Shown piece by piece: positions 1 through 64,000 of a stretch of 64,000 nucleotides of DNA. The notes beneath the pieces are model-generated. The model was given only the letters and a program-made list of their open reading frames with translations, made no database searches and was not told the origin of the DNA. Where the stretch lies: NCBI GenBank assembly GCA_001780275.1, contig MFGB01000020.1, forward strand, positions 168,813 to 232,812. Reading direction: 5' to 3'. The DNA comes from Candidatus Falkowbacteria bacterium RIFOXYA2_FULL_47_19. Its GTDB lineage: Bacteria; Patescibacteriota; Patescibacteriia; Patescibacteriales; UBA12075. Positions within the stretch are counted from its first letter, which is position 1; each line of letters begins with the position of its first letter. A program made the position numbers and the translations under genes.

Positions 1-990
1 GGCCTGGAAAAAGAAACGGTCAAAAAGATAAAAGAAATAAGGAATAGAAACGAAGAGGATAAGTTTTTAGATCTTGAATTGGAACGCGGCGGCGAAAATC
101 TGCGTCTGCGCTTTATCGGACAGGTCGATACAAAATATGATCCGGATAGGGAAAAAGATTATGCTACATGGGACCTGACGCCGCGGGAAGAGGCGGAAAG
201 ATGGCTTAATAGGGAAATATTGGTGGGGGAAAAAATTAATAAGTTTTTTTCGGCGGGAACGATTTCAGCTGATTCTTTGGTGGAATACAACCGTAGCCGC
301 AGGGTCGGCGAGATGTTTTTACTTAAAAAAATAAAATCAGCGGAAAAAGAAACGGAAGAATACGGCGAAGCGGAGGGCCGTCTCTTGGGGCAGACCCTTA
401 TAAATCTTCAGACCGGCCTGAACGCGACCGCAATGATAAAAGAAATCATGGTCGAGAACGGCATAAAGACAAAACTGGAAATGGAGCAGAGGATTTTTGA
501 GGATTATTTCGATAATTTTGATGGCTATATGGATAACTCCCGGGTGATCCTGGGCGATTTGAACAATGAAGACATAAAAGAAAATTTAGAAGCGCAAATG
601 GAAAAATACCGAGAGACGATAGAGGCCGGGCAACTTAACAAAGATGAATACGCCTTCGTCCATGGCGACGTAAATCTTGAAACGGCGCGTTTATCGGCCG
701 GCAAAATGTATTTAAGCGACTGGCGCCTTTCCGGCAAGACTCAGAATCGGGAATTGGCGATCGTTTACGATCTGGGAAATGCGTTCAACAGCGCGATAGA
801 AAATTTCGATACGGCCGCCCAGGCGGAGGAATTCATCCGCGGGGCCGAAAAAGCCGTTCGAGAGCACTATAAGGACCAATCAACCGCGGAGGCGGTCATT
901 CGGCTCGCGAAACTGCGTTCTTTCGCGATGATTTTAAACGATCTTAAAGGAGAAAAAAAGGATTTTGTCCGACAAGAACTGGGAATATAG
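1..990 (+). CDS. hypothetical protein, N-terminus outside window; possible kinase-like (APH/choline-kinase type) C-terminal half
   Basis: Frame 1 is open from base 1, so the track's TTG at 79 is probably internal. FVHGDVNLET...LSDW resembles the HGDxxxxN catalytic loop plus downstream D of the phosphotransferase fold. A hairpin terminator follows. Confidence 0.55.
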   Translation, partial: GLEKETVKKIKEIRNRNEEDKFLDLELERGGENLRLRFIGQVDTKYDPDREKDYATWDLTPREEAERWLNREILVGEKINKFFSAGTISADSLVEYNRSRRVGEMFLLKKIKSAEKETEEYGEAEGRLLGQTLINLQTGLNATAMIKEIMVENGIKTKLEMEQRIFEDYFDNFDGYMDNSRVILGDLNNEDIKENLEAQMEKYRETIEAGQLNKDEYAFVHGDVNLETARLSAGKMYLSDWRLSGKTQNRELAIVYDLGNAFNSAIENFDTAAQAEEFIRGAEKAVREHYKDQSTAEAVIRLAKLRSFAMILNDLKGEKKDFVRQELGI

Positions 991-1012
991 TTTAAATATC
1001 TATAATAAAAAA

Positions 1013-1037
1013 GAACCGGGTCGAACCCGGTTCTTTT
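1013..1037. terminator. bidirectional intrinsic terminator between convergent genes
   Basis: GAACCGGGT-cga-ACCCGGTTC 9-bp stem, A-run upstream and TTTT downstream. Confidence 0.8.
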
Positions 1038-1068
1038 ATGTTAATCCGGAATGTTTAATTTGAATTAA

Positions 1069-3735
1069 TTAAATCCATGTTACGCAAGCCACGCGATCCC
1101 CCTGATCCTTAAAACGCATCAAGCGCACGCCTTGTGTGTCCCGTCCCGATTCGTTGACCGTGGAGAAGGGTAGTCGGATCACCTGGCCTTTTTCCGAGAT
1201 GATCACTATGTCGCGTTCGTTCATATAATCCGTATTGACGACATAGGCGTTTACCAGCTTGCCGGTTTTAGTCGTTACTTTGGCGGTCTTAATACCGGAC
1301 CCGCCGCGACCCTGCAATTTATAGTGCTCTAAGGGGGTGCGCTTGCCGAATCCCTGCTCCATAATCGATAATATCTGGTATTTTTTCTCGAACTCTTTGT
1401 CGCTACGGATGACTCCCATGCCGACGACCGAATCGCCTCCCTTAAGCCTTATTCCGCGCACGCCGGTAGCGCCTCGTCCCATATCGCGGACATCCTTTTC
1501 TTTAAAGCGAACCGCCTGGCCTCCGGCCGTAATAAGCTGGATCTGGTCAGAGCCGCTGGTCGGTTTCGCCCAGATAAGCTTATCGTCATTTTTTATTTTT
1601 ATCGCGATCAACCCGGAACGGCGGACATTGGAGAAAGAGCTTAGGGCCACTTTCTTGACCAATCCTTTTTCCGTGGTAAAGAAAAGATAGGCGCTTTCGA
1701 TCAATTTATCGAGGGGCAGGGTCGAGGTTACTTTTTCTCCGCCGGCCAGCTGCAGAAAATTCACGATCGCTTGTCCCTTGGCCGTCCGCGTAGCTGCCGG
1801 TATTTCATAGGCTTTCAACTGGAAAGCCCGTCCGCGTGTCGTGAAAAAAAGAATATCGGAATGGGTCTGGGTTGTGAACATAAATTCGACCATATCCTCT
1901 TCTTTGGTCGTAAGGCCGATCACGCCCTTACCTCCCCGTCCCTGAACTTTAAAAGTGTCCGGGGTCATCCGTTTTATGTAGCCATCCCGGGTCATAAATA
2001 CCACAGCCTCTTCATTCGGCACCAGGTCTTCGACCGAGAAATCACTGACGCCATGGGGAACCACCAGCGTTCTTCTGTCATCGCCGTACTTTTCCCCTAG
2101 TTTAACGACCTCATCTTTGATTATATTCTTTATCTTGGTTTTGGATTTTAAGATTTCCTCAAGCTCTTTTATTATTCTTTTCTTTTCTTTCAGCTCTGTT
2201 TCTATCTTCAATCTTTCGAGATTGGCCAGCGTGGAGAGCTTCATGTCAAGGATCGCGATTACCTGCTTTTCCGACAATTTGAATTGCTTAATGAGATTTA
2301 TTTTGGCCGTTTCCCTGTCTTTGCTCGCTTTTATGGTTTTAATGACAGCATCGATCTTATTCAAGGCGATCATTAAGCCCTCGAGTATGTGGGCGCGTTC
2401 GCGGGCTTTATTAAGGTCGAATTGGGTCCGGCGGCGAACCACTACCTCCCGGTGCTTTATATATTCTTCGAGGGCCATTTTAAGTGTAAGCACTTTCGGC
2501 TGGAGTCCGTCCACTAAAGCCAGGATGTTCACGTGGAAAGTTTCCTGAAGCTGCGTATGTTTATATAAACCATTAAGGATCTTTTTCGGATAAGCGTCTT
2601 TTTTAAGCTCGATCACTATCCGGACGCCCTCTTTATCGGATTCGTCGCGCAGGTCTTTTATTCCTTCCAGCTTCTTGTTTTTGATTAGATCCGCGATTTT
2701 TTCAACCAGTACCGACTTGTTTACCTGGTAAGGTATTTCCGTGATCTCGATCCTGAATTTACCTCCCGCATCCTCGATTATGTCCGCCTTGCCCCGGACG
2801 ACGATTCCGCCTTTGCCGGTGGCGTAGGTTTGCATGATGTCCTTTTGGTTGTAAATTATGCCGCCGGTCGGAAAGTCGGGACCCTTGACGAACTGTGTCA
2901 GGTCTTCGGCGGTCGCGTCCGGATTGTCGATCAAATGGTTGATCGCGGCGGTAAGCTCGCGCAGGTTATGCGGCGGGATGTTCGTGGACATGCCCACGGC
3001 GATCCCAACCGTGCCGTTCAAGAGCAGATTCGGCAGCTTAGCCGGCATAACCAGCGGTTCTTTATGCGAGCCGTCGAAATTAGGCACAAAATCGACCGTG
3101 GCTTTTTCAATATCGAATAGCAAGTCTTCCGAAATGGGGGACATTTTCGCTTCCGTATAACGCATGGCCGCCGGCCGGTCCCCGTCCATTGAACCGAAGT
3201 TTCCCTGGCCGCGTACAAGCGGGTAGCGCAAGGCGAAATCCTGAGCCATGCGGGCCATTGAATCATAAACAGCCGTGTCGCCGTGCGGATGATATTTACC
3301 CAAGACTTCTCCGACCACCGTAGCTGATTTGCGGAATTTGCCGCCGGCCCTGAGGCCTATCGACCACATCGCGTAAAGTATCCGGCGATGTACCGGTTTT
3401 AAGCCGTCGCGCGCGTCAGGAAGAGCGCGGGAGACGATCACGCTCATTGCATAATCAAGATAAGACCGGCTCATTTCGGCGGAAATAGGCAAGGGTTCGA
3501 CGATTCCGTAGGGGGTCTGCTGCCTTTCTCCCACTATAAGATTTTTAGTTTCGGCCGAAGGGGTCGATTCGGATTTTTTTTGTTCTTCGTCTTCCGGCTC
3601 TTTCGCGTCGGCTTTTTTCAGCTCTTCTTCGTTAACGGGCTTAGCGTCTGTTTTTTTGTCAATTTTAATTTCAGGTTTTTTAGCGCTTTTTTTATCTTTA
3701 GCCGCCTTAGGGGCGGTTTTCTTGATTTTAGCCAT
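1069..3735 (-). CDS. gyrA: DNA gyrase subunit A with ~70-aa Lys/Glu-rich N-terminal extension
   Basis: [19 protein letters not shown] and [10 protein letters not shown] (catalytic Tyr) motifs; C-terminal beta-pinwheel repeats. The first ~70 aa are a K/E/A-rich low-complexity tract. Confidence 0.97.
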
Positions 3736-3772
3736 TTTATTTTAGTAATATTAATAATTAGAAACAGGATAA

Positions 3773-4399
3773 TTATTGTTGCATCTTTCCTTCCAATTCT
3801 TCCAGTCTGGTTTTTAATTTTTTAATTTCTTCTTCGGCGGCTTTTATGTTGATATCTGTGGTGGTGGCGTGTTCCGTGGTGGTAGCAGGCGCTTCTTCGT
3901 TCACGCGGTTAGGAATAACGGCGTCTTCTCCGCCGTCGGACGAATCGACCGTTTTAATGGTTTCAAGATCCGCTTTTAATTCATTCATTTTTTCCGCTAT
4001 TTCTTTGGCGGCCGTTTGCCATTCGGTTAAAATCGCGGCTTCAGCCCCATTGCCCTCGGAAGCTGTTTCTCGGAATACCCGGCTTGTGTTGCGGACCCAA
4101 AAGAAAGCGATAAGGATCATGAAAAAAATAACCCCGCTCCATAAAATAAGATTCTTGTCCTTTTCGATATTTTCAGACAGTATAATGCCCGGCTTAGGTT
4201 CTGTCGGTATATTTTTTGAACTAATCGCCTCTTTATTTATATCGCCTTCCGTTAAAAGCGAAGGTATTATTGGGGTTGTTTCAATTTTTTTTACCGGCGG
4301 CTTTTTAACTTTAATCTTCAGGGCGTGTTTGGTTTTTACCGGTTTTTTGGGGCCGGCTTGAATGGCTTTACGAGTGGTTTTTTTAGTTTTGGCGGGCAT
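3773..4399 (-). CDS. hypothetical single-pass membrane protein, Lys-rich N-terminus, C-terminal coiled coil
   Basis: Same strand as gyrA and 37 nt upstream of it. Histone-H1-like K/P-rich start, one TM (LILWSGVIFFMILIAFFWV), heptad-like C-terminus. The plus-strand ORF 3846..4361 is judged a shadow. Confidence 0.6.
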   Translation of the reverse strand: MPAKTKKTTRKAIQAGPKKPVKTKHALKIKVKKPPVKKIETTPIIPSLLTEGDINKEAISSKNIPTEPKPGIILSENIEKDKNLILWSGVIFFMILIAFFWVRNTSRVFRETASEGNGAEAAILTEWQTAAKEIAEKMNELKADLETIKTVDSSDGGEDAVIPNRVNEEAPATTTEHATTTDINIKAAEEEIKKLKTRLEELEGKMQQ

Positions 4400-4538
4400 A
4401 TTTAAAATTTTTATTACTAAAGAAAAATCACCCCCAAATAGTGTGAAATATGGTTTAATTGTACCAAAATAAAGGAAAAAAGTAAAGCCTAAAATACGCC
4501 AAAAAAATATTTGAAATAAGTTAAAAATAGGGCCTGAA

Positions 4539-4567
4539 TTGCCAAAAAAGCGAAAAAAAACTATAAT
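4539..4567 (+). promoter_or_regulatory. sigma70-like promoter TTGCCA-17-TATAAT
   Basis: -35 at 4539-4544, 17-nt spacer, consensus -10 at 4562-4567. Lies 37 nt upstream of a 27-codon ORF. Confidence 0.6.
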
Positions 4568-4603
4568 AGATAACAGGGATATGATTTAAAAATTAATATT
4601 TAT

Positions 4604-4687
4604 ATGGGACTGGTAAACTATTTTATCTTCGGCATAATTTTTGTCGCCGTCATTGTGGGAGTTTATGCCTACAACAAATTAAATTAA
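4604..4687 (+). CDS. candidate 27-aa hydrophobic micropeptide (MGLVNYFIFGIIFVAVIVGVYAYNKLN)
   Basis: ATG..TAA ORF below the track's size cut-off. It encodes one TM helix and sits between its own promoter and terminator. No clear SD. Confidence 0.35.
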   Translation: MGLVNYFIFGIIFVAVIVGVYAYNKLN

Positions 4688-4696
4688 GTGAAAAAA

Positions 4697-4730
4697 TAAA
4701 AAAGACGGAGAATTTTCCGTCTTTTTTTAT
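4697..4730. terminator. bidirectional intrinsic terminator
   Basis: AAAGACGGA-gaattt-TCCGTCTTT stem flanked by A-run and T-run. Sits between the micropeptide ORF and the convergent 4746..5390 gene. Confidence 0.8.
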
Positions 4731-4745
4731 TTCGTATTTTTGTTC

Positions 4746-5390
4746 TTACGGTTTTAGTATGACTAATTCCACGTCTTCCTGCGGCAATTCTTTTTTGGTT
4801 ATTTTTAGTTTATCTTCATAGGTCGGTTTAAGACCCATTTCCTTAATGAATTTATCGACGCCGTCCAGTTTTACTTTTAGCCCGGGCAGAGCGTAGTGCA
4901 TCGGTATGATTATTCTGGGCTCGATTTGACTGACTATTTCAACCGCTGTTTTCGCGTTTATCGTATAAGTTCCTCCTACGGGAATAAGCAATATATCGGT
5001 GCCCACCATAAGATCAAGCTGCTTGCTGTCAAGAATATGTCCCAGGTCGCCAAGGTGGGACACGGAAATGTCATCGACCTCTATGCGGAAGATTATGTTT
5101 TTTCCTCTTTCTTTCCCCCGTTTATCGTCATGGTCGGATTCGGCGCCGGCGATGGTTATGCCTTTTACGTCATACTCTCCGGCCTGATCGATGATAAAGG
5201 GGGTGCCGCGTAAGGCTTTTACGTTGTTATGATCGGTATGATCGTGACTTACCGTAACGATGTCCGATTCAAAACTTGGAACTTTAAGACCGATCGACTT
5301 ATCGAACGGATCGGTGGTGATCGTTATGCCGTCAGAGCCGACCTTGTTTTGGATTTTAAAACAGGAGTGGCCGAGCCAGGTTATGAACAT
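4746..5390 (-). CDS. metallo-beta-lactamase-fold hydrolase (UPF0173-like)
   Basis: MFITWLGHSCFKI N-terminus and SHDHTDH (HxHxDH-type) metal motif. Confidence 0.85.
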   Translation of the reverse strand: MFITWLGHSCFKIQNKVGSDGITITTDPFDKSIGLKVPSFESDIVTVSHDHTDHNNVKALRGTPFIIDQAGEYDVKGITIAGAESDHDDKRGKERGKNIIFRIEVDDISVSHLGDLGHILDSKQLDLMVGTDILLIPVGGTYTINAKTAVEIVSQIEPRIIIPMHYALPGLKVKLDGVDKFIKEMGLKPTYEDKLKITKKELPQEDVELVILKP

Positions 5391-5455
5391 ACGTTTTTTG
5401 TTACTAGTTAATTAGGTATTTTTATTTTCAGGCAAAAACCCCTTGTTGTCAATAG

Positions 5456-8140
5456 TCAGCGGGAAAATAATTTTTCAAAGTCATCGATTTTAGCGGCCGT
5501 TTTTTGGCGGTTATTTTTTTTCGCGTCCTTTTCGGCGGTCTGTTTATTCTCCCCGTCTTTTTTTTCTTCTTTTTCATCGTTTTCACCCTCTTCTTCATCA
5601 CTATCATCATCGCCGTTTTCTTCGTTTTCGTGCTCATTATTATTTTCTTCATCATCTTCTTCATCTTCTTTCGATTCCAGATCTTCTTCTTCGTTTTTGT
5701 CATTATTTTCCTCTTCCTCTTCCTTGAACACGACGTCATCGCGGCCTTCGTCATCTTCATCTTCGTTGTCGCCGTCTAAGTAGTTTTCCGGTACTTGCGC
5801 CTCCGCGCGGTTATGGAGGGCGACCCCGGAAACCCCCCGGCTTTCCATGGCGGCGTATTGTTCTTTGGTAATAAGGATCTCGCGCGGTTTGGCGCCGTTA
5901 ACCGGACCAACCACGCCGATTTTCTCCAGCTGGTCTAAAATACTGGCGGCACGGGCGTAACCGATGCGTAATTTGCGCTGCAGGAGAGAGGCTGAGGCTT
6001 TGCCCATGTTTATTATGATGTCCCTGGCCTCATGAAGCATGTCGTCATCGCCCTCGTTGCCGTCAAAACCAAAGCCGCCCGCGCCATGCGCGTTTTGCTT
6101 ATCGGTAATGCTGTCCACGTAGTTTGGCTGGCTGGCTTTTTTCTTTACATAGGCCACGATCTTTTTTATTTCATTATCGCTTACGTACGCCCCCTGCAAA
6201 CGGACCGGCTTGGATAATTCGGCGTTAAGGAAAAGCATGTCGCCGCGCCCCAGAAGTTTTTCGGCGCCGAGGGAATCGAGAATCGTCCGCGAATCTGTGC
6301 CGGAAGCCACTGAAAAAGCGACCCGGGCGGGCATATTGGCCTTGATAAGTCCGGTAATAACATCCACGCTCGGACGCTGGGTAGCCAGGACCAGATGGAT
6401 GCCTACTGCTCGGGCCATTTGCGCCAAACGGATCACGCCGGCCTCGATGTCGCGGGCGGCCGCGACCATAAGATCGGCTAACTCGTCGATGATAAAGATT
6501 ATATAAGGCATTTTAACGGCGGCGCTTTCGTTATAACCCTGGATATTCCTCTTGCCGTGTTTCGCGAGGATATCGAAGCGACGGTCCATTTCGTTTATGC
6601 ACCATTTAAGGGCGTTGATCGTTTTCGGCACTTCAGTGATAACCTCGGTCAATAAATAAGGGATCCCGTTGTACATCGGCAATTCGACGCGTTTAGGGTC
6701 GACCATGATGAATCGGAGGTTATCCGGATTATTCTGAAACATCAGGCTCACTATGATTGTATTCAGACACACCGATTTTCCGGAATTGGTCGCGCCCGCC
6801 ACAAGGAGATGCGGCATTTTCGTGATATCGTCCAGCCAGGAGCTTCCGGCGACGTCCTTGCCCAAAGCCAGCATTAAATTATTTTTTCTTTCTTTGTAAG
6901 CCTTAGCGGAGAGAACCTCTTTTAAGGAAACGATCGCTTTCGCCTGATTCGGGACCTCTACGCCGACTAAATGGCGGCCGGGGATCGGCGCCTCGATGCG
7001 GATGGGGTGCGCGGCCAGCGCGAGCGCCAGGTCGTTCGATAAATTCGTGATACGCGACAATTTGACCCCTTCTGCCGGACGGAATGTGTATTGCGTGACC
7101 GTTGGTCCGACGCTCACTTCGCCCATGTCCACGGTAATGCCGAAATTTTTTAAAGCTTTTTGGATGATGTCTTTGTTTTCATTAATATTGCCGCTGGTCG
7201 GTTTTTCTTTTTTATTATCAAGAAGACTTAGGGGTATGTTCATTTCTATATTAGTGGGCTTCCACCACACGTCATCAACCCCACTGTTTTTAAGGGGCGC
7301 GGCCTTAAAGGGGGTGGGTACCCCCTCCTCTTCTTCTTCATTTTCTTTTTCTTCTTCTTCTTCTTCTTCTTCTTCATTTTCTTCTTCCTCCTCCTCTTCT
7401 TCTTCATTTTCTTCTTCCTCTTCTTCTTCGCCCTCTTCCCCCTCCTCTTCTTCGCCCTCTTCTTCTTCTTCTTCTTCTTCGTCCTCTTCCTCTTCCTCCT
7501 TTTCTTCGCTCTCCTCTTTACCCCTTGATCCGAATAATTTTAATAATAAAAAGTTTAGCGGATAAAGCAGTTTAGCGATTAAACTTTCCCGGCCAAAAAG
7601 GCCCACCAGTGTCGTATTAAATAAAAGTAATAGGGAAATCACCAATAAGACGATAGACACTAAAAACGCGGCGATAAATCCCATAAGTTTCAATAATATT
7701 CCGGCTGGATAATAACCGACATAACCCCCGCCAAAGCCCTCCTTAAGACCGATCATCCATTGATCCGTCTCTACGAACAAAAAAAGCAAAGTATGAAAAG
7801 ACAGGACAAAAACAAACAGACCTAGATAATTTCCTCCTCGGATCTCGAATCTCTCTTCGTCATAAAGCATATATCCCCACCCCATAAGAATAACCGGAAT
7901 AAGCCATTTCCCCCAACCAAAAAGGGAGACTAGGCCGATTTTCAGGTATATCCCTAAAAGACCGGCTAAATCAAAAAGGCTTAAGGCTCCCAGGGCGCCT
8001 AAGGCCATGATCAATACGATGAAAATACCCTTTTTTGTATCCGGATCAAGCTCCAGCTCCGGCAGTCGGGGCAAGGAAATGTAATCCAGGATACTTCTTT
8101 TTCTGCGTCGCATAATTTTTACTACTAAAAAATAAGGCAA
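5456..8140 (-). CDS. ftsK: DNA translocase FtsK/SpoIIIE with poly-Glu linker and acidic C-terminal tail
   Basis: N-terminal TM helices; Walker A GATNSGKS; Walker B IIFIIDELADL; gamma winged-helix ASASLLQRKLRIGYARAASILDQLEKIGVVGP. Also has a ~65-aa E-rich linker and a ~130-aa D/E/N/K-rich tail after the gamma domain. Confidence 0.93.
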   Translation of the reverse strand: MPYFLVVKIMRRRKRSILDYISLPRLPELELDPDTKKGIFIVLIMALGALGALSLFDLAGLLGIYLKIGLVSLFGWGKWLIPVILMGWGYMLYDEERFEIRGGNYLGLFVFVLSFHTLLFLFVETDQWMIGLKEGFGGGYVGYYPAGILLKLMGFIAAFLVSIVLLVISLLLLFNTTLVGLFGRESLIAKLLYPLNFLLLKLFGSRGKEESEEKEEEEEDEEEEEEEEGEEEEGEEGEEEEEEENEEEEEEEEENEEEEEEEEEKENEEEEEGVPTPFKAAPLKNSGVDDVWWKPTNIEMNIPLSLLDNKKEKPTSGNINENKDIIQKALKNFGITVDMGEVSVGPTVTQYTFRPAEGVKLSRITNLSNDLALALAAHPIRIEAPIPGRHLVGVEVPNQAKAIVSLKEVLSAKAYKERKNNLMLALGKDVAGSSWLDDITKMPHLLVAGATNSGKSVCLNTIIVSLMFQNNPDNLRFIMVDPKRVELPMYNGIPYLLTEVITEVPKTINALKWCINEMDRRFDILAKHGKRNIQGYNESAAVKMPYIIFIIDELADLMVAAARDIEAGVIRLAQMARAVGIHLVLATQRPSVDVITGLIKANMPARVAFSVASGTDSRTILDSLGAEKLLGRGDMLFLNAELSKPVRLQGAYVSDNEIKKIVAYVKKKASQPNYVDSITDKQNAHGAGGFGFDGNEGDDDMLHEARDIIINMGKASASLLQRKLRIGYARAASILDQLEKIGVVGPVNGAKPREILITKEQYAAMESRGVSGVALHNRAEAQVPENYLDGDNEDEDDEGRDDVVFKEEEEENNDKNEEEDLESKEDEEDDEENNNEHENEENGDDDSDEEEGENDEKEEKKDGENKQTAEKDAKKNNRQKTAAKIDDFEKLFSR
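7325..7520 (-). repeat. GAA/GAG trinucleotide (poly-Glu codon) tract inside ftsK
   Basis: ~190 nt of near-uninterrupted ttc/ctc triplets on the plus strand. This generates the antisense poly-Ser shadow ORF 6996..7565. Confidence 0.9.
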
Positions 8141-8293
8141 ACCTTACCTTGTATTATAGAATTATTATAACATATTACGAAGACAAAAAAAATGTATTAT
8201 AAATATGCAAAATTTTGTTTTGTTAAGGTTTACTTTTTTTCTTGAAAAATTCACTATAATAAGCTATGATTTAGGAAAAGCAACTTGTTTTGT

Positions 8294-10096
8294 ATGAGTA
8301 TAGAAAAATCAAATGACCAAAAAAAAGCCGATAGCCACTTAAAGATCTGGGAAGACGAGATTTCGGGATCGATCAATCGAAGTTCCCGGGAAATAGGTAT
8401 TTACGACCGGACGAAAATCGAAGAAAAGATCAAGGGTTTAGCCCGGGAAACGGCCGATAAAAAAGAACTGGAATTTTTAGGGGTACTTAAAAGAGTAAGC
8501 CCCGAAGCCGGAGTCTATCTTGTTGGCGGTTCAGTCCGTGACGCGATCTTAGGTCGTAAATCAAAAGATATCGACTTGCTTATTAACCGGATCGACCCGG
8601 TCGGGGCCGTCGAAGTTTTATCACATTACGGCAAGGTCGTTTTCGACAAGAACCCTAATGCTGATTTGTCGGCTTTATCCCGCGAAGAAAAAGAAAAACT
8701 ACTCAAGGAAACATACGGAATCATAAAATTCCTGCCACGCGACTCCGAATCGGAAGAGCTTATTGATATCGGTTATCCGCGCTTAGACGATTATACCGAG
8801 GCCGGAAGATCCGGTATCAGCGGTATTAAAAATGACGCCGTTTCCATAACCGATCCGGATTTACCGATCGCGGAAGATTTAAAAAGGCGCGATCTGACCA
8901 TTAACGCGATTGCCGTCAATCTTTTAAACGGAGAAATAGTCGATCAACACGGCGGCATTGAGGACGTTATAAGGGGGCGTATCAGGGCCGTCGGAGATCC
9001 GGAAAGGATGCTTAAAGAAGATATGTCCCGCTGTTTTCGCGCCATCCGCTTCGCCTGCGTTTTTGGCGCGGATATAGAACCGGATTTAAAAAGAATAATC
9101 AGGAAAATATTCCGGCCGGCACTTAAGAGTTCGTCGGAAATATACGGGAATGAGCCGGAGAAGCTTAAAAAAATAAAAGCGTTGGAAGAAGATATCCGCT
9201 CTGAATTCGAGATAAGAACGGACAATCTTCCTCTTTGCCTACAGGTATTTTGGGATAAAACGCAGAATAAAGCCCGGATGGCCGTCGCCAAAGAAGTGAT
9301 GGGGGCGGAAATAATGAAAGCGATAAACGCGGACCCGGTCAAATTTACCGAGCTTATGGATGAAACCGGAGGCCTGGAGGTGATATTGCCAGAAGTGGCC
9401 CGGCTTAAGAACATAGCGCAATCCCCTGAACATCATCGGGAAGGGGATGTTTTCCGCCACACCATGATGGTTCTTAGAAACCTGCCGCTGGGCGCGTCTT
9501 TTAGGGTTAAGCTGGCCGCTCTTTGCCATGATCTGGGAAAGATCGAAACATGGAAAAAGAATGAGGATGGCAGTATTTCCTTTAAGGGCCATAATCGTCA
9601 AAGCGCCGTATTAGCGGAACGAGTGGCCGATCGGTTCAGGCTAAAAAAGAACCTGAAAGAAGACGTGCTTTGGCTGGTCCAAAACCACATGGAGCCGATC
9701 CTGGGTAATGTCAGGTCCATAAAGAACAACACGCTCGAGAAAAAGTTTTTGAAATCGGACGATTTGACGGACGACCTGATCACGCTCGCCCGCGCCGATT
9801 CTCTGGGATCGATCCCGGAAAGAGGCGCGCCGGACACGGAAAACGTCGACCATTTTGCCGCCCGGATAAATGAGCTAAGAAAAAAGCTTAGCGTTGTCGG
9901 ACGGAATACTCCCCCTATCGTAACCGGCGGCGAACTGTTAAAAATGGGATTCGAGCCCGGCCCCCGCATAAGAGAAATACTGGAGGCGGTCAGAGAAGAG
10001 CAGTTAAAAGGCGGAATCGATCAAAAAGATATTTCCCGCGAGTACATAGATGAGATCGTGGCAAAGAAAGATTCCGAAGATTTCATTAGCGCATGA
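8294..10096 (+). CDS. cca: CCA-adding enzyme / poly(A) polymerase-family tRNA nucleotidyltransferase with HD domain
   Basis: GGSVRDAILGRKSKDIDLL head motif, RRDLTINAIA, HD region HHREGDVFRHT...CHDLGK. ATG at 8294 preferred over the track's TTG at 8285. Long (~600 aa) with insertions. Confidence 0.85.
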   Translation: MSIEKSNDQKKADSHLKIWEDEISGSINRSSREIGIYDRTKIEEKIKGLARETADKKELEFLGVLKRVSPEAGVYLVGGSVRDAILGRKSKDIDLLINRIDPVGAVEVLSHYGKVVFDKNPNADLSALSREEKEKLLKETYGIIKFLPRDSESEELIDIGYPRLDDYTEAGRSGISGIKNDAVSITDPDLPIAEDLKRRDLTINAIAVNLLNGEIVDQHGGIEDVIRGRIRAVGDPERMLKEDMSRCFRAIRFACVFGADIEPDLKRIIRKIFRPALKSSSEIYGNEPEKLKKIKALEEDIRSEFEIRTDNLPLCLQVFWDKTQNKARMAVAKEVMGAEIMKAINADPVKFTELMDETGGLEVILPEVARLKNIAQSPEHHREGDVFRHTMMVLRNLPLGASFRVKLAALCHDLGKIETWKKNEDGSISFKGHNRQSAVLAERVADRFRLKKNLKEDVLWLVQNHMEPILGNVRSIKNNTLEKKFLKSDDLTDDLITLARADSLGSIPERGAPDTENVDHFAARINELRKKLSVVGRNTPPIVTGGELLKMGFEPGPRIREILEAVREEQLKGGIDQKDISREYIDEIVAKKDSEDFISA

Positions 10097-10261
10097 TTTG
10101 TCGGTCTGAGGGATATTGACTTTAAAACGGTTATAATATAAAGTGAAGACAAGAATAAATTATAATAAGATCCTTTTTATATTTGGGCTTGTCGGCCTGT
10201 AACTCATAAGTCAAGCGCTTTAAGGAGAGGCGCTTTTTTATTTGGCGATTTGCATTTCAAA

Positions 10262-10290
10262 TTGACAGAATTATTTTCCGGCGCTAACAT
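10262..10290 (+). promoter_or_regulatory. promoter TTGACA-17-TAACAT
   Basis: Consensus -35 with 17-nt spacer, ~80 nt upstream of the proline dehydrogenase start. Confidence 0.5.
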
Positions 10291-10370
10291 TAAAACAGTT
10301 AAGTATGGCAAGTTCTTTAAAATAAAAGGCCAGGATTAAGACGGCTTTCGCGTTCGCGGGGAGGAAAAAA

Positions 10371-11306
10371 ATGAAACTATTCAATCGTATGATAACGGCT
10401 TCCCTGGAGATTTTGCCGGAATCATTGGTTAAACCACTGATATATCCGCTCGTGGCCAAAAATTATGTCGCCGGACCGACGATTAAAGACGCTGTCGGTC
10501 GGACAAAAATCATTAACGCGCGCGGCGCCGAAGCCACGATCGATCATCTGGGCGAAGAAGCTCGAGATAAACGTGAAGTCGAGCAAAATATCAGGGTATA
10601 CGAAAGCATTATCCGCGCCATAAACCTAGAGAACCTAAGGGCTAGTATCGCTATTAAACCGACTAATTTCGGGCTGCGTTTCGATCCAAACTTTTGTCGG
10701 GAGGCCATGCGCGACATCATCTTAGCCGCCGCCGAGAAGAAAATATTTACCTGGATAGACATGGAGAATTCATCCACCACCTCCGCCACGATCGATTTTT
10801 ACCTGGAAGCCCAGTGGGAGTTCGGCGATCTTGTCGGAATGGCGCTTCAGGCTTATCTGCGGCGCAGTTTATCCGATATATGCTATATCAGGAAAAATAT
10901 CCATCATGGTGTGCCACATATCCGTCTATGCAAGGGAATCTACAACGAAGCGCCCGCCATAGCCATTAAAGAAATGCCGCTAATCAATCTGAATTATTAC
11001 ACGCTTCTGGAGAGCTTGATCTCCATCGGCTCGTATGTCGGTGTTGCCACGCACGATCCCGTCCGGATAAGCGAAGCCATCCAGTTGATCAAAAAATATA
11101 AAGCGCAAAAAAGATGCGAATTCCAGATGCTTTTGGGAGTGGAAAATCCCCCTCTTTACGCCCTTATTAAAAGCGGTTATCGCTGGTTGGTTTATGTTCC
11201 TTTCGGAATCAAATGGTACGGTTATTCCTTGAGGCGGTTTAAGGAAAACCCGCAAATCGTCGGCTATATCCTGAAAAATATGCTTAAGAATCGCAAGTAT
11301 AAATGA
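10371..11306 (+). CDS. monofunctional proline dehydrogenase
   Basis: PRODH-family pattern: IDHLGEEA, ALQAYLRRS, RLCKGIY, VATHD, FQMLLG, YVPFG..Y..RRF.ENP. SD GGGGAGG upstream. Confidence 0.85.
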   Translation: MKLFNRMITASLEILPESLVKPLIYPLVAKNYVAGPTIKDAVGRTKIINARGAEATIDHLGEEARDKREVEQNIRVYESIIRAINLENLRASIAIKPTNFGLRFDPNFCREAMRDIILAAAEKKIFTWIDMENSSTTSATIDFYLEAQWEFGDLVGMALQAYLRRSLSDICYIRKNIHHGVPHIRLCKGIYNEAPAIAIKEMPLINLNYYTLLESLISIGSYVGVATHDPVRISEAIQLIKKYKAQKRCEFQMLLGVENPPLYALIKSGYRWLVYVPFGIKWYGYSLRRFKENPQIVGYILKNMLKNRKYK

Positions 11307-11329
11307 CCTATTGCCGGAAGGAGCGGAAT

Positions 11330-11623
11330 ATGCGCCCTGATAAAGATGAGCTTACCGAGCTCGATGAGATCAATCGAAAATACAACGACAAAGAAAAGCC
11401 GAAAATCAGAAAATTGGCCGAATCCGAGCGCGCGGCCGCTCCCGGAAAATTCCGGGCGGTAGTAATAAAAGGAAATGAATATTTCCAAATCGAAGAAGAC
11501 GCGCTTAGCGCCGATAACGCCGCGACCATCCTGACGTTATTGTGGTGGTTCGACGAGGAGCAGGGCGAAGGGGAAATGGCCATTTTCAATGACCGGGGCG
11601 ATCGGTCGGATATATTTTTTTAA
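11330..11623 (+). CDS. hypothetical protein (97 aa)
   Basis: GGAAGGAG SD 7 nt before the ATG at 11330, which I prefer to the track's start at 11303. Followed by a terminator. No recognisable domain. Confidence 0.45.
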   Translation: MRPDKDELTELDEINRKYNDKEKPKIRKLAESERAAAPGKFRAVVIKGNEYFQIEEDALSADNAATILTLLWWFDEEQGEGEMAIFNDRGDRSDIFF

Positions 11624-11630
11624 AAAAACA

Positions 11631-11655
11631 ATCCCGAAATTTCGGGATTTTTATT
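11631..11655 (+). terminator. intrinsic terminator
   Basis: ATCCCGAAATTTCGGGAT palindrome followed by TTTT. Confidence 0.8.
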
Positions 11656-11702
11656 TTCTTGCAAATCGCCATAAGCGCGCCTAAGCGTTACCACATTTTC
11701 TC

Positions 11703-11731
11703 TTGACAAATTGAAAAATATTCTCTATTAT
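11703..11731 (+). promoter_or_regulatory. promoter TTGACA-17-TATTAT
   Basis: Consensus -35, 17-nt spacer, good -10; ~65 nt upstream of the 11798 start. Confidence 0.65.
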
Positions 11732-11797
11732 TTAATATTCCATATTATTATAAAAATATTCCGTTCTTTATAAGCAAAATCACAAAGGAGGATCGCG

Positions 11798-12319
11798 ATG
11801 CCAAAAGCAGTAAAACGTGCCTTAAGCGCCTTATTCTCAAAAATAAATTATTCTCTTACGGGACAAAATTATTTTGCGGAAGAATTGAAGCGCCCGATCG
11901 GGTGGTCTATCGTTACGGCGGCCTTAACCGCCTTGTTCTGGGGAATATATTATTCTATTACGGGAAAATATAATTTTGAGATGAACGCATATTTTTTCGC
12001 TCCATGGGTAAGGGAAATGTGCCCCTGGCTCATTAACCGTTTTTGGGATATAATTTTCGCTCCGATCGTCGTGGGAGCCGCTGTTCTCTACTACGAACAC
12101 GAAAAAACCGATGACTTGGACGGCAATAATTTTTTTAACTCGATTATTGGGGCTATATTCATATCGGCCGGGGCATTGATGGGCTATACGTATATGGTTT
12201 TTCTGTTGGTAACCGTGATCGGTTCAGCCGTACTCGCGGTCGCGATCATATGGTTTTTTGTTAAAAGGATTAACGCGATAATAGATAATATCGGAACACA
12301 CGAGAGAGAGACAGAATAA
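11798..12319 (+). CDS. hypothetical multi-pass membrane protein
   Basis: AAAGGAGG SD 6 nt upstream. About four hydrophobic helices. Terminator overlaps the stop codon. Confidence 0.65.
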   Translation: MPKAVKRALSALFSKINYSLTGQNYFAEELKRPIGWSIVTAALTALFWGIYYSITGKYNFEMNAYFFAPWVREMCPWLINRFWDIIFAPIVVGAAVLYYEHEKTDDLDGNNFFNSIIGAIFISAGALMGYTYMVFLLVTVIGSAVLAVAIIWFFVKRINAIIDNIGTHERETE

Positions 12320-12332
12320 TCTCTCTTTTTTA
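12302..12332 (+). terminator. intrinsic terminator
   Basis: GAGAGAG...CTCTCT stem with the stop codon in the loop, followed by TTTTTT. Confidence 0.7.
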
Positions 12333-12339
12333 TTGATTT

Positions 12340-12358
12340 AAAAACCGCCCGGCGGCGG
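12340..12358 (-). terminator. intrinsic terminator (minus strand)
   Basis: On the minus strand: CCGCC-gccg-GGCGG followed by UUUUU. Confidence 0.6.
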
Positions 12359-12360
12359 CT

Positions 12361-12534
12361 CTATGCGCGAGGGATCTTTTTGCTTCCGTACTTGTCCGGA
12401 GCGGGCGGAAAGTTATCAAGAGGCAGCCTCTGTTTCCGGCCACCGACCTTTAAAGCGTGATTGGCGCGAAAACCGGACGGCGTCCGGTAACCTGGCCGCC
12501 CGTTGCGATTTCCGACTTTGGCGTGGTTTTTCAT
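12361..12534 (-). CDS. candidate 57-aa basic protein (MKNHAKVGNRNGRPGYRTPSGFRANHALKVGGRKQRLPLDNFPPAPDKYGSKKIPRA), or alternatively a structured sRNA / 3' UTR
   Basis: ATG..TAG ORF just under the track cut-off, in a GC-rich island. Extended -10 upstream, terminator 1 nt after the stop. No SD, so coding status is uncertain. Confidence 0.3.
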   Translation of the reverse strand: MKNHAKVGNRNGRPGYRTPSGFRANHALKVGGRKQRLPLDNFPPAPDKYGSKKIPRA

Positions 12535-12575
12535 AATATAATAATTTCGTTCATTGATTAAAACGTGGAATTTAT

Positions 12576-12584
12576 ATTATACCA
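12576..12584 (-). promoter_or_regulatory. extended -10 element TGGTATAAT (minus strand)
   Basis: Plus-strand ATTATACCA at 12576-12584 reads TGGTATAAT on the minus strand. Lies ~40 nt upstream of the 57-codon ORF and 54 nt after the LTD gene stop. Confidence 0.45.
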
Positions 12585-12637
12585 AGGAACAACCACGCCT
12601 ACAAGCGGTGAAACCGGGTTATTTTAAAAATAAACAA

Positions 12638-15325
12638 TTATTCCTTCCTAAACTTTATAAGCAGTCCCGCCAGCACCGCGATCACCGCCCCCGCAATAAT
12701 AATGAGATAGCGGAAGAGCTCGAGTTTTTTGTCGCGGGCGGAGAGTTCCCATTCTTCGCCGGGAACGATCTCTCCGAGTACCTGCCCGATCTCTTCCGGC
12801 GCGGCTTCGTCCGGGGTTTCGATATCTTTTTTTACGATATCATCCGGAAAGCGCGGCATAATCCTTAAGCCGGTTTTGACGGCGTTTAAAATTCCGGTTA
12901 CGCTTGCCCGATCCCCCTCTTCGATCACCGCGGCTTCAACACCGCTTCCCTGGCTTAAAAATATTTTTATCTCGTCCGTGCCGTCGTCCAGAAAGAAGGA
13001 TGAACCTTTTTTCTCCACGATCTCGCCTGTGACCGCGATGAGGCTGCCCAAAAAGCTTTCATCGACCTCGGCGCAGGCGATGTTCTCGGCTTTCGGTTCT
13101 TCCCGGCGTTCCAGTATTTCCATGTCGGCCGCCTCTTTTGTCTTTAAACGTAATTCGCCGTTCGTAATCGCGAGCTCCGCCTGAACAGCGATATAGTCGC
13201 CGATCTTAAGGCGGGGAAAATCTTTCTTATAGTTATATACCTGGATACCGCCGCCATCCTCGCCGGTTATATAGAAATATTGCGTTCCCAAGACGCCCGG
13301 CAGAACCGCGACAGTCCCTAAAACGCGCAAAAGGTCCCCAGCTTCGAAATTTTTTGCCAATATCGGCGTGGTTTCAATGATGTTTTTATCCTCCGGCTCC
13401 GTTTTAACCGCTGTTCCGGCGGATATTCCGGCTAAAACCCCAGAAGCGGCCGAATCGGACAGGAGGATCACGTTCTTGCTTCCCGGCGTCGGCGCGGTGG
13501 TCCAGAACCATTTTCCGTTCTCTCCGCGGGCATAAGCTTCGCCGGAAACCGTTTTCCCGCATTTGACTTCGTCCGCCGTTTTGCCGGCGGGATCGAATAA
13601 ACGGACGAAATCACCGGAATTATTCAGGGACAAACCGCTTTCCGTCCGGCTGACCGACAAATAGGCGCCGTTCGCGATCCAGAAATCTTCTTTAAACGCG
13701 TGCGGCCGGCTGCCGCCTTCGCCGTCATCGAGCATCCAGTCAAGCAGGTTCACGCGGACGCCGCCGCGGTTATAAAGTTCGATGAACTCCGCTTCATCCC
13801 CGCCGTCCGGATCCGGCAAAAATTCGTTAATGATAATATCGGGTATTTCATCGGACCAGCCTTTCGTTTCGACCCCGGGAAAAACAGGGGTTTTTGTGGA
13901 GATTATTTTAATGACTTGTTCTTTTTTTGCCTCGTTGGCGCCGTCTTTGACCGTTAGCGCGATGTTAAAATCGCCACTAACGAAAAAAGTATGCTCGGCG
14001 ATCTTAAGGCCGCTCCTTGATCCGTCGCCGAAATCCCAGAAGAACTCCAACTCATCATTTTCAACATCAAGCGTGTCGCCGCCGTCGAATATTACCGGTT
14101 CGCCCGGATACGCTTCGGCTGGCGCGTCAAAATCGACTGCCGGCGCCTCGTTTACCGGCGAAAACCCGTTAACGCGGTCGGGGGTGACTTGCCTGGTCCA
14201 GGAATACTTCCCGTCCTCTTTCCGGCTCCAGCTTTCGCCCGGGGGCGAGGTTTTGTATGTTAATTTCTGGATAATGCGGTTATCCGCGTTTTTTAAAATT
14301 AAACTATCCCCGTTGTTATCCAGAGCTAGAGAGCTTTCTTCGCGACCGATCGCTCTATACCCGCCCGGCTCCAGGATAAGGCCGTCCATAAGGAATTCCC
14401 GGCCGGAATCATCGGACAATCTCCAGCCGGAAAGATCGAACGCGGTCGTGCCCGGATTATAAAGCTCGATGAATTCCCCAGCCGGACTGCCTAAGGGTGC
14501 GGCAAAGACCTCGGAAATAAAAGGTTGTTCTTGGGCTTCAGTCTTTTCGGGCGCGGCCGTTATAATATTTTCCTCTTCCCGTGTTATCGTACTGGTAAGA
14601 AGAAAAATTGCGCCGTCGCGCGCCAGGCTTTGGCCCGAGTCGGGCGCAGGGACGTTATCTTCCGTATGGCCATTATCCCAATCGCCGTAAACAACCTCAT
14701 CGATCAAATTGCCCGCCGGATCGATGAGTTGCAGGCGATCGCCGCCGTTATTTAAATTACCGGCGATATTTTCCTTAACAGACAGCTTCCGGGATCCGAT
14801 AACTCCCCCGAGTTCCGTTCTTCGTTCGCCGCCGTCTAGAAGAATCCAGCCGGAAAGATCAATATCCGCATCGGAAGCGTTAAATATTTCTACCCATTCC
14901 GCTTCGCCGTCTTCAGGTGCGGACACAAGCTCGTTTATAAGGATATCGCCCGCTTTGTATCCGTGCCGGACGGCGTTATCTTCGTCGGGGGCGATAACAT
15001 TCTCTTCTTCCGGAATTTTGTCAGACGTTTCCGAATCCGCCGCCAGGCAATTCACGCAGATCAAATCCTTAAAGCCGTCGAAAGTGGATTGTCCGATGCC
15101 GGGCACGTTCATGATATCCTCGATCGCGATAAAAGATCCCGTGCCCTGCCGATAATCGATTATTGAGAGCGCTTTAGCCGGGCCGATGCCGGGCAGAGAG
15201 TCTAATTCTTCCAAAGACGCCTTATTTATATCGATCGATCCGTCCGACATAGCCGACGGGCAATAAAAAAATCCTATCATGAATATAGACAGGAGTATTG
15301 TGATCATCGTTGTTTTCATAAGCAC
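12638..15325 (-). CDS. membrane-anchored surface protein: ComEA-type helix-hairpin-helix + 3 lamin-tail domains + PKD domain + OB-fold-like modules
   Basis: N-terminal signal/TM. HhH INKASLEELDSLPGIGPAKALSIIDYR. LTD signatures INELVS..EWVEIFN..IDLSGW, ISEVFA..EFIELYN..FDLSGW and IINEFLPDP..EFIELYN..NLLDW. PKD FFWDFGDGS. OB-like LRVLGTVAV...YFYI. C-terminal TM. ATG at 15319 is an alternative start. Confidence 0.8.
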   Translation of the reverse strand: MLMKTTMITILLSIFMIGFFYCPSAMSDGSIDINKASLEELDSLPGIGPAKALSIIDYRQGTGSFIAIEDIMNVPGIGQSTFDGFKDLICVNCLAADSETSDKIPEEENVIAPDEDNAVRHGYKAGDILINELVSAPEDGEAEWVEIFNASDADIDLSGWILLDGGERRTELGGVIGSRKLSVKENIAGNLNNGGDRLQLIDPAGNLIDEVVYGDWDNGHTEDNVPAPDSGQSLARDGAIFLLTSTITREEENIITAAPEKTEAQEQPFISEVFAAPLGSPAGEFIELYNPGTTAFDLSGWRLSDDSGREFLMDGLILEPGGYRAIGREESSLALDNNGDSLILKNADNRIIQKLTYKTSPPGESWSRKEDGKYSWTRQVTPDRVNGFSPVNEAPAVDFDAPAEAYPGEPVIFDGGDTLDVENDELEFFWDFGDGSRSGLKIAEHTFFVSGDFNIALTVKDGANEAKKEQVIKIISTKTPVFPGVETKGWSDEIPDIIINEFLPDPDGGDEAEFIELYNRGGVRVNLLDWMLDDGEGGSRPHAFKEDFWIANGAYLSVSRTESGLSLNNSGDFVRLFDPAGKTADEVKCGKTVSGEAYARGENGKWFWTTAPTPGSKNVILLSDSAASGVLAGISAGTAVKTEPEDKNIIETTPILAKNFEAGDLLRVLGTVAVLPGVLGTQYFYITGEDGGGIQVYNYKKDFPRLKIGDYIAVQAELAITNGELRLKTKEAADMEILERREEPKAENIACAEVDESFLGSLIAVTGEIVEKKGSSFFLDDGTDEIKIFLSQGSGVEAAVIEEGDRASVTGILNAVKTGLRIMPRFPDDIVKKDIETPDEAAPEEIGQVLGEIVPGEEWELSARDKKLELFRYLIIIAGAVIAVLAGLLIKFRKE

Positions 15326-15391
15326 GCTTTACTATGGTTCTTTGGACAAGGAGTTTAACGCGCGCGCCTTTATCGCTCGCCAAAAAAGGCA

Positions 15392-15465
15392 AACACGCAA
15401 CACTTGAAACGACGTACGCGGAAAACTAAATTCCCGCGCGCGGATCCGTTCCGGTGTTGCGTGTT
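15392..15465 (-). promoter_or_regulatory. structured leader / attenuator-like hairpin upstream of the LTD gene
   Basis: Perfect 12-bp closing helix (15454-15465 with 15392-15403) encloses an 8-bp inner hairpin. On the minus strand it is followed by UGCCUUUUUU. Lies 67-140 nt upstream of the start codon. Confidence 0.4.
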
Positions 15466-15640
15466 ATGCGCGCTTATTTTATTTTAGCACAAGGGTCATG
15501 AAGAAATCATAAAAAAAATATAAAATTTTCATAAAAAAAATATAAAGAAAAAATCAGTGGCATTATATTTCTATGGTAAATATATTTTTAGTATCTATTG
15601 GCTTATATTAAACATTTTATTAATTACATAGCCCACTACC

Positions 15641-15669
15641 TTGCAATACATAGTAATCTGTGCTATACT
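15641..15669 (+). promoter_or_regulatory. promoter TTGCAA-17-TATACT
   Basis: Lies inside the track's N-terminal extension of the PadR ORF, which supports the ATG at 15697 as the real start. Confidence 0.6.
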
Positions 15670-15696
15670 GGTAATATAAGTAATTTCCCCAAAAAC

Positions 15697-16050
15697 ATGA
15701 AATCAAACCTAGAGATCAATACGGAAAACACCCGGGCGCAGATGCGGAAAGGCATATTGGAATTTTGCATATTGCTGATCATATCGCGGAGCAAGGTTTA
15801 TTCATCCGATATTTTACGTTCGCTCAAGGATGCCAACCTGATCGTGGTCGAGGGGACCGTTTATCCTCTTCTGACCAGGCTTAAGAATTCCGGACTTCTG
15901 TCATATGACTGGGAAGAGTCGCAAAGCGGACCTCCTCGGAAGTATTATTCCCTGACCCAGGCCGGCCGGAAGACCCTTGAACAGCTGACAACCACCTGGC
16001 GTTCGCTTGAGCGTTCGATCGAATTGTTGATCGATAAATTCACGAATTAA
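15697..16050 (+). CDS. PadR-family transcriptional regulator
   Basis: Winged-HTH pattern ILEFCILLII...VYSSDIL..L......VVEGTVYPLLTRLKNSGLL...WEES..GPPRKYYSLT..G. Confidence 0.9.
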   Translation: MKSNLEINTENTRAQMRKGILEFCILLIISRSKVYSSDILRSLKDANLIVVEGTVYPLLTRLKNSGLLSYDWEESQSGPPRKYYSLTQAGRKTLEQLTTTWRSLERSIELLIDKFTN

Positions 16051-16103
16051 GACCGATAAGGGTATCCGGAAATTAAATTTTTTTTACAATTTTTAACTAT
16101 CAT

Positions 16104-18077
16104 ATGGAAAAAACAATCAATATCACTCTGGGCGGCTTTGTTTTCATCTTAGAAGAAGACGCCTATAAAAAATTGGATGCTTATCTCGAATCGATCAAGC
16201 GGCATTATCGGGCGCCGGCGGAAGAAAAAGAGATCATAGACGACATCGAGTCCAGCATCGCTGAGAAGTTCAACACAAGGATCGACGCGCGGAAAAGAGT
16301 CATCACCCTCACGGACGTAGAGGAGATAATCGCCATCATGGGCACGGTCGAGGAGATCGCGAAAGAGGAAGAAGCGGATCCGTCGGACGGCGATAAGACC
16401 GGAGATGACCCCGCGGACGAGACGGCAAAAAAAAGATTATACCGCAACTCGGACGATATCGTGGTCGCCGGAGTCTGTTCCGGTCTGGGAGCCTATTTCG
16501 GGATCGATCCGGTCTTTATTCGCCTGCTTTTCGTCATTTTCACGTTTTTTAACGGCATCGGTCTTTTGGCCTATATCGTTTTATGGATGATAATGCCTAA
16601 GGCCGTGACCGGAGCGCAGAAGCTCGAAATGCGCGGTCGGCCCGTGAATCTTTCCGAGATACAGGAAGCGGTCAAAAAAAAATCGAAAACGATCGGCCGG
16701 GAAGGCCGGGAAGCTTTGAGCCGTCTTAAAAATAACCGCGTTTGGTACCGGATACTGAATTTTCCCGTTCGGGTAATCGAACGGATATTCTATTTCTTTA
16801 AAAAATCAGCCGGTTTTGTTTTTCCGGTTTTAAGTATTTTCTTAGGGGTTATATTCCTGTTATCGACCCTAGCGGCTATCTTAGGGCTTACGATCGCTTT
16901 GGGGGCTATGGTTTTGCACATAGGATCGCCGTTCATACATTCCGATGTGCCGCTTAAAGAATTATCATCAAATCCTTTTTACTACCTGGCGGCGTTGTCG
17001 GTGTATTTTACGGTCTTCGTGCCCTTGGTTTTCCTCTCTTTTCTGGGAATTACCATGATCCGACGCAAAAACGCGTTCGCGCCGATAGCCAGCGGCATCC
17101 TCGTCGGCATTTGGATGCTTGCCGTTGTCGGAGCGGTGATAGCGGCGGGCGACCTCGTGCCCAGGTTCAGGGTCTGGGTTGAAGATACGGCGGCCAGGGA
17201 AACGGAAAGCCGGACTTTCGATTACCGGGATTTTTCGAAATTATATCTGGGTGGCAACCAGAAAATAAAGATCCGGCCGGGCAATGAGTTTTCGATCACG
17301 TTGACCGGGCGCAGATCCGATCTTGACCGTCTGAATTTTAACGCGGAAGAGGGCCAACTACAGATAACGCAGAAGAGGCGGAACGACCCCGGTCTTTGCT
17401 TTTTTTGCTTCGAGCGGGATATCGAGGGCGAGATCATTATGCCCCGGCTCGAGTCTTTCGTAGGGATAAACCGCGTTCAGGCGGATATAGCGGATTTTAC
17501 CGACGATCTCTACGTAAGCCTGGGTGAAGCGGCGGAAGCGAGGATAGAACTCGAAGGACGGAATCTAACCGGCGTTTTAAGCGGAGTGTCCAGCCGGCTC
17601 GAGCTTATCGGAGAAGCGGACGTTCTTGATATTAAAATGGACGGGGGCGCCCGGCTGGAAACGAAAGATATCAGGGCTGATCGGATCGATATCGCCCAGT
17701 CGTCCTGGTCGCGGAGCGAACTTACCGGCGTTGTCAGGGAATTCAAGGCCGATCTTGAGAACGGCAGCCGTCTTTCCGCTTTCGCATTATCCGCGGATAA
17801 GGCGCGAACAAGAGCTTCCGATTATTCCCGGGCCGAGGTTTGGGGCGTTTCCTCCCTCGAAATAATTTCCCGCGATCAGGCGGAGGTTATTTACCGGGGA
17901 CAACCGGAAATCATAATTAAAAAAGCGGAAGACGCGAGCCGGATCGATGAGTGGGAAGATAATTCCGACTGGCCGGAGGAGGAGGAATTCGAAACGGACG
18001 ATATGCCCGATGAGGCGGAGATGATCCCGCCGCCCGCGCCAATAGAACCGTATTTGCCGGAAGTCACGGCGCCGTAG
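16104..18077 (+). CDS. PspC-domain membrane protein with C-terminal DUF2807/GIN-like beta-helix and acidic tail
   Basis: PspC motif LYRNSDDIVVAGVCSGLGAYFGIDPVFIRLLFVIFTFFNGIGLLAYIVLWMIMP. Several TM helices. Repetitive beta-strand C-terminal domain. A PadR gene upstream is the common pairing. Confidence 0.85.
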   Translation: MEKTINITLGGFVFILEEDAYKKLDAYLESIKRHYRAPAEEKEIIDDIESSIAEKFNTRIDARKRVITLTDVEEIIAIMGTVEEIAKEEEADPSDGDKTGDDPADETAKKRLYRNSDDIVVAGVCSGLGAYFGIDPVFIRLLFVIFTFFNGIGLLAYIVLWMIMPKAVTGAQKLEMRGRPVNLSEIQEAVKKKSKTIGREGREALSRLKNNRVWYRILNFPVRVIERIFYFFKKSAGFVFPVLSIFLGVIFLLSTLAAILGLTIALGAMVLHIGSPFIHSDVPLKELSSNPFYYLAALSVYFTVFVPLVFLSFLGITMIRRKNAFAPIASGILVGIWMLAVVGAVIAAGDLVPRFRVWVEDTAARETESRTFDYRDFSKLYLGGNQKIKIRPGNEFSITLTGRRSDLDRLNFNAEEGQLQITQKRRNDPGLCFFCFERDIEGEIIMPRLESFVGINRVQADIADFTDDLYVSLGEAAEARIELEGRNLTGVLSGVSSRLELIGEADVLDIKMDGGARLETKDIRADRIDIAQSSWSRSELTGVVREFKADLENGSRLSAFALSADKARTRASDYSRAEVWGVSSLEIISRDQAEVIYRGQPEIIIKKAEDASRIDEWEDNSDWPEEEEFETDDMPDEAEMIPPPAPIEPYLPEVTAP

Positions 18078-18142
18078 ATCCTTAAGCTCAGTCTTTGAGC
18101 AGATGGATAATAGATCGGCAAAATTTTTCTTTGCTATAATAT

Positions 18143-18170
18143 AAACCCGGTTCGCTTTGAACCGGGTTTT
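18143..18170. terminator. bidirectional intrinsic terminator
   Basis: AACCCGGTTC-gctt-tGAACCGGGTT stem with a flanking T-run; sits between convergent genes. Confidence 0.8.
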
Positions 18171-18174
18171 GATT

Positions 18175-20172
18175 TTAATTATTCGTATTCGGATGTACAG
18201 GAGGGCAATTAAGTAATTCAATATTGATATGGAGATCTGAAGGAATAAAGAGAACGTTATATGATACCGTTCCATAACCCCAGGAATCTATTACTGGAAA
18301 ATTACCCAATTCATCGGTTCCGGCCGCCCAGCCGCCGGGGCAAGTTCCCTGATCAACGACCAGGGTCAGATTTTCGCCGCGATTAACCGTAACGACACCC
18401 GTCGGCGTTACCGAACCAAGGCAGAGCGAACAGCCTCCATAATTCTCTACCGATATCCAGACGGTATAAGTTTCCACAATGCCACACTCTTCATCGACCT
18501 CGCCGTAACCCTCGTCTCCGGGGCATTGGTTATCGATTCCGTCGCCGCAGATTTCTGGCGCGTCGGAATAGACATCGGGGTTATTATTATCACAGTCGAA
18601 GTAATCCGGAAAATCATCCGCGTCGGAATCGGGGCACGGCTCTTCTTCGACTTCGTAGAGATTTCTGATCCTTTCGACATCGTCCGGGAACAGGCTCGTG
18701 TAAGCCGGCCTTTCCTGGTTAATAACCGTAGAGGGTGCCATGATCGGATTGCCGTTGACGCCTCGCTGGCACCCTAGTTTACAAGGATCAGTGCAACCGG
18801 GCGTTGAGGGGCAGATTGAGTGTGCATGCGGGCAAGCGTGGTGCAGTCCCAAAGCGTGGCCGATTTCATGCAAAGCAACTTCTTCTATACTGACTTCGTC
18901 GGCGGCTAAATCGGAATTAGCAGTCCAGAAAAAACCAAGATTAACATTACCGTTCAACCGTATTTTACCCTGCCCCCAATACATACCCGTAAGTCCGAAT
19001 TCTCTTTCACAAGCTTTTGTTTTTAAAAAATTATTACTATCCCATTCAAATATTAAATCTGCTTCATCTTCGGTGGTAGCTTTAAACTTCAACGTAAAAT
19101 TCAGGGTATTTTCCCAGGTTCTTAGAGCTCTTTCGATGGAGTTTCTAAAATCTTCCTCGGAAACGCCAAGCGCATTTTGCGGCTTTATGTGGTAAGTAGC
19201 GATTTGGCATTTCTTGAAATATTGACAGTTAGTGCCACTTAACTCGCATCCTAACCTTACAACGCTAGCTACCAGCGAAAAATGCTCCAGCGTAACCACG
19301 AAACTATCGATAATTTCGTCGTAAACGGTCGGCAGAACGAACCAGGCATTTTCGATTTCGTCGTAAACGTAGAATATCCGCTCGGTCGCGCCCTCGGACG
19401 GAATAATTAACTCGACCGGTTCGGAAAAAACTAGTCCGTGCGGCTCGAGTTCTATCGCCTTGCCGGCAATAAAGCCGTCCGGAACCGGCGGCGGAGTTAA
19501 CGGTTCTTTGATAGTAATGACCGTCGGCTTGGCTAACGCTCCGGCCGGAATTATCAATTCGACTCCGTCTAGCAGGCCGTCCGGATCATCAACGATTACT
19601 ATTCCGCCATCCTCTCCGACCAAGCCGGCGCCCTCGGTTTCCATCTTCTCCCGGAGCGTAATTTCTTCGGAATAGATAAAAACCAATGTTTTAGTTTTTC
19701 CGTTTAAATTCGCCCGGACGGTTCCGCCTCCTGCGACCCAGATTTTTTCCGTCGCAAGAGCATTACGGGGAATAAGCGCGGGCAGGATTCCGGCCTGGAA
19801 TTTTTTAAAAACCAGATCGCTAATCGTTTTGCCTTTTTCCGCGGCTAGCTCGCTTATTCGCGCGGCTATCATGGTTTTGATGCCGGGATAATACGCTTTT
19901 TTTTCCAGATCGAACTTAAGAATCCGGTTGCGCAGACTAAAAACGCCGCCGTAGTCGGCCGCGGGTTCGTCTATGAGAAAAGATGAGTTTTGTCCGTCAA
20001 ACCAGACGAGCGCCTTGTATTCTTCTTGAGCATCGCCTATTCCGGTAACGGCCAGATTGGATTTCACGTCCGTTCGGTAGAAGCCGTCCGGATCAGAAAC
20101 CGCCAAAGAGAATTGCGGAAACGCGAATACCACGATAATCGTAAACGCGATTAAAGCGAAATGTTTTTTCAT
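18175..20172 (-). CDS. secreted metzincin-type zinc metalloprotease with Cys-rich C-terminal modules
   Basis: Signal peptide MKKHFALIAFTIIVVFAFPQFSLA. HEIGHALGLHH matches HExxHxxGxxH and is followed immediately by a Cys-rich stretch. A CGDGIDNQCPGD-type Cys-rich repeat follows. Confidence 0.8.
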   Translation of the reverse strand: MKKHFALIAFTIIVVFAFPQFSLAVSDPDGFYRTDVKSNLAVTGIGDAQEEYKALVWFDGQNSSFLIDEPAADYGGVFSLRNRILKFDLEKKAYYPGIKTMIAARISELAAEKGKTISDLVFKKFQAGILPALIPRNALATEKIWVAGGGTVRANLNGKTKTLVFIYSEEITLREKMETEGAGLVGEDGGIVIVDDPDGLLDGVELIIPAGALAKPTVITIKEPLTPPPVPDGFIAGKAIELEPHGLVFSEPVELIIPSEGATERIFYVYDEIENAWFVLPTVYDEIIDSFVVTLEHFSLVASVVRLGCELSGTNCQYFKKCQIATYHIKPQNALGVSEEDFRNSIERALRTWENTLNFTLKFKATTEDEADLIFEWDSNNFLKTKACEREFGLTGMYWGQGKIRLNGNVNLGFFWTANSDLAADEVSIEEVALHEIGHALGLHHACPHAHSICPSTPGCTDPCKLGCQRGVNGNPIMAPSTVINQERPAYTSLFPDDVERIRNLYEVEEEPCPDSDADDFPDYFDCDNNNPDVYSDAPEICGDGIDNQCPGDEGYGEVDEECGIVETYTVWISVENYGGCSLCLGSVTPTGVVTVNRGENLTLVVDQGTCPGGWAAGTDELGNFPVIDSWGYGTVSYNVLFIPSDLHINIELLNCPPVHPNTNN

Positions 20173-20295
20173 GACACATTTCCTCTTTTTTTGTTTGCCG
20201 GATTATTGGTTTTTCAAAGAGCGGTTTTTATCTCCTTTCCGTAACCGCCTTTCTGAATATTAAAAACAGTTAGACAATTTTCGGAATAATGTCTA

Positions 20296-20324
20296 ACTGT
20301 AGCAAATGTTTACTATTTTGTCAA
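20296..20324 (-). promoter_or_regulatory. promoter TTGACA-17-TACAGT (minus strand) overlapped by a 9-bp inverted repeat
   Basis: -35 at 20324-20319 and -10 at 20301-20296. The IR AGTTAGACA-N13-TGTCTAACT (20268-20298) overlaps the -10 and the predicted TSS. Confidence 0.55.
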
Positions 20325-20420
20325 TACGCCCTGAATCTATCCTGCCCTACCCACATGGCCTTAAATCAATACCCATAATGCTATTAATAAGTATTGTGCC
20401 GTACACGCAAGGTCTGCTAT

Positions 20421-20882
20421 TTATCCAACAATACGATCAGCGAAATTAATACCATAAAAAGCGAAAAAGGCCAAGGCTGATAAAAAATATAAAATAAAAA
20501 TAATTATAGATCCTGTTATATAAAAAATAAAAAGCTTTTTTTGTCTATTAAAGTCATTGTTTTTTTTCCATAAAAATATTATCTTTAACGAAAATATAAT
20601 GACGACTATAACATTTATTAATATAAGTAGATATGGCCAGTCAAATTTAATATCAAAACAAGTAAAAATATTTATTAAATATTTAAAACTGAAATTATTT
20701 AAAAAAATATTAACTTCGCGCCCGCAATAACCATCTAATAAATATGTAGAATATTTTTTAAGCAAAAGGCTAATATTCATCAACAAATTTAAAACCAACA
20801 CAACGACAAAAAAAACCGTCAGTTTTTTATCTTTTGGCGTAACAATATTTTGCCCGTCTTTGGATTGAAGATTATTTTCCAT
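20421..20882 (-). CDS. hypothetical 4-TM membrane protein in a strongly AT-rich island
   Basis: ATG at 20882 preferred to the track's TTG at 20906. Hydrophobic helices, Asn/Lys/Ile/Phe-rich composition. Sample lines count to roughly 15-25% GC. Confidence 0.5.
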   Translation of the reverse strand: MENNLQSKDGQNIVTPKDKKLTVFFVVVLVLNLLMNISLLLKKYSTYLLDGYCGREVNIFLNNFSFKYLINIFTCFDIKFDWPYLLILINVIVVIIFSLKIIFLWKKNNDFNRQKKLFIFYITGSIIIFILYFLSALAFFAFYGINFADRIVG

Positions 20883-20995
20883 AACGCTTAAATCTAATAT
20901 TAACAATACTTTAATAATAGCATAAAATAAAAAATTCCGGAAATAATTGCCGGAAAAATCACGGACTTCTGTAACCGGTGAGCCGGTTCGCGTAA

Positions 20996-21018
20996 ACTAA
21001 AAACGCCTGAACCGGCGT
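20996..21018 (-). terminator. intrinsic terminator (minus strand)
   Basis: On the minus strand: ACGCC-ggttca-GGCGT followed by UUUU, 32 nt after the pilin-like gene's stop. Confidence 0.5.
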
Positions 21019-21049
21019 AATTCTACGCTCGTCATTTATCATTCGAAAC

Positions 21050-21367
21050 TTACTGGTGCGTCGCGCCGTGCAAGGCGGTAAAGACGAACTGCGTGATTCC
21101 GTAAGCGGAGAGGACGATGATAAGGCCGGTGGTCGCGTTAGTGAGCACCTGTTTCGCTTTATATATCTTCGGTTCGTTTCCGGCCGAGGTCATCCAGAGA
21201 TAGCCGCCGTAAATAATAAGGCAGAGGAAAATAATTCCGAGAAGCGACAAAAAAACGCCGATGATGGCGCCGATGATCTCAGGGATGCTTTTCGGATCGG
21301 CAAAACCCGCGGCCTTAGCCGTGGCTTCAAGATATTCGAAAATCTTGTTTCTCAAGTCGAAGTCCAT
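21050..21367 (-). CDS. TrbC/VirB2-like mini-pilin family protein (paralog 1)
   Basis: Two TM helices flank YGGYLWMTSAGNEPKIYKAKQVLTNATTGLIIVLSAYGI. The same signature appears in 38239..38643. Confidence 0.6.
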   Translation of the reverse strand: MDFDLRNKIFEYLEATAKAAGFADPKSIPEIIGAIIGVFLSLLGIIFLCLIIYGGYLWMTSAGNEPKIYKAKQVLTNATTGLIIVLSAYGITQFVFTALHGATHQ

Positions 21368-21384
21368 ATTTTTTTAACTCATAC

Positions 21385-24075
21385 CTACCTGGCGCCGAAT
21401 TTTTCTACCACTTTACCGGCATCCTCCAGTTTTATTGATAAGAGCTTAGAAACGCCGTCATCGCCCATCGTGATGCCGTAAAGGATATTGGCGCGGCGCA
21501 TGCTGGCGCGGTTGTGGGTTATGACGATGAACTGGGTTTTATGGGAGAGGTCGTCCAATATCCGGGCCAGGCGTTCCGAATTAGCTTCGTCCAGGGCCGC
21601 GTCCACTTCATCCAAGACCACGAAAGGCGAGGGGTTGGCGCTTATGATCGCGCAGATCAGGGCGATCGCGGTCAAGGCGCGTTCGCCGCCGGAAAGCATC
21701 GTTACCGTCTGGATCTTTTTTCCCGGGGGTGTCGCCTGGATCTCGATCCCGGCCAGGCCGGTCGCGTTGTGTTTCTGTAGGAATTTTATTTTCTTAAGGT
21801 CGGCCGCGGTTTTATCGGTAAAGGCGTCCTTATTATCTTTTTCCTTGCCTTCTTCCCCCTCGTTACCGGCCGCCGGCGCCTCATCCTTTTCCTCCTCTTC
21901 GATCACCTTGACTATCTTAGCCTGGCCGCCGTTAAAGAGGATCTTGAAATATTCCTGGAATTTTTCCGCGATCAGCTTGAATTCCTTGTCGAATTTTTCC
22001 TTGATCGTGATATCAAGCTCTTTGATTATCTTCTGGAGCGAATCGATGGCGCCGGTAAGATCGTTTACCTGCCCGGAAAGAAAATCATATCTTTCTTTGG
22101 TTTCTTTATATTCTTCCTCCACCTGCGGGTCGATCCCGCCGATCAACTCAAGCTGCCTTTTTAATTGCTTGATCTTTTCGTGAGCGGCTTCCAGTCCGAA
22201 AACCTCTCCCTCCGACAAAGATGATCGGAAATTCTTTATCTTTTCCATTCCGCCGAGCTCTTCCCGAATTTCTATTTCTAGGCTTTCCAGCCGCGTCTCA
22301 TAGCGGGTGGAATTTATCTTGTGTTCGTTTAATTGGTTGTTCATGAGATTGATCTCGTTCTGGAGTTCCTGCAGATTTTTTTGAAGAGAAAAAAGCCGTC
22401 GCCTTTTTTCCTCTTCCGCCGCGCTTAAGGCCGCGATCTTTTCTTTTATGATCCGGATCCTGTCTTCGACCGAAGCAAGCTCCTCCTCGAGGCCGGTTTT
22501 TTCATTTTCCGTTTCCCGGAAGTCGATATTGCCGGAAGCCTGTTTTATCTTATTCTCGATCGCCGCCGTTTCGCTTTCAAGTCCCCTGTTTTTTTCTTCG
22601 AGAAGCTTTACCCGCTCGGCGCGAGCCGAAACGCGCAGATTGTTTTCATTTATTCTTTTAAGTATCTCTTCTTTCTTTTGGGCCAGCACGTTTAAGGATT
22701 CGTGGATCTCCGCGAAATGTTTCTCTTTCTTTTCGCCGTTTTTTTCGGAGTTAGCGCCATCGAGGATGGCGCTGATCTCATTTTTTATTTCGGCTATCAG
22801 TTTTTTTACGGCATCAAGGTCTGTTTCCGCTTCTATCCGTCCGATCTTTTCTAGGATGCCGCGCAGCCGGTCGTCGCCCCGGAATCTTCCGGTGCTCTCC
22901 GCGCTTTTCCCGACCTCGGCCATCAGGGCGTTAAGACGGTCTATCTCGCGGTCTATCCCGGCTTTTTCCGCAGTAAGTTCCGTGCCGCGGGCGCTGTCGG
23001 GGGACATGGCGTTTTTCAGGGAAACGATCTCTTTCCCGATCGCGCCGATCTCGTTTTTAAGTTCGCCTTTTTTAGAAACAAGGAAAGAAAGATCGAATTG
23101 TCCGCCGGCCTCAAGTTTCATTTCCATCTGCGCATCCAGGCGCGCCAGTTTTCTGTTTATCCCTTCTTTGGCAAGCTGTTCCCGGTTAAGGTCGCTTTCG
23201 AGAGCGGAATATTCGCTTCCGGTTCCGCCCTCCTCTTTCATTTTCTCCAGGTCGTGGTTAAGGCCGGAGAGTTTTTTTTCTTTACCCAGCTTAATCTTCT
23301 CAAGTTCCAGGAAGCGGTTATTATAATCGGAAAACTTATCGTTTATGTCGTGCCAGACCCGGCCGTAGTATTCGATCTGGAGCGCCCGCAACTCGGTTTC
23401 GGCCTCGCCCCGTTTTTGCAGGCGGCTTACCTGCCGCGTCAGGCTTTTAAGACGCGGTTCGATCTCGGTAATGAGCATTCCTGCCTGGGTCAGGTTCTCG
23501 TAGCTGCCCCGGAGTTTATTCAAGGACTCGTCTCTTTTTATCTGGTATTGCCTGACACCAGTGGCCTCGTCGAAGAACTCCTTGCGTTCGGCTAAAGTAG
23601 TATTCAGGAAGCCTTCGACCATGCCCTGCCCGATCACGCTGTAGGTCTTCTGTCCGAAGCTGGCCTTGGCCAGAAGCATCTGGATATCGGAAAGGCGTAC
23701 GCGGTTGTTGTTGATCATGTATTCGGAGTCGCCGTTCCGGTAAAGCCGGCGAGTCAAAACGACTTCCGAAAAATCGATCGGCGCCTTGCGGTCCTCGTTA
23801 TTTAGAAAAAGTGATACCTCCGCCATGCCGAGCTTACCCTTCTTGTCCGATCCGGAAAAGATAATGTCCTCGGATTTTTTACCCCTGAGGGTTTTCATGC
23901 TTTGTTCGCCCAAAGCCCAGCGGACCGCATCGGCCACGTTCGATTTTCCCGATCCGTTCGGTCCGACCACGGCGGTTATCCCGCGCCGGCTCTGGTCGAG
24001 CATGCCGGGAAACAAAAGAACGTTCTTGTTGGCGAACGATTTAAAGCCTAAAATTTCCAATTTTTCCAAATACAT
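21385..24075 (-). CDS. smc: SMC-family chromosome partition ATPase, short form with no recognisable hinge
   Basis: N-terminal LEILGFKSF...GPNGSGKSNVADAVRWALGEQS. C-terminal LSGGERALTAIALICAI and VLDEVDAALD. Continuous heptad-like sequence between the heads. ATG at 24075 (MYLEKLEILGFKSF) preferred as start. Confidence 0.88.
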   Translation of the reverse strand: MYLEKLEILGFKSFANKNVLLFPGMLDQSRRGITAVVGPNGSGKSNVADAVRWALGEQSMKTLRGKKSEDIIFSGSDKKGKLGMAEVSLFLNNEDRKAPIDFSEVVLTRRLYRNGDSEYMINNNRVRLSDIQMLLAKASFGQKTYSVIGQGMVEGFLNTTLAERKEFFDEATGVRQYQIKRDESLNKLRGSYENLTQAGMLITEIEPRLKSLTRQVSRLQKRGEAETELRALQIEYYGRVWHDINDKFSDYNNRFLELEKIKLGKEKKLSGLNHDLEKMKEEGGTGSEYSALESDLNREQLAKEGINRKLARLDAQMEMKLEAGGQFDLSFLVSKKGELKNEIGAIGKEIVSLKNAMSPDSARGTELTAEKAGIDREIDRLNALMAEVGKSAESTGRFRGDDRLRGILEKIGRIEAETDLDAVKKLIAEIKNEISAILDGANSEKNGEKKEKHFAEIHESLNVLAQKKEEILKRINENNLRVSARAERVKLLEEKNRGLESETAAIENKIKQASGNIDFRETENEKTGLEEELASVEDRIRIIKEKIAALSAAEEEKRRRLFSLQKNLQELQNEINLMNNQLNEHKINSTRYETRLESLEIEIREELGGMEKIKNFRSSLSEGEVFGLEAAHEKIKQLKRQLELIGGIDPQVEEEYKETKERYDFLSGQVNDLTGAIDSLQKIIKELDITIKEKFDKEFKLIAEKFQEYFKILFNGGQAKIVKVIEEEEKDEAPAAGNEGEEGKEKDNKDAFTDKTAADLKKIKFLQKHNATGLAGIEIQATPPGKKIQTVTMLSGGERALTAIALICAIISANPSPFVVLDEVDAALDEANSERLARILDDLSHKTQFIVITHNRASMRRANILYGITMGDDGVSKLLSIKLEDAGKVVEKFGAR

Positions 24076-24140
24076 ATAAATCAAACGAAAACAGGTTTAT
24101 CCGACCCGTTATATTATATTATACTATAATTCGGGAAAAT

Positions 24141-24165
24141 AAAAAAGTTAGCTTTAAAAGCTAAC
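24141..24165 (-). terminator. intrinsic terminator (minus strand)
   Basis: GTTAGCTTT/AAAGCTAAC palindrome followed on the minus strand by UUUUUU. Confidence 0.75.
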
Positions 24166-24174
24166 GTTTTCCGT

Positions 24175-24552
24175 TTATTCGGGGCAATGTTTATTGCGGC
24201 CCAGGGGCGTATGTCCGACCATTCGATAGCGGATAATGGCAATTTTTTCGTTTTTAGTCAAGTTGGGGTAGTATTTTTTAAGATCCAAGAACGCTTCTTC
24301 GCGGTTTATATATCCGTCTTCCCGCGCTGTTTGGTCGGGTAAATCACGGAACGGCACCGTTTCGGTGTCGGCAATAATTTGGAGCAGCATGTCATAACCG
24401 TTCAGGAATTCGCCGATCACAAGTTCGTCTTTTTTAAAATCGTGTGCTTCCGGCCGATATTTACGGATAGTGATCTGTTTTATTCCCGATAGCGACGGCT
24501 CTAAGTGCTCTCCGGCAAAAACCAGAACTTTATGTGAATCGCGATATGACAC
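24175..24552 (-). CDS. ASCH/PUA-like domain protein (tentative)
   Basis: GTG start 8 nt after the GGAGG SD. SGIKQITIRKY resembles the ASCH beta-barrel N-terminal motif. Size is typical for the domain. Confidence 0.45.
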   Translation of the reverse strand: MSYRDSHKVLVFAGEHLEPSLSGIKQITIRKYRPEAHDFKKDELVIGEFLNGYDMLLQIIADTETVPFRDLPDQTAREDGYINREEAFLDLKKYYPNLTKNEKIAIIRYRMVGHTPLGRNKHCPE

Positions 24553-24605
24553 AGGAAGGACCTCCTTTTCGTTTGTTTTTTAAATTTTTAAAATTTTGTA
24601 CTTAT

Positions 24606-24633
24606 ATTATAAGCCAATCAAGTAAAAAGTCAA
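24606..24633 (-). promoter_or_regulatory. promoter TTGACT-16-TATAAT (minus strand)
   Basis: -35 at 24633-24628 and consensus -10 at 24611-24606; serves the ASCH-like gene. Confidence 0.65.
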
Positions 24634-24642
24634 TCGGATATA

Positions 24643-24674
24643 AAAACACCGCTTATGGAGTCCGGCGGTGTTTT
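24643..24674. terminator. symmetric hairpin terminator
   Basis: AAAACACCGC-N12-GCGGTGTTTT: a 10-bp stem with A/U tracts on both sides. Confidence 0.6.
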
Positions 24675-24872
24675 AGTAGCATCCCCATGCTTTGCGTCGC
24701 CAGCCGGACGGCTGGTGAAGCAAAGAAGAGGAGGCTGCGTAAGTGGTTGGCAGATTTATAGTTATTCTGCGACTGACGCAGCCATGATTTTGAGGGTGTT
24801 CCTCTTGCAAAGAACCAGATATGAAGATTTTACGTGCGGCGCTAAAGTCTTGGCCGCATTATTTTTTCAGAT

Positions 24873-24931
24873 AATAAACGATCGTTTATTAACTGGTTTC
24901 AGTCCGCTTCAGACGGACTGAAACCAGTTAA
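24873..24931. other. 18-nt perfect palindrome abutting a perfect 18-bp stem hairpin
   Basis: AATAAACGATCGTTTATT (24873-24890), then TTAACTGGTTTCAGTCCG-cttcaga-CGGACTGAAACCAGTTAA (24889-24931). The hairpin ends 4 nt from the stop codon of the 24936 gene. Confidence 0.85.
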
Positions 24932-24935
24932 AAAA

Positions 24936-25259
24936 TTACGCGTTACGCGCGAAAGAACGGAGATTATCCAGTTTTTCGCTCAACAGATCAACCTGGAGAT
25001 AGTTTTCGCTGGAGTTTTCCAATATATAGATATTATTATGCTGATTCAGGATTCGAGATTTTTGTATCGAGGTGTGCAGTAAATTCAGCGAAAAAGCGCC
25101 GCCGGCAACAATAAAAAAAGCAATGGACATGCTTAGTAAGAATCCAGACCAGCTGAATTCCTGTTCCATTGCCTTCTTTTTTATTTTATTGTAATATCGC
25201 CAGCTGATATGACCGATAAAAAGGGTGTCAGTCCGGGATATTGAGGCTACTGCGTTCAT
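24936..25259 (-). CDS. hypothetical single-TM protein
   Basis: ORF with one hydrophobic helix (FLLSMSIAFFIVAGGAFSL). The real start may be the internal Met (MEQEF). Confidence 0.45.
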   Translation of the reverse strand: MNAVASISRTDTLFIGHISWRYYNKIKKKAMEQEFSWSGFLLSMSIAFFIVAGGAFSLNLLHTSIQKSRILNQHNNIYILENSSENYLQVDLLSEKLDNLRSFARNA

Positions 25260-25436
25260 TTTTGTTTGTGTTTTTGTATTTTTTGATTATCTATTCTCAT
25301 TGTAGCAAAATCCGGAGATTTTGTCAATCCTTAATACTGGGGATAAGTGATGTTTTTTGCTTGTTATTAGTTAAATTTTTACAAATACGATTACGACAAC
25401 GGCTACAGCCGGCATATTTTTAAGATCTTTTAAAAA

Positions 25437-25464
25437 TTGACAAATATCGATAATGTGTTAAATT
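25437..25464 (+). promoter_or_regulatory. promoter TTGACA-16-TAAATT
   Basis: Consensus -35; ~50 nt upstream of the 25513 start. Confidence 0.5.
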
Positions 25465-25512
25465 GTGGTCACTGACTATTTAAATAAATAGATTTAACAA
25501 TGGAGGTGCGAT

Positions 25513-26247
25513 GTGCCGATCATCGGTTTAACGAGCGGATTTGCTTATGAAACCGTACCGCCGGTATCGCCGCGGGCGCTCAGGCTTTGCCGCCGGGTGG
25601 GTTGCCGGGCCGTAGAGATCAATTGCGTCGGGGGAAAAGCGGAGGCAGAAAGGCTTGACGATATTGACTTGTCCGACGTACGGGCGTTCGACCACGTTTC
25701 TATCCACGCTCCCTGCCGCAACACGAGATTTGCCGACGATCAGGCCACGAGAGACCTGCTCGGCAAGATCGAAAGGGCCTGCGCGCGGCTTCGAATCGAT
25801 CTGGTCGTGTTCCATCCGGACCTGATCGACGACTGGAACGTTTTTTCGGAATTTGATATTCCGATCGCCATCGAGAATCTTGATAACCGCAAGAAAAGCT
25901 ACCGAGACGTTTGCGACCTTAAAAGCGCTTTCGATAAATTCGACTGCCGCTTCGTCCTTGACATCAATCATTGCTTCGCCAACGATCCGACCCTTAAACT
26001 GGCCTCGGAGATGATCAGGGTTTTCGGCGACCGTCTGGCAGAGATCCATGTAAGCGGTTATCAGGGATATCACGAGCTTCTTTACAGGACGAAGCAGACG
26101 AAAATACTGGATGCGATCTATACTCTGGACGCGCCGATGATTATCGAGAGCGCGTGCCCGGACCCCGAACGGGACGCGCGCAAAGAGCTTAATTATATAA
26201 AAAAGTATTTCAGGAAAAAAGACAGGCGCGAGCGTCGTTGGATGTAA
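25513..26247 (+). CDS. xylose-isomerase-like TIM-barrel protein (sugar phosphate isomerase/epimerase or AP-endonuclease-2 superfamily)
   Basis: GGAGGTG SD then GTG start. Beta-strand-end motifs HAP, VVFHP, IAIEN, LDINH, EIHVSGY, IIES. The antisense ORF 25528..26301 is judged a shadow. Confidence 0.65.
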   Translation: MPIIGLTSGFAYETVPPVSPRALRLCRRVGCRAVEINCVGGKAEAERLDDIDLSDVRAFDHVSIHAPCRNTRFADDQATRDLLGKIERACARLRIDLVVFHPDLIDDWNVFSEFDIPIAIENLDNRKKSYRDVCDLKSAFDKFDCRFVLDINHCFANDPTLKLASEMIRVFGDRLAEIHVSGYQGYHELLYRTKQTKILDAIYTLDAPMIIESACPDPERDARKELNYIKKYFRKKDRRERRWM

Positions 26248-26265
26248 AAATAAAAAAATAATTCT

Positions 26266-26289
26266 GACCGCGTACCACGCGGTCTTTTT
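26266..26289 (+). terminator. intrinsic terminator
   Basis: GACCGCG-tacca-CGCGGTC followed by TTTTT. Confidence 0.8.
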
Positions 26290-26389
26290 AATTTTCGTCA
26301 TCGTGATCGGATATCCATAATGCGTAAATATTACTCTCTAACGAACATTTTAAATTTCCCCGCCCTATCACGGAATAACGGAAAACAAA

Positions 26390-26413
26390 AACGGTTCCTG
26401 TTTAGGAACCGTT
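26390..26413. terminator. hairpin terminator for the minus-strand NaPi/NDT-like operon
   Basis: AACGGTTCC-tgttta-GGAACCGTT 9-bp stem; U-rich on both sides. Confidence 0.75.
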
Positions 26414-26423
26414 ATTTCGTTTT

Positions 26424-26807
26424 TTATAGATCTTTGGTTTTTTCCGCCAGATAGCGGATCACGTTCATGAAGCCCTTTCCCGGAACGACCTTCGCGCCGT
26501 TATTGATCAGGACGATTTTTTTCTTGTATCCGAGCAGTTCGATCAGCATGAACGCGCCGCCCAGGTCGAAGTGCGAACCGGTCGAGGACGGATCGTACCA
26601 TATATGGATCTCGTCGCACGCGAGGATCGCATTCAGATTATCCCGGCAAATCCGGTCCCCGATCGGGTCCGTCTGATCGGTGTCGCGCGGCGGCCAGTGC
26701 GCTCGATAGCCTTTTTGCTCCAACCCATCGATATAATCATTTATTTTCGCCGACGTATCCTTGTCGGCGTCGCGGACCGGACAGATCACGAAGATTTTTT
26801 TCATCAA
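26424..26807 (-). CDS. nucleoside 2-deoxyribosyltransferase-like protein (tentative)
   Basis: KIFVICPVR N-terminus and STGSHFDLGGAF resemble the NDT-fold DSGTxFE(I/L)GxA region, with D in place of E. Its start overlaps the upstream gene's stop by 4 nt. Confidence 0.45.
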   Translation of the reverse strand: MMKKIFVICPVRDADKDTSAKINDYIDGLEQKGYRAHWPPRDTDQTDPIGDRICRDNLNAILACDEIHIWYDPSSTGSHFDLGGAFMLIELLGYKKKIVLINNGAKVVPGKGFMNVIRYLAEKTKDL

Positions 26808-28741
26808 ATACCCTCCTTAGTTGTCCGGCTTTCGTTTGCCGGATCCTTCCAGGCATCGTGAATTGTTTTCGCGATTTTCATTATGTGATAGTTGATCTGT
26901 TTTAATTGCGCGAACAGGTCTTTGTGGAGTTCGTCGGTTTCCCTTGATTCGATCCGGCCCTGTTTTAGCCTTGCCAGATGAAGATTCTGGAGGGCATTTT
27001 CCAGGTTTTTATATTCGATCCTTTTTTCCTCGAACACCTGGCTCGCCCGCTTTACCTCGAGGCCGTCAATGATGCCGATCATCCTTTTAAGCTGCTTGCA
27101 TATCTTGCTATGGAAAAGCATGAGCTCTTCCTTGCCCTCAAGGGAAAAGTCGAATCTGAGATCGCGCTTTTTTTCTTTCAGAAGTTTAGAGAGCATGATC
27201 CGGTGGATGATATCTCCGATCGCCTCGATCTCCTCGGCCGCGATGATCAGGGCCTGGGCCTTGACCGCGCTCGATTCGTCCTTCAATTCCTGCATAATTA
27301 TTTTAAGGAGGTATTCCTTCGTTTCCTGCTCCATTTCGTCAATGGCGTTTTCGCGTCTGGTTATTCCTTCTAAAAGCGTCCAGCCGGGATATTCCTCGTC
27401 TTCTTTGGGGATAGCTTTTATGAAGGCCTCCCTTTCTTCAAAAGAGAGGGCGAGGTCCCGGCGTATAAATTTTTCGTCCGATATGAAGGGGATAATGATG
27501 GCGGAAAGCATCCGATTGACGAGCTTAAGCATCTCTACGGTTCTTTTTCTTACCTGGTCCAGAGCGGTATCGGTCATGCTGTTCTTGATAAAACCCACAT
27601 CCAGCCCGGTATTGATGAGCTTTACCTCCTTTTCGTTCTCCCTGATCGGCAGGAGCCGATAGACGATCTTCGGGAAAAGAGGCGCCAGTTTTATGAAAGG
27701 CAGGAACGCCAAAGACATGATAACGTTGAAAATCGTATGCGCGGCCGCCGCCTGCTCTCCCGGAGAAAGAACCAGACGGATGCTAACAACCTCGGTCAGC
27801 CGGATGAATTGCGGAATGAAAAAGAAGAACAGGGCTACACCCGCCACCTTAAAGAGAACATGGGCCAAGGCGACGCGTTTGGCATCGCGTGAATATTTGA
27901 CGGAAGCGATGACGATCGGCAGGCAGCTGCCGATATTAGTTCCCAGGATAAAGGGGACGGCGGTCCCGAGAGTGATGAGACCGCTTGACGCCAGGACCAC
28001 TACCATGCCGGTCGTGGCGCTTGAAGACATAGTGGCCGCGGTCAAAGACGCGCCCAGAAGTATCCCGAGCGCCCAGCCGGTATAGGGCGTTTCGATGAGA
28101 TGAACGAAAGAATTAATATGGGCGTCATTTTGAAGCGGTTTCATGGCCGCGCTCATCGCTTCAATTCCGAGAAAAAGCGCGCCAAAACATATTAATGCCA
28201 TGCTCAGGTATTTTATCTTCGTTCCCCGGAAGGCCAGTATCAAAAACCCTAAGCCGATCGCTGCCCAGGGAAGGCCGGAGATTTTCATCGAAACCAGCCA
28301 GGCGGTTATCGTCGTGCCGATATCGGCACCCAGGATAACGCCAAGGGTCTGGACGAAAGTCATCATGCGCGCCTGCACGAACGATAAAAGGATTATGATC
28401 GTACCCGCCGACGTTTGGATTATGGCCGTAACCAGACCGCCGGCCAAAAGACCCTTGCCCGGGCTTGTCGTTATGGCCGACAAAACGGATCTCATGGATT
28501 CGCCGGCGCATTTTTGCAGACTTCGGCTCATGTATTCAAGTCCGGTCAGAAAAAGGGCCAGACCCCCGAAGAACATATTGAAAAGCACCAGTTTTTTCCA
28601 GACGTATTCCTGTCCATAGTAAAGTAGCGGAGAAAAAAGATTAAAAAGCACGAAGAATACCAGCAAGGAAGCCAGCGGTTCTTTGAATTTTATTCCGACA
28701 GACAGACACCTGTTCCCCATTACCGCAAAAAGTTTTTTCAT
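26804..28741 (-). CDS. Na+/phosphate cotransporter (NptA family) fused to a PhoU-like C-terminal domain
   Basis: Two Na_Pi_cotrans repeats (LGADIGTTITAW, LGTNIGSCLPIV); helical PhoU-like tail. Confidence 0.85.
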   Translation of the reverse strand: MKKLFAVMGNRCLSVGIKFKEPLASLLVFFVLFNLFSPLLYYGQEYVWKKLVLFNMFFGGLALFLTGLEYMSRSLQKCAGESMRSVLSAITTSPGKGLLAGGLVTAIIQTSAGTIIILLSFVQARMMTFVQTLGVILGADIGTTITAWLVSMKISGLPWAAIGLGFLILAFRGTKIKYLSMALICFGALFLGIEAMSAAMKPLQNDAHINSFVHLIETPYTGWALGILLGASLTAATMSSSATTGMVVVLASSGLITLGTAVPFILGTNIGSCLPIVIASVKYSRDAKRVALAHVLFKVAGVALFFFFIPQFIRLTEVVSIRLVLSPGEQAAAAHTIFNVIMSLAFLPFIKLAPLFPKIVYRLLPIRENEKEVKLINTGLDVGFIKNSMTDTALDQVRKRTVEMLKLVNRMLSAIIIPFISDEKFIRRDLALSFEEREAFIKAIPKEDEEYPGWTLLEGITRRENAIDEMEQETKEYLLKIIMQELKDESSAVKAQALIIAAEEIEAIGDIIHRIMLSKLLKEKKRDLRFDFSLEGKEELMLFHSKICKQLKRMIGIIDGLEVKRASQVFEEKRIEYKNLENALQNLHLARLKQGRIESRETDELHKDLFAQLKQINYHIMKIAKTIHDAWKDPANESRTTKEGI

Positions 28742-28867
28742 GTCCCCCCGCGTAAATTTATTTAATTTTCAAGGTCCGTTAATTTAACCTATTTTCCATG
28801 AATTTTCCCACAGTTAAGCGCGCAAGTCAATCAATTAGTCAACGATTCGCGTTTGTAATACTTTATA

Positions 28868-28896
28868 TTGACAATTTCCATAATATCAGCTAATAT
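28868..28896 (+). promoter_or_regulatory. promoter TTGACA-17-TAATAT
   Basis: Consensus -35 with 17-nt spacer, ~40 nt upstream of rpsP. Confidence 0.65.
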
Positions 28897-28934
28897 TCAA
28901 ATAAGCTTAATTATTAATAAAAATACGCATTTTT

Positions 28935-29315
28935 ATGCTAACTATAAGACTTTCAAGAATCGGAAAAAGGAAAAAGCCGATGTATCGCCTGATAATTTCA
29001 GAAAAATCCAGAGATCCGTATGGGCGTTCTTTGGAAATATTGGGTTCATACAATCCGTTCACTAAGGAATTACAGGCTCATAAAGAGCGGATAGAATATT
29101 GGTTAAGTAAAGGCTCGGGCATGTCTCCGACTGTTAATAATCTTTTGATAGATAAAGGATTAATAACGGGTGAAAAAGTTATAGCTTCTGGCTCCGGTAA
29201 AAAAGCGGCTGAAGCGGCCAGAGCGGCCGCCAAGGAGGCCTCTAAACCGGCTGCTGAAGTCAAAGCGGAGGATAAACCGGCAGAAAAAATAGAAAATACT
29301 GAAAATAAAAGCTAG
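28935..29315 (+). CDS. rpsP: 30S ribosomal protein S16 with Ala/Lys-rich C-terminal tail
   Basis: MLTIRLSRIGKRKKPMYRLIISEKSRDPYGRSLEILGSYNP. Confidence 0.95.
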   Translation: MLTIRLSRIGKRKKPMYRLIISEKSRDPYGRSLEILGSYNPFTKELQAHKERIEYWLSKGSGMSPTVNNLLIDKGLITGEKVIASGSGKKAAEAARAAAKEASKPAAEVKAEDKPAEKIENTENKS

Positions 29316-29350
29316 TGTTAAATAAAAAAATTGATATATTAAGTTTTTAT

Positions 29351-29379
29351 TTGACAAAATATATATATTGTGATATTAT
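29351..29379 (+). promoter_or_regulatory. promoter TTGACA-17-TATTAT
   Basis: Near-consensus, 36 nt after the rpsP stop and ~170 nt before the KH gene. A second element, TTAACG-17-(TG)TATTAT, lies at 29478-29506. Confidence 0.5.
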
Positions 29380-29547
29380 ATAAAGTATAGTCAAGCCGAT
29401 TCCTGAATTTAAGGACCGGCGACAGATTATATAAATAATCCGCCATTTTAATTAATAAGCGGGTTATGAATAATTAATTAACGAGGTCTTTCAAATTTGG
29501 TATTATAGAAAAATCTAGATTATCAATTTGGAAGAAATCGCAACCTT

Positions 29548-29880
29548 ATGGCTGCTGACAAAGCACAGGACCAGGATTTCCTGGAATTCGTAGTCAAATC
29601 CATCGTAGCCAATCCTAACGATGTCACTACGGAAAGAGTAGTAGATGAAAGAGGTGTTCTTTTATCGTTATCGATTAACCCGGCTGATATGGGTTATGTA
29701 ATCGGTCGCAGAGGTCAAACTGCGCAGGCCATACGCACTTTACTTAAAATCGTAGGTGCTAAAAACAACGCCCGGGTAAATTTAAAGATCAATGAACCCG
29801 AAGGATCACAAAGGCCGCCGCGTCGCGAACGCGCCACCGCTGAAGTCGATACTACCAGCGTTGACGACCTGAAGATTTAA
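29548..29880 (+). CDS. KH-domain RNA-binding protein (YlqC/UPF0109 family)
   Basis: [20 protein letters not shown] contains the GxxG KH motif. The position between rpsP and trmD is the conserved one. Confidence 0.85.
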
Positions 29881-29977
29881 TATCAAACAAATCAAATATA
29901 TCAAAAACCACAGTTATGCTGTGGTTTTTGGTTTTTGTGGTATAATATATAAAGTGTTCCACAAGAAATATCAAGCT

Positions 29978-30640
29978 ATGACATTCCACATAATTACGAT
30001 TTTTCCCGGAATTTTCGATTCATATTTTAGCGAATCGATACTTAAACGGGCGCAAAAAAACAATTTGATCGGGATAAAAACATATGATCTGCGCGATTGG
30101 ACGAACGACAGGCACAGGACCGTCGATGACACCCCCTACGGCGGCGGAGCCGGAATGATCATGAAGACCGAACCGCTTTGTAGGGCCATAAAGGATATCG
30201 GGCGAAGCGTCCGGGGAGGGAAATTTAAAATCGTCCTTCTGTCCGCCAAGGGCAAAACCTGGAACCAGCGCCTGGCGCGGAAATACGCGAAATTACGGGA
30301 TGTCATACTGGTGTGCGGTCGTTATGAGGGCGTGGACGAGCGGGTAACGAAATTCATCGATGAAGAGATATCGATCGGGGATTACGTGCTTACCGGCGGA
30401 GAGATCCCGGCTATGGCCATAGTCGATTCCGTTGCTCGTTTGTTGCCCGGCGTTCTCGGGAACAAAGAAAGCGCGGAGAGGGAGTCGCATTCGGAGCCGG
30501 GTCTTTTAGAGTATCCGCAGTACACGCGGCCGGAAGTTTTCGAGGCGGAAGGGAAAAAATACCGGGTTCCGAAAGTGCTGTTGTCGGGCAATCACAAGAA
30601 GATAGAAGAATGGAGAGGGAAACACAGCAAAAAAACCTAA
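29978..30640 (+). CDS. trmD: tRNA (guanine37-N1)-methyltransferase
   Basis: [35 protein letters not shown] and GDYVLTGGE motifs. ATG at 29978 preferred as start. Confidence 0.93.
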
Positions 30641-30671
30641 AATATTTCATACGGAATTATAATCGAATCAT

Positions 30672-31379
30672 ATGTCCGAATTTAAAAATGTTTTTATTCA
30701 ACCGGAGAATGTCAACGCTACGATCTGGAAATTTCTGGATTTTACGAAATTCCTTTCTCTTTTAGAAACAAGATCTCTTTATTTCGCTCGTTCCGACATG
30801 CTTCCCGATCCGCATGAGGGAATTTACGGAAAGTTCGGAAAGATCCATCGGCCGGTCATAGGGAGCGCGGTCGATCCGGGGCGGCAGCGTCTATACGATA
30901 ATTATAAGAAGATTCGGGAGTCGGTTTTTTTGAACTGCTGGCACGAGAACGAGCATGAGTCGGCCGCTATGTGGGATCTTTACCTTAAGAGCAACGAAGG
31001 AATCGCCATCAGATCAACTTTCGGAAAGCTTATCGGTTGTTTCGAAAACGATCATCGGCCGGCAGTCCACATCGGGCGGGTTAGGTACCTTGATTATCAA
31101 AAAGAGAAATTACCGGATGATAACGAGCTCTACCCCTTCATGTATAAGAGAAAAAGCTTCGCGCATGAAAATGAGATCCGGGCGCTTATTTACGACGAAA
31201 AAGAAGCGGAGAAAAGCGGCATCTTCATTCCGGTAGATGTTACCCGTCTGATCGAAAAGATCTACGTGGCCCCGACCGCCGAAAGCTGGATACACGATCT
31301 TGTGGTGTCGTTGACTAAAAAATATGAACTGAACATCGAGGTCATCAAGTCAAGGCTTTTCGACGACCCGGTGTTTTAG
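30672..31379 (+). CDS. DUF2971-like protein
   Basis: IWKFLDFTKFLSLLETRSLYFARSDMLPDPHEG matches the characteristic DUF2971 N-terminal pattern. Confidence 0.5.
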   Translation: MSEFKNVFIQPENVNATIWKFLDFTKFLSLLETRSLYFARSDMLPDPHEGIYGKFGKIHRPVIGSAVDPGRQRLYDNYKKIRESVFLNCWHENEHESAAMWDLYLKSNEGIAIRSTFGKLIGCFENDHRPAVHIGRVRYLDYQKEKLPDDNELYPFMYKRKSFAHENEIRALIYDEKEAEKSGIFIPVDVTRLIEKIYVAPTAESWIHDLVVSLTKKYELNIEVIKSRLFDDPVF

Positions 31380-31446
31380 GGCGAAATGGTCGGTCCCAGG
31401 GATCGCCAAAACTTAAAACCTGAAAGCTAACAGCTTAAAGCTCATT

Positions 31447-32667
31447 ATGGACAAACATTATCACCATCTTCATTTGGCCCGTCATTTGCATTTTAGCCCC
31501 TGGCTCAAAGACGAATATAACGACCTGGTCATAGCCGATACTTTGCGTCACCTGGCCCTGGCCATGATATCGTTGTTCATACCGATCTTTCTTCTGAAGA
31601 TCGGAATAACGATTAAGGCGGTGGTTTTCCTGGAGTTGGCCATGTGCATCGCGTCGATCGCCATGCATTATTTCGCCATCAGGTATATTCCGGCCTGGGG
31701 AGTTAAAAGGACGCTCGTCATAAGCTATATCCTTAACATAGTCCTTTACCTGCTCTTATACCAGGCCGCTTCCATTTTCCTTCATGTTGATCGGACGGCT
31801 TATCTTGTTGTTATTGCCGTTTTCAACGTCTCGGCCACCGTAATTTACTGGACGGCGCATCATGTCTATTTTTTCAAGACTACGACAGCGGCCAATTCCG
31901 GAATAAGGGCGGGTTTCATAAATGGCGTACCGGTCTTAGCCGGGATAATGAGCCCCTTTTTAGGCGCTTTACTTATCGATGAATACGGCTTTAAAGCCAT
32001 GTTCCTTGCAAGCTCTGCCCTGCTTTTGGCCGCGGCCGGAGCCTTGCTGTTTTCGCGCGATATCGCGGTCGGGAAATCGAATATGCGCCTCTGCCGGATA
32101 TTGGATTTTGAGCACGCGGGCAAGAACCTGATCTATTTCATCGAGGGCATCGGCTTCCACGCCATTTCTTTTTTTTGGCCGATACTTTTGTTCCTGTCGG
32201 ATATTAAGTTGACCTCGATCGGACTTTTATACCTGTTCTCAAATCTGGCCTTCAGTATTATCGGGTATTATAGCGGCAAATTCACTGACCGCGCCGGCAA
32301 CCGGAGGATGATCGCTATCGGTTCGCTCGGACATGGATCATCGGTCATAATGCGGGCCTTGGCTCCGACCGTCGTGGCTATGACGCTCTGGCAGACGATG
32401 GGTGGAATTTTCGGCAGCATTCTCCATGTCCCGCTCGAAGCCGGATTTTATAAGTTTAGCTCCCGCGACGATTATTATAACGCCATCATGAACAGGGAAT
32501 TATACATGTTCGCGGGAAGGATCTTCGTGGTCATATTTTTTCTTCTGGTTTTATCATTTACCGACACTGTACCGTCCGCGGCCATGATAATCACCATGGT
32601 TGCCGCGGGCGTAGCTACGTTCATACTAAGTTTTTCCGCCAGATACGACCGATCTATAGTTTCATGA
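31447..32667 (+). CDS. MFS-type transporter
   Basis: About 12 hydrophobic helices in a 6+6 arrangement. GKFTDRAGNRRM loop resembles the MFS D-R-x-G-R-R motif. Confidence 0.75.
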   Translation: MDKHYHHLHLARHLHFSPWLKDEYNDLVIADTLRHLALAMISLFIPIFLLKIGITIKAVVFLELAMCIASIAMHYFAIRYIPAWGVKRTLVISYILNIVLYLLLYQAASIFLHVDRTAYLVVIAVFNVSATVIYWTAHHVYFFKTTTAANSGIRAGFINGVPVLAGIMSPFLGALLIDEYGFKAMFLASSALLLAAAGALLFSRDIAVGKSNMRLCRILDFEHAGKNLIYFIEGIGFHAISFFWPILLFLSDIKLTSIGLLYLFSNLAFSIIGYYSGKFTDRAGNRRMIAIGSLGHGSSVIMRALAPTVVAMTLWQTMGGIFGSILHVPLEAGFYKFSSRDDYYNAIMNRELYMFAGRIFVVIFFLLVLSFTDTVPSAAMIITMVAAGVATFILSFSARYDRSIVS

Positions 32668-32688
32668 CCGGTCTAAGGCGCGGTTTTT

Positions 32689-33147
32689 ATGCCAAAAGCC
32701 CTGAAAAAATCAATAAAAATATTCCTCTTTCTTTTGCTTACCGGAGCGCTCATGTATAGATTTTTTTTCTATTATGATCCGGATAACCAATGCCTGATCA
32801 GGCTGAAGCCCTCCTTAACCGAATGGTCGAACGGCAACGTTAAAGAAGGCATAAAGGTGCTTAAGTATGCCGTTCCCGATGAATACGAAAAGCTGTGCGC
32901 TTACGTCGACAAGATCAATCCAAACTATTCCTGCGGCGGTTTGGGCGGAGGCTGTTATATATCGGGAAAAGCGCCAACCCGGGAAATAGATATCAGCACC
33001 GCTTATGACGGTTTTTTAGGCTGGACCGCGGCGGTTATCGCCCACGAAACCTGCCACGCCGTCCAACACGAAGAGGGCCGCCCCTTTAACGAAACAGAAT
33101 GCTACGGGATAGGCAATTACGTGCTCTATAGCGCGGTAGTTTATTGA
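32689..33147 (+). CDS. membrane-anchored small protein with HExxH motif (paralog A)
   Basis: N-terminal TM helix, conserved Cys residues, AAVIAHETCHAVQHEEG. Confidence 0.55.
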   Translation: MPKALKKSIKIFLFLLLTGALMYRFFFYYDPDNQCLIRLKPSLTEWSNGNVKEGIKVLKYAVPDEYEKLCAYVDKINPNYSCGGLGGGCYISGKAPTREIDISTAYDGFLGWTAAVIAHETCHAVQHEEGRPFNETECYGIGNYVLYSAVVY

Positions 33148-33150
33148 CTT

Positions 33151-33600
33151 ATGTATATAAAAACACTTTTTACGCTTTTTTTTCTTTTTCTCATCTTTAT
33201 GGCCGGAATTTACATGACGATAAACATCGTCAATTATTTTGATCCGTTCGGCGGGTGTTATTTGAATATCGACGGCGACATCGTGAGCGGCAACAAGGAG
33301 ACGATAAAGGCCGCGATCAGATATTTAGGAAAGACCGACCGTACTGCTTATCGTAATCTATGCACGGTTGTCGACCGCGTGAGCGAAAAAAATTGCATAA
33401 TAGCCGACCAAAGGATCGATTCGAAAGGTTTTATCGAGGGCTTGAACCTGGACGGTTGCTACGTCAAGGGCACCCGGACGATCTATCTTAGGCCGGACAA
33501 GAGCGATTCTCCGGACGTGATCGAGGGCCGGGCTCGGACGATAAAGCATTATACGGAAGCAGTCGCTCGATTTTGGGAAGAATACAACAGTAAACAATAA
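33151..33600 (+). CDS. membrane-anchored small protein (paralog B, no HExxH)
   Basis: Same architecture and similar core (C.L......SGN.E.IK.A...L......Y..LC..VD.I) as 32689..33147. Starts 3 nt after it. Confidence 0.55.
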   Translation: MYIKTLFTLFFLFLIFMAGIYMTINIVNYFDPFGGCYLNIDGDIVSGNKETIKAAIRYLGKTDRTAYRNLCTVVDRVSEKNCIIADQRIDSKGFIEGLNLDGCYVKGTRTIYLRPDKSDSPDVIEGRARTIKHYTEAVARFWEEYNSKQ

Positions 33601-33623
33601 GATTGAAGATATTTTTTTTGGAC

Positions 33624-33654
33624 AAAAAAATACCGCCGGCTTTATCGGCGGTAT
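33624..33654. terminator. hairpin terminator (strong on the minus strand)
   Basis: ATACCGCCG-gctttat-CGGCGGTAT 9-bp stem. The A7 run on the plus strand gives U7 on the minus strand. Confidence 0.8.
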
Positions 33655-33676
33655 TGTTAGTATATGAACAGTCCGT

Positions 33677-34819
33677 TTAGTCTCCCATTTCCAGTTTTCT
33701 GATGTCCTTATTGCTTATTCCCAGTCCTAAATTTCGCATAACAGTGAAAGCCTCGGCAGGGCTTCCCAGATAATAAGCCAGACGGTCTTCGGGGTTAATA
33801 TAGTAGGCGCGGCCGAGATCATCGACGTCAATAAGTATCTTTCCGAGCACGTGGTCGGGGTAGGAGGCGACATGAGCGGTCAGAAAGTCGTGAGTGGCGC
33901 CCAATCCCAGGGAGCGCATGACCGTGAAAGCCCTGGCGGGAGAATGGAGAAAATAGCGTTTTCGGCCGCCGTGATCCACGTACCAGGCTTCGCCATTTTC
34001 CTCGACCTGCAGAAGAATGCGTCCGCGGAGGCGCTCCGCCAGGCCGCCGTCCGGTCGGAGAAGGGCGGCTTTTTCCCTTGCTATAGTATCGAAGTACGCG
34101 GTCTCGTCTTCAAACGAGGCCGCTATACCCTTGACCGTGACCGCTTCGGAGCAGGCGGTTTTTGTTTTGTTCCATTCCCATCCAGCCGCACAGTTACAAA
34201 GATATCCGCCGTCCGCGTCCAGACCATAAAAAATACTGTTATCGCCGAATTCGCCGCGGCAGGCGTCATCCCGGTCGAGACAGCGTCCAAAAAGAAAGCC
34301 GCCGTCAGAATCCCGGTAAGGACTGTAATAAATATAGTTATCGGGACAGGCGGTTTGGACGCAGAGGCTTTTATCGTTATTCCAGCCATAGCCATTTCGG
34401 CAGCCGCAGGTATAATTATTCTCTTCTTCAAACTCGAGATAATAGCTGTTTTCACCGAAACGCTCCCGGCAGCCGCGATCAGGCGTTACGCATCGTCCGA
34501 CCGAAAAAACCAACCCTTCCCGACAATTCGGTTCGGGTAGGGCGATCTTTTTAAGGCAATATTCAGCCTCAAAGAGGCAAGCTTCCACGGCGAACGGATT
34601 ATTCAGGTTTTCGCCGGAACAGCTGAAACAGCGATAAAATTCGATTTCGCCATATTGTTCAATCAATTCGTTTCGTTTTAAGGCGTTTTGAGCGCGCTCT
34701 TTCCGGTTAATCGACAGGAATTCAGTGTTTTCCGCCGCCAGACAAACGGAAAAAAATCCGAACAGGACGTATCCGGCCGAAAAAATGAAAATAAATTTTT
34801 TAAAACCGAAAGAAAACAT
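33677..34819 (-). CDS. secreted Cys-rich repeat protein
   Basis: Signal peptide. Two C(R)E.FG.NS.Y....(Y).C.C..G(W/Y).WN....C modules. Two C-terminal ~45-aa repeats (GEAWYVDHGGRKRYFL.SPA.AFTVMRSLGLG / GRAYYINPEDRLAYYLGSPAEAFTVMRNLGLG). Confidence 0.7.
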   Translation of the reverse strand: MFSFGFKKFIFIFSAGYVLFGFFSVCLAAENTEFLSINRKERAQNALKRNELIEQYGEIEFYRCFSCSGENLNNPFAVEACLFEAEYCLKKIALPEPNCREGLVFSVGRCVTPDRGCRERFGENSYYLEFEEENNYTCGCRNGYGWNNDKSLCVQTACPDNYIYYSPYRDSDGGFLFGRCLDRDDACRGEFGDNSIFYGLDADGGYLCNCAAGWEWNKTKTACSEAVTVKGIAASFEDETAYFDTIAREKAALLRPDGGLAERLRGRILLQVEENGEAWYVDHGGRKRYFLHSPARAFTVMRSLGLGATHDFLTAHVASYPDHVLGKILIDVDDLGRAYYINPEDRLAYYLGSPAEAFTVMRNLGLGISNKDIRKLEMGD

Positions 34820-35023
34820 GGTTTTAGGTAAGAATCAAAGATTATCCACAGTCATAGTTATTTTACCACATTTGACCGGGGTTATTAAGGTGATTTATTA
34901 CCTGATTGTAAGATTTGGCTGGAAAAATAAAAGGACTTTATGTTTTCTTTATATTTTTTTTATCTTTTCTTCATCGCCGTTATGATATAATCAAATTAAT
35001 TTTGCAAATAACCCTAAGTTTTT

Positions 35024-36544
35024 ATGAGCTCGAAAGTATTATCGGCGGCAGTTATCGGCCTTGAAGCCGAAATCGTCGAGGTCGAAGCCGACCGTGGCGG
35101 CGGCGAGCACGGCATTTTTTCTATCGTCGGACTGCCCGACGCGGCCGTAAGCGAATCGCGCGAACGGGTCCGGAGCGCGATCAAGAATTCCCACTCCCGC
35201 CTCAACAGCAATAAAATAACCGTCAACCTGGCTCCCGCCGATCTAAAAAAACACGGTCCGAGCTATGACCTGCCCATCGCCATCTCCGTCCTGATCGCCA
35301 CCGGGAAGCTTCACGTAAAAGACGATCACTCCGCCATGCTTTTTGTCGGCGAGCTGGCCCTAAACGGGGATCTTAGGCCGGTTAACGGCATCCTGCCGGT
35401 CGCGCTTAGGGCGGCGAAGAGCGGTATAAAGACCCTTTTCGTTCCGGCCGCCAACGCCCGGGAAGCGAAGCTGGTGGGAGACATAGAAGTGATGCCGGTA
35501 AACGACCTTAATCAGGTCGTGCGCCACCTTGAAGGGGAAAAAGCGATAGAGCCGATGCCCGGAAGCGACTTTGATTTCGTCAATAGCGAAATTATTTTCG
35601 ATATGTCCCACATACGCGGCCAAGAACACGTTAAGCGCGCCATGGAAATAGCGGCGGCCGGGGCGCATAACATGATGATGAGCGGCCCTCCGGGGTCCGG
35701 CAAAACCCTGATCGCCCGCACTATGCCAGGGATTCTTCCTAATTTAACTTTGCCGGAAGCCCTGGAAATCACCAAGATCTATTCGGTGGCCGGTTATCTG
35801 CCCGCCGGAGCGTCCCTGGTCACTAGCCGGCCTTTCCGCTCGCCGCACCACACCGCCTCGGGTGTGGCTTTGGTCGGAGGCGGCGCCTGGCCCCGGCCCG
35901 GAGAGATTTCCCTGGCGCATCGCGGCGTTCTTTTTCTCGACGAATTTTCCGAATTTCCGCGGCCGGTTTTAGAAAACCTGCGCCAGCCGCTTGAAGACGG
36001 CGTGATCCACGTCAGCCGGGCGGCCGGCAATCTTAGTTTTCCGGCGAAATTCATCCTGGTGTCCGCCATGAACCCCTGCCCTTGCGGTTATCTCGGCGAC
36101 CGGGAAAAGAATTGCGTTTGCTCGCCTATGCAGGTAATGAACTATAAAAAAAAGATCTCCGGACCGATCATCGACCGGATCGACATCCACATCGAGGTTC
36201 CCCGGGTAAAGTTCGACAAATTAGCGGCGGCAAGCAGCGGCGAAAGATCGGAGGGCATAAAAAAGAGGGTCGAAGCCGCCAGACGGATCCAGGAATCGCG
36301 ATTCAAGGGCACGTCTTTTATCGCCAACTCGGAAATGACCTCCGAGGCTGTCAAAAATTTTTGCCCTTTGGACGATATCTCGAAAACGCTTTTAAAAAAC
36401 GCGGTTGAATCCATGCACCTGTCGGCCCGGGCCTATTTCCGGATATTAAAACTCGCCCGCACGATCGCTGATCTTTCTATAAGTGAAAAAGTCCATTCAG
36501 AGCATGTGGCTGAAGCTTTGCAGTACAGGCCGAAGGAGATCTAG
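35024..36544 (+). CDS. comM: Mg-chelatase-like AAA+ protein ComM/YifB
   Basis: N-terminal Lon-protease-like region (GLPD.AV.ESRERV), Walker A GPPGSGKT, LFLDEF, C-terminal ChlI-associated region. Confidence 0.92.
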   Translation: MSSKVLSAAVIGLEAEIVEVEADRGGGEHGIFSIVGLPDAAVSESRERVRSAIKNSHSRLNSNKITVNLAPADLKKHGPSYDLPIAISVLIATGKLHVKDDHSAMLFVGELALNGDLRPVNGILPVALRAAKSGIKTLFVPAANAREAKLVGDIEVMPVNDLNQVVRHLEGEKAIEPMPGSDFDFVNSEIIFDMSHIRGQEHVKRAMEIAAAGAHNMMMSGPPGSGKTLIARTMPGILPNLTLPEALEITKIYSVAGYLPAGASLVTSRPFRSPHHTASGVALVGGGAWPRPGEISLAHRGVLFLDEFSEFPRPVLENLRQPLEDGVIHVSRAAGNLSFPAKFILVSAMNPCPCGYLGDREKNCVCSPMQVMNYKKKISGPIIDRIDIHIEVPRVKFDKLAAASSGERSEGIKKRVEAARRIQESRFKGTSFIANSEMTSEAVKNFCPLDDISKTLLKNAVESMHLSARAYFRILKLARTIADLSISEKVHSEHVAEALQYRPKEI

Positions 36545-36689
36545 ATATTTACTCTCTATCCGTAGAAATCCAGGTAGTAAAAAGTATAGAAAGCCCAAAA
36601 TTCAGGCACTGTTTCGGTCAGTTAATATAAATATCAATTTTGTGTCGAAGGTGCAAGCTTCCGGATTTCTTTAAATTACTTGGGCGATA

Positions 36690-36719
36690 TTGTCTCCCGT
36701 GTTCATTTTATGCTATAAT
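36690..36719 (+). promoter_or_regulatory. promoter TTGTCT-18-(TG)cTATAAT
   Basis: Extended -10 TGCTATAAT at 36711-36719. Confidence 0.55.
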
Positions 36720-36772
36720 ATTGTTGTGGTAAAAGCGCTGAACATTATTTAGCGGTCGAAATTTTTTATCTA

Positions 36773-38197
36773 ATGTTAAATAGAAAAGCTAAATTATCAA
36801 TATTATCCCTGGTTTTGGTTTTTGTCCTTTTTTCCGGCTTCGGCTGCCGTTGTGTTTCCAGGGAGGTTCAGGAAAAAATGCAGCCGATAAAGCTTACCTA
36901 CTGGCGTGTTTGGGACGGGCCGGACGCTTTTGCCGAGATTTTAGACCGCTATAGGGCGCTCCATCCTTTTATTACGATCGAGTATCGTAAATTGCGTTAT
37001 GACGAATTCGAGCAGGCACTGATCGAGGCCTTCGCCGCGGATCGGGGACCAGACATTTTTTCGATACAAAACACCTGGATAAGAAAATACAAGGAAATGG
37101 ACCTTTTGGCTCCGATGCCGGCGAGCATTACCATGGCCTATCCGGTGGTTAAGGGCAGTATAAAAAAAGAGGTGGTCACGGAATTGCGCACCACCCCGAG
37201 CATTTCCTTAAAACAGCTGAAAGCCGATTTTATCGACGTGGTTTATAAGGATGTGGTAATAAACGAGTTTGACGAAAGGGTCGGCGCTTACGTCGAAAAG
37301 GTTTACGGCCTGCCCCTTTTTATCGATACTTTGGCCGTGTATTACAATAACGATCTTTTCAACAACGCCGGCATAACTACGCCCCCGGCCTACTGGAATC
37401 GTGAGTTCCAGCAAGACGTTAAAAAGCTGACCAAACAGGACAATAAAGGGCAGATCATACAGTCGGGTGTAGCCCTGGGCGGCGGGGATAACGTAGACCG
37501 GTCAAGCGATATTTTATCGATCCTGATGATGCAGAACGGTACCGAGATGATAAATGACCGCGGCAGCGTCATGTTCAGCCAGAGACCGGCCGATTTTGAA
37601 AATAAAAACATCATTCCCGGCCTTGACGCTTTAAGATTCTACGTGGATTTCTCCAATCCGGCCAAAGAGGTTTACTGCTGGAATAATAATCTGGGAAATT
37701 CGATGGACATGTTCTTGCAGAATAAATTAGCCATGATGTTCGGTTATGCTTATATGATGCCCCAGATCAGGGCGGACGCGCCGAAGCTTAAATTTTCCGT
37801 GGCGGAGCTGCCGCAGATCGAGGGTAATCCGCAAAACACTAACTTTGCCAACTATTGGGCAGAGGTCGTTTCCAGAAAAAGCAGATATTCGAGCGAAGCC
37901 TGGGACTTTGTCCAATTCATTACCAGGGCAGAGCAGGCGAAATCATACCTGGCTCAGGCAAAAAAGCCTCCGGCGCTGCGGGCATTGGTCGATGAAATGA
38001 AAGAGGATAAGGAAATAGGCGTATTCGTGGGGCAAACTCTGACCGCGGAAAGCTGGTACAGAGGGGTAGACGCGAACGCGGCCGAAGCGATTATGCGGGA
38101 AATGATAGATGACGTGGTTACCGGGAAAAAAACCCTTGAAGACGCCCTGAAATTAGGAGCGCAAAAGGTGCAGCAAACCATAAATAAAAAAGAATAA
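36773..38197 (+). CDS. ABC-transporter extracellular solute-binding lipoprotein (family-1, sugar type); no permease or ATPase adjacent
   Basis: Lipobox LFSGFGC. Length and pattern are typical of SBP_bac_1. No ABC membrane or ATPase genes occur in the window. Confidence 0.75.
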   Translation: MLNRKAKLSILSLVLVFVLFSGFGCRCVSREVQEKMQPIKLTYWRVWDGPDAFAEILDRYRALHPFITIEYRKLRYDEFEQALIEAFAADRGPDIFSIQNTWIRKYKEMDLLAPMPASITMAYPVVKGSIKKEVVTELRTTPSISLKQLKADFIDVVYKDVVINEFDERVGAYVEKVYGLPLFIDTLAVYYNNDLFNNAGITTPPAYWNREFQQDVKKLTKQDNKGQIIQSGVALGGGDNVDRSSDILSILMMQNGTEMINDRGSVMFSQRPADFENKNIIPGLDALRFYVDFSNPAKEVYCWNNNLGNSMDMFLQNKLAMMFGYAYMMPQIRADAPKLKFSVAELPQIEGNPQNTNFANYWAEVVSRKSRYSSEAWDFVQFITRAEQAKSYLAQAKKPPALRALVDEMKEDKEIGVFVGQTLTAESWYRGVDANAAEAIMREMIDDVVTGKKTLEDALKLGAQKVQQTINKKE

Positions 38198-38238
38198 AAT
38201 ATTAAAATCGGATTTTAACGGGTTTAAATACGCTATCC

Positions 38239-38643
38239 ATGAAGAACAAATATATTAAGCGAACGATACTTCCCCTCTTTTTTTTCTCGTTCTTGTTTTT
38301 TTCGGTTTTTGCCGGTGGGGCGGAGGCTAACCTTATGGAGAACATCGCCTGCGCCGGGGACGGAAAATGCACGCCCGATGATTTTTTTCGGCTGGCGGTA
38401 AACGCGGCCAAATGGATATTAGGCATTACCGGCTCTCTGGCTTTGGGCGCTTTCGTCGTAGGCGGCGCCATGTTCCTGGTGTCGAGCGGCAACAGCGATA
38501 CGGTCAATAAGGGCAAACAGGTTTTGATCGGCGCGGTTATCGGGCTCGTCGTGGTTTTTGTAAGCTGGCTTATTGTCCAATTCGTTATGTTCAATATTTT
38601 GGGTTATAGATACGAGGGTACGGACGACTGGTTTAAACTTTAA
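38239..38643 (+). CDS. TrbC/VirB2-like mini-pilin family protein (paralog 2)
   Basis: Signal peptide, then VGGAMFLVSSGNSDTVNKGKQVLIGAVIGLVVVFVSWLIVQF, the same signature as 21050..21367. Confidence 0.6.
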   Translation: MKNKYIKRTILPLFFFSFLFFSVFAGGAEANLMENIACAGDGKCTPDDFFRLAVNAAKWILGITGSLALGAFVVGGAMFLVSSGNSDTVNKGKQVLIGAVIGLVVVFVSWLIVQFVMFNILGYRYEGTDDWFKL

Positions 38644-38652
38644 TGCCTTTTT

Positions 38653-39357
38653 ATGGATAAATTCCAAATTAATACAATTTCCGATAACGTAGAATTAGTC
38701 TCCCGGAGATTAAAAACGTCCCGGAGGGCGCAGAAGCTTGAATTAGCGGACGCGGCCAAAGCCACGAATATCAATATATTATATTTGGACGCTTTAGAGA
38801 ACGGACATTTTGAAAAATTGCCCCAGGGTCTTTACGGTAAAAATTTCCTGAAAGAATATGCGGAGTATCTGGGCGTGGAGGCGGCCGAGCTCATTGATCT
38901 GGCGGCGCCCGAGATCGCGGAATACCGTCCCAAGAACAGTAAATTATTTTCCGAACGGATAACACACCCTTCTAACTTCCTGAGCCTGCCTAAACTTATC
39001 AAGGGTCTTTTTGCGGTCGCGGCGATATCAGTATGCGTAATTTATCTGGGCGGCGAATTCGGGGGAATAATTTCCCCGCCCCGCCTTGAGATAATAAATC
39101 CGGCCGCCAACCTTTTTACCGGCCGCACTTCGGTCGATATTGAAGGGTATACCGAGCCCGAAGCCGAGGTGACCATTAATGATCTGCCGGTGCTTACGGG
39201 ACCGGACGGACATTTTATCCAGAAGGTAAACCTGAAAAGCGGACTTAATACTATTTCGGTAACGGCCCAGAAAAAATACAGCCGGAAAAACAATGTTGTC
39301 AAAAAAATATTGGTTAATAACGAAACATCGCTGACCGCCCCAAAGACAGTTTTTTGA
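38653..39357 (+). CDS. RodZ-like HTH membrane protein
   Basis: N-terminal HTH (LELADAAKATNINILYLDALENGHFEKLPQGLYGKNFLKEYAEYLG), one TM helix, Ig-like C-terminal domain. Confidence 0.7.
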   Translation: MDKFQINTISDNVELVSRRLKTSRRAQKLELADAAKATNINILYLDALENGHFEKLPQGLYGKNFLKEYAEYLGVEAAELIDLAAPEIAEYRPKNSKLFSERITHPSNFLSLPKLIKGLFAVAAISVCVIYLGGEFGGIISPPRLEIINPAANLFTGRTSVDIEGYTEPEAEVTINDLPVLTGPDGHFIQKVNLKSGLNTISVTAQKKYSRKNNVVKKILVNNETSLTAPKTVF

Positions 39358-39449
39358 ATTATAAATGATATAATACATACAGGGAGGCAAGCCTCTTTTT
39401 AATTTTGTTAATTCATATAATTTTATTAATTCATTTTCATCATAAATTT

Positions 39450-40493
39450 ATGTCAGACAACAAAGAAAAAATCAAAAATGAAAAGAAAAGCGCGGACGAT
39501 AAGATCCTGGCAGCGGAAGAGGCCATGGCGCAAATAAAAAGCAAATTCGGGGATGGCGCCATCATGAAATTCGGCGAGGCCAGGCGTTCGAATGTCGATG
39601 CCGTTTCCACCGGCTGTCTTTCCCTTGATATCGCGCTCGGGATCGGCGGCGTGCCCCGCGGTCGGATTATCGAGATCTTCGGCCCCGAAGCCTCCGGCAA
39701 AACAACTTTGGCCCAGCACATAGTGTCCGAAGTGCAAAAGCTTGGCGGGATCGCCGCTTTCGTCGACGCCGAACACGCTCTTGATCCCGATTACGCGGGC
39801 CGAATCGGCGTAAACGTCAAGGATCTCCTTATTTCCCAGCCCGATACCGGCGAGCAGGCCCTCGAGATCGTGGAGACATTGGTGCGTTCCAACGCTGTGG
39901 ACGTGATCGTCATCGATTCGGTGGCCGCTTTGGTGCCGCAAAAAGAGATCGACGGGGACATGGGCGATCAGCACATGGGCCTCCAGGCGCGCCTCATGAG
40001 CCAGGCCCTAAGAAAGCTTACAGGCGTCGTTTCAAAAACCAAGACCGTCGTAATATTCATAAACCAGATCAGGCTTAAAATCGGCGTTTTCTTCGGTAAC
40101 CCGGAAACCACGACCGGCGGCACCGCCCTTAAATTTTATTCTTCCGTCCGGATAGAGGTAAGAAGGAGCGCGCAGATCAAGCAGGGAGATAAGATCATCG
40201 GCAATCGCGTTAAGACGAAGATCGTCAAGAACAAAGTGGCGGCGCCTTTCCGCACTTGCGAATTCGACATAATGTACAACGAAGGGATCTCCGTTTCGGG
40301 CGATCTTCTTGATACCGGAGTAACTTACGGCGTCATCAATAAGTCGGGCAATTCTTACGCCTATGGGGAGATTAAGCTTGGCACCGGCCGGGAAAACGCC
40401 AAAAGATTCCTGCGCGCCGACAAAAAACTGATGAAAGATATCCGTAAATCGATCTTAAATGAAGTCAAAGCCAGAGAAACAGAGGAGAATTAA
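39450..40493 (+). CDS. recA: recombinase RecA
   Basis: [11 protein letters not shown] Walker [21 protein letters not shown]1/L2 loop regions. ATG at 39450 preferred as start. Confidence 0.98.
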
Positions 40494-40537
40494 GGACCCG
40501 CGCTTACGGTTTTACGCTGAAAATTAAAGCTTAAATA

Positions 40538-40576
40538 AAAAAACCGGACATCTGATCGATGCGCCGGTTTTTTTAT
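40538..40576 (+). terminator. probable intrinsic terminator
   Basis: AAACCGG...CCGGTTT stem followed by a T8 run. Confidence 0.5.
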
Positions 40577-40614
40577 TTAAGATATTCGATGGAAAATCGT
40601 CAACCCAAAACTTC

Positions 40615-41172
40615 CTAGGCCCTTTCCACGTATTCTCCGGTTTCAGTATTGATCCTGATAATATCGCCCTCGTTGATAAAAAGAGGCACGTTTATAGTGG
40701 CGCCGGTTTCGAGTTCGACCGCTTTCGTTACGTTGCCCGCGGAATTGCCTTTTACCGCCGGAGGAGCGGAGACGACCCTGAAGTCCATCTTAATGGACAG
40801 GTTGATCGCCACCGGATTGCCGTCGAAATACAGGACTTCGACGTCAGTGCCGTCTTTGAGGTATTGTCTTTTTTCGCCGATCGAATCGAGAGAAAGCGTA
40901 AATTGCTCGTAACTTTCATTGTCCATGAAGTTGGCGTTAGTGTCGTCCGCGTACAGGAAATTAGCTTTTTTCTTTTCCGTATCGGCCTCTTCGGCCTTAT
41001 CGTTACCCTGAAAGGTTTTTTCGAGAACTGCGCCGGTAACCAGATTGCGCAATTTTACCTTAAGGACGGCTCCGCCCCGGCCCATTTTATGATGGTCGGT
41101 TTTGGTTATCACGAAAGGCTCTTTGTTTATCTGGATAACCTTGCCGACTTTTATTTCATTCATGTTTAACAT
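40615..41172 (-). CDS. efp: elongation factor P (Arg at the loop-tip modification position)
   Basis: Aligns along its length with EF-P. The loop HHKMGRGGAVLKVKLRN corresponds to E. coli FVKPGKGQAFARVKLRR, placing Arg32 where Lys34 sits. Confidence 0.95.
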   Translation of the reverse strand: MLNMNEIKVGKVIQINKEPFVITKTDHHKMGRGGAVLKVKLRNLVTGAVLEKTFQGNDKAEEADTEKKKANFLYADDTNANFMDNESYEQFTLSLDSIGEKRQYLKDGTDVEVLYFDGNPVAINLSIKMDFRVVSAPPAVKGNSAGNVTKAVELETGATINVPLFINEGDIIRINTETGEYVERA

Positions 41173-41186
41173 AGAACACGCTAAAG

Positions 41187-41417
41187 TTATTTTTTCACGA
41201 AAGGCAATAAAGCCATTACGCGCGCCCTTTTTATGGCCGTTGCCAGCTTGCGTTGGTGCCAGGAACAGGTTCCGGTTCTATGGCGCGGCAGGATCTTCTT
41301 GTAGATATTTATGAATTTTCGGATAGTATTTATATCTTTATAATCAATATCCGAAACGTTGTTGACGCAAAAATGGCATTCTTTGTCTTTCGTCGTCATT
41401 TGATTTTGGTTGGACAT
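41187..41417 (-). CDS. rpsR: 30S ribosomal protein S18
   Basis: IDYKDINTIRKFI....KILPRHRTGTC..HQRKLATAIKRAR.MALLPF. Confidence 0.93.
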   Translation of the reverse strand: MSNQNQMTTKDKECHFCVNNVSDIDYKDINTIRKFINIYKKILPRHRTGTCSWHQRKLATAIKRARVMALLPFVKK

Positions 41418-41448
41418 AAATTAATGGAATAAATTAAGGATATTATCT

Positions 41449-41940
41449 TTAAAAAGGTATGTTTTCGACCTTGATCTCGTCGTCGGCCTGGCCGTAATCG
41501 GCCGGTTCGTTGACGTCGATTACCGGCTCGGATTTTTCCGACGGCAGCGGCGGCGCTTCGGCGGACCGGAAATTGCCGGTGTTACCGGCGCGATCCAGCA
41601 TGATCATGTTGTCGGCGATGATCTCCGTCCGATAACGCTTTACGCCGTCCTGACCGACCCAGTCCCTGGTCTGCAGGCGCCCCTCGACATAGATCTTGGA
41701 GCCTTTGCGGAGATATTGTCCGCAAATTTCGGCTAATTTCCTCCAAGCTACGATATTATGGAATTCGGCTCTTTCCTGTTTTTGCCCGCTCTGATCTTTC
41801 CATACGAAGTTCGTGGCCACTGAAAACGAAGCGACGGCCGTACCGTTAGGGGTATTCCTGACCTCTGGATCCCGGGTCAGATTGCCGATAATCATGGCTT
41901 TATTTAGATTCATAATTTTTCTTTTTACCGCGTTCGCCAT
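41449..41940 (-). CDS. ssb: single-stranded DNA-binding protein
   Basis: [21 protein letters not shown]-fold start and acidic C-terminal tip [11 protein letters not shown]. Confidence 0.93.
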
Positions 41941-41999
41941 GAACGAGGAAAAATTAATTATTATTTTCTAATTTTAAGGAAGCGGAAAACCGTAACATC

Positions 42000-42485
42000 C
42001 TATAATAAATCGTCCGTTTCGAGTATTTTATCCAATTTTTCATCCAATTCCAGCATATTGACCCTGGTTTTGGTTTTTTCTTTTTCCAGTTCGTTCTTCT
42101 TTTTTTCGTCCTCTTTGGCCCTGACCGCTCTTTCGCGCGCCCTCTCTTTTTCCTTATTATTGGCCGCTTCTTTTTTTATCTCCTTAACTACTATCTGGTA
42201 GCGTAATATTTCGCTCGTAATGCGAAAAACATGGGAGATCTTCTGCATTTTTTCCCCTGGGGTCGTAAATTCGACCAGGTTATAATACCCGTAATTCTGA
42301 TGTTTGATCGGGTAGGCCAGTTTCTTATTTCCCCATTCTTCGGTCCTTAAGATCTGTCCGCCGTTATCCGTTATGATCTTGTTTACCTTGTCCATTATCG
42401 GTTTTAATTCCTCGGCCGTATAAGTGTTTGACACGATATAAAGCAATTCATATTGGGGTGCTTCCGATTTTTTAGTTTTTGACAT
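42000..42485 (-). CDS. rpsF: 30S ribosomal protein S6 with Lys/Glu-rich C-terminal extension
   Basis: YELLYIVS...EEWG.KKLAYPIK....GYY.LVEF. Conserved rpsF-ssb-rpsR gene order. Confidence 0.9.
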   Translation of the reverse strand: MSKTKKSEAPQYELLYIVSNTYTAEELKPIMDKVNKIITDNGGQILRTEEWGNKKLAYPIKHQNYGYYNLVEFTTPGEKMQKISHVFRITSEILRYQIVVKEIKKEAANNKEKERARERAVRAKEDEKKKNELEKEKTKTRVNMLELDEKLDKILETDDLL

Positions 42486-42610
42486 AATTAGTGGATTAGT
42501 TAATAATCAGGCCTAAATAAAAATCCCTAAGATATTCTCTAATATTAGGGAGTTTTGAGAATACCTTTGGTTGCGTCGAGTGTTGACGCAACCACCCCGC
42601 GCGGGCGGGA
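42486..42610 (-). promoter_or_regulatory. structured rpsF 5' leader with terminator-like hairpin
   Basis: On the minus strand: a 9-bp hairpin GGUUGCGUC-N7-GACGCAACC (42593-42569), then UCCCUAA-N14-UUAGGGA + UUUUU (42551-42519), ending ~35 nt before the start codon. Confidence 0.45.
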
Positions 42611-42699
42611 TACGGAAAAGGCCTTTAAGTTGTTATTATGAGCTTAGCACAAGAATAAAAAAATTGCAAGGCAAGCGTATATTGTGGTAGATTTATGAT

Positions 42700-43236
42700 A
42701 TGGGGAGTATTTTTATGTCCATTATCGTAATTTTTCTGGCCGTTATCCTGGGAACGACCGCGATCGCTTCCGGTTCATTGGCTCCCTGGGTGCCGACCCG
42801 GAGGAAGGATTTGCGGCGGATTTATCGGTTGGCCTCCATAAGATCCGGAGAAATCTTTTATGATCTGGGCGCCGGCGACGGCCGCGTGGCTTTTTATATA
42901 GCCCGCCATTCCGGAGGGCGGGTGGTCGGTATTGAGTTGTCTTTGCTGTTTTATCTTCTGTGCTTCGTAAAAAGAGCGCTGTCAGGCGTAAAAAATCTTA
43001 GTTTCAGATTTAGGGATATATACGGTGAGGATCTGACGGACGCGGACGCAGTCTTCGTTTTTCCGGCCTCCCGTCGCGCTCTTCGGGGGAAGCTTTCGGA
43101 AAAATTAAAGCAGGAGCTAAAACTTGGCGCGCGGGTTATCACCTACGTTTTTCCGATCGAAGGTTGGACGCCGGATGTGGTCGATAAACCGGACGGGCAA
43201 GACGTGGCGATTTATTTATACAAGAAGTGGGGTTGA
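42700..43236 (+). CDS. membrane-anchored class I SAM-dependent methyltransferase
   Basis: N-terminal TM helix; APWVPT...YDLGAGDGRV motif I. Reminiscent of FAM173/ATPSC-KMT-type lysine methyltransferases (tentative). Confidence 0.65.
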   Translation: MGSIFMSIIVIFLAVILGTTAIASGSLAPWVPTRRKDLRRIYRLASIRSGEIFYDLGAGDGRVAFYIARHSGGRVVGIELSLLFYLLCFVKRALSGVKNLSFRFRDIYGEDLTDADAVFVFPASRRALRGKLSEKLKQELKLGARVITYVFPIEGWTPDVVDKPDGQDVAIYLYKKWG

Positions 43237-43283
43237 TTTTTTATAACTGAAATCACACAAATTATAATATAATTTATCGCGTT

Positions 43284-44477
43284 ATGAAATATTTTTTTGT
43301 TTTAGGGAGCAACCCTGCCTTATCCGTTGCCGAGCTGGCGTCGGTTTTCGGATTGGCGGAAAAAGAGGAAATGGCCGTTGGCGCCGGCTACTGCGGCGGC
43401 AAGGTTTTTTTGTTGGAAACGGACGCGAAGATCGATGCCGCCGCGCTAATAAAGAATCTGGGCGGTACAGTCAAGATCGGCGTTATTCACGACGAATCCG
43501 GAGTAAGTACCCGGGAGCTCTTATCTATAATCACGCCGCGCCTCGAGCCCGGAGAGGGCAAATTCAATTTCGGCCTGTCTTTTTACGGATCGAGAAAGAT
43601 GTATTTGAAACCTTTGGGCATGGAAATAAAAAAGTATTTGCGCGAACGCGGTACCGTCTGCCGCTGGGTGGTAAGCCGGGAAACCACCCTGTCGAGCGTG
43701 GTGGTCGAGCAAAATAAGTTGACGACCGGAGGTGCGGAAATAGTATTGTTGCAAAAAGGCGATAAGGTACTTGTTGGCCGAACCCTCTCCGTTCAGCCGT
43801 TCAAAGAATTGTCTTTTCGCGATTATGGCCGGCCGGCGCGGGACGACCGGTCCGGCATGCTTCCTCCGAAGCTGGCGCAGATCATGATCAATCTCGCGCG
43901 CGCGCCGAAAGACGGCGTTATCCTCGATCCCTTTTGCGGTTCCGGCACGATCCTTACGGAGGCCGCGCTCTTGGGTTATAAAAATCTGATCGGAGCGGAC
44001 ATTTCAGATAAAGCGGTCGAGGATACGAAAAAAAATATGGATTGGATAAAAGATAGATTTCAAATTACGGATTACGATTTACGGATCTCGAATACCGATG
44101 CTATCGAGCTGTCGCGAAACGTTAAGTCGCGGTCAGTGGACGCGATCATTACCGAACCTTACCTCGGACCGCAGCGCGGCCCGGTCGATATTGAAACAAC
44201 GAAGAAAGAGCTGACCGAACTCTATTCTAAGGCCTTGTCCGAATTTAAAAAGATCCTTGCGCTCAACGGCCGGATCGTTATGATCTGGCCGGTATTCCAT
44301 GCCGCGAGGAATTCACAATTCATTACCCCGGACATGAAAGGTTTTAAAATATTTAATCCTATTCCGAAGCTTTTGCGCGCCAACGCCGCCGTCGAACTTA
44401 CGGCCCGGGACACGATCATCTACGGCCGCCCCGGCCAAAAGGTTTGGAGGGAGGTCGTTATCTTAGAAGCGTCCTAA
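43284..44477 (+). CDS. putative RNA (guanine-N2) methyltransferase, UPF0020/Trm11-Trm14-like
   Basis: LPPKLAQIMINLA, ILDPFCGSGTILTEAALLG (motif I), AIITEPYLG (motif IV variant). Confidence 0.6.
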   Translation: MKYFFVLGSNPALSVAELASVFGLAEKEEMAVGAGYCGGKVFLLETDAKIDAAALIKNLGGTVKIGVIHDESGVSTRELLSIITPRLEPGEGKFNFGLSFYGSRKMYLKPLGMEIKKYLRERGTVCRWVVSRETTLSSVVVEQNKLTTGGAEIVLLQKGDKVLVGRTLSVQPFKELSFRDYGRPARDDRSGMLPPKLAQIMINLARAPKDGVILDPFCGSGTILTEAALLGYKNLIGADISDKAVEDTKKNMDWIKDRFQITDYDLRISNTDAIELSRNVKSRSVDAIITEPYLGPQRGPVDIETTKKELTELYSKALSEFKKILALNGRIVMIWPVFHAARNSQFITPDMKGFKIFNPIPKLLRANAAVELTARDTIIYGRPGQKVWREVVILEAS

Positions 44478-44539
44478 GGCGATTGATATTTTTGTTGGGC
44501 TTTTAGGGATCGTCTTTTTTATACTTTTTTTATAATTTA

Positions 44540-44572
44540 AAAACCCGAACCCGATCAAAGGTTGGGTTTTTG
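44540..44572. terminator. bidirectional terminator
   Basis: AAAACCC(g)AACC-cgatcaaa-GGTTGGGTTTT stem with a 1-nt bulge; sits between convergent genes. Confidence 0.7.
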
Positions 44573-44587
44573 TATGTAACTTGTTTT

Positions 44588-45649
44588 TTATTTCCCGATC
44601 AAGTAATTACATATATCCCCGTCCTGTATAATATAGTCTTTCCCCTCGGTACGAAGCCAGCCTTTTTCGCGGGCGGAAGATTCGCTTCCGGCCTCGATGA
44701 ATTTTTCCCAGCCGATCACTTCGGCGCGGATAAAGCCTTTTTCAAAATCAGTATGGATCACGCCGGCCGCCTGCGGCGCCTTGGATCCGGACCCGACCGT
44801 CCAGGCCCGGGTTTCGTCCGCCCCGGTCGTGAAAAAGGTGATAAGCCCCAAAAGAGAGTATGACGCCTGTACCAATTTATCCAGGCCGCTTTTTTGAAGC
44901 CCAAGTTCCTTTATATATTCGGCCTGCTCTTCCGGCGGGAGTCCGGCGATCTCTTCTTCCTGCTTGATATTCATGGTCAGGGTCGCCCCATCCCAATCCC
45001 GTTTGTTCTCCGTTGACGCGTCGTTGGCATTTAAAATATAAATTACCGGTTTTAAACTTAAAAGACTTAAACCCTTTAGCATCTTTTTTTCTTCATCGTC
45101 GTATTCGAGCGCGCGGGCCGGCTCGCCCCTATCCAAAACCGTTTTTAGTTTATCCAGCAATTTCTGCAGTTTGACGGCGTCTTTGGCGCCACTCTTGGCC
45201 TCTTTGGCGGTTTTAGCCAGTCTTTTTTCCACCGTTTGCATGTCTGCGAATATGAGCTCCAGGCTTATTGTATCATGGTCCCGTTCCGGGTCGATTCCGC
45301 CGTCGACATGAATAATATTATTGTCCGCGAAATCGCGCACCACTTCGCAGATCGCGTCGCACTCCCGGACATTGGCCAGGAATTGATTGCCTAAACCCTC
45401 GCCCTTGTGGGCGCCTTTGACCAGGCCGGCGATATCCACGAATTCGATCGCGGCCGGAATTATCTTTTTGGGTTTCGAGACCGCGGCGATCTTCGACAGC
45501 CGCTCATCCGGCACGGCCACGACCCCGACATTGGGATCGATCGTGCAGAATGGATAATTCGAAGCTTCCACGCCTTTCTTTGTTAACGCGTTAAACAGGG
45601 TCGATTTGCCGACATTGGGTAAGCCGACGATACCGATTGAGAGAGACAT
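44588..45649 (-). CDS. ychF: ribosome-binding ATPase YchF
   Basis: [30 protein letters not shown]-terminal TGS region. Confidence 0.95.
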
Positions 45650-45700
45650 ATTTTTATGCTAATCTTATTAATGGGATCATTTAAATTCCTTTAAATCTTA

Positions 45701-45720
45701 CCAAACAAATATTTGTTTGG
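45701..45720. promoter_or_regulatory. 20-bp perfect palindrome CCAAACAAATATTTGTTTGG
   Basis: Lies in the divergent ychF / response-regulator intergenic region. A second palindrome, ATTGATT-ttt-AATCAAT, is at 45754-45770. Confidence 0.4.
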
Positions 45721-45861
45721 CAAATATTTAATATTAGCCTAAAATAAAATACTATTGATTTTTAATCAATTTTTAATTTTTTTATAATACAATATTATCG
45801 AATCATGCGGAGAATAGCTATTATCCGCGGTAAATTAAATAATAATTAAACAGTTAAAATT

Positions 45862-46575
45862 ATGACAATCTTAGTGGTTGAAGACGAAGTAAAAATAACG
45901 CGTTTTATCAAAAAGGGACTCGAAATGGAGCATTATACGGTTGACGTGGCTTATGACGGCAAAGAGGGCCTGGAAAAAGCGGAGATAAACAGCTATGACC
46001 TGATCATACTGGACATCATGCTGCCCAAACTGGACGGTATTGAGGTGTGCAAAAAGCTTAGAGAAAATAAAGTTGAAACACCCATAATAATGCTTACTGC
46101 CCGCGACACGGTCGATGACCGCGTGCGGGGACTCGATGCCGGAGCCGATGATTATCTGGTAAAGCCTTTTGCTTTCGGCGAGCTGGTCGCGCGGATAAGG
46201 GCCCTGCTGCGGCGCGAGAAGACCATAAAGACCACGAAGCTCCAGGTCGGCGACCTTACCCTGGATCCGGCTACGCACGAAGTTTTTCGCGGCGGCAAGG
46301 AGATCCAGCTGTCAAGCAAAGAATATCGTTTGCTCGACTATATGATGAGGCGTCCGGGCCTTGTCTGCACCCGCACCATGATCGGAGAGCATATTTGGGG
46401 ATATAACTTTACCGATGACTCCAACGTGATTGATGTTTATATCAGCTATCTCAGGCGCAAGGTCGATAGCGGCTTCAAGAGCCGCCTGATCCATACCGTA
46501 CGCGACGTCGGTTATAAGATCCAGGACAAAAGCCAAAAAATAAATAGCATAAAAAATGGAACAGACAAGCAATAA
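45862..46575 (+). CDS. OmpR/PhoB-family response regulator
   Basis: Receiver domain (DLIILDIMLPKLDG, LTARD, DDYLVKPF) plus a winged-helix output domain. Confidence 0.93.
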   Translation: MTILVVEDEVKITRFIKKGLEMEHYTVDVAYDGKEGLEKAEINSYDLIILDIMLPKLDGIEVCKKLRENKVETPIIMLTARDTVDDRVRGLDAGADDYLVKPFAFGELVARIRALLRREKTIKTTKLQVGDLTLDPATHEVFRGGKEIQLSSKEYRLLDYMMRRPGLVCTRTMIGEHIWGYNFTDDSNVIDVYISYLRRKVDSGFKSRLIHTVRDVGYKIQDKSQKINSIKNGTDKQ

Positions 46576-49075
46576 TAAAACGCTTGACTCCTTAGATGGC
46601 GCCTTGGATTTGATTTTGTCTAAGATCGGAAGTAGCGCCGGATATCCGGATGAAGAACTGGCGGCAATGGGGAATGTACTGGAAAAAGCGGGACTGAGTT
46701 TTGTTTTGCACGTAATCAGCGGTAACAAGACCGCCATCAAGCAGCAAAGGATCCATCCTGATCACGTATCTTTTTTTTCCAACAAAGCCTTTTCTTTTTC
46801 ACGCGAAGAATTATCGCGCTATAAAATAGTTAAAGAGCCTGTTTTTGCTTCTGCCGGCGATCGGCCGATGAATTCCGTGGTCGCCCCGGTAATTTTTAAT
46901 GACAGCCTGATCGCTTTTTTTGAATTCTTTTCTTTCGACCTTAAAGAGAAACATGCGGGATTTTTTAAAAAAATAACACATAGGCTGGCTCCGCGCATCG
47001 TGAGTCTTTTTTTATTGGGCGGGTTAAATAATGATAAATATCAGGATCTTTTCCACAATGCCGTCGACGCCATCGCCATCATAGATAAAAACGGCTATAT
47101 CACGCTTGCGAATCCGGCCGCTCTTAAGTTATTCGGTTACGAGGAAGAAGCTTTGGAAGAATGTCATTTTTCGCGATTTATCCACCCCGATGATTGCGCC
47201 CAGATATTGCGGATATTTCACGATCTTGTGCTGGGAAAGAAGAAGATCCGTTTTACCGGCGAAACAAGGATCGTGGATAATTTTAATAACATAAAATATT
47301 TCAATTACGCGGTTACTGGGATTAGGCGAGACGGAAAAATAACCGGTTTCGAGGTTATCGGACGCGACGTTACCGAAAACAAGAAGCTTATAGAGGATAT
47401 AAGGCAAGCCAAAGATCATTATGAAAGCATTATCAACACCATTAAAGAGGGTATTGTGGTAATAGATAAAAATCAGACCATCACCAGTTGTAATAAGGCC
47501 TTTATCTCCAGGGTCGGATTGCCTTTCGATAAAATCAGGGGGCAAAGATGCGATAAAATGCTCGTTCGTTATGACGGCGGCGTCTTGGAAAACCGCTGCG
47601 GCCGGAAGGGGTGCTTTCGGGGATGCGGGATCAAAAAGGTTTTTTCGGAGAGAAAAGCCTTTATATACACGGAAACCAACCATGATAAAACCGGGCTTAT
47701 CCGTCATCACCAGATAAGCGTTTTTCCCACCGAAAACAGGCAAGGAGAAATTTATCAGGTGGTCATGTCCATACGGGATATTACGAACAGAAAGGAGAAC
47801 GAGAGAAGCCTTATCAAGTTAAACGAATTTAATCGCCGCATCCTCGACAACGCGCCGGTCAGCATTATAGTTTTAGACAAGAAGGGATTCATAGTGACCA
47901 TCAATAATTTAGCCGCCGTGATCATAAACGAACCGGTCAAAAAGATTATCGGCAGTAAACTTATCGAAGATTCCAGCATAAAAAAATTCGACGATCTGGT
48001 GTGGAGCTATAAGGAGTTATTGCGAAAAGGAAAGTCTTTTTATTATAATAATATGCCCTACCGGCATGCTTCCGGGCGACAGAGATATTTAAATATCGTC
48101 GCCGTTCCGCTGTTGGATAAAAACAAGAAAGTTGACGGCGCTATTTCCATGGCCCTGGACAACACCGAAACGGTTTTAGCTAAGCAAAAGCTGGAGAATA
48201 TGAACAAAGACCTGGAGAAAAAGGTCAAGTTGCGCACCCAGGAGCTTAATATCGCCAACCATACGCTCAAGACCGCTCTTGAGTCCAAATCAAAATTCAT
48301 GGCTGACGCCTCGCACGAGATCAGGACCCCTTTGACCATCATCAAGGGCAATCTTGACCTGGCTATTTGGGGGGCGAAAACGGAGAGCGGGGAAATTCCG
48401 GAAATATTCCTGCTGATCGACAAAGAGATAAAATTCATTACCAATATATTATCCGATCTGACCATGCTTACCAATATAGATTCCAACACCGAGAGGCTTA
48501 ATCTGGGAAGGGTTAATTTAGGAGAGTTGATCGAAGGGGTGGGGGCGTCTTTGCGGGCGGTCGCGCGGGAAAAAGAAGTTGCCCTAAAATATCCGACTAA
48601 ATACAGTCGGAGAAATGGCGCAAATTGGTCTTATTCTGCCCGATGGGAAAAACTGGAAATAACCGGTGATCGGGAAAAACTGGAAAAATTGCTTTTAAAC
48701 CTCATGCGGAATGCCATTAAGTATTCGAAAAAACAGGGTTATGTCAAGGTTTGGGCCGAAAGCGACAAAAAAGGAGTCCGAGTAATAGTAGAAGACAACG
48801 GCATCGGCATACCGAAGAGCGATCTTCCGCATATTTTTGAACGTTTTTTCCGCGTCAATCGAGTCAGATCAAGAAGCGAAGGCGGCACCGGCCTCGGTCT
48901 TGCGATATGCAAATGGATAACCGAAACGCACGGCGGAACCATCTGTGCGGAAAGCGTACTTCACCAAGGTTCGAAATTTACGGTCTTTTTGCCATTTCAG
49001 GCGGCCAGAGGGGCGAACAAAGAGGTCCTGAACCAGCCTTGGTTTTTGCGCGAAAAACCACACATTACGGCATGA
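46556..49075 (+). CDS. soluble multi-PAS sensor histidine kinase
   Basis: No TM segment. Three PAS-like repeats. H-box ADASHEIRTPLT. N box NLMRNAIKYS. G boxes DNGIGIP and GGTGLGLAI. Overlaps the response regulator by 20 nt. Confidence 0.9.
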   Translation: MEQTSNNKTLDSLDGALDLILSKIGSSAGYPDEELAAMGNVLEKAGLSFVLHVISGNKTAIKQQRIHPDHVSFFSNKAFSFSREELSRYKIVKEPVFASAGDRPMNSVVAPVIFNDSLIAFFEFFSFDLKEKHAGFFKKITHRLAPRIVSLFLLGGLNNDKYQDLFHNAVDAIAIIDKNGYITLANPAALKLFGYEEEALEECHFSRFIHPDDCAQILRIFHDLVLGKKKIRFTGETRIVDNFNNIKYFNYAVTGIRRDGKITGFEVIGRDVTENKKLIEDIRQAKDHYESIINTIKEGIVVIDKNQTITSCNKAFISRVGLPFDKIRGQRCDKMLVRYDGGVLENRCGRKGCFRGCGIKKVFSERKAFIYTETNHDKTGLIRHHQISVFPTENRQGEIYQVVMSIRDITNRKENERSLIKLNEFNRRILDNAPVSIIVLDKKGFIVTINNLAAVIINEPVKKIIGSKLIEDSSIKKFDDLVWSYKELLRKGKSFYYNNMPYRHASGRQRYLNIVAVPLLDKNKKVDGAISMALDNTETVLAKQKLENMNKDLEKKVKLRTQELNIANHTLKTALESKSKFMADASHEIRTPLTIIKGNLDLAIWGAKTESGEIPEIFLLIDKEIKFITNILSDLTMLTNIDSNTERLNLGRVNLGELIEGVGASLRAVAREKEVALKYPTKYSRRNGANWSYSARWEKLEITGDREKLEKLLLNLMRNAIKYSKKQGYVKVWAESDKKGVRVIVEDNGIGIPKSDLPHIFERFFRVNRVRSRSEGGTGLGLAICKWITETHGGTICAESVLHQGSKFTVFLPFQAARGANKEVLNQPWFLREKPHITA

Positions 49076-49102
49076 TTTTTACGAAAAAGGAAAGGTTTTT
49101 CA

Positions 49103-49123
49103 CCCGCCCGGAGGCGGTTTTTT
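49103..49123 (+). terminator. intrinsic terminator
   Basis: CCGCC-cgga-GGCGG followed by TTTTTT. Confidence 0.7.
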
Positions 49124-49192
49124 GTCGCTTGATTTTTTTTTGATATTAAGGTAATATTAGAATTAATAATACATTAAATTTAATGCATCTTT

Positions 49193-50002
49193 ATGCTGGA
49201 AAGACTATTCAGACGGAACAACAAGGAGCGGTCGCCGCACCTTGCCGAAAATGACGAATCGGCAGAAGCCGTCAAAAAGGAAAAATTGCCGGTCGTTTTT
49301 TTATCGCCGGCAGTAAAAGAAGAATTGGAAAAAAACAGCTTTTTACAGAAAGCCGTCGGTGATATTTATGAATTAGACGATGATCTGACCGCGCGGACCG
49401 GCGGCGCATATAATTTCGATACCTACAAGCACTCGCTTAATATCGCCAACTTGATCGCCGAAAAAGCGGAAAAACTGGCTATTGATCCTGCCGCGGCCAA
49501 ACTCATGATCCGGGCAGCCATCATGCATGATGTCGGAAAAACAAAAATGCCGGCCGAAGTCCTGACCCGTCCGACCAGCTTGACTGCCGAGGAAAAGGCT
49601 GTGCATGTCAGGGAGAGCGTGAAATACTTGAAGGATGTCATTGCGCAAAAATCTCTTTCTTCGGAAGAGGCGGAAGAATTCGAAAAATTACTCTATATTG
49701 TGGGCGGCCATCACAATGAGGACGGTTATCCCAGAAAGGGTCAGGAAAGAAGAAGGGGGGGCGAACCGATACAGTCAGAATCCGAACGCCGCTCCCGCAG
49801 CCGGCGGCGTGATTTCGGTCCGGAAACGGAAGACGCGCGTCGTTTTTTCGCGGAATTTGATAAATACGAAAGTCTGCGAAGCCCCAGGGTCTATAAAGGG
49901 TCACGGACCGCCGAAGAAATTGAAAGCTTATTGTCCAGTATATTTGTGCGCTCCGAAGACGGCAAAAGAATAGAGGCGCTTCTGGAAAAAACCCCGTACT
50001 GA
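49193..50002 (+). CDS. HD-GYP-type phosphohydrolase domain protein with Arg/Ser/Glu-rich insertion
   Basis: IMHDVGK (HD), GGHHNEDGYPRKG (HHExxDGxGYP-like), downstream EFDKYESLRSPRVYK (DxYxxLxSxRxYK-like). A ~30-aa charged insert separates the last two. Confidence 0.7.
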   Translation: MLERLFRRNNKERSPHLAENDESAEAVKKEKLPVVFLSPAVKEELEKNSFLQKAVGDIYELDDDLTARTGGAYNFDTYKHSLNIANLIAEKAEKLAIDPAAAKLMIRAAIMHDVGKTKMPAEVLTRPTSLTAEEKAVHVRESVKYLKDVIAQKSLSSEEAEEFEKLLYIVGGHHNEDGYPRKGQERRRGGEPIQSESERRSRSRRRDFGPETEDARRFFAEFDKYESLRSPRVYKGSRTAEEIESLLSSIFVRSEDGKRIEALLEKTPY

Positions 50003-50026
50003 GAACGAGTTTTTAAGAATAATAAA

Positions 50027-50057
50027 AGAGGACCGCATGGCGCAGTCCTCGTTTTTT
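50027..50057. terminator. hairpin terminator between convergent genes
   Basis: GAGGAC...GTCCTC stem followed by GTTTTTT. Confidence 0.65.
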
Positions 50058-50068
50058 ATTTTCGATGT

Positions 50069-50263
50069 TTATTTGAAAAATTCCACCATCGCCTCGTCCG
50101 GTATGGCTCCGCAGTTAAAATCGAAAGACCGGTAAGTTATGCCGTTTACGGTCGCTCGTTCATAACGGGTGCGGTCTTTGATCAGCCGCTGTAGACGGGT
50201 TAAATTAAGGTTCGGTTCCCATTTTACTTTATTTTCGGTTTTATCCCTGATCACGGTGATCAT
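50069..50263 (-). CDS. ThiS/MoaD-like beta-grasp protein without C-terminal Gly-Gly (paralog 2)
   Basis: 64 aa. Alignable with the neighbouring 65-aa protein (MITV...W.P.L.L......VNG....DF....IPD.A). Ends ...VEFFK. GGAGGAG SD upstream. Confidence 0.45.
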   Translation of the reverse strand: MITVIRDKTENKVKWEPNLNLTRLQRLIKDRTRYERATVNGITYRSFDFNCGAIPDEAMVEFFK

Positions 50264-50283
50264 GGCCGACTCCTCCGCGACGT

Positions 50284-50481
50284 TCAGCCTCCGGCTATGG
50301 ACATAAGTTTTATAACGGCTCCGTCGGGTATTATGTGATTTTCGAAATCTTTCCTGGCTATTCCCCGGCCGTTCACGTAAATAAGTCCGACCGGAGCTAT
50401 GATCTTCAAATCCGTGAGCATTTGCTTCAGGCTTAAATCCGGCCGCCAGGGATAGTTCGCGCCTTCAACCGTGATCATCAT
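50284..50481 (-). CDS. ThiS/MoaD-like beta-grasp protein ending in Gly-Gly (paralog 1)
   Basis: 65 aa. Has the VNG....D..L.DGD/A-type pattern and a C-terminal ...SIAGG. Overlaps the aor stop by 17 nt. Confidence 0.55.
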   Translation of the reverse strand: MMITVEGANYPWRPDLSLKQMLTDLKIIAPVGLIYVNGRGIARKDFENHIIPDGAVIKLMSIAGG

Positions 50482-52771
50482 TTTTTTCTTTCCGGCGCGT
50501 TTTTTGGTAAGCTTGCCAGACCTCTTTCACGCCTGGAAGGTTGTAAAGTTTTAGGAGTTTCAGAGTCTTCAGGGTCGGCACGCCGTCGGGGTTATAACCG
50601 CGTTTTTTGTACACGACATTTTTCAGTTCTTCATAGGCGGAGATCCGATAACGCCGCAGTATTCCCACTTTTAGCCTGGTTTCGGTATTTTTCATGCTCA
50701 GAACCATGAATTCCGTAAAAGCCGCATCTACAGCTTCGGCTGAAGACAGATCCAGTTTATCGAAGTTCTTGATAAAGCGGGATGCGTTTTTCAATGATTC
50801 GGCTTTATCACAGGGCCACTCAGACGAAACCGCTTTTGCCAGATCATTATCATAATTTTCTTCGTCGTGCAGATACTCCTCGATTGTCGCCGGACCCATC
50901 GCCCGGTAGGGAATAGCGTCGTGCTGTCTCCGACCGTAACCCATGCGCAGATTAAAGAGGCGGTGGAAAGTATAGCCTTGGCGGCTATTCGCGAGTATTT
51001 CGTCAACGGTCATGTTCTTGCCGGTAACCGTGTTCCAAAGGTCGCGGTATCTTTCGACATGTCCCATGACCTTGGCCGGTTCCGCGCTTTGTTTGTTATC
51101 TGCCGGTTCGATATCGTTCCAGGGCAGTTTACATAGCCCGACCTTTTGGAACCAGTCGCGCCACTCGGCGAACCATCTGAGATAATCGGCCTTTTGCCGG
51201 AAGGACGGCATGCGGTTATGGATCATGTCCGAGAAGATATGCCAGCCTTCGTGGTGCTGGTTCTTGTTGGCGAGGCCGTAGCCGCCCTGCTGGGCGAGCG
51301 AGCGCTTGGTGATGTACATGGAAAATTCCATGCCCTTGCTTGCCATCGCGATATCGTTTATAAGAGCGGTCTGTTTTTCGCTTAGATTCCGGTCGGCGAT
51401 GATCGCCTGTTTCAGGCGTTCAACGCCTAAACCGGCCAAGCGTCCGAAGCCCTGTCCCTCGGCTATCAGGTGCAGTAGTGCCAGAGCCGCCCGTTCGTTG
51501 CCGAAGCACAGGTCTAGACCTTGGACATAGGCCGCGTCGATCAAGCCGTGTTCAAAACAATCCATGGCAAAACCGATGGTCACGCCGGCGGAGATCGTGT
51601 CGAGGCCGTAAGCGTCGCAATAAAGATTGAACTCGATGATCGCGTCCGGCGAAAAAATACCCTGAGTGGTGCAGGCGCCGATTGTCTCGTATTCAGGACC
51701 ATCCACGAAAAATTCTTTCCCGTGGAACGGTCCGGTCTTCGGGACAAAGCCCTTGATGCCGTGTGCGCAGGCCAGTTTGCATCCCTTCCAACAGCCGTCA
51801 AAACCTTTGTCAAAGCGCTTTTCAAAAACATCTTCGTAAAGACCGGCCGCATCCGGGTGGCTGCCCAGGGAAAAATTATTGACCGGCAGGCACTTGGCGT
51901 CGTTCATGTATTTGACGATGTGCGTCGTTCCGACAACGGACATCCGGTTCATCTTCGGATCGCGTTCGTCGATTTCGCGGTTATACCATTGAATGGTTTT
52001 TAGCAGGGCTTCGCGGTCAGCAGGATCATTGTCGCTTATTTTGAGGCTATCCCAGCGTCCGACGATGGCTTTGATATTTTTTTGCGCCATGACGGTGCCG
52101 TTGCCGTTCCGGCCCGCCTGCTTTAAACGATGCCGGCCGCGTTTAGCATCGTACCAGCTGATGTTAATGCAGCCGAAGTTGGAATTTTTTGCGCCCGGTC
52201 CGGTTGATACCACGGAAATATTTTCCGGGTGTTCAGGGTCAAAGAATTCCGCGAGTCCGGCGGTCAATCCGTAAGAATCATCAGGCAAACCCGAACACTC
52301 GTAAAATTCCAGGCGGCTATTCACGCCGTCGATAAAAATTACGGTTTCGCGGCTCGCGATTCCGGAAACTGCCATCGCGTCAAAGCCGGAAAATTTCATA
52401 AAAGCCCCGAAGTAGCCGCCGACATTGGAGTCTCCGGCCAGCCCGGATAAAGGAGAAATTGAAGTGACAATGCTTTTGCCGGCGCCGGGAAAACCGGGCG
52501 TTCCGCAAAGAGGACCGGAAGCGATACAAAGGGTGTTCTCCGGATCGTTCCATTTCGTCGGACCATCCGGATGCTCAATGCCGCGTACCGCCTCCCAAAG
52601 GAGCCAGAGATTAAAGCCGCTTCCGCCGATAAAGATATCCTTTATCTTTCCTGGATAGTCTTCAGAGCGGAGCGATAGGTCATCGAGCTTTATCTTGAGA
52701 AACCGATCGGTATACCCGTTCTTTACCGGTTGTCGGACATAAGGTTCGCTTTTTATCAGCTTTAACTCCAT
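50465..52771 (-). CDS. aor: aldehyde:ferredoxin oxidoreductase family (tungsto/molybdopterin) enzyme, long form (768 aa)
   Basis: AFOR N-terminal domain; GPEYETIGACT (EYET); CDAYGLDTISAG (DxxGLD pterin motif); Cys cluster GCWKGCKLAC; C-terminal KKRGYNPDGVPT. AAAGGAGGG SD upstream. Confidence 0.9.
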   Translation of the reverse strand: MELKLIKSEPYVRQPVKNGYTDRFLKIKLDDLSLRSEDYPGKIKDIFIGGSGFNLWLLWEAVRGIEHPDGPTKWNDPENTLCIASGPLCGTPGFPGAGKSIVTSISPLSGLAGDSNVGGYFGAFMKFSGFDAMAVSGIASRETVIFIDGVNSRLEFYECSGLPDDSYGLTAGLAEFFDPEHPENISVVSTGPGAKNSNFGCINISWYDAKRGRHRLKQAGRNGNGTVMAQKNIKAIVGRWDSLKISDNDPADREALLKTIQWYNREIDERDPKMNRMSVVGTTHIVKYMNDAKCLPVNNFSLGSHPDAAGLYEDVFEKRFDKGFDGCWKGCKLACAHGIKGFVPKTGPFHGKEFFVDGPEYETIGACTTQGIFSPDAIIEFNLYCDAYGLDTISAGVTIGFAMDCFEHGLIDAAYVQGLDLCFGNERAALALLHLIAEGQGFGRLAGLGVERLKQAIIADRNLSEKQTALINDIAMASKGMEFSMYITKRSLAQQGGYGLANKNQHHEGWHIFSDMIHNRMPSFRQKADYLRWFAEWRDWFQKVGLCKLPWNDIEPADNKQSAEPAKVMGHVERYRDLWNTVTGKNMTVDEILANSRQGYTFHRLFNLRMGYGRRQHDAIPYRAMGPATIEEYLHDEENYDNDLAKAVSSEWPCDKAESLKNASRFIKNFDKLDLSSAEAVDAAFTEFMVLSMKNTETRLKVGILRRYRISAYEELKNVVYKKRGYNPDGVPTLKTLKLLKLYNLPGVKEVWQAYQKTRRKEKNDDHG

Positions 52772-52832
52772 TTATCACCCTCCTTTTGATAAACAAGCCC
52801 CGGCTTAAGATGTCCAGGGCTTTTCATGTTTT

Positions 52833-54155
52833 TTATAGGCTTTTCTTGATAATCCGGATCGCTTCGTCCACATTCTCTTTGGTGAATGTGAGTGGAGGCC
52901 GGAAGCGGACAGAGTAGGTACCGCAGGATAAAGTAGCCAAACCGTTATCCCAGGCTTTGCGCCGGAATTCGTTCCGCGTCGCCGCGTCTTTGAAGTCAAA
53001 GGCGATCATAAGGCCGCGGCCGCGGATATTTTGAGCGTGCTTCGGGTCGTAAACCTCGGCGCGAAGCTTGTCCAGAAAATATTTACCGACCGTGGCCGCG
53101 TTGGCGACCAGATTGTCTTCGCAAATGATCTCGAGGTAGCGGGCTCCGCGCAGGAAATCCGCCAGATTCGCGCCCCAGGTGGAATTGATACGCCCGGACT
53201 TACGGAAGACGTTATCGGGAACTTCGTCCACGCGTTCGGTCGCCATAATCCCGCAAACCTGGGTTTTTTTTCCAAAAACCAGAATATCCGGTGTTACCCC
53301 GAAATGTTCGTAAGCCCACATCCTGCCGGTCAGGCCAACGCCGGTTTGCACCTCATCAAAAATCAGCATGATATCGTTGTCATCGCATTTTTGCCTTAGG
53401 GCTTTAAAAAAACAGGGACGGAAGTGGTTATCACCGCCTTCGCCCTGGATCGGTTCCAGGATGAGCGCCGCGATCTCCTGTCGCCGCATGGCTCGGTCGA
53501 TCTGGATCATTGCTTCCCGCTCGGCGCGTTGCACGCTAGTCGCGTTGCTTATCCGGCCGTCTTTGCCGAAACGAATTTTCGGGTTTGTGATCCTCGGCCA
53601 GTCAAATTTCGGAAAATATTCGGTTTTGACCGGATCGGTATTGGTTAGGGACAGGGTGTAGCCAAGGCGTCCGTGAAAGGCTTCTTTCAGATGCAATACG
53701 CCATATCCGGCCTTAGGAGGCAGGAAATTCGCATTCATCTCCTTGCGCGTCCGCCAGTCAAAAGCGACCTTTAAGGCATTACCGATTGCGGGTGCGCCGC
53801 CAGCTACAAAAAACATATATTTAAATTCTGCTGGTTTAGCGAACTCCGCGAAAGTTTTAACGGCCCAGGCGTATTCCGGACAGTAGATATCAGAGTTAGA
53901 CGGGTTGGCGATTGTGGCCCGAAACAAAGCTTTAAGAAAATCATCGTAAAACAGCTTGGGGTGGTTGTGTCCGATCGGCAAAGACGCGAAATAGCTATAA
54001 CAATCAAGTATTTCCTGACCGGTCACGGCATCAACTATATAGTTATCGTGGCTTTTGACGAGGTCAATCACGGTATGAAAACCGTCAACCAGTATATATT
54101 TTCCTAAGGTGTCCAAAACTTCCGCGGGCGGTATTTGGTATTTCACGTTTTCCAT
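52833..54155 (-). CDS. lat: L-lysine 6-transaminase (class-III PLP aminotransferase, LAT family)
   Basis: Blocks shared with characterised LAT: HGR.GYTLSLTNT, FPKFDWPRI, EPIQGEGGD.HFRP.FF, LIFDEVQTG.GLTG..WAY, FGKKTQVCG (PLP Lys), R.NSTWG.NL, RGRGLM.AF, VRFRPPLT. Confidence 0.9.
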   Translation of the reverse strand: MENVKYQIPPAEVLDTLGKYILVDGFHTVIDLVKSHDNYIVDAVTGQEILDCYSYFASLPIGHNHPKLFYDDFLKALFRATIANPSNSDIYCPEYAWAVKTFAEFAKPAEFKYMFFVAGGAPAIGNALKVAFDWRTRKEMNANFLPPKAGYGVLHLKEAFHGRLGYTLSLTNTDPVKTEYFPKFDWPRITNPKIRFGKDGRISNATSVQRAEREAMIQIDRAMRRQEIAALILEPIQGEGGDNHFRPCFFKALRQKCDDNDIMLIFDEVQTGVGLTGRMWAYEHFGVTPDILVFGKKTQVCGIMATERVDEVPDNVFRKSGRINSTWGANLADFLRGARYLEIICEDNLVANAATVGKYFLDKLRAEVYDPKHAQNIRGRGLMIAFDFKDAATRNEFRRKAWDNGLATLSCGTYSVRFRPPLTFTKENVDEAIRIIKKSL

Positions 54156-54243
54156 TTTTCCATCCTCTCTTTCCTTGCATGCAAAAACACCGAATTAATT
54201 TTCAAAGACCTTTTTAAAAAATTTTTATCTTAAATTTTCCCTT

Positions 54244-54272
54244 ATTTTATAATAATTACCCAGTCCCGTCAA
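54244..54272 (-). promoter_or_regulatory. promoter TTGACG-17-TAAAAT (minus strand) for the lat-aor operon
   Basis: -35 at 54272-54267 and -10 at 54249-54244. GAGGATGG SD before the ATG at 54155. Confidence 0.55.
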
Positions 54273-54284
54273 GATAAAAGTCAA

Positions 54285-54576
54285 ACAAAAAACCCCGGAT
54301 ATAAGGGTTTTGGCAAAAAGAAAAGATTGAGAGTTTTTTTGTTTGATTGAAGTTTGTTGATTTGTGTTGTTTGGGGTTTTAGGGGGTTTGGTGTTGTTTG
54401 GGGGATTTTTATGGTTTTGGGTAATGTCGGTGTTTTTTGGGTTTTTGAGGGTTGGTTTTTTGTTGGGGAAATAAGTTAAAGTACGTGGGTACGGTTCCAG
54501 TCTCTTAAAAGCGCAGAACCGTACCCGCGGACCTATTGTCTATTTCCTTTTCAAACTTCAATCTACTCTCAATCTT
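54285..54576 (-). ncRNA. candidate novel ~290-nt C/A-rich structured RNA
   Basis: Has its own promoter (54583-54610) and terminator (54289-54311). Two perfect 12-bp helices pair 54565-54576 with 54323-54334 and 54552-54563 with 54345-54356. A 13-bp hairpin lies at 54485-54528. A ~110-nt tract (54357-54468) has a single G on this strand. No ORF exceeds ~20 codons. Confidence 0.55.
54289..54311 (-). terminator. intrinsic terminator (minus strand) of the candidate RNA
   Basis: On the minus strand: AAAACCC-ttatatccg-GGGUUUU followed by UUGUUUG. Confidence 0.55.
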
Positions 54577-54582
54577 ACTATT

Positions 54583-54610
54583 AATATACTCTTGTTATTT
54601 ATATTGTCAA
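54583..54610 (-). promoter_or_regulatory. promoter TTGACA-16-TATATT (minus strand)
   Basis: -35 at 54610-54605 and -10 at 54588-54583. The predicted TSS (~54576) coincides with the first base of the 5' helix arm. Confidence 0.6.
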
Positions 54611-54686
54611 GAGACTAATATTAAATAAAAAAATACGAAAAAAATAAAATAATAAAAATAAATAAAAGTTATCCACAGGCCTGACG

Positions 54687-55238
54687 TTAATTTTGTTCTT
54701 TTATGCATTCTTCTGCCTGTTCACTGATCCGGCCGCCTAACTTATTAAGATTAATTCCATTTTTTTGTAAATTATGCAGTTTTTCTTTTAAAGCCTGTCT
54801 TATTAATTCGCCCTGTTCCATAATATCTCCAATAGACTCGCTTTTTTCTACGACCATAGCGGCTATTTCTTCTGCCAGATAGCCGATATAATCCTCTATA
54901 AGATTATCGGCCGGAAATTCACCTTTTTTGCTGATATAACTTTCAATCGCCTGTTTTTTGGCTAATTTAAATACCCGCCATCTTAATTCTTCCTGATCTT
55001 TTATAGTTTCTTCGTCCAGGCCCGCCAAAGAGTTTTCCATCTTAATAAAAATATCTTTTATGCCCTGATGCAGGCGATTATCATTAAGATCCATGAATCT
55101 ATCTAAGAGATTATTATGAAAAAATTGTTTTTTCAATATAAGATTGGCCAATTCATCGGTAGCGTTGGCTATTGCCGCTTTTATTTTTTCTTCGTCGCTT
55201 ATCTCTAATTTTCTTTCTTCGAATTTATTTTTAACCAT
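54687..55238 (-). CDS. hypothetical all-alpha/coiled-coil protein (AT-rich gene)
   Basis: 183-aa ORF, Glu/Lys/Ile/Asn-rich, no recognisable motif. Confidence 0.55.
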   Translation of the reverse strand: MVKNKFEERKLEISDEEKIKAAIANATDELANLILKKQFFHNNLLDRFMDLNDNRLHQGIKDIFIKMENSLAGLDEETIKDQEELRWRVFKLAKKQAIESYISKKGEFPADNLIEDYIGYLAEEIAAMVVEKSESIGDIMEQGELIRQALKEKLHNLQKNGINLNKLGGRISEQAEECIKEQN

Positions 55239-55323
55239 AAATTTTGATTATTTAGCCTCTTTTATAGTATAGCAATTCTTTGCTATAATACAAATATGTT
55301 ATGATAGTTATATTGGAAAAATA

Positions 55324-55716
55324 ATGAAAACTGTTTATATTTTTGGCAATCCGCTTTTGTCTTTTGATAACCTTCCCTTAAAACTCATGCCCGATCTTGC
55401 TAAAAAATTTCCGGCTATAACATTTTTGTCCATTGACCCGAACGAGAATTTAAAATTTACAGACAAGAAACCGGTAATCATAGACACGATATTCGGCATT
55501 AAAAAAGTGGCTGTTTTGCATGATATCGATAGGATCATTACTGATAAAATCTACTCCGCCCACGATCTTGATCTGAGCTTTAACCTTAAACTTCTTGCTA
55601 AACTTGGCTATATCGAAAAAGTTACGATTTTGGGGGTGCCGCCGGGAATAAAAAAAGAAGAAGCGTTAATGCAGCTTTATCCTTTGATCGAAAGATCTTT
55701 TTCCGGTATCGAATAA
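55324..55716 (+). CDS. hydrogenase maturation endopeptidase-like protein (HycI/HyaD family)
   Basis: Collinear with HycI blocks: VYIFGNPLLSFDN (cf. VGNSMMGDDG), VIIDTIFG (cf. IVDA), SAHDLDL (cf. TTHNMPL), VTILGVPP (cf. IFLGIQP). The metal-ligand D/D/H positions are present. Confidence 0.55.
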   Translation: MKTVYIFGNPLLSFDNLPLKLMPDLAKKFPAITFLSIDPNENLKFTDKKPVIIDTIFGIKKVAVLHDIDRIITDKIYSAHDLDLSFNLKLLAKLGYIEKVTILGVPPGIKKEEALMQLYPLIERSFSGIE

Positions 55717-55729
55717 AGCGAGAATCTTT

Positions 55730-56536
55730 ATGAAGACCAAGCAAACCAAATTAATAGAATTTAAAAACCGCCAGGGCGAAATTCTGCGCGGCATATTGAC
55801 CTTTAACCGTTACAGCAACCCGCAACTGGTAGTTATGATGGCTGGTTTTGAAAGAACAGCAACCGGCGAAAAAAAATTTAAGGCCTTAGCCGACGCTTTG
55901 GTCGCCCAGGATATTCCGTCATTTCGTTTTGATCACACGGGCATTGGTTTGTCGGACGGTGATTTTTCTAAAATAAATACAGCCGGGTTAGGAGACGAGC
56001 TTGTCCGCGCCGTTCGGGCCGCAAAAAAGAAACTGAGCTTTGAGGGCGTGGCTTATTTCGCCCACAGCCTCCCGCCCTGTGTTATGGCGGATGAAAAAAA
56101 ACGAAATCTGTTTAAAAAAATAATATTCATGTCCCCGGCCCTGAATCAGAAGGAGCTTCTGCGTTACTGGTTCACGCAAAAAGCCATGAAAAAAGTCCGG
56201 CCGCAAACCAAAATAACCTGGAATAATTATAAAAAATACCTTAATGAAAATGATTTCTTGGAATATTGCCGCCAGAAGCAAAAAATAACCAAGGCGCATT
56301 ACGTCGGCAGCGAATATTTCCTGGAAAACAGCCGACAGGACTATTCCTCCCAGATCCCCGACTCGGAAAACATCCTCCACATCCATGGGGAAAAAGACGA
56401 GGTGGTGCCCATAAACAGCCTGAACGTAAAATTTAAGAACAGGATAATGGTGCCGGAGGGCGATCACGACCTGGAGAGTCCGGACCTGTTATCGCAATGG
56501 CTTGTTCCGGCGGTAAACTTTCTTAAGAACGATTAG
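55730..56536 (+). CDS. alpha/beta-hydrolase-fold protein
   Basis: Nucleophile-elbow-like YFAHSLPP (AxSxP rather than GxSxG), GEKDEVVP, GDHDL (His). Confidence 0.65.
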   Translation: MKTKQTKLIEFKNRQGEILRGILTFNRYSNPQLVVMMAGFERTATGEKKFKALADALVAQDIPSFRFDHTGIGLSDGDFSKINTAGLGDELVRAVRAAKKKLSFEGVAYFAHSLPPCVMADEKKRNLFKKIIFMSPALNQKELLRYWFTQKAMKKVRPQTKITWNNYKKYLNENDFLEYCRQKQKITKAHYVGSEYFLENSRQDYSSQIPDSENILHIHGEKDEVVPINSLNVKFKNRIMVPEGDHDLESPDLLSQWLVPAVNFLKND

Positions 56537-56590
56537 AATTTGATCCATAATTTTTTGCATCAAAGCTCTTTTAAAATCCAGGATCGACGG

Positions 56591-56611
56591 ACGACACCGG
56601 GTCGTTTTTTT
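56591..56611 (+). terminator. intrinsic terminator
   Basis: ACGAC-accgg-GTCGT followed by T7. Lies inside the track's 5' extension of the prs ORF. Confidence 0.65.
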
Positions 56612-56644
56612 ATATTTAAAACAAAAAATACGAGGAGGTGCAAA

Positions 56645-57721
56645 ATGCCCGGGGGAAAAGAATACGACGAATTAAAAGGTCAATTTAACGGCCTGCTGAC
56701 AATGGTAGATTCCTTAAAAAAAGAAGTAGAAGAATTAAAAAGCCGCCGGGGAGCCAACAACGGTTTTTCCGTATTTTTAGGAAATTCCAATAAGCCTTTG
56801 GGAAAAAAAATCTGCTCTTATCTTAAGAAGCAAATCAGCAACGCCAAGGTCACGACCTTCAGCGATAATGAAGTGCAAATTGAAATAAAAGAGAATGTCC
56901 GCCAAAAAGATGTTTATGTGATTCAATCGATCTGCTCTGATGACAATCGGTCGGTTAATGATTATTTGACGGAACTTTTGTTGATGATTTCTACTTTTAA
57001 ACGAGCGTCGGCCGGCCGGATCACGGCGGTTATTCCTTATTACGGCTACGCTCGTCAAGATAAAAAAGTGGCTCCGCGGGTGCCGATCAGCGCCAGAGAT
57101 ACCGCTGATCTTCTCCAGACGGCTGGTGCCGGCAAGATTATTACCATGGACCTGCACTCGCCCCAAATTCAAGGATTCTTCAATATTCCCGTGGATCATC
57201 TCTGGGCCCGTCCGGTTCTGGTAAATTATCTGGGCCGGAAATTTTCCGCTGAGATCGAACGGGGGGAATTAACCATAGTCGCGCCGGATGTCGGTCGGGC
57301 CTCGGTAGACGAAGCTTACGCCGAACGCTTGCGGGCCGGTCTCGCCATAATATACAAACGCCGTGAACAGCCAAACGAAGTTAAAACCATGAGGCTTTTA
57401 GGAAACGTACGCGATAAGATCGTCGTTATTCTTGACGATATGGTGGATACCGCCGGCACCATAACCGCCGCCGGTGAGCTCGTTATGAGCGAAGGGGCGA
57501 GAGAGGTATATGCCTGCGGCATACATCCCGTCCTGTCTGGTCCGGCCGTGAAAAGGATAGAAAAATCGGTTTTTAAAAGCGTGATCGTGACCGATACGGT
57601 CAATCTTAATAGCGACGCTCAAGCCTGCGACAAATTCGAAGTGGTTTCGATTGCCGAGACATTCGGCGAAGCTATTATCCGCTGTCATCGCGGCGATTCT
57701 GTCACCTCGCTGTTTTTATAA
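56645..57721 (+). CDS. prs: ribose-phosphate pyrophosphokinase with ~45-aa coiled-coil N-terminal extension
   Basis: GAGGAGGTG SD then the ATG at 56645. YGYARQDKK, the PRPP-binding loop ILDDMVDTAGT, and the flag region. Confidence 0.93.
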   Translation: MPGGKEYDELKGQFNGLLTMVDSLKKEVEELKSRRGANNGFSVFLGNSNKPLGKKICSYLKKQISNAKVTTFSDNEVQIEIKENVRQKDVYVIQSICSDDNRSVNDYLTELLLMISTFKRASAGRITAVIPYYGYARQDKKVAPRVPISARDTADLLQTAGAGKIITMDLHSPQIQGFFNIPVDHLWARPVLVNYLGRKFSAEIERGELTIVAPDVGRASVDEAYAERLRAGLAIIYKRREQPNEVKTMRLLGNVRDKIVVILDDMVDTAGTITAAGELVMSEGAREVYACGIHPVLSGPAVKRIEKSVFKSVIVTDTVNLNSDAQACDKFEVVSIAETFGEAIIRCHRGDSVTSLFL

Positions 57722-57734
57722 AAAATACAAACAA

Positions 57735-57761
57735 AAAGCGCCTTAAATAAAGGGCGCTTTT
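57735..57761 (+). terminator. intrinsic terminator
   Basis: AAAGCGCC-N10-GGCGCTTT stem followed by T. Confidence 0.7.
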
Positions 57762-57787
57762 AAATTACGCGCGTTGTCCCTCGCGTC

Positions 57788-57816
57788 TTGACAAAAAAGA
57801 AAAAATACGCCATAAT
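57788..57816 (+). promoter_or_regulatory. promoter TTGACA-17-CATAAT
   Basis: Consensus -35 with 17-nt spacer, ~70 nt upstream of the first HD gene. Confidence 0.65.
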
Positions 57817-57887
57817 TAAACATTGAATATAAATATTTTTTAAATTCAAAAAAAACAAATCAAAGCACCGAACAACAAGGAGGATCG

Positions 57888-58847
57888 ATGAACATTGACA
57901 ATTTAGTAAAATATAGCCTAGAGGCAAACCAGCTCCTGATTACGTACCGCAGCGGCTGGGATTTTATCGGCAAAGACCGGGCGGAAACCGTCGCTTACCA
58001 CTCCTTCTACACAGCCGTTTTGGCTCACTGGATTTCCCTTGAAGAAAGAAAGCAGTATCCCCATATTGACCCGCACAGAACGCTTCTGATACCTTTGTTT
58101 CACGACTTGCACGAAGTAAGAACAGGCGATCCCAACTCTGTTTACAAAACTTACTTTCCCCGGCACAAAGAGTCGGAGGCAAGAGCCTCTCGGGACCAGA
58201 TACGACGGACGGAACCCGACACCAAGGTAAAGCTCTTGCGCTACCATTTTGATTTTGAAAGCCATTCCACCCTGGCGGGAAAAATCGCCAAGGACGCGGA
58301 TTGGCTGCAAATGATTTTCATGGCCAAAAAATTCTTAGACGAAGATTTTCCCTTGGCGCAACGCTGGATAGACGGCACCAGAGAAAAACTTCGGACAAAA
58401 ACCGCCCAGGATATCGCCGCTAAAATCATAAATACCGATAACGTTGACCTTGAAACGATTTGGCCGCGTCTAAACGCTCATGAATGTTTTTTGACCGGCG
58501 TTCTGGCCTTTGTTTTGACCGATCCAAAAACCAACGACCCGGAAGAAAGCGCTTTTTGCGCCCTAATTCCGTTTATCAGGCTCGTGGCTGAAATTACCGC
58601 CCTTAGTATCGGTCTGAAGCCGCCGATCGATAACGATTACCATTTTTCGGAAACGGCGCTCATAACTGCCGCGAATGCTAACAACTTGCAATTCATCATC
58701 CGGGCGGCCAAAAAAGATAAGGATATTACCCTTACTCGCCGACAACTGGAGTACATAGCGTCACAGATAAAAACCGAACCGGCCCGGGAGCTGGCCGCCA
58801 GATTCATGTCCCCCGAAATAAAAAAAGTCGTCTGGTGGGAACAATAA
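57888..58847 (+). CDS. YfbR-type HD-domain phosphohydrolase (5'-deoxynucleotidase-like) with ~120-aa C-terminal extension; paralog 1, intact signature
   Basis: AAGGAGG SD. RSGW, ETVAYHS, LFHDLHEVRTGD (HDxxExxxGD) and KDADWLQ match the YfbR metal/catalytic motifs. Confidence 0.75.
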   Translation: MNIDNLVKYSLEANQLLITYRSGWDFIGKDRAETVAYHSFYTAVLAHWISLEERKQYPHIDPHRTLLIPLFHDLHEVRTGDPNSVYKTYFPRHKESEARASRDQIRRTEPDTKVKLLRYHFDFESHSTLAGKIAKDADWLQMIFMAKKFLDEDFPLAQRWIDGTREKLRTKTAQDIAAKIINTDNVDLETIWPRLNAHECFLTGVLAFVLTDPKTNDPEESAFCALIPFIRLVAEITALSIGLKPPIDNDYHFSETALITAANANNLQFIIRAAKKDKDITLTRRQLEYIASQIKTEPARELAARFMSPEIKKVVWWEQ

Positions 58848-58888
58848 AACCGGAAAAATAAAGCTTACCTAAAATCAGGAGGCAAAAA

Positions 58889-59767
58889 ATGAGCCTGGAC
58901 AATTTAGTGAAATATATTCTGGAAATGAACCAGCTTCTGATCACGCCGCGTACCGGATGGGATTTTATCGGCAAGGGGCAGGCGGAAACAGCCGCAGAGC
59001 ACTTGATCGAGACGGCGGTTTTCGCCGATATAATAGCCCGAAAAGAAAAAGAACAAAACGTTGCCATTAATCCAGATCGGGCCTTCGCTATCGGACTTTT
59101 CCACGACGCCCCCAAAGTAAGGACCGGGTACCCGAATCAACAATATTTTTCTAATCATAAAACAGCGGAAGAAGCGGCTTTTAACGATCAAATTCGTTAT
59201 TTGAATAATTATGCGCGACTGAAGCTGACGTTATACCGGAAACACTTCGAAGGCGGCGATAGCCCGGAGGGCGTGATCGCTAAAGACGCAGATCTACTGC
59301 AATGGATTTCGCGGGCCAAAGAATTCGCGGATAAAGGCTATCCTTTGGCTCATTATTGGATCGAGGAAGCCAGGAAAAAACTTCAAACCGAAACAGCCCG
59401 GAAGTCGGCGAAAAACATCATTAGCGGCGAAGATGATATTTATTCGCCCATAGACGCCCATGAAATTTTTTTGTCCTCTGTCCTGGCTTTTGTTCTGGCT
59501 TGTGAAAGCGATCGTTTTGATCCGGAGGCCGCCGCCAGATATATTTCGGATATCAACCGGGGCGGATTCAGGGATGAATTCATTGCTTTAACCAAAGACG
59601 CCCGCAATCTGCAATTTATCGTCCGGGCGGCAAAGAAAGACGCTCACCTGAATTTAAACGAACGGCAGATAAAATATATCGCCGCTCAGATAAAAACCGA
59701 ACCGGCCAGCGGTCTGGCCGCCAGATTCATGTCCCCGGACATACAAAACGTAGCTTGGTGGGGATAA
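58889..59767 (+). CDS. YfbR-type HD-domain paralog 2 with degraded catalytic signature
   Basis: CAGGAGG SD. RTGW, ETAAEHL, LFHDAPKVRTGY (E->K, D->Y), KDADLLQ. The C-terminal ~55 aa are nearly identical to paralog 1. Confidence 0.7.
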   Translation: MSLDNLVKYILEMNQLLITPRTGWDFIGKGQAETAAEHLIETAVFADIIARKEKEQNVAINPDRAFAIGLFHDAPKVRTGYPNQQYFSNHKTAEEAAFNDQIRYLNNYARLKLTLYRKHFEGGDSPEGVIAKDADLLQWISRAKEFADKGYPLAHYWIEEARKKLQTETARKSAKNIISGEDDIYSPIDAHEIFLSSVLAFVLACESDRFDPEAAARYISDINRGGFRDEFIALTKDARNLQFIVRAAKKDAHLNLNERQIKYIAAQIKTEPASGLAARFMSPDIQNVAWWG

Positions 59768-59793
59768 GAAAACTTTAACACAAAACTATATCG

Positions 59794-59817
59794 CCCGTGC
59801 CTGAACACGGGTTTTTT
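59794..59817 (+). terminator. intrinsic terminator
   Basis: CCCGTG-cctgaa-CACGGG followed by TTTTTT. Confidence 0.8.
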
Positions 59818-59941
59818 ATTACCTGAAAATTTTATTTTTTCGTTAAATTTCGTAAATATTCGTTGCTTTCGTATTTTGACTTATAAACATCCGGGCACTA
59901 ATCGAAAGAAAAACATGAAATCGCTGAAGACTTATCTTGTT

Positions 59942-59970
59942 TTGACAAACGGACGATTTTGGCTTACTAT
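59942..59970 (+). promoter_or_regulatory. promoter TTGACA-17-TACTAT
   Basis: Lies inside the track's 5' extension of the glyA ORF, which supports the ATG at 60014 as the real start. Confidence 0.6.
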
Positions 59971-60013
59971 AAATATAGCTTTTAAATTATTCAAAAACTT
60001 AAAACCTAAAAAA

Positions 60014-61267
60014 ATGGACTATAAAAATTTAAAACAGAACGACGAAACTGTTTACAAATTGATCCTAAAAGAACAAGGTCGGCAGGCCAGGGAGCTTGAA
60101 ATGATCGCTTCGGAGAATTATGTTTCCCCGGCGGTTATGGAGGCGATGGCCTCGCTCCTGACCAACAAATACAGCGAGGGTTATCCGGGAAAAAGATATT
60201 ACGGCGGCAATCAAGTAATAGACGATGTTGAGACTCTGGCCATAGAGCGGGCGAAAAGATTATTCGGCGCCGATCATGTGAACGTCCAGCCGCTTTCCGG
60301 CTCTCCGGCCAATGCCGCCGTCTATATGGCTTTTTTAAAGCCCGGCGATAAGGTTTTGGGCTTGAAGCTTGACCACGGCGGACATCTTTCGCACGGACAT
60401 CCGGTAAATTTTTCCGGCATGCTTTATAATTTCGTCCAATACGGAGTCGATTCGAAAACCGGCCGGATCGACATGGATGAAGTGGAAGAGATCGCCAAAA
60501 AAGAAAAGCCGAAAATGATCGTGGCGGGCTATAGCGCTTATTCGCGGGAAATAGAATGGGAAAGATTCAAGACGATCGCCGATAAGGTCGGCGCTTATAC
60601 TTTCGCCGATATCGCCCATACTGCGGGGTTGATCGCCGCCGGCGAAATGGACAGTCCGGTCGGGATCTTCGACATCATCACGACCACGACGCACAAAACG
60701 CTTAGGGGACCGCGGGGAGCGGTAATTATGTGCAAGGAAGAATATGCGGCCCAGGTAAATAAGGCGGTTTTTCCGGGGATGCAGGGCGGGCCGCACGATC
60801 ACATCACGGCCGCCAAAGCGGTCGCTTTCGGCGAGGCCCTGAAGCCGGAATTTAAGGTTTACGCGGCCCAGGTTATAAAAAACGCCAAAACTCTGGCGGC
60901 GGAATTCGCGGAAAAAGGCTATCGGGTAATATCCGGCGGTACGGATAATCATCTGATGGTGGTCGATATGACGAATAAGGGCCTATCGGGCAAGGAAGCG
61001 GAAGCTGTTCTTGATCGGATCGGTATTTCCGTTTCCCGTTCGACCGTTCCGAACGATCCCAATCCTCCCATGAATCCTTCCGGCGTCCGTTTCGGAACCC
61101 CGGCCCTGACCACCAGAGGGATGAAAGAAGAAGAGGTAAAGCGGATCGCCGGCTGGATCGAAGCCGCTATTGAGAATAGGGAGAATATCGAGGTATTAGA
61201 TTCTATAAAAAACGAGGTGGAAGAATTATGCGAAGCTTTTCCGGTTCCCGGAATCCATAATTCGTAA
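60014..61267 (+). CDS. glyA: serine hydroxymethyltransferase
   Basis: ELIASENYVS, YSEGYPGKRYYGG, TTTTHKTLRGPRG (PLP Lys). Confidence 0.97.
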   Translation: MDYKNLKQNDETVYKLILKEQGRQARELEMIASENYVSPAVMEAMASLLTNKYSEGYPGKRYYGGNQVIDDVETLAIERAKRLFGADHVNVQPLSGSPANAAVYMAFLKPGDKVLGLKLDHGGHLSHGHPVNFSGMLYNFVQYGVDSKTGRIDMDEVEEIAKKEKPKMIVAGYSAYSREIEWERFKTIADKVGAYTFADIAHTAGLIAAGEMDSPVGIFDIITTTTHKTLRGPRGAVIMCKEEYAAQVNKAVFPGMQGGPHDHITAAKAVAFGEALKPEFKVYAAQVIKNAKTLAAEFAEKGYRVISGGTDNHLMVVDMTNKGLSGKEAEAVLDRIGISVSRSTVPNDPNPPMNPSGVRFGTPALTTRGMKEEEVKRIAGWIEAAIENRENIEVLDSIKNEVEELCEAFPVPGIHNS

Positions 61268-61279
61268 CTTTTTATTAAG

Positions 61280-62167
61280 ATGACAAAAAAAAATAATTTA
61301 AAAAACATCATAGACGGCAAACTATTAGCCGATAAGATCAAGGATGATATTGTTAAAGAAATAGTGGGCATAAATTACGGCTTGGCGGAAGCGGCTTGGA
61401 ACAGGCCTAATCTGGCGATCATCCTGATCGGAGACCGGGAAGATTCTAAGCTATACGTTGAAATGAAAGAACGGGAAGCAAGGCGGGTGGGTATCGATAC
61501 TAATATTTACCGGTGTGAAGCCGATACCCCCGAAGAAGAGATATTTTCCATGATCGATTTTTTGAATAAAGATAAAACGATAGACGCAATATTGATCCAA
61601 CTCCCCCTGCCGGGCGGTTTTGATACTGACGGACTGATATTGGCGATAGACCCGGCTAAAGACGTTGACCGTTTTCATCCGGACAATCTTAAAATATTAT
61701 TCAGCACCTGCAGCCACGACCAGGTTATGCCGCCGGTATTGGCCTCGGTCCTCGAAATGCTTAAAAGCATCAGATATGATCTAGTGGGCAAGCAGGCTTG
61801 CGTTATCGCCAACTCCGATATCTTCGGCCTGTCTTTGGCCAAAGTCCTCGAGTGCCGGGGCGCAAAAACAATTATAACCAAAGCCGATGATAATCGTTTA
61901 AATAACAAAACCGGAAAGGCCGATATTTTAATCTCGGCAGTCGGCAAAAAAAACTTGATAACCGCGGATATGGTAAAGCCGGACGCGGTCGTGATCGATA
62001 TCGGGATCACGAAAGAGGGAAAAAAGATCTCAGGTGACGTCGATTTCGATAACGTCAAAAAAAACGCCGGCTATATCACGCCGGTGCCGGGCGGAGTCGG
62101 GCCGATGACGATCGCGATGTTATTCAAGAATACTTTGGAGTTATATAAGCGAAGGAAGAAGAGCTAA
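61280..62167 (+). CDS. folD: bifunctional methylenetetrahydrofolate dehydrogenase/cyclohydrolase
   Basis: SKLYVEMKEREA, ILIQLPLP, VDRFHP, PVPGGVGPMTIAML. Confidence 0.95.
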   Translation: MTKKNNLKNIIDGKLLADKIKDDIVKEIVGINYGLAEAAWNRPNLAIILIGDREDSKLYVEMKEREARRVGIDTNIYRCEADTPEEEIFSMIDFLNKDKTIDAILIQLPLPGGFDTDGLILAIDPAKDVDRFHPDNLKILFSTCSHDQVMPPVLASVLEMLKSIRYDLVGKQACVIANSDIFGLSLAKVLECRGAKTIITKADDNRLNNKTGKADILISAVGKKNLITADMVKPDAVVIDIGITKEGKKISGDVDFDNVKKNAGYITPVPGGVGPMTIAMLFKNTLELYKRRKKS

Positions 62168-62301
62168 TAATCAAAAATCCCCAATTTTAAATATCAAATT
62201 ACCATAAACATTGATTTAATAATGTTTTTTATTTTGAATTTGATTTTTTAGAATTTATTTGGAATTTGGGATTTGGTGCTTGGAATTTTATCCACAAATA
62301 A

Positions 62302-64000
62302 ATGACTGACATAACCAACAAAAAACAACAAACCATCGAGCTTTTAAAAATACATTGGGGCTATGATTCTTTCCGTCCCGGGCAGGAACGGGTTATAGAT
62401 AATATTCTCGCCGGAAAATCCACCGTGGTCATAATGCCGACCGGCGGCGGAAAATCCTTATGTTTTCAATTGCCGGCTTTAGTGCTCTCCGGCGTTACTC
62501 TCGTTATTTCGCCCCTGATCGCTCTTATGAAAGACCAGGTGGACGGCCTCCATAGGCTGGGCATACCGGCGACTTTTATAAATTCGTCCATTAGCGCCGA
62601 CGAAACAGCCGAACGTCTGGCGGCCGTTAAAAGCGGTAATTTTAAACTTCTTTATATCGCTCCGGAAAGATTTTATAATCCGGAATTTGTAGCCGCTCTT
62701 AAGGATATGGAAGTAAGCCTTTTCGCCGTGGACGAAGCCCATTGCATCAGCCAATGGGGCCACGATTTCCGCCCGAGCTATATAAAATTACGGCAGGCGA
62801 TAGAAGCGGTCGGCAACCCGACGGTGGCCGCCTTGACGGCTACGGCCACGCCGGAAGTGCGGGAAGATATCGTCAAACAGCTTGATTTAAAATCGCCTGA
62901 GCTGGTCGTTACCGGTTTCTCCCGTCCCAATCTTCAATTCGGCGTAATACATGCCAGGGAATCGGAAAAGCCGCGCTTCATTTTAGACGCGATCGCGAGC
63001 GCTCCGGATGAGCACGGTATTATTTACACAAGCACCCGGGCGCGGGTAGATAATCTTACCCAAGTACTTTTAGAAAATAATATTGAAGCGGTCGGATACC
63101 ACGCCGGTCTTGATGCCGACGACCGGCGCTGGGTCCAGGGAAATTTTATGTCCGGCCAAGCCAAGGTTATCGTCGCCACCAACGCTTTCGGACTGGGAAT
63201 AGACAAGGCTAATATCCGGTATGTGATCCACTACGATATGCCGGGCACGATCGAGGCTTATTACCAGGAGGCCGGACGCGCCGGACGCGACGGCAAACCG
63301 AGTTTTTGTCTCCTGCTTTTTAATTCCCGCGACCGGCATCTGCATGAATTCTTCATTAAAGGCGATAATCCGCCGCCGGAATTGATCGCGGAAATCTATG
63401 AAACCCTCAAGGCTTACGAGTCTGACACTGTCCTTATCACGTACGCCGAGCTTGGCAAGCTTCTTACGGAAAACGTGCCGGAAATGGCGATCGGCACCTC
63501 TTTAAAACTTCTGGAAAAAGAGGGTTATATCGCCCGGACGCGCGAAAAAAGCGGCAACGCTTACTTAGCACTCCTTAAAAGCGCCGATACGATCCGGGAA
63601 ACTTTCGGCGCGCGGGCGAAAAAACAAAAAGAAATATTCGACGCGCTTTACGGTAAATACGGCCGGGAGATGGAAAACGGCTGGGATATAAACCTGGAGG
63701 AGGTGGCGGCGGTAATCGGCGCCGGCCGGGAGTCTTTAGCCCGTTTTATTCGCAAGCTTTCGGAGCAGGGCTTGGCTGAATACAAACCTCCTTTCCGGGG
63801 GACGGAAATAAAGATACTCAAACGGGTGGAAACGGATGAATTAAAAATCGATCGCGAGGCTCTGGCCCGCAAAATCAGACACGCCCACCAAAAACTTGAC
63901 CGTATGGAAGATTATGTTTATGACTTCGGCTGCCGCCAGAAGTACATTCTCGGTTATTTCGGCGACCCTGAAGCTAAAGCGTGCCGAAAGTGCGACACCT
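62302..64000 (+). CDS. recQ: ATP-dependent DNA helicase RecQ, 3' end outside window (absent from the ORF track)
   Basis: Translating from the ATG at 62302 gives [58 protein letters not shown]-like [24 protein letters not shown] and the C-terminal Zn region [11 protein letters not shown]...CRKCD. The frame stays open to base 64000. Confidence 0.93.

Follow-up and report, generated by a model that had tools for sequence, protein, structure and literature searches.

Among the described systems nearest to this locus, the competence protein ComEA (Bacillus-type, 8dfk and 8dss; Thermus, 2duy; NCBIfam TIGR01259 and TIGR00426) is small, exported, membrane-tethered and non-enzymatic, and shows a double helix-hairpin-helix (HhH) at its C-terminus, in chains of about 150 residues in 8dfk and 8dss. 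Gram-positive ComEA contains an N-terminal anchor and an oligomerisation domain. ComEC shows an N-terminal OB fold (DUF4131, PF13567) at the outer face of the cytoplasmic membrane, which binds DNA tightly and has been proposed to receive it from ComEA (PMC12455585). The surface exonucleases ExeM of Shewanella and Xds of Vibrio (LTD-OB-EEP, NF033680) are also exported, and their lamin-tail domain (LTD) and OB fold form the DNA-handling front end; the OB fold is required for activity, and in Vibrio Xds the LTD is dispensable for nuclease activity and localisation (PMC6746945). Candidatus Izemoplasma, a wall-less or monoderm bacterium with a reduced genome, has a large exported protein of 1,049 aa, interpreted as acting on extracellular DNA, which combines an LTD, nucleic-acid-binding modules and a nuclease domain and is encoded in a locus with nucleases and transporters (PMC8289736). 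Bacterial LTDs are not known to bind DNA, and a literature search gave no paper tying these domains to a function in Patescibacteria or to ComEA or ComEC. In Patescibacteria MAGs, ComEC is present in most and ComEA in some only (PMC13293708), which leaves room for a non-canonical receptor.

The window, the whole stretch of 64,000 nucleotides analysed here, contains on its minus strand one ORF at 12638-15325, exactly where the earlier note had placed it, with a GTG start at 15325, a stop codon at 12638-12640 and 895 codons for amino acids. An ATG two codons inside the ORF, at 15319, is the start in the public annotation and gives 893 aa; residue numbers follow this shorter form unless stated otherwise. 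The 893-aa protein is 100% identical to the hypothetical protein A2303_07290 of Candidatus Falkowbacteria bacterium RIFOXYB2_FULL_47_14, encoded by the same gene on a 179-kb contig. Pfam and NCBIfam profile searches and AlphaFold2 give the order, from N- to C-terminus, of a ComEA-type HhH, two LTDs, a PKD domain, a third LTD, two OB folds and a TM helix, so that the set of domains first read from the sequence is supported. The separate domains are modelled with confidence (pLDDT >90) and are joined by five disordered linkers, and the whole-chain pTM is 0.38, so no fixed overall shape is predicted. A Pfam search of the whole protein gave no catalytic domain, with no EEP or SNase match at E<=1, and all folded stretches are assigned to HhH, LTD, PKD or OB domains, which leaves no room for a hidden enzyme. 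The protein is interpreted here, with the balance about even, as a non-enzymatic, membrane-tethered extracellular DNA-binding receptor of a cell-wall-bearing CPR bacterium (Candidatus Falkowbacteria). It shares with the Izemoplasma protein the large size, the export and the combination of LTD with nucleic-acid-binding modules, but it has neither the nuclease domain nor the nuclease and transporter locus.

The HhH head is located at 15050-15235 (minus strand, as all features of the ORF; residues 29-90), directly after the N-terminal segment, and shows GIGPAKALSIIDYR and a second hairpin, PGIGQSTF. It matches Pfam HHH_3 (2.6e-15, 56.7 bits against a cutoff of 27) and HHH (3.1e-10), exceeds the cutoff of TIGR00426, the ComEA HhH region (59.6 bits against 53.1), and over 60 residues shares about 50% identity with the DNA-binding domains of ComEA in 8dfk and 8dss, which confirms the ComEA-type assignment made in the earlier note. 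Matches to 2duy and EEPD1 were also found, and AlphaFold2 models the head at pLDDT 95-97. The full-length comEA model, TIGR01259, stays far below its cutoff of 152.35 with 67.9 bits, the match being limited to the last 65 positions of the model. Unlike ComEA, the window protein has the HhH at the N-terminus of an 893-aa chain with a C-terminal anchor, ahead of the three LTDs, the PKD domain and the OB pair, and the comE operon context is absent around its gene and in 21 related loci. An acidic disordered linker at 14960-15049 (residues 91-120) joins the head to the stalk; it is poorly conserved, has a net charge of -7 and shows pLDDT <50 for residues 94-117.

The stalk contains the LTDs and the PKD domain. 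Pfam LTD (PF00932) matches three stretches (4.3e-50, 169.1 bits against a cutoff of 34.3), in agreement with the three domains counted earlier, and the best of them, 263-358 in the 895-aa numbering, is in the second LTD. LTD1 is at 14576-14959 (residues 121-248; pLDDT about 90-96) and shows the invariant motifs INE..P..E.E(W)(I/V)E..N and LNN.GD; LTD2, at 14180-14527 (residues 265-380), and LTD3, at 13475-13846 (residues 492-615), are given by both Pfam LTD and AlphaFold2. The family profile weakly matches the lamin-B2 tail 2lll (E 0.0037). The ExeM/Xds model NF033680 gives a faint match over LTD1, 17 bits against a cutoff of 1300. Compared with these exonucleases, both the endonuclease/exonuclease/phosphatase domain and the GlyGly-CTERM are missing from the window protein, which shows three LTDs, a PKD domain, a tandem instead of a single OB, a plain TM anchor and the HhH head. 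The single PKD module that had been noticed in the sequence, FFWDFGDGS, belongs to a domain at 13898-14179 (residues 381-474) which matches PKD_4 (PF18911; 1.9e-15, 57.1 bits against a cutoff of 27) and PKD (PF00801; 3.6e-06). Its profile matches to the PKD domains of the collagenases ColG and ColH reach 1.3e-18, and Foldseek superposes it on them with TM-scores of 0.85-0.89 and an rmsd of 1.3-1.5 A. The ectodomain is strongly acidic (pI 4.3) and every domain is net negative, so that the stalk is not expected to hold DNA strongly by electrostatic attraction.

OB fold 1, at 13100-13378 (residues 648-740), shows a five-strand pattern (pLDDT 95) and the family-invariant aromatic, polar and basic residues Q680, F682, Y683, Q693, Y695, F701, P702, R724 and K726. 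OB fold 2, at 12815-13099 (residues 741-835), forms a rigid pair with it and has as invariants an LDDG..E motif (D778, D779, E783) and P822, R823 and D827. The tandem unit, residues 644-842, is modelled at pLDDT 95 and pTM 0.89, and its net charges are -3 for OB1 and -9 for OB2. With the whole chain as query, Foldseek was uninformative and gave generic Ig/PKD multidomain matches only; for the fold search the OB module was modelled separately from the whole chain. Its top Foldseek matches are all nucleic-acid binders, POT1, Teb1, RPA, SSB and the HIN-200 proteins p202, p204, AIM2 and MNDA, together with the anticodon-binding OB domains of LysRS and AsnRS (probability 1.00), at modest TM-scores of 0.35-0.42 for the pair and 0.63 for single OBs. 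OB folds are also able to bind sugars or proteins. The tRNA_anti-codon OB model (PF01336 class) gives 26.2 bits in the window protein, just below the cutoff of 27, and passes on the homologous module in 41 of 55 relatives, with values up to 3.6e-20; the two OB-like barrels proposed in the note are upheld by the model and the fold matches. A PDB sequence search with the family profile returned PKD domains and a weak lamin tail only, leaving the OB pair unmatched. Relatives of the module weakly match DUF4131, the ComEC OB (E 6e-06 to 2e-04, below the cutoff). Like the ComEC OB, the OB pair of the window protein is placed at the outer face of the cytoplasmic membrane; it differs in lying outside any channel protein, in being tandem and not single, acidic and not basic, and in a similarity that stays under the Pfam threshold.

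The same OB-OB-TM module is present in Patescibacteria proteins of LTD-SNase-LTD-OB type (P0199, P0230 and one more of the 55 representatives), whose tandem OB, LTDs and C-terminal TM are homologous to those of the window protein; some relatives carry a YhcR OB COG label (JGI), the sole basis of the likeness to YhcR-type OB-fold nucleases. Since the window protein shows the HhH in place of an SNase or 5'-nucleotidase domain, it is predicted to bind and not to cut. A DNA-related role is favoured because the HhH is truly of ComEA type, the OB fold class is nucleic-acid-binding and the module of relatives is fused to LTDs and a staphylococcal nuclease. The nuclease built into some family members would also fit a substrate-holding subunit of a surface DNA-degrading system, in which the protein would concentrate extracellular DNA at the membrane for a separate secreted nuclease, without ComEC, in the service of nutrition and not transformation, and the released nucleotides and nucleosides are dephosphorylated, imported and fed into salvage. 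The LTD and OB front end shared with Xds and ExeM and the DNA-degradation loci of Izemoplasmatales, with their 1,049-aa nucleic-acid-binding, nuclease and LTD protein (PMC8289736), point the same way, but the HhH is of the competence type, and we consider such a subunit unlikely. It differs from the DNA-receptor reading in the downstream partner only, and the present data cannot separate the two.

Hydropathy shows two hydrophobic segments only, one at each extreme end of the chain. The N-terminal one, at 15245-15319 (residues 1-25), is composed of MKTT, MITILLSIFMIGFFY and CPSAMS/DG, that is, one Lys and about 15 hydrophobic residues followed by SAMS/DG, the slash marking the predicted site. 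A family-conserved GFF(Y/C) motif closes the hydrophobic region, and AlphaFold2 gives a helix at residues 2-19 and a low-confidence stretch at 18-25. By a crude home-made rule, used instead of SignalP, a positive n-region, an h-region and a (-3,-1)-rule site are found right before the first domain in 103 of 113 relatives, and the segment is probably a cleaved Sec signal peptide. The description of the protein as doubly anchored was not confirmed: anchoring is probably at the C-terminus alone, which would put the HhH at the distal end. Type IV prepilin-like processing of an N-terminal (K/Q)GG...GFF pattern was also considered and dropped; the GG part is absent in the window protein, there is no Glu at +5 and AxA-type sites lie ahead of the first domain.

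The C-terminal end, at 12641-12754, comprises the juxtamembrane motif EWELSARDKKLELFRY (residues 856-871), the TM segment LIIIAGAVIAVLAGLLI (872-888) and the basic tail KFRKE (889-893). The expected TM helix was found by hydropathy and is covered by an AlphaFold2 helix at 864-892. A C-terminal TM with a basic tail is present in 116 of 120 relatives; of the 120, 75 show a RDKKxELFKY-type motif and 19 a second type, EKYLTATAGG; the family motif before the TM helix is RDKKLELF(K/R)YLLIIAGG. Known sorting signals (LPXTG, GlyGly-CTERM, PEP-CTERM and PGF-CTERM) were not matched by the C-terminal tails in an NCBIfam search at E<=10, which gave a single match, below threshold, to the transmembrane portion of the model for LPXTG anchors, the LPXTG motif itself being absent. 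Among the 514 ORFs of related loci, a small sample, the tail motif was present on family members only; its presence on unrelated proteins would have suggested a new sorting signal. PKD and LTD are extracellular-type modules. The basic tail places the C-terminus inside and the rest outside by the positive-inside rule, and sequence features and the model support a protein that is almost wholly extracellular, with a five-residue cytoplasmic tail, in line with the topology assumed earlier and not with a bulk in the cytoplasm.

The LTD-LTD-PKD-LTD-OB-OB-TM core is widespread in Patescibacteria, and its OB-OB-TM module is found in 2,237 cluster representatives (50%-identity clusters) at E<=0.001; relatives bear no annotation beyond 'lamin tail domain-containing' or 'hypothetical'. 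The HhH is present in a minority, six of the 55 representatives and about 30 of the 120 best hits, and is an accessory tip module outside the conserved core in about 10-25% of members. The architecture is therefore conserved in relatives as regards the core but not the HhH, and since most members do not have it, the conserved function cannot depend on it. Members with and without HhH are interleaved on the tree of the core region, and the tip shows an HhH, an extra LTD, DUF4215 or other Ig-like modules, which have apparently been swapped repeatedly among relatives. The most conserved parts are the tandem OB and the juxtamembrane segment (0.74), not the tip.

A variable tip of this kind is typical of adhesins under diversifying pressure, and the protein might be a surface adhesin or structural fibril whose Ig-like stalk attaches to the host, to other cells or to biofilm matrix, no DNA being handed on; the HhH tip would make one subfamily stick to matrix DNA and the OB pair would bind wall or host polysaccharide. 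CPR bacteria are mostly episymbionts that need host attachment. Type IV pili are mentioned for host adhesion (PMC13293708). The Foldseek matches of the whole model to S-layer and biofilm-associated proteins, Ig-like adhesin domains and cell-adhesion receptors, the acidic surface and the lack of linked DNA-uptake genes agree with an adhesin. However, conservation is highest in the tandem OB and juxtamembrane segment and not at the tip, contrary to what an adhesin would show. Both the class of OB fold and the SNase fusion in relatives point to nucleic acid, and the HhH is, by its profile matches, a bona fide ComEA-type DNA-binding domain, so that the adhesin is judged rather doubtful. If it were one, it would be an ordinary multidomain surface protein.

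Under the DNA-receptor reading, the protein would be exported by Sec, lose its signal peptide and be held by the C-terminal TM helix alone, with the basic five-residue tail inside the cell. From the membrane outward, the tandem OB, LTD, PKD, LTD, LTD, the acidic flexible linker and, at the free tip, the HhH would follow as beads of a chain that may span the cell wall. The head, as its identity to ComEA suggests, would bind double-stranded DNA without sequence preference, and the flexible stalk would let it search beyond the wall. Caught DNA would then reach the membrane-proximal tandem OB, whose invariant aromatic and basic residues may, as their conservation and the class of the fold suggest, provide a further site for nucleic acid, and would pass to separately encoded machinery, a ComEC channel and/or surface nucleases with nucleoside transport, to which no genomic linkage was found. 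The conserved core would do this job without the HhH, one of several interchangeable tips. The extracellular DNA capture device proposed in the earlier note is thus retained as a DNA-related role, the best supported one, and corrected as regards the N-terminal anchor, probably a cleaved signal peptide, and the HhH, which is an accessory module of a minority. Weighing against the DNA-receptor reading are the missing DNA-uptake neighbours, the minority of members with HhH, the acidic ectodomain and the modest OB TM-scores; the tie to competence or nucleotide scavenging is putative.

A broader proposal, which we consider improbable, is that Patescibacteria catch extracellular DNA mainly through the LTD-PKD-LTD-OB-OB-TM family, in place of the canonical ComEA that is missing from many of their genomes, the tandem OB docking ComEC and feeding it DNA and the HhH and extra-LTD tips acting as alternative DNA-catching heads. 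In this proposal the tandem OB would be positioned by the unusually conserved juxtamembrane and TM segment; bacterial LTDs would then themselves be DNA-binding modules. Nucleotide synthesis is beyond CPR/Patescibacteria, which presumably subsist on DNA that they scavenge. Members of the Falkowbacteria type, in which a genuine ComEA head is joined to the core, offer a first functional handle on a large uncharacterised family and a concrete candidate for the missing surface DNA receptor, and a positive result would also assign a function to bacterial LTDs.

The gene neighbourhood was compared in 22 loci: the window, seven loci obtained by exact look-up of proteins, and the loci of 14 full-length relatives that a scan of a genome collection brought up. 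That scan was dominated by the PKD peptide pattern, and only about 14 of its 80 loci were true relatives. The neighbouring ORFs, 514 in total, were clustered by all-against-all BLAST. Genes for comEC, comF, type IV pili, nucleases or nucleoside transporters are not adjacent in any of the 22 loci (about 8-10 kb), and comEC is also missing among the window ORFs scanned, as the note had said of the adjacent region; the absence of a nuclease or transporter beside the gene in all 22 loci also stands against the DNA-degrading subunit. The sole recurrent block, FtsK / MBL-fold / 208-aa / GyrA / SMC, is restricted to one clade. In five related loci (L004, L005, L008, L013 and L020) the gene is upstream of FtsK on the same strand, with gaps down to 129 bp, and MBL-fold, GyrA and SMC genes are close by in several FtsK-linked loci. 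In the window and L010, FtsK is near and on the same strand, with opposite-strand genes between, four of them in the window. This gene order could suggest that the protein works alongside FtsK, SMC and gyrase when chromosomes segregate or the cell divides, which we regard as very improbable: a protein almost wholly extracellular, with five residues in the cytoplasm, cannot touch the chromosome, four opposite-strand genes separate it from FtsK in the window, and the shared order occurs only where FtsK has 51-93% identity to that of the window and is missing in 15 other loci, which fits inherited gene order and not function. Since synteny follows FtsK relatedness and the protein is extracellular, the FtsK-block neighbourhood was rejected as functional evidence. 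The 214-aa MBL-fold neighbour, cytoplasmic in appearance, was considered as a detached ComEC nuclease domain and discarded; its fold begins at residue 1, and it shows no signal peptide and no Competence domain.

Farther away in the window, comM (35024-36544) and recA (39405-40493) are 20-25 kb from the gene, and a recQ-type N-terminus extends from about 62.2 kb to the window end, so that the three genes named in the earlier note were all located. Salvage-type genes, encoding a PRPP synthetase and two YfbR-like HD 5'-deoxynucleotidases, are present at 56.5-59.8 kb and are in favour of the DNA-degrading subunit.

The gene containing the lamin-tail domains (LTD gene, window 12638-15325, minus strand) is a single ORF of 895 aa with a GTG start; public annotation starts at the ATG at 15319, two codons further on, and gives a protein of 893 aa, whose numbering is used here. 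In Candidatus Falkowbacteria bacterium RIFOXYB2_FULL_47_14, the same 893-aa protein (100% identity) is annotated as "hypothetical protein A2303_07290" and encoded in a 179-kb contig, and the source organism belongs to the Candidate Phyla Radiation (CPR, Patescibacteria). From the N- to the C-terminus, the protein shows a hydrophobic helix (residues 2-19), a ComEA-type helix-hairpin-helix (HhH, 29-90), an acidic linker (91-120), two lamin-tail domains (LTD1, 121-248, and LTD2, 265-380), a PKD domain (381-474), a third lamin-tail domain (LTD3, 492-615), a tandem OB fold (OB1, 648-740, and OB2, 741-835), a juxtamembrane motif (856-871), a transmembrane (TM) helix (872-888) and the tail KFRKE (889-893). 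The HhH, the three LTDs, the PKD, the two OB folds and the C-terminal TM helix had been listed in the earlier note, and profile searches and structure models bear out the whole list. Pfam detects HHH_3 (2.6e-15), three LTDs (4.3e-50 in total) and PKD_4 (1.9e-15), and the OB model tRNA_anti-codon narrowly misses its cutoff of 27 with 26.2 bits. The NCBIfam model of the ComEA HhH region (TIGR00426) is above its curated cutoff (59.6 versus 53.1 bits), the full-length comEA model is below it (67.9 versus 152.35 bits), and the model of the ExeM extracellular exonuclease shows a faint match across LTD1. The AlphaFold2 model, based on 65 homologues, has a mean pLDDT of 85.9 over the whole chain and a pTM of only 0.38, and consists of confident beads joined by disordered linkers (94-117, 256-262, 477-489, 629-645 and 840-862). 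For the PKD domain, superposition with its collagenase counterparts gives TM-scores of 0.85-0.89. Residues 644-842, modelled separately (pLDDT 95.2, pTM 0.89), form two five-stranded barrels packed as a single unit, whose top PDB fold matches, with probability 1.00 and modest TM-scores (0.35-0.42 for the pair, about 0.63 for single domains), are nucleic-acid-binding OB folds, tandem or single: POT1, Teb1, the HIN-200 domains of p202, p204, AIM2 and MNDA, RPA and SSB, as well as the anticodon-binding domains of LysRS and AsnRS. Since each folded segment is assigned to a domain, the protein contains no hidden catalytic domain.

Hydrophobic stretches are limited to the two ends of the chain (the N-terminal 25 and the C-terminal 30 residues). 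With a basic tail after the C-terminal helix, the positive-inside rule implies that most of the protein is extracellular, and this location fits the exported nature of PKD and bacterial LTD modules. The protein had been described as doubly anchored, which is now doubtful: the N-terminal segment has the composition of a Sec signal peptide, with one Lys and about 15 hydrophobic residues followed by CPSAMS/DG, and 103 of 113 relatives show, by a crude home-made rule and not SignalP, a positive n-region, a hydrophobic region and a (-3,-1) site (AGA/QG, GLA/DD and VLA/DE, for example) directly preceding the first folded domain. Judging from these sequence patterns, we infer that the signal peptide is cleaved, and the protein is probably anchored at its C-terminus only, with the HhH at the free far end.

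Relatives of this protein number more than 760 at E<=1e-5 among the candidates scored, and those with names nearly all carry the label Patescibacteria, Falkowbacteria, Parcubacteria or Magasanikbacteria. Further relatives come, according to a genome scan, from Uhrbacteria, Peribacteria, Saccharibacteria (L021, 26% identical) and three bins labelled Gammaproteobacteria or Bdellovibrionales. With the OB-OB-TM part (residues 644-893) as query against 1.84 billion cluster representatives, 2,237 proteins are found at E<=0.001 and 346 at E<=1e-30. The conserved core of the family is LTD-LTD-PKD-LTD-OB-OB-TM. Among 55 representatives, LTD is present in 54, PKD in 49, and the OB model is passed in 41; HHH_3 is found in just six and a staphylococcal nuclease (SNase) domain in one, and two further relatives (P0199 and P0230) show the architecture LTD-SNase-LTD-OB. 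Members without HhH have at their N-terminus an extra LTD, or other Ig-like or Cys-rich modules. In a neighbour-joining tree of the core region, built without support values, members with and without HhH are interleaved, which suggests either repeated exchange of the tip module or an origin of both forms as old paralogues. In public annotation, members are named "hypothetical" or "lamin tail domain-containing protein", and a few are mislabelled, for example as "alpha amylase". The literature search found no description of the family or of its architecture; the fusion and the family are undescribed, but each of the parts is familiar, and so is the concept of a DNA receptor tethered to the membrane. 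Four proteins from the OB-OB-TM search (P0122, P0124, P0142 and P0176), of 1,300-1,500 aa, contain three to six copies of the tandem-OB module, and three of them show LTD matches. Their sequences do not look patescibacterial, and their C-termini have sortase-like motifs (such as MPRTGGG, VPETGGGG and LPTTG) and not the CPR-type TM tail, so the module is not confined to CPR.

Conservation peaks in LTD1, in the tandem OB and, unusually, in the juxtamembrane and TM segment (0.74; window 12641-12754 and the C-termini of relatives), which is as conserved as the best folded domains. The motif EW.(L/I)A.RDKKLELF(K/R)YLLIIAGG, in other notation EW..A.RDKKLELFKYLLIIAGG, is present in 75 of 120 relatives; another 19 of the 120, a second subfamily, have the type AEKYLTATAGGLT. 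The motif shows no match to known sorting-signal models, and among 514 neighbouring ORFs it was not found on unrelated proteins; it could mark a processing signal not yet described, or the place where a membrane partner is contacted. OB1 contains the invariant aromatic, polar and basic residues Q680, F682, Y683, Q693, Y695, R724 and K726, and OB2 an invariant acidic motif, LDDG..E.

The LTD gene looks monocistronic, being divergent from a PadR-PspC pair and convergent with a small membrane-protein gene. None of the 22 loci (the window and 21 loci with relatives) has a competence, pilus, nuclease or transporter gene next to it. The sole recurrent neighbours are FtsK (seven of 22 loci), an MBL-fold protein of 214 aa, a 208-aa protein, GyrA and SMC, in the order (SMC), LTD protein, FtsK, MBL-fold protein, 208-aa protein and GyrA (window 1069-8140 and 21385-24084; L004, L005, L008, L010, L013 and L020). 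In L004, L005, L008, L013 and L020, FtsK follows downstream and is encoded in the same strand as the LTD gene; three of the gaps measure 129-730 bp, and that in L020 is the shortest. In the window, four opposite-strand genes lie between both. These five loci belong to one clade, since their FtsK proteins are 51-93% identical to that of the window. A division-related role could be read from this proximity, but the FtsK/GyrA/SMC synteny is confined to that clade and is taken as inherited gene order, and such a role is very improbable. Genes for comM (Mg-chelatase-like, window 35024-36544), recA (39405-40493) and a recQ-type helicase (about 62200-64000, N-terminal 566 residues, running past the window end) are present, as the earlier note stated, and ssb is found at 41449-41940, all 20-50 kb from the LTD gene; in L009 and L018, ComM is about 4-5 kb from it.

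Our best reading, with roughly even chances of being correct, is a Sec-exported, C-terminally anchored, non-enzymatic stalk with a DNA-binding head and a second, OB-type site. The HhH shares about 50% identity across 60 residues with the DNA-binding domains of ComEA entries 8dfk and 8dss, and also matches a Thermus ComEA-related protein and the tandem HhH of human EEPD1. A DNA role is also favoured by the OB pair, which belongs to a nucleic-acid-binding fold class, and by the fusion of a homologous OB module to SNase in some relatives. Against it stand the strongly acidic ectodomain (pI 4.3, each domain net negative), the absence of HhH in most of the family and the lack of linked uptake genes; the acidity is no argument against the HhH itself, since the canonical ComEA HhH is slightly acidic too (own count from the alignment). 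An adhesin or structural fibril is an unlikely alternative. The tip may work like ComEA, but the protein is not a ComEA: it fails the full-length model, its HhH is at the opposite end of a several-fold larger protein, and its gene is outside any com operon. As a front end, the combination of LTD and OB is known from two surface exonucleases, Xds and ExeM; Xds needs its OB to degrade DNA and can do without its LTD for activity and localisation alike (PMC6746945). The window protein shares this LTD and OB logic with ExeM/Xds and the LTD-SNase-OB nucleases, but has neither a nuclease domain nor their sorting signal. DNA-degradation loci of Izemoplasmatales encode a large LTD, nuclease and nucleic-acid-binding protein (PMC8289736). 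A DNA-holding partner of a nuclease, serving nutrition only, fits the same present data as the stalk with uptake; we regard it as unlikely.

In the stalk reading, the chain would be exported by Sec and held by its C-terminal anchor, and its seven folded domains (about 3-4 nm each), together with some 85 residues of disordered linker, could reach a few tens of nm, which on this size estimate may be enough to clear the wall and an S-layer if present. At the tip, dsDNA would be bound by the ComEA-type head, and the rigid membrane-proximal tandem OB, its position fixed by the conserved juxtamembrane and TM segment, would act as second nucleic-acid site; the same segment may touch a membrane partner. 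DNA would then be handed to ComEC (uptake), to surface nucleases (nutrition) or to both. ComEC has an OB fold on the outer face of the membrane that binds DNA tightly and is the proposed recipient of DNA from ComEA, and OB-less variants exist (PMC12455585); ComEC is reported in most Patescibacteria MAGs, ComEA in some only (PMC13293708). The protein is a concrete candidate for DNA capture by CPR cells, and a possible route to the function of bacterial lamin-tail domains.

Between the LTD gene start and the PadR gene, a long GC-rich hairpin (window 15360-15474, minus strand) lies in AT-rich intergenic surroundings, directly downstream of an extended -10-like TGTGCTAAAAT. It contains perfect 12-bp outer arms (AACACGCAACAC and GTGTTGCGTGTT) and the inner stem CGCGCGGGAA...TTCCGCG, and its RNA fold has -64 kcal/mol (z = -3.46 versus shuffles). 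The hairpin matches no Rfam family, and neither tRNA nor Rfam families were found across the window. The stretch is nearly identical in L010, whose LTD protein is merely 81% identical, and it may act in regulation as part of the 5' leader of the LTD gene. Adjoining SMC, a few kb from the LTD gene, is a small gene with a match to Pfam T4SS_pilin (PF18895; window about 21050-21367, minus strand; L001 3953-4270), and similar small genes are within 5-10 kb of the LTD gene in three other loci (L006 16255-16716, L010 1-66 and an ORF in L020). Such small genes may be common in these genomes, and their proximity may be chance. At 56540-59767 of the window, a gene for PRPP synthetase precedes two neighbouring HD-domain genes of the YfbR-like 5'-deoxynucleotidase type, a small nucleotide-salvage cluster that suits an organism living on scavenged nucleotides. 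Adjoining a class-III aminotransferase gene, the window also encodes a full-length aldehyde:ferredoxin oxidoreductase (50465-52771, minus strand; AFOR_N and AFOR_C, 8.9e-83), a somewhat unexpected redox enzyme in a reduced CPR genome.

Follow-up and report, generated by a model that had tools for sequence, protein, structure and literature searches.

L-lysine 6-transaminase (LAT) is the first enzyme of the classical LAT-Pcd route, which is represented by lat and pcd from Streptomyces clavuligerus and Flavobacterium lutescens and by Rv3290c from Mycobacterium tuberculosis. In this route, lysine is converted via 2-aminoadipate 6-semialdehyde (AASA) or piperideine-6-carboxylate (P6C) to 2-aminoadipate, and the second step is performed by an NAD-dependent P6C dehydrogenase of the ALDH family (Pcd). 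No tungsten-type aldehyde oxidoreductase (WOR) is known from biochemistry to use an alpha-amino semialdehyde or a cyclic imine as its substrate. In the literature, we found no link from the aldehyde:ferredoxin oxidoreductase (AOR) family to proline- or lysine-derived semialdehydes or to CPR bacteria, save for a proposal about FOR and glutaric semialdehyde. GAPOR is the model for a Class I WOR that is dedicated to one pathway and takes over from an NAD(P) dehydrogenase (PMC13328260).

Here we describe an operon from Candidatus Falkowbacteria bacterium RIFOXYA2_FULL_47_19 that encodes the same first enzyme as the LAT-Pcd route, followed by a member of the AOR family. (By the window, we mean the entire 64,000 nucleotides of DNA that we analyzed.) A sequence-only reading of the window had suggested that the operon is a ferredoxin-linked variant of the lysine 6-transaminase pathway. 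The same reaction sequence, from lysine to AASA/P6C to 2-aminoadipate, is the most likely reading of our results. We would give an even chance to the full proposal, which is that the operon is a two-enzyme module for lysine oxidation, with accessory genes for cofactor maturation, and that a Class I tungsten enzyme replaces the NAD-dependent Pcd.

Structure of the operon

The operon contains four genes on the minus strand: lat (54155-52833; 440 amino acids, a class-III PLP aminotransferase); worL or aor (52771-50465; 768 amino acids, the putative large subunit of a tungsten-type aldehyde oxidoreductase); worX (50481-50284; 65 amino acids, a ThiS-like beta-grasp protein that ends with IAGG); and orf4 (50263-50069; 64 amino acids, paralogous to worX but with no GG at its C terminus). 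As had been claimed, the genes share one promoter and their junctions are short or overlapping: lat and aor are separated by 61 nt, aor and worX overlap by 17 nt, and worX and orf4 are separated by 20 nt. Each of the four genes is preceded by an SD-like sequence. The sigma-70-like promoter (54272-54244, minus strand) is of the form TTGACG-17-TAAAAT and matches the consensus at 10 of 12 positions. A scan of the operon region found 6 promoter-like sites as compared to 5.5 expected, which is no excess over chance. The -35 and -10 hexamers of the operon's promoter are conserved in two related contigs (L005 and L165, see below), with a divergent spacer between them. The operon is followed by an intrinsic terminator (50050-50028, minus strand) whose 10-bp stem contains 6 GC pairs and is followed by a T run (TTTTATTATT).

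The hairpin that had been noticed in the 61-nt spacer between lat and aor is present (52822-52795, minus strand; 9-10 bp, AAGCCCUGG...CCGGGGCUU), yet it only marginally beats shuffled sequence: the folding energy of a 76-nt stretch is -19.8 kcal/mol (z = -1.87), which was equaled by 9 of the 200 shuffled sequences. Upstream of lat, a search against Rfam found no riboswitch or other known RNA. We also considered whether the operon might be a recent horizontal-transfer island by its composition, but its GC and GC3 are within the range of the host genes, so we rejected this idea. The similar composition fits with long residence of the AOR in this lineage.

The first gene encodes a likely L-lysine 6-transaminase

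The annotation of the first gene as a bona fide LAT, rather than another omega-transaminase, is well supported. Its product scores 551.5 bits against TIGR03251 (EC 2.6.1.36), which is above the equivalog cutoff of 520.8, and just 233 bits against the model for the GABA-AT family (cutoff 567). It is similar over its full length (residues 10-439) to LAT from M. tuberculosis (2CIN, E = 8.6e-124; about 50% identity), and the next family among its structure matches is GABA-AT, at 1e-49. F167, R170, E243, D271, Q274, K300, N328, T330, and R422 (M. tuberculosis numbering) are all identical; in the M. tuberculosis structures, these nine residues are the PLP lysine and the substrate-binding set. The closest homologs from outside the CPR are 55-60% identical, and those with a named source are annotated as L-lysine 6-transaminase. 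The predicted activity is the transfer of the epsilon-amino group of lysine to 2-oxoglutarate.

A divergent AOR with mostly conserved cofactor-binding residues

The assignment of the second gene to the AOR family held up. Its product matches both AFOR_N (PF02730, E = 1.1e-41) and AFOR_C (PF01314, E = 8.9e-83), and when its predicted fold was compared to known structures, the matches were exclusively to WORs. (We also considered a YdhV-type or Class V identity because of the similar length, and rejected it: the score against NF007354 was 73.5 bits and the cutoff is 868.) The operon has no gene for a WorS polyferredoxin or for WorABC/N (besides lat and aor, it encodes just the two small beta-grasp proteins), so in its predicted architecture this is a Class I enzyme, with WorL but not WorS. 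It belongs to a large, uncharacterized clade whose members usually have 706-719 amino acids and come from Desulfobacterales, Clostridia, Anaerolineae, Bacteroidales, and archaea. By alignment scores, it is distant from all of the solved or characterized WORs in the list of structure matches, none of which is GAPOR: the best of these reach 72-145 bits, as compared to about 850 bits for members of its own clade, and it has 18-22% identity and TM scores of 0.67-0.82 to the solved WORs.

The catalytic residues and most of the cofactor-binding residues are present on proper alignment. The four cysteine ligands of the [4Fe-4S] cluster (C288, C291, C295, and C494 in PfAOR) correspond to C327, C331, C335, and C547, and are conserved in all 139 clade sequences. 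The unusual CxxxCxxxC motif (C327-x3-C331-x3-C335) was correctly noted from the sequence and is found across the clade; relative to the CxxCxxxC of PfAOR, it has a one-residue insertion. Of the catalytic or pterin-binding residues, T243, Y312, E313, D338, Y427, and H448 (PfAOR numbering) are all retained. T243, E313, Y427, and H448 have been named as defining second-shell catalytic residues (PMC13328260); they correspond to T282, E362, Y486, and H506 and are conserved in 137-139 of the 139 clade members. The first pterin-binding DxxGL(C/D) motif is intact (D386...GLD391). The second one retains GLC547, but its aspartate, which is the pterin contact D489 in PfAOR, is replaced by Q in this protein and by G in most other members (121 of the 139 clade sequences). 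We predict that this protein binds a tungsten (or molybdenum) bis-pyranopterin cofactor.

The protein is indeed longer than the archetypal AORs. Part of the extra length is typical of the clade, and the remainder is peculiar to this lineage, namely a 41-residue insert (652-692), a 6-residue insert (66-71), and 9 additional residues at the C terminus. At 53 positions that are at least 90% conserved among the other clade members, the CPR AORs have a different residue. Two of these substitutions, E485M and D507H, flank the catalytic tyrosine and histidine, which fits with an altered substrate. An AF2 model of the AOR had a pTM of 0.77, with low confidence in 477-567 (the active-site segment) and 619-700.

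The small beta-grasp proteins

On its own, WorX is weakly similar to ThiS (E = 0.014 for Pfam and 6e-4 for TIGR01683, both below the cutoff). A profile built from 37 WorX orthologs matches E. coli ThiS (1F0Z) at 7.7e-13, and this family is closer to ThiS/SAMP2 than to MoaD (about 0.02). A 65-66 residue ORF that ends with (I/V)AGG comes after the AOR gene in 97 of the 139 loci where this could be tested. WorX most likely carries sulfur for the AOR's pyranopterin cofactor or otherwise helps to mature it.

Orf4 does not match any family in the profile databases, and an AF2 model (pLDDT of 61.6) is too low in confidence to confirm a beta-grasp fold, so we relied on hhalign. Orf4 aligns to the WorX profile with 89.8% probability (E = 1.8e-6), and it is 30% identical to WorX. 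It ends with EFFK, so the Gly-Gly that is characteristic of sulfur carriers is present in WorX but not in orf4. Among the relatives, orf4 is 80% conserved in L005 and is absent from L165 and L085. We propose that orf4 is a lineage-specific and dispensable duplicate of worX. Both small genes can be described as encoding beta-grasp proteins, as had been suggested, but they do not contribute to any novelty of the pathway: they fit the published pattern of MoaD-like or ThiS-like (WorX) genes next to AOR genes, whose products were proposed to make the tungsten cofactor (PMC1779556; PMC13328260).

The window does not encode a cognate E1 (ThiF or MoeB) or a sulfur acceptor (MoaE or ThiG). In 12 loci from other members of the clade, such as L072 and L084, a ThiF gene is adjacent to the AOR gene.

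Other genes in the window

No ALDH or Pcd was found in the operon or, with Pfam, in any ORF of at least 300 amino acids in the window, which agrees with the view that the AOR takes the place of pcd next to lat. Pfam searches and a scan for cysteine motifs did not identify any genes for ferredoxin, hydrogenase, molybdenum or tungsten cofactor synthesis, or tungstate transport in the window, and no ORF in it contains CxxCxxCxxxC. So, the coupling to ferredoxin and the relevance for energy metabolism, which were part of the original suggestion, are inferred. Genes for ferredoxin, the large subunit of hydrogenase, MoaA/C/E, MoeA/B, or TupABC are also absent from the related contigs L005 (15 kb) and L165 (13 kb), and neither these nor the window contain a gene for the use of 2-aminoadipate. 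We also note a weak HycI-like match at 55324-55716.

Conservation of the lat-AOR pair in related CPR bacteria

A survey of genomes for the co-occurrence of lat and aor had been put forward as a check. We found the pair in three closely related CPR contigs: the window itself and two others. L005, from another Ca. Falkowbacteria genome, has the same arrangement (91% identity for both LAT and the AOR), and in L165, LAT (84% identity) is followed by the AOR and then by WorX. In L085, the AOR is 82% identical and is not followed by worX or orf4. A nearly-identical AOR (P0001, 98%) has no contig on record. Across the four relatives, the AOR is 82-98% identical, and three of them keep a WorX that still ends with GG. 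Outside of this lineage, lat is not adjacent to a WOR in any of about 160 AOR loci, and none of the LAT homologs from other lineages adjoins a WOR. So the co-occurrence extends to two more complete contigs but is limited to one narrow lineage of CPR, and it could be mere inherited synteny.

Neighbors of the AOR across its clade

We surveyed about 160 AOR loci (84 from genomes and 80 from metagenomes). Genes similar to the beta subunit of L-proline dehydrogenase (PDH) lie upstream on the same strand, at a distance of 32-700 nt, in 23 of the 84 genome loci and 18 of the 80 metagenome loci, from Desulfobacterales and Clostridia. Their best matches in PDB are to PDH from P. horikoshii (1Y56_B; 3e-89 and 3e-47). 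ProC is directly upstream of the AOR in 10 genome loci and 12 metagenome loci. In Desulfobacterales, this may reflect a conserved proC-yggT-divIVA neighborhood rather than function; in the Desulfobacula-type locus, the AOR adjoins yggT, divIVA, and a DEAD helicase. In Anaerolineae, a class-III transaminase lies directly downstream of the AOR; in Desulfobacterales, it lies 3.6-4.4 kb upstream. The best PDB match for this transaminase is 7VNO (1.6e-121), which we take to be P. horikoshii PH1423. PH1423 is an Orn/Lys delta-aminotransferase (PMC9986279). Locus L002 also contains HypD-type, AcnX, and OCD genes of hydroxyproline or proline metabolism.

About half of the loci in the clade have no amino-acid gene nearby, and most of the informative neighbors form or use the C5 compound P5C/GSA, not a C6 compound. 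That the clade lies next to other enzymes that form amino-acid semialdehydes in other phyla is independent support for oxidation of a semialdehyde. The supplements of the paper that numbered 92 clades of WORs contain no organism names that match this clade.

Proposed pathway and alternatives

In the proposed pathway, LAT would move the epsilon-amino group from L-lysine onto 2-oxoglutarate, yielding glutamate and AASA, in equilibrium with P6C. The AOR, as a Class I tungstopterin/[4Fe-4S] enzyme, would then oxidize the semialdehyde to 2-aminoadipate and pass two electrons to a ferredoxin that is encoded elsewhere. It would stand in for the NAD-dependent Pcd as GAPOR does for GAPDH, and WorX would act as a sulfur carrier or another factor in the maturation of its pyranopterin cofactor. 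We base the second step on the structure of the operon and on the gene neighbors across the whole AOR clade. The AOR gene probably came from a Desulfobacterota-like donor. In the donor lineage, the clade would have been wired to the glutamate semialdehyde/P5C that is derived from proline or ornithine, and in the Falkowbacteria lineage, the AOR would have been joined to a separately acquired lat. More tentatively, and at somewhat less than even chances, we suggest that the entire clade of ~710-residue WORs consists of ferredoxin-dependent oxidoreductases for P5C/GSA and P6C/AASA, and that the Falkowbacteria AOR was retuned from C5 to C6 alongside the horizontally acquired lat.

Alternatively, the AOR might retain the presumed ancestral specificity, convert P5C/GSA to glutamate, and act in the catabolism of proline or ornithine, with lat as a co-regulated neighbor or accepting ornithine. 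The C5 neighbors in the rest of the clade point this way, as does a monofunctional proline dehydrogenase in the window (Pro_dh, 10371-11306; E = 9e-24 in Pfam and 6.5e-43 for NF045947, below its cutoff); neither a P5C dehydrogenase nor an ALDH was found in the 64 kb. But Pro_dh is 40 kb away, while lat is 61 nt upstream and in the same operon in three genomes. Also, LAT retains all of the lysine-binding residues of the M. tuberculosis enzyme, and the CPR AORs have diverged beside the catalytic Tyr and His, so we consider this to be unlikely. It is also rather unlikely that the AOR is a broad-spectrum Class I enzyme that detoxifies aldehydes (like PfAOR, BmWOR, or CsWOR87) and whose location after lat is incidental. 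Three of the four characterized Class I WORs do have a broad range, and about half of the clade's loci lack a nearby amino-acid gene, but this would not explain the tight operon with a single promoter and terminator or why semialdehyde-forming neighbors on the same strand recur in at least four phyla, and a reduced CPR genome would be unlikely to keep a 2.3-kb gene with a demanding cofactor for this purpose.

The AOR could also be non-functional because the pterin cofactor cannot be made, or it could depend on cofactor that is scavenged from a host. Pathways for making cofactors are generally scarce in CPR genomes, and across about 90 kb from three relatives, there are no genes for cofactor biosynthesis or tungstate uptake. 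However, the catalytic and cluster residues are intact in proteins that are 82-98% identical across four relatives, the GC and GC3 are like those of host genes, and three of the four relatives retain WorX with its GG, which makes this quite improbable. Finally, the pathway might run in reverse: with reduced ferredoxin, the AOR would convert 2-aminoadipate to the semialdehyde, which LAT would aminate to lysine, and by analogy, the loci with ProC would go from glutamate via GSA and P5C to proline. WORs are reversible and can reduce acids, as is established for the AORs of acetogens; CPR bacteria commonly lack amino-acid biosynthesis; and ProC, whose gene directly precedes that of the AOR in about 22 loci, is normally biosynthetic. 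But the reduction of acids runs thermodynamically uphill, 2-aminoadipate is rarely available as a nutrient, the PDH-type neighbors are catabolic, and both the equilibrium of LAT and the cyclization to P6C favor the forward direction. This seems very improbable.

Implications

If the AOR does oxidize AASA/P6C with ferredoxin, then this is a new role for the AOR/WOR family, and this would be the first CPR bacterium that relies on a tungstopterin enzyme for catabolism. A bacterium with a reduced genome would be investing in a metalloenzyme with an expensive cofactor, which raises the question of where the pterin cofactor and the tungsten come from. More broadly, we propose that the clade oxidizes semialdehydes from proline, ornithine, and lysine with ferredoxin as the acceptor. 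If so, the ~710-residue WORs are a previously unrecognized, tungsten-dependent counterpart in anaerobes of both P5C dehydrogenase and Pcd, and such enzymes occur widely among Desulfobacterota, Clostridia, Chloroflexota, and some archaea. This would explain how strict anaerobes without an obvious dehydrogenase complete P5C or P6C pathways, while saving low-potential electrons. A context-based and testable assignment for a large clade of WORs would carry tungsten biochemistry into mainstream amino-acid catabolism.

Comparison to known systems

The operon shares its first enzyme and its chemical logic with the LAT-Pcd route, and would differ from it in the second step, with a predicted tungstopterin/[4Fe-4S] WOR instead of an NAD-dependent dehydrogenase. 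The top structural match of the AOR is FOR from P. furiosus (1B25; TM score of 0.81, normalized to the target), which was proposed to oxidize glutaric semialdehyde (C5). Glutaric semialdehyde is itself tied to lysine breakdown. FOR is just 22% identical, lies in another clade, and has no established context of amino-acid genes.

The Class I WORs with WorX (PfAOR, PfGAPOR, BmWOR, and CsWOR87; Putumbaka et al. 2026, PMC13328260) likewise have a single WorL without WorS, a ThiS-like WorX gene adjoining worL, the T243, E313, Y427, and H448 residues, and the four cysteines. This AOR differs from the solved WORs in being about 100-160 residues longer, in its CxxxCxxxC spacing, and in its low identity (18-22%). 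It is also in an operon with a transaminase, and PMC13328260 does not mention proline, lysine, or aminotransferases. In the aorABCDE operon of Aromatoleum aromaticum, two MoaD-like genes (aorD and aorE) follow the AOR gene. The purified enzyme does not contain their products, which are regarded as maturation factors for the tungsten cofactor. However, that AOR is a three-subunit, NAD-linked Class III WOR, genes like AorA or AorC are not present here, and the second small protein here has lost its GG. In the AOR-linked MoaD cluster (Iyer, Burroughs and Aravind 2006, PMC1779556), a gene for a ubiquitin-like sulfur carrier strictly adjoins the AOR, as it does here. That cluster is regarded as mobile and dedicated to synthesis of the tungsten cofactor (PMC1779556); in our operon, no MoeB, MoaE, or MoaA genes accompany it, and our small proteins are closer to ThiS/SAMP2.

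Lastly, homologs of the beta subunit (and of alpha-like subunits) of the archaeal dye-linked L-proline dehydrogenase (P. horikoshii PDH, 1Y56) are the most common upstream neighbors of the AOR in its clade. The archaeal PDH complexes supply P5C/GSA, which is the C5 analog of the product of LAT, and in the operon from the window, LAT is found in their place.

A lysine 6-transaminase and a tungsten-type oxidoreductase in one operon

As judged from sequence, the operon encodes a true L-lysine 6-transaminase (LAT), an apparently competent large subunit of a tungsten-containing oxidoreductase (WOR) of the AOR family, and a ThiS-like protein ending in GG (WorX), without an aldehyde dehydrogenase (ALDH). 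The four minus-strand ORFs are lat (54155-52833, 440 amino acids), aor (52771-50465, 768 amino acids), worX (50481-50284, 65 amino acids), and orf4 (50263-50069, 64 amino acids), exactly where the sequence-only reading had placed them. lat and aor are 61 nt apart, aor and worX overlap by 17 nt, and 20 nt separate worX from orf4; Shine-Dalgarno-like sequences precede all four genes, as that reading had claimed. A strong terminator (10-bp stem and T run) lies at 50050-50028 on the same strand. The promoter scan gave a promoter-like site, TTGACG-17-TAAAAT, at 54272-54244 (minus strand), with matches in the operon region overall at chance level (6 versus 5.5 expected); when aligned with two related contigs, the hexamers are kept and the spacer between them is variable. 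The hairpin that had been noticed between lat and aor is present (52822-52795), but it barely beats shuffled sequence (z = -1.87).

The identification of the transaminase as a LAT homolog holds up. It scores 551.5 bits against TIGR03251, the equivalog model for L-lysine 6-transaminase (cutoff 520.8), and far under the cutoffs of the remaining class-III families. Its sole strong match among solved structures is LAT from M. tuberculosis (2CIN; E = 8.6e-124, full length), and the next family is GABA-AT (1e-49). F167, R170, E243, D271, Q274, K300, N328, T330, and R422 (M. tuberculosis numbering) are identical in the 2CIN alignment; we take the Schiff-base lysine and the "glutamate switch" to be among these residues. 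The non-CPR database neighbors are 55-60% identical, and those named by their source are annotated as L-lysine 6-transaminases. Because of these four results, we found no clustering with non-lysine omega-transaminases.

Both AOR-family domains are found in the oxidoreductase. We checked its residues by aligning 139 sequences, taking P. furiosus AOR (PfAOR) as the reference. The [4Fe-4S] cysteines C288, C291, C295, and C494 correspond to C327, C331, C335, and C547 of the window protein, and these and T243, Y312, E313, D338, Y427, and H448 (PfAOR numbering) are kept in it and in essentially all relatives. T243, E313, Y427, and H448 are named as conserved in aldehyde-oxidizing WORs in the 2026 classification (PMC13328260). 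Lysine substitutes for R76 and R182 of PfAOR, and in the second DxxGLC motif the aspartate has given way to Q in the window protein and to G in most relatives. The CxxxCxxxC spacing described in the sequence-only reading is a one-residue insertion common to the whole clade.

The window AOR is remote from every solved WOR, whether compared by sequence (72-145 bits) or by fold (18-22% identity, TM 0.67-0.82, with FOR at the top by a slight margin). YdhV-type membership was rejected, with a score far under the NCBIfam model. The window AOR's own clade is large: at least 7100 database proteins match at E ≤ 1e-10, the best of them at about 850 bits and 49-51% identity. Clade members are typically 706-719 amino acids; three features account for the greater length of the window protein, namely a 41-aa insert (652-692; predicted to be helical, with low confidence), a 6-aa insert (66-71), and a 9-aa tail.

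The small beta-grasp proteins

Of the 139 loci with sufficient downstream sequence, 97 have a 65-66-aa ORF ending in (I/V)AGG after the AOR. A profile of 37 of these GG proteins matches E. coli ThiS (7.7e-13) and SAMP2/PF1061 (about 1e-10), and MoaD at only about 0.02. By hhalign, the orf4 product is a homolog of the proteins in this profile (89.8%, E = 1.8e-6), and it is 30% identical to the worX product. Two beta-grasp homologs are present, as had been reported, but the second lacks the GG: it ends in EFFK, so it cannot be adenylated or thiocarboxylated.

The number of small genes differs among close CPR relatives. Contig L005 has both (7378-7787), L165 has the GG protein only (4735-4929), and in L085 (1538-1616) both are missing and an HD-domain gene directly follows the AOR. 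Therefore orf4, and even the adjacent WorX, seem dispensable.

The arrangement with an AOR is already published. Iyer et al. 2006 described strictly AOR-adjacent MoaD genes as a mobile cluster dedicated to tungsten-cofactor synthesis, and Putumbaka et al. 2026 (PMC13328260) gave the name "WorX" to the ThiS-like neighbor of Class I WORs and predicted that it acts in pterin biosynthesis. ThiF and MoeA adjoin the AOR in some clade members, such as locus L072. Given this pattern and this adjacency, the two beta-grasp genes most plausibly encode accessories for maturation rather than enzymes of the pathway. The published pattern also includes A. aromaticum aorABCDE, which ends with two MoaD-like genes; the purified enzyme does not contain their products.

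Tandem small proteins after an AOR, known from the literature for A. aromaticum aorD/aorE, also occur in locus L083 (5284-5700), where two 65-aa GG proteins end in LAGG and KSGG. This contig is labeled Caulobacteraceae, but its PDH-ferredoxin-AOR order (PDH, L-proline dehydrogenase) is Clostridia-like, so it may be misbinned.

An RNA candidate and a low-GC flank

Immediately ahead of the lat promoter is a noncoding RNA candidate of about 290 nt (54577-54285, minus strand). This candidate has its own promoter-like site (TTGACA-16-TATATT, 54610-54583, minus strand; a strong match, 11/12) and intrinsic terminator (54311-54289, minus strand). Its predicted fold (z-score -7.9) has a 13-bp hairpin on the inside and a long-range helix around a C/A-rich loop of about 110 nt, in which CCC(U)C anti-SD-like motifs occur several times. 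Aligned with L005 and L165, about 90% of columns are identical, where the flanking LAT proteins are 91% and 84% identical (amino acid). No Rfam family matched. The candidate may be a small RNA specific to CPR bacteria, or else a regulatory leader of the operon.

The operon is flanked by a low-GC island (about 54000-56000; GC 0.356, versus 0.469 for the whole window). Within it, a 183-aa ORF (54687-55238, minus strand; GC 0.34), which had no above-threshold family match, is kept upstream of the RNA in L005 and L165. Another ORF (55324-55716, plus strand; GC 0.37) weakly matches HycI-like hydrogenase-maturation proteases (E = 1e-4).

Distribution and origin

The genes in the window indicate a CPR/Patescibacteria genome, with a T4SS-type pilin, LTD/PKD surface proteins, numerous HD proteins, and little metabolism. 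The nearest genome match, L005 (a Candidatus Falkowbacteria MAG), has the same four genes (LAT 91%, AOR 91%, WorX 68%, and orf4 80% identical). The flanking synteny (HD gene and PAS kinase) recurs in L165 (LAT 84%) and L085 (AOR 82%), and in L165 it extends to the response-regulator and YchF genes.

In genome and metagenome scans alike, AOR identity falls from 82% straight to 51%. The CPR AOR pair nests within the Desulfobacterales part of the clade in a rough NJ tree, and the operon's GC and GC3 agree with the host, from which we infer an old horizontal acquisition. The lat-aor adjacency recurs in related CPR contigs, but we found no WOR next to the LAT homologs of other lineages, so the junction was built in, and is limited to, this CPR lineage.

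Neighbors of the AOR across its clade

The strongest new evidence comes from the clade's gene neighborhoods (84 genome-derived and 80 metagenome-derived loci, duplicates included). In Desulfobacterales and Clostridia, the AOR is immediately preceded on its own strand by a gene for a DAO-family protein. Among solved structures, this protein is closest to the beta subunit of the P. horikoshii PDH complex (1Y56_B; 3e-89 and 3e-47), with sarcosine oxidase well behind. Adjoining genes encode Pyr_redox_2/Fer2_BFD alpha-like subunits and, in Clostridia, also a 2x[4Fe-4S] ferredoxin. The PDH-like beta subunit is within 3.5 kb of the AOR in 23/84 genome and 18/80 metagenome loci; directly upstream of the AOR we found ProC (TIGR00112, above cutoff) in 10/84 and 12/80, and a ferredoxin in 10/84 and 10/80. 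A class-III transaminase follows the AOR-WorX pair in Anaerolineae, and one of the same type lies 3.6-4.4 kb upstream in several Desulfobacterales loci. Its best solved relative is 7VNO (1.6e-121), presumably P. horikoshii PH1423. PH1423 is an ornithine/lysine delta-aminotransferase (PMC9986279). One Desulfobacterales locus also has HypD-like glycyl-radical, AcnX, and OCD-family genes of hydroxyproline/proline metabolism.

By their predicted functions, all of these enzymes form or consume P5C/GSA (GSA, glutamate semialdehyde) or its C6 homolog, and the product of LAT in the window would be P6C/AASA (piperideine-6-carboxylate/2-aminoadipate 6-semialdehyde). The idea of a ferredoxin-linked lysine 6-transaminase pathway thus gains from the clade as a whole and is partly supported, but the adjacency that prompted it is limited to close relatives.

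In L018 (9116-13035) and about 20 similar Desulfobacterales loci, a same-strand ProC gene precedes the AOR by 28-160 nt, with a DsbD-like membrane protein encoded downstream. These loci could encode a ferredoxin-driven biosynthetic route from Glu via GSA to Pro; the adjacency could equally be left over from the proC-yggT-divIVA neighborhood. In L059 (Fervidicola ferrireducens, 6590-14065), the AOR is flanked by histidine-utilization-type genes (formiminotransferase, amidohydrolase, and cyclodeaminase) and a ferredoxin on one side and by a [FeFe]-hydrogenase-like gene on the other, which hints at a direct route from AOR via ferredoxin to H2 in amino-acid fermentation.

Proposed pathway and alternatives

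We propose that LAT would convert lysine and 2-oxoglutarate to glutamate and AASA/P6C, that the WOR would oxidize the AASA aldehyde to 2-aminoadipate while reducing a ferredoxin encoded elsewhere, and that WorX would aid in building or inserting the pterin cofactor. Besides the restricted lat-aor adjacency, a weak point is that most clade neighbors indicate C5 rather than C6, and the AOR might instead be P5C-specific. In the operon its partner is a LAT, and at 53 positions that are otherwise conserved (≥90% in the remaining clade members) the CPR AORs have diverged, including E485M and D507H, which adjoin the catalytic Tyr and His; these changes would fit a change of substrate, without proving it. 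The window also encodes a monofunctional proline dehydrogenase (10371-11306, plus strand; Pfam Pro_dh, E = 9e-24) but, across its full 64 kb, neither a P5C dehydrogenase nor an ALDH, and the AOR could be the missing second step there as well.

Less probably, the AOR might be a generic aldehyde detoxifier, or the module might run in reverse, biosynthetically, as is conceivable for the ProC loci. The 64-kb window holds no onward route for 2-aminoadipate, and no genes for ferredoxin, hydrogenase, cofactor biosynthesis, or tungstate uptake. The AOR could accordingly be inactive or dependent on scavenged cofactor; its cysteines and catalytic residues are intact.

Comparison with known systems

In the searchable literature, we found no link of any AOR-family clade to proline, ornithine, or lysine semialdehydes, and no WOR in CPR bacteria. 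If true, our hypothesis would give a large orphan WOR clade its physiological role, and it is directly assayable. LAT, Class I WORs, and WorX are each of a known kind, as is the layout of an AOR with small beta-grasp genes. The model for a WOR in such a pathway is GAPOR, which replaces GAPDH, and the nearest chemical precedent is FOR, the proposed oxidizer of glutaric semialdehyde.

What the first reader, a model, noticed from the sequence alone, without database searches (positions are those of the whole stretch)
54285..54610. Stand-alone ~290-nt C/A-rich RNA gene closed by a perfect 12+12-bp terminal helix, just upstream of the lat-aor operon
The 530-nt gap between the stop of 54687..55238 and the lat start holds a complete minus-strand transcription unit. 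Its promoter is TTGACA-16-TATATT (54610-54583). The predicted TSS (~54576) is exactly the first base of a 5' arm, AAGAUUGAGAGU-a-GAUUGAAGUUUG. That arm pairs without mismatch to a 3' arm 200 nt downstream (54356-54345 and 54334-54323). Inside lie a 13-bp hairpin with an 18-nt loop (54485-54528) and a ~110-nt tract with a single G (54357-54468), built from CCCAAAA/CCCCAAAC-like units. On the plus strand this tract shows 7 runs of G3-5. The unit ends with a hairpin plus U-tract (54311-54289), immediately before the lat promoter. No ORF exceeds ~20 codons. I recognise no known RNA family here: SRP, tmRNA, RNase P, 6S and riboswitch signatures are all absent by eye. A long single-stranded C/A-rich loop held by a terminal helix resembles the design of protein-sponge RNAs. 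A cis role on the adjacent redox operon, G-quadruplex DNA on the plus strand, or a MITE-like element with terminal inverted repeats are alternatives.
Basis: seen in the sequence. Interest (0 to 1): 0.75.

Follow-up and report, generated by a model that had tools for sequence, protein, structure and literature searches.

The report
Clamped A/C-only non-coding RNA gene
A small group of uncultured groundwater bacteria (Candidatus Falkowbacteria) carries what looks like a previously undescribed non-coding RNA gene of about 280 nt, in which a strong helix holds open about 100 nt made almost only of A and C; its function is unknown.

Summary
Minus strand 54610-54285 holds a near-consensus promoter, a perfect 12+12-bp terminal helix, an ~80-nt hairpin, a 112-nt tract with one G, and a hairpin plus U-run. 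It folds far better than shuffles (z -7.8). It matches no Rfam family.

The window comes from Candidatus Falkowbacteria RIFOXYB2_FULL_47_14. I found the element in three further lineages, always between an orphan 183-aa gene and an L-lysine 6-transaminase/aor operon. Third codon positions have dropped to 52-67% identity, yet both promoter hexamers, the helices and the terminator stay nearly invariant. Promoter spacers and hairpin loops diverge. The tract diverges at a near-neutral rate with non-triplet indels, but stays about 53% A, 41% C, 0-2 G and 4-7 T.

So this is very probably a real, single-copy, clade-restricted RNA gene. It displays a segment selected for composition, which cannot pair with itself. 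My best guess is a decoy or platform for a single-strand RNA-binding factor. The tract meets published descriptors of a Rho loading site, but nothing identifies the partner.

G-quadruplex, curved DNA, MITE, known riboswitch, coding and 6S/Y/retron readings failed their tests. Covariation is not significant with four close sequences, and transcription is unproven.

The parts
54605..54610 (-). -35 hexamer TTGACA of the RNA promoter
   Evidence: Invariant in all four lineages.
54583..54588 (-). -10 hexamer TATATT. The spacer is 16 nt in all four lineages but diverges in sequence.
54611..54660 (-). T-rich stretch upstream of the -35 hexamer, possibly an UP element (inferred only)
   Evidence: Sequence. 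Partly conserved.
54552..54576 (-). 5' arm: AAGAUUGAGAGU, then A, then GAUUGAAGUUUG (P1a and P1b). It starts at the predicted TSS, about 7 nt after the -10 hexamer.
   Evidence: (I8, I9). Invariant in four lineages except the first base.
54467..54547 (-). Long imperfect hairpin. P2 is 54547-54540 paired with 54474-54467. P3 is 54534-54509 paired with 54504-54479. It has two conserved 1x1 mismatches and a variable apex.
   Evidence: All variable pairs lie here: 6 wobble-type changes and one CG-to-UA double change.
54357..54468 (-). A/C-only tract: A 59, C 45, G 1, T 7. It forms the large single-stranded 3' side of the internal loop.
   Evidence: Composition is conserved while the sequence is only 48% identical to L087. 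Differences are mostly A/C exchanges.
54323..54356 (-). 3' arm: CAAACUUCAAUC (54356-54345), an A-rich 10-nt internal loop (54344-54335), then ACUCUCAAUCUU (54334-54323)
   Evidence: I8, I9. Both helical parts are invariant; the A-rich loop varies in length.
54312..54322 (-). Invariant pyrimidine-rich single-stranded spacer UUCUUUUUGCC
   Evidence: 100% identical in four lineages.
54285..54311 (-). Terminator-like hairpin AAAACCCU/GGGGUUUU followed by a U-run. The G-C core is weak.
   Evidence: The stem is conserved and the loop varies.
54244..54272 (-). Separate promoter for lat: TTGACG-17-TAAAAT
   Evidence: The hexamers and the 17-nt spacing are conserved while the spacer diverges.
52833..54155 (-). 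lat, L-lysine 6-transaminase (context, downstream)
   Evidence: TIGR03251 scores 551 bits against a cut-off of 520.8.
50465..52771 (-). aor, aldehyde:ferredoxin oxidoreductase (context)
   Evidence: Pfam AFOR_N and AFOR_C.
54687..55238 (-). Orphan 183-aa alpha-helical protein gene directly upstream on the same strand. It is found only in the lineages that carry the RNA.
   Evidence: Only 3 protein clusters among 5.8 billion. No solid Pfam or NCBIfam hit. AF2 pLDDT 50.7.

Best explanation
This is an independently transcribed, clade-specific non-coding RNA of about 275-292 nt. The steps below are marked as shown or inferred.

Partly shown, by a conservation footprint:
- A strong sigma-70-type promoter starts the transcript at the first base of the 5' arm.

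Shown by energy and conservation, not by covariation:
- The RNA folds into a rigid scaffold. This is a 12+12-bp terminal helix joining the 5' and 3' ends, plus an ~80-nt hairpin.
- The scaffold closes a highly asymmetric internal loop whose 3' strand is about 100 nt of A and C only.

Shown:
- A and C cannot pair with each other, so this strand cannot fold on itself.
- Selection keeps its composition and roughly its length (96-112 nt), but not its sequence.

Inferred:
- The paired ends and the 3' hairpin stabilise the RNA.
- The open A/C strand is displayed as a low-specificity, multivalent binding platform or decoy for a single-strand RNA-binding factor that prefers C/A-rich, G-poor RNA.
- The leading candidate is termination factor Rho, because the tract meets the published sequence descriptors of a Rho loading (rut) site. 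KH-domain (KhpA/B), Hfq-like or cold-shock proteins are alternatives.
- Its fixed position between an orphan gene and the horizontally acquired lysine-catabolic lat-aor operon suggests it belongs to that island's regulation.
For: Existence as an RNA gene:
- Promoter and terminator predictions.
- Fold z-scores of -7.8 (window) and -9.6 (L087) on the minus strand, against -2.3 and -5.2 on the plus strand.
- Four orthologues: the window, L007, L098 and L087 (with identical copies in L088 and L097), all in the same place.
- Between the window and L087, third codon positions are 52-67% identical. The arms are 96-97%, the hairpin stems 92-94% and the spacer 100% identical.
- The -35 and -10 hexamers and the spacer length are invariant while the spacer sequence diverges.
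- 98.8% of pair cells stay paired, against 29-54% when the partners are slid by 1-3 columns.
- Paired columns vary less than unpaired non-tract columns: 12 of 126 against 19 of 61, Fisher p = 6e-4.
- Stem changes are G-U to A-U or G-C exchanges plus one CG-to-UA double change. They preserve pairing only on the minus-strand RNA.

Display-platform reading:
- The tract is A 52-59, C 40-45, G 0-2, T 4-7 in all four lineages. It is only 48% identical between the window and L087 and carries non-triplet indels.
- 26 of 37 differences between the window and L087 are A/C exchanges (p = 5e-6 against a 2/3 expectation of G/T involvement).

Rho reading:
- C exceeds G in more than 170 consecutive 78-nt windows, with a maximum C minus G of 40-44%. 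Chains of (YC)N9-13 reach n >= 5 in every lineage.
- The published criteria are a C>G bubble of at least ~80 nt, a (YC)N9-13 chain of at least 4, and 60-80 nt of single-stranded RNA (PMC6144790).
Against: - No expression data exist. The transcript, its ends and its abundance are all inferred.
- Covariation is not statistically significant. There is one double change, and 90-122 of 500 shuffles do as well. The 24-bp terminal helix never varies, so its conservation alone does not prove pairing.
- No binding partner is identified. Whether this genome encodes Rho or Hfq was not testable here. Only khpA was seen in the window.
- A rut-like composition is common and is not sufficient for Rho action (PMC6144790).
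- The terminator is weak, so the unit could read through into lat.
- The RNA is known from only four closely related lineages.
Confidence: 0.4

Rival explanations
1. The unit is a cis-acting leader or insulator of the lat-aor operon. Transcription from the upstream promoter runs through the structured region. The naked A/C tract loads Rho, or the weak hairpin plus U-run terminates. The unit would then set or block read-through into lat, rather than produce a trans-acting RNA.
For: - It lies on the same strand, 134 nt upstream of lat, in all four lineages.
- The terminator has only 3 G-C pairs and one G-U pair. The canonical G+C-rich terminator after the aor cluster is much stronger.
- The tract is rut-like.
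- No terminator is evident between the 183-aa gene and the unit.
Against: - lat has its own promoter with a clear conservation footprint.
- The lat 5' UTR diverges strongly in L098 while the RNA does not.
- There is no leader peptide and no ORF.
- No match to lysine, Moco or any other riboswitch model, even at E up to 10.
- Long perfect helices are unlike aptamers.
- I found no conserved alternative pairing that could act as an antiterminator. The I7 pairing is not conserved.
Confidence: 0.2
2. The unit is a trans-acting base-pairing sRNA. C-runs in the open tract, or the invariant CU-rich spacer next to the terminator, would pair with G-rich or purine-rich ribosome-binding sites, in the manner of C-rich-motif sRNAs of Firmicutes.
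For: - Every lineage keeps 5-7 runs of three or more C in an unpaired context.
- The single-stranded spacer UUCUUUUUGCC is invariant. By my manual pairing, it can form about 12-13 bp, including G-U pairs, with the purine-rich SD region of lat.
Against: - The tract sequence and the positions of the C-runs are not conserved, which is unlike seed regions.
- The one 11-nt perfect match between the tract and the lat 5' UTR (UCGGUGUUUUU) is lost in L007 and L087.
- Pyrimidine-to-purine-rich complementarity is non-specific.
- U is avoided in the tract, so it does not mimic the anti-SD sequence CCUCC.
Confidence: 0.12
3. The feature acts at the DNA level, not as RNA. In one version, the four GATTGA/TCAATC repeats are operator sites for a looping regulator. 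In another, they are inverted repeats of an invertible segment or a fossil MITE, and the G/T-rich strand forms a G-quadruplex or curved DNA that affects the lat promoter.
For: - The arm sequences are invariant, with no compensatory change.
- Each arm holds two copies of a GATTGA core, spaced 11 and 22 bp apart (sequence).
- The repeats lie upstream of the lat promoter.
Against: - There is no 10-11-bp phasing of A-runs in any lineage.
- There is no canonical G4 motif with loops of 12 nt or less in any lineage.
- The motif occurs nowhere else in the window.
- The 5' arm occurs once in the window. A scan with 23 nt of it gave one contig in metagenome contigs and none in viral contigs. No phage or plasmid matches.
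- I see no target-site duplication in the flanking sequence.
- All four lineages, and the separately assembled contigs of each, show the same orientation.
- No recombinase, transposase or reverse transcriptase in the 64-kb window.
- This reading does not explain the strand-specific A/C composition, the G-U wobble substitutions, or the promoter and terminator footprints.
Confidence: 0.08

Closest known systems
Protein-sequestering sRNAs (CrcZ/CrcY binding Hfq-Crc; CsrB/RsmZ binding CsrA)
   Same: A stand-alone, promoter-to-terminator non-coding RNA that displays many degenerate single-stranded motifs. The composition or motif content is conserved more than the exact sequence. CrcZ uses A-rich 'AAnAAnAA' motifs (my own knowledge).
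   Different: There is no sequence or structure match. The CrcZ hit scores 10 bits against a gathering score of 95, on the wrong strand and outside the RNA. Here the motifs sit in one continuous ~100-nt A/C-only strand clamped by a 24-bp end-to-end helix, not in hairpin loops. The partner is unknown. The host is a CPR bacterium.
Rho utilisation (rut) sites
   Same: C-rich, G-poor, unstructured RNA of at least 80 nt with suitably spaced YC dimers. All the published sequence descriptors are met in all four lineages.
   Different: rut sites are parts of nascent mRNAs or leaders, not clamped loops inside a dedicated small RNA that also has an intrinsic terminator. Rho dependence, and even the presence of rho in this genome, is untested.
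6S RNA
   Same: The topology is similar: a closing stem formed by the 5' and 3' ends, a large internal loop and an internal stem-loop. It also has a strong promoter and a length of 200-300 nt.
   Different: No 6S model matches, even at E up to 10. The loop is extremely asymmetric: 4 nt on the 5' side and about 110 nt on the 3' side. It is A/C-only, not a mimic of an open promoter.
Y RNAs (Ro60/Rsr-associated)
   Same: A terminal helix formed by the 5' and 3' ends closes a large, pyrimidine-containing loop.
   Different: No Rfam Y RNA or YrlA match. No TROVE/Rsr gene among the ORFs I scanned in the window. There is no tRNA-like module.
C-rich-motif sRNAs of Firmicutes (RsaE/RoxS type)
   Same: Unpaired C-runs that could pair with G-rich Shine-Dalgarno regions.
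   Different: Those RNAs have 2-3 precisely conserved C-rich motifs in about 100 nt. Here the positions of the C-runs drift, and no Rfam match exists.
Retron msr-msd and DRT2 template ncRNAs
   Same: Terminal inverted repeats bring the two ends of a ~200-nt internal segment together.
   Different: No reverse transcriptase gene adjacent or anywhere in the window. The internal segment is unstructured rather than a long msd hairpin.

Membership tests
Any Rfam 15 family (4227 models) | A covariance-model score at or above the family's gathering score | tested here: not met
   No hits in the whole window at gathering scores. At E up to 10 on 54150-54750, the best hit is 20 bits against a gathering score of 68, and all hits are unrelated miRNA or sRNA models.
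Lysine riboswitch / Moco-Tuco riboswitch (suggested by the lat-aor context) | A match to the aptamer model (RF00168, RF01055) | tested here: not met
   Neither model appears, even at E up to 10.
6S RNA | A match to a 6S covariance model, with a roughly symmetric central bubble that mimics an open promoter | tested here: not met
   No 6S model hit. The internal loop is 4 nt on one side and about 110 nt on the other.
6S RNA | Binding to RNA polymerase holoenzyme and synthesis of product RNA (pRNA) | not testable with these tools
   This needs biochemistry.
Rho utilisation site | A C>G bubble of at least ~80 nt, a chain of at least four YC dimers with 9-13-nt linkers, and low secondary structure | tested here: met
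   C exceeds G in more than 170 consecutive 78-nt windows. YC chains reach n = 5-8 within the tract. The tract is unpaired in the MFE and consensus folds. Criteria are taken from PMC6144790.
Rho utilisation site | Rho encoded in the genome, and Rho-dependent binding, ATPase activation or termination | not testable with these tools
   Only 64 kb of the genome is available and no rho gene lies in it.
Protein-sponge sRNA | A stand-alone transcript with several single-stranded copies of a binding motif | tested here: inconclusive
   A stand-alone unit is supported by the promoter and terminator footprints. The tract holds 11-12 C-runs of 2 or more and 21-27 YC dimers. No defined motif or partner is known.
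MITE / transposon remnant | Several dispersed copies with terminal inverted repeats and target-site duplications | tested here: not met
   One copy in the window. One contig in metagenome contigs and none in viral contigs. nhmmer finds only the orthologues in 685 kb. The position is orthologous in four lineages. No direct repeat flanks the arms.
Invertible promoter segment | Both orientations seen, with a recombinase gene nearby | tested here: not met
   All four lineages, and the separately assembled contigs of each, show the same orientation. There is no recombinase in the window. Read-level data were not available.
G-quadruplex-forming DNA | Four G3+ runs separated by short loops (7 nt or less, or a relaxed 12 nt or less), conserved across lineages | tested here: not met
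   No such motif in any of the three lineages tested. The number of G-runs drops from 7 to 5.
Retron / DRT template RNA | An adjacent reverse transcriptase gene | tested here: not met
   The neighbours are an orphan helical protein and lat. No RT domain in the window.
Protein-coding gene | A conserved open reading frame with triplet indels | tested here: not met
   No minus-strand ORF of 20 aa or more. The plus-strand ORFs of 36 and 41 aa are composition artefacts. Indels of +1, +1, -12, -2 and +1 separate the window from L007.

The most novel reading that the evidence does not exclude
The RNA is a dedicated, genomically encoded decoy for transcription termination factor Rho, or for another global C/A-preferring single-strand RNA-binding protein. 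It would be a stabilised 'rut site in a clamp' that titrates the factor and so tunes termination or RNA metabolism in a genome-reduced CPR bacterium. This would be the first RNA-based antagonist of that factor, and the first regulatory RNA with an assigned function in Patescibacteria.
Probability: 0.12. Interest if true: 0.8.

Novelty: new variant of a known kind. Interest (0 to 1): 0.45.

Why it matters
- As far as I know, and my literature searches found nothing, regulatory RNAs of Candidate Phyla Radiation bacteria are essentially uncharted. If transcribed, this would be a clean, testable example.
- The design principle is unusual. About 100 nt are kept A/C-only, and so unable to fold on themselves, by selection on composition alone, and are held between paired ends.
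- If the partner proves to be Rho or another global RNA-binding protein, it would show a new way of titrating such a factor.
- Its fixed link to a horizontally acquired lysine-to-aminoadipate (lat-aor) island could show how a minimal genome regulates an acquired catabolic module without any recognisable transcription factor.
- The limits are real. It is known from four closely related lineages, with no expression data and no identified partner.

Tried and rejected
1. Rfam at gathering and at permissive thresholds: nothing. tRNA and tmRNA scan: nothing.
2. Phage and plasmid BLAST, and a viral-contig pattern scan: nothing.
3. Metagenome scan with 23 nt of the 5' arm: only the L087 contig. The collection evidently lacks the window's own species, so absence there is weak evidence.
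4. Eighty lat loci from other phyla: no homologue by BLAST or nhmmer, and no A/C tract. The RNA did not arrive with recognisable lat neighbours.
5. Relatives with 53-57% hydrolase identity (L093-L096) lack the island and the RNA.
6. A second extreme C-rich tract at 7317-7480 is a poly-Glu coding stretch of FtsK, not a paralogue.
7. An 11-nt complementarity between the tract and the lat 5' UTR is not conserved.
8. A 12-nt complementarity between the A-rich loop of the 3' arm and the terminator U-run (I7) is only partly kept in L007 and L098.
9. DNA curvature: no 10-11-nt periodicity.
10. G-quadruplex: no canonical motif.
11. AlphaFold of the neighbouring orphan protein gave pLDDT 50.7, too poor for a fold search.
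12. A look-up of protein P0002, a probable fifth lineage, found no contig.
13. Literature searches for CPR ncRNAs, Rho sponges and Rho in CPR found nothing specific.
14. I did not build a covariance model. No further collection could be searched with it, and nhmmer already covered all the sequence I held.

Full report
**1.

Reading the minus strand and the mechanical scans confirm every element.
- The promoter is TTGACA-16-TATATT at 54610-54583, matching 11 of 12 consensus positions.
- The 5' arm is AAGAUUGAGAGU-A-GAUUGAAGUUUG at 54576-54552. Its two halves are perfectly complementary to 54334-54323 and 54356-54345 (I8 and I9).
- The hairpin lies at 54485-54528 (I3).
- The tract at 54468-54357 has A 59, C 45, G 1, T 7.
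- A hairpin plus U-run lies at 54311-54289.

Folded as RNA, the 292-nt unit reaches -67.7 kcal/mol against -37.7 +/- 3.8 for dinucleotide shuffles (z -7.8, 0 of 200 shuffles as good).

The fold adds two details.
An 8-bp P2 and a 23-pair P3 with two 1x1 mismatches and a small apical stem span 54547-54467.
- The overall topology is closing helix, then 4 nt, then a long hairpin, then ~110 nt of single strand, then the closing helix again.

The 531-nt gap is the largest in the window. No other stretch of at least 80 nt that is at least 90% A+C occurs in the window or in about 620 kb of other loci. A second C-rich extreme, at 7317-7480, is a poly-Glu coding stretch in FtsK.

**2. Source and relatives**

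The flanking 183-aa protein is identical to a protein of Candidatus Falkowbacteria bacterium RIFOXYB2_FULL_47_14 (GCA_001778165.1, contig MFGG01000008.1). This is a Candidate Phyla Radiation (Patescibacteria) bacterium from groundwater.

I recovered orthologous loci through the neighbouring proteins.
- L007: a Falkowbacteria MAG with lat 91% identical.
- L098: a Logan assembly with lat 84% identical.
- L087, with identical copies in L088 and L097: JGI and ENA contigs.

The order in all of them is orphan gene, then the element, then lat, then aor.

The next-closest relatives lack the island.
- Contigs with 53-57% hydrolase identity have neither the island nor the RNA.
- The nearest lat homologues outside the clade are 60% identical or less. 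They sit in Acidobacteriota, Gemmatimonadota and other phyla, with no similar upstream element.

The orphan gene, the RNA, lat, aor and a ThiS-like ORF (two in the window) therefore form an island specific to this small clade. lat is L-lysine 6-transaminase (TIGR03251, above its cut-off). With aor, the operon plausibly oxidises lysine-derived aminoadipate semialdehyde. That last step is my inference from the known enzyme families.

**3. The conservation pattern**

Between the window and L087, third codon positions of four flanking genes are only 52-67% identical.

| Region (window vs L087) | Identity |
|---|---|
| 5' arm | 96% |
| 3' arm including its internal loop | 97% |
| Hairpin stems | 92-94% |
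| Spacer before the terminator | 100% |
| Terminator | 82% |
| Hairpin apex | 43% |
| A/C tract | 48% |

The RNA promoter shows a textbook footprint. TTGACA, TATATT and the 16-nt spacing are invariant in four lineages, while the spacer sequence changes. The lat promoter behaves the same way: TTGAC[G/A]-17-TAAAAT. So lat has its own start. The lat 5' UTR is much less conserved in L098 than the RNA is.

**4. Structure**

The consensus fold is the same in all four sequences, with 63 pairs and 98.8% of cells paired. When the partners are slid by 1-3 columns, only 29-54% are paired.

Paired columns vary less than unpaired non-tract columns: 12 of 126 against 19 of 61, Fisher p = 6e-4.

The changes that do fall in stems are nearly all wobble exchanges (U-G to U-A or C-G, G-U to G-C, G-C to G-U), plus one CG-to-UA double change. 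On the opposite strand these would be A-C mismatches. The plus strand also folds less distinctively (z -2.3 and -5.2, against -7.8 and -9.6). This points to selection on the minus-strand RNA.

Formal covariation is not significant, however. There is one compensatory pair, and 90-122 of 500 shuffles do as well. The two terminal helices never vary, which says nothing for or against their pairing. From my own knowledge, near-complete sequence conservation is also usual for sRNAs between related genera whose synonymous sites are near saturation. I therefore do not read the invariant arms as evidence for a DNA site.

**5. The A/C tract**

Its length is 112, 100, 101 and 96 nt in the four lineages. 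Its composition is A 52-59, C 40-45, G 0-2 and T 4-7. The sequence itself drifts at about the synonymous rate, with indels that are not multiples of three.

Of the 37 aligned differences between the window and L087, 26 are A/C exchanges. About two thirds should involve G or T if substitution were unconstrained (p = 5e-6). The alignment of two-letter sequence is uncertain, so the composition counts are the sturdier evidence.

Selection therefore maintains an A/C-only strand that cannot pair with itself, and it does not maintain any particular sequence.

**6. Alternatives I tested**

- G-quadruplex: no lineage has four G3+ runs with loops of 12 nt or less, and the run number falls from 7 to 5.
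- Curved DNA: no 10-11-nt periodicity of A.
- MITE: single copy, orthologous position, no target-site duplication.
- Invertible segment: the same orientation in every assembly, and no recombinase in the window.
- Retron- or DRT-like template: no reverse transcriptase in the window (same calls).
- Coding: no conserved ORF.
- Known RNA families, including lysine and Moco riboswitches, 6S and Y RNA: no hit.
- Base-pairing to the lat 5' UTR: an 11-nt match exists in the window but is lost in relatives.

**7. Most likely mechanism**

What is shown is a conserved promoter-to-terminator unit. Its product folds into a clamp that displays about 100 nt of obligatorily single-stranded A/C RNA under compositional selection.

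What is inferred is that it acts as a platform or decoy for a single-strand RNA-binding factor. The tract meets the published sequence descriptors of a Rho loading site. Those are a C>G bubble of at least 80 nt, (YC)N9-13 chains of at least 4, and low structure (PMC6144790; computed). Rho is therefore my lead candidate. KhpA (encoded at 29548-29880), Hfq-like and cold-shock proteins remain possible.

I put about 0.8 on 'real RNA gene'. I put about 0.4 on that statement together with the broad display-platform or decoy reading. Of that, about 0.12 goes to a dedicated decoy for Rho or another global single-strand RNA-binding factor.

The main rival (0.2) is a cis-acting leader or insulator for lat-aor, given the weak terminator. 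A base-pairing sRNA (0.12) and DNA-level roles (0.08) follow.

**8. Novelty and verdict**

No described family matches. The kind of thing, a stand-alone bacterial regulatory or sponge-type RNA, is known. The architecture is unusual: an A/C-only strand clamped end to end and selected for composition. The host, a CPR bacterium, is also unusual.

The RNA is restricted to four close lineages, with no expression data and no partner. Interest is moderate.

Noticed in passing
window 50003-54155 and 54687-55238; L007, L087, L098: The orphan gene, the RNA, lat, aor and the small ORFs form an island found only in this small Falkowbacteria clade. The nearest lat homologues outside it are 60% identical or less, in Acidobacteriota, Gemmatimonadota and other phyla. 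Relatives with 53-57% hydrolase identity keep the hydrolase-SHMT-FolD-RecQ backbone but lack the island. This suggests a CPR bacterium acquired a lysine-oxidising module horizontally.
   Followed up: partly
window 50478-50284 and 50262-50068 (minus strand): Two ORFs of about 64 aa lie directly after aor. The first overlaps the aor stop codon and ends in Gly-Gly, which looks like a ThiS/MoaD-type beta-grasp protein. L098 has a 64-aa gene called in the same place. A strong G+C-rich terminator follows at about 50050-50020. My ORF filter had listed this stretch as a 462-nt 'gap'.
   Followed up: partly
window 54687-55238 (minus strand): An orphan, fully alpha-helical 183-aa protein with only three clusters among 5.8 billion proteins. 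It has no family hit above any cut-off, and its AlphaFold model is poor (pLDDT 50.7). It always sits directly upstream of the RNA on the same strand, with no obvious terminator between them. It could be the RNA's partner, or the RNA could partly derive from its 3' UTR.
   Followed up: partly
L087 1098-1412 (plus strand of the locus, antisense to the RNA): The JGI annotation calls a 104-aa gene exactly antisense to the RNA. A G/T-only strand cannot contain a stop codon, so this is almost certainly a spurious call. The window has 41-aa and 36-aa counterparts at 54354-54479 and 54364-54474.
   Followed up: yes
window 7317-7480: An extreme C/T-rich tract on the plus strand. It encodes a long acidic, poly-Glu-rich low-complexity linker within an 894-aa FtsK/SpoIIIE protein (5456-8140, minus strand).
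   Followed up: yes
window 8285-10096 (plus strand): A 603-aa protein with a poly(A) polymerase/CCA-adding head domain plus an HD domain. It is noted only because such enzymes make A/C-only tails. There is no evidence of a link to the DNA-encoded A/C tract.
   Followed up: no
window 29548-29880 (plus strand): A KhpA-type KH-domain RNA-binding protein in the conserved rpsP-khpA-trmD neighbourhood. It is one possible binder of C-rich single-stranded RNA in this organism.
   Followed up: no
window 21050-21367 (minus strand) and 38239-38643 (plus strand): Two small proteins with type IV secretion system pilin-like domains.
   Followed up: no
window 54335-54346 and 54281-54292: A perfect 12-nt complementarity between the A-rich internal loop of the 3' arm and the terminator U-run and its tail. 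It would form a pseudoknot or an alternative pairing. It is only partly kept in L007 and L098, so it is probably A-run/U-run chance.
   Followed up: yes
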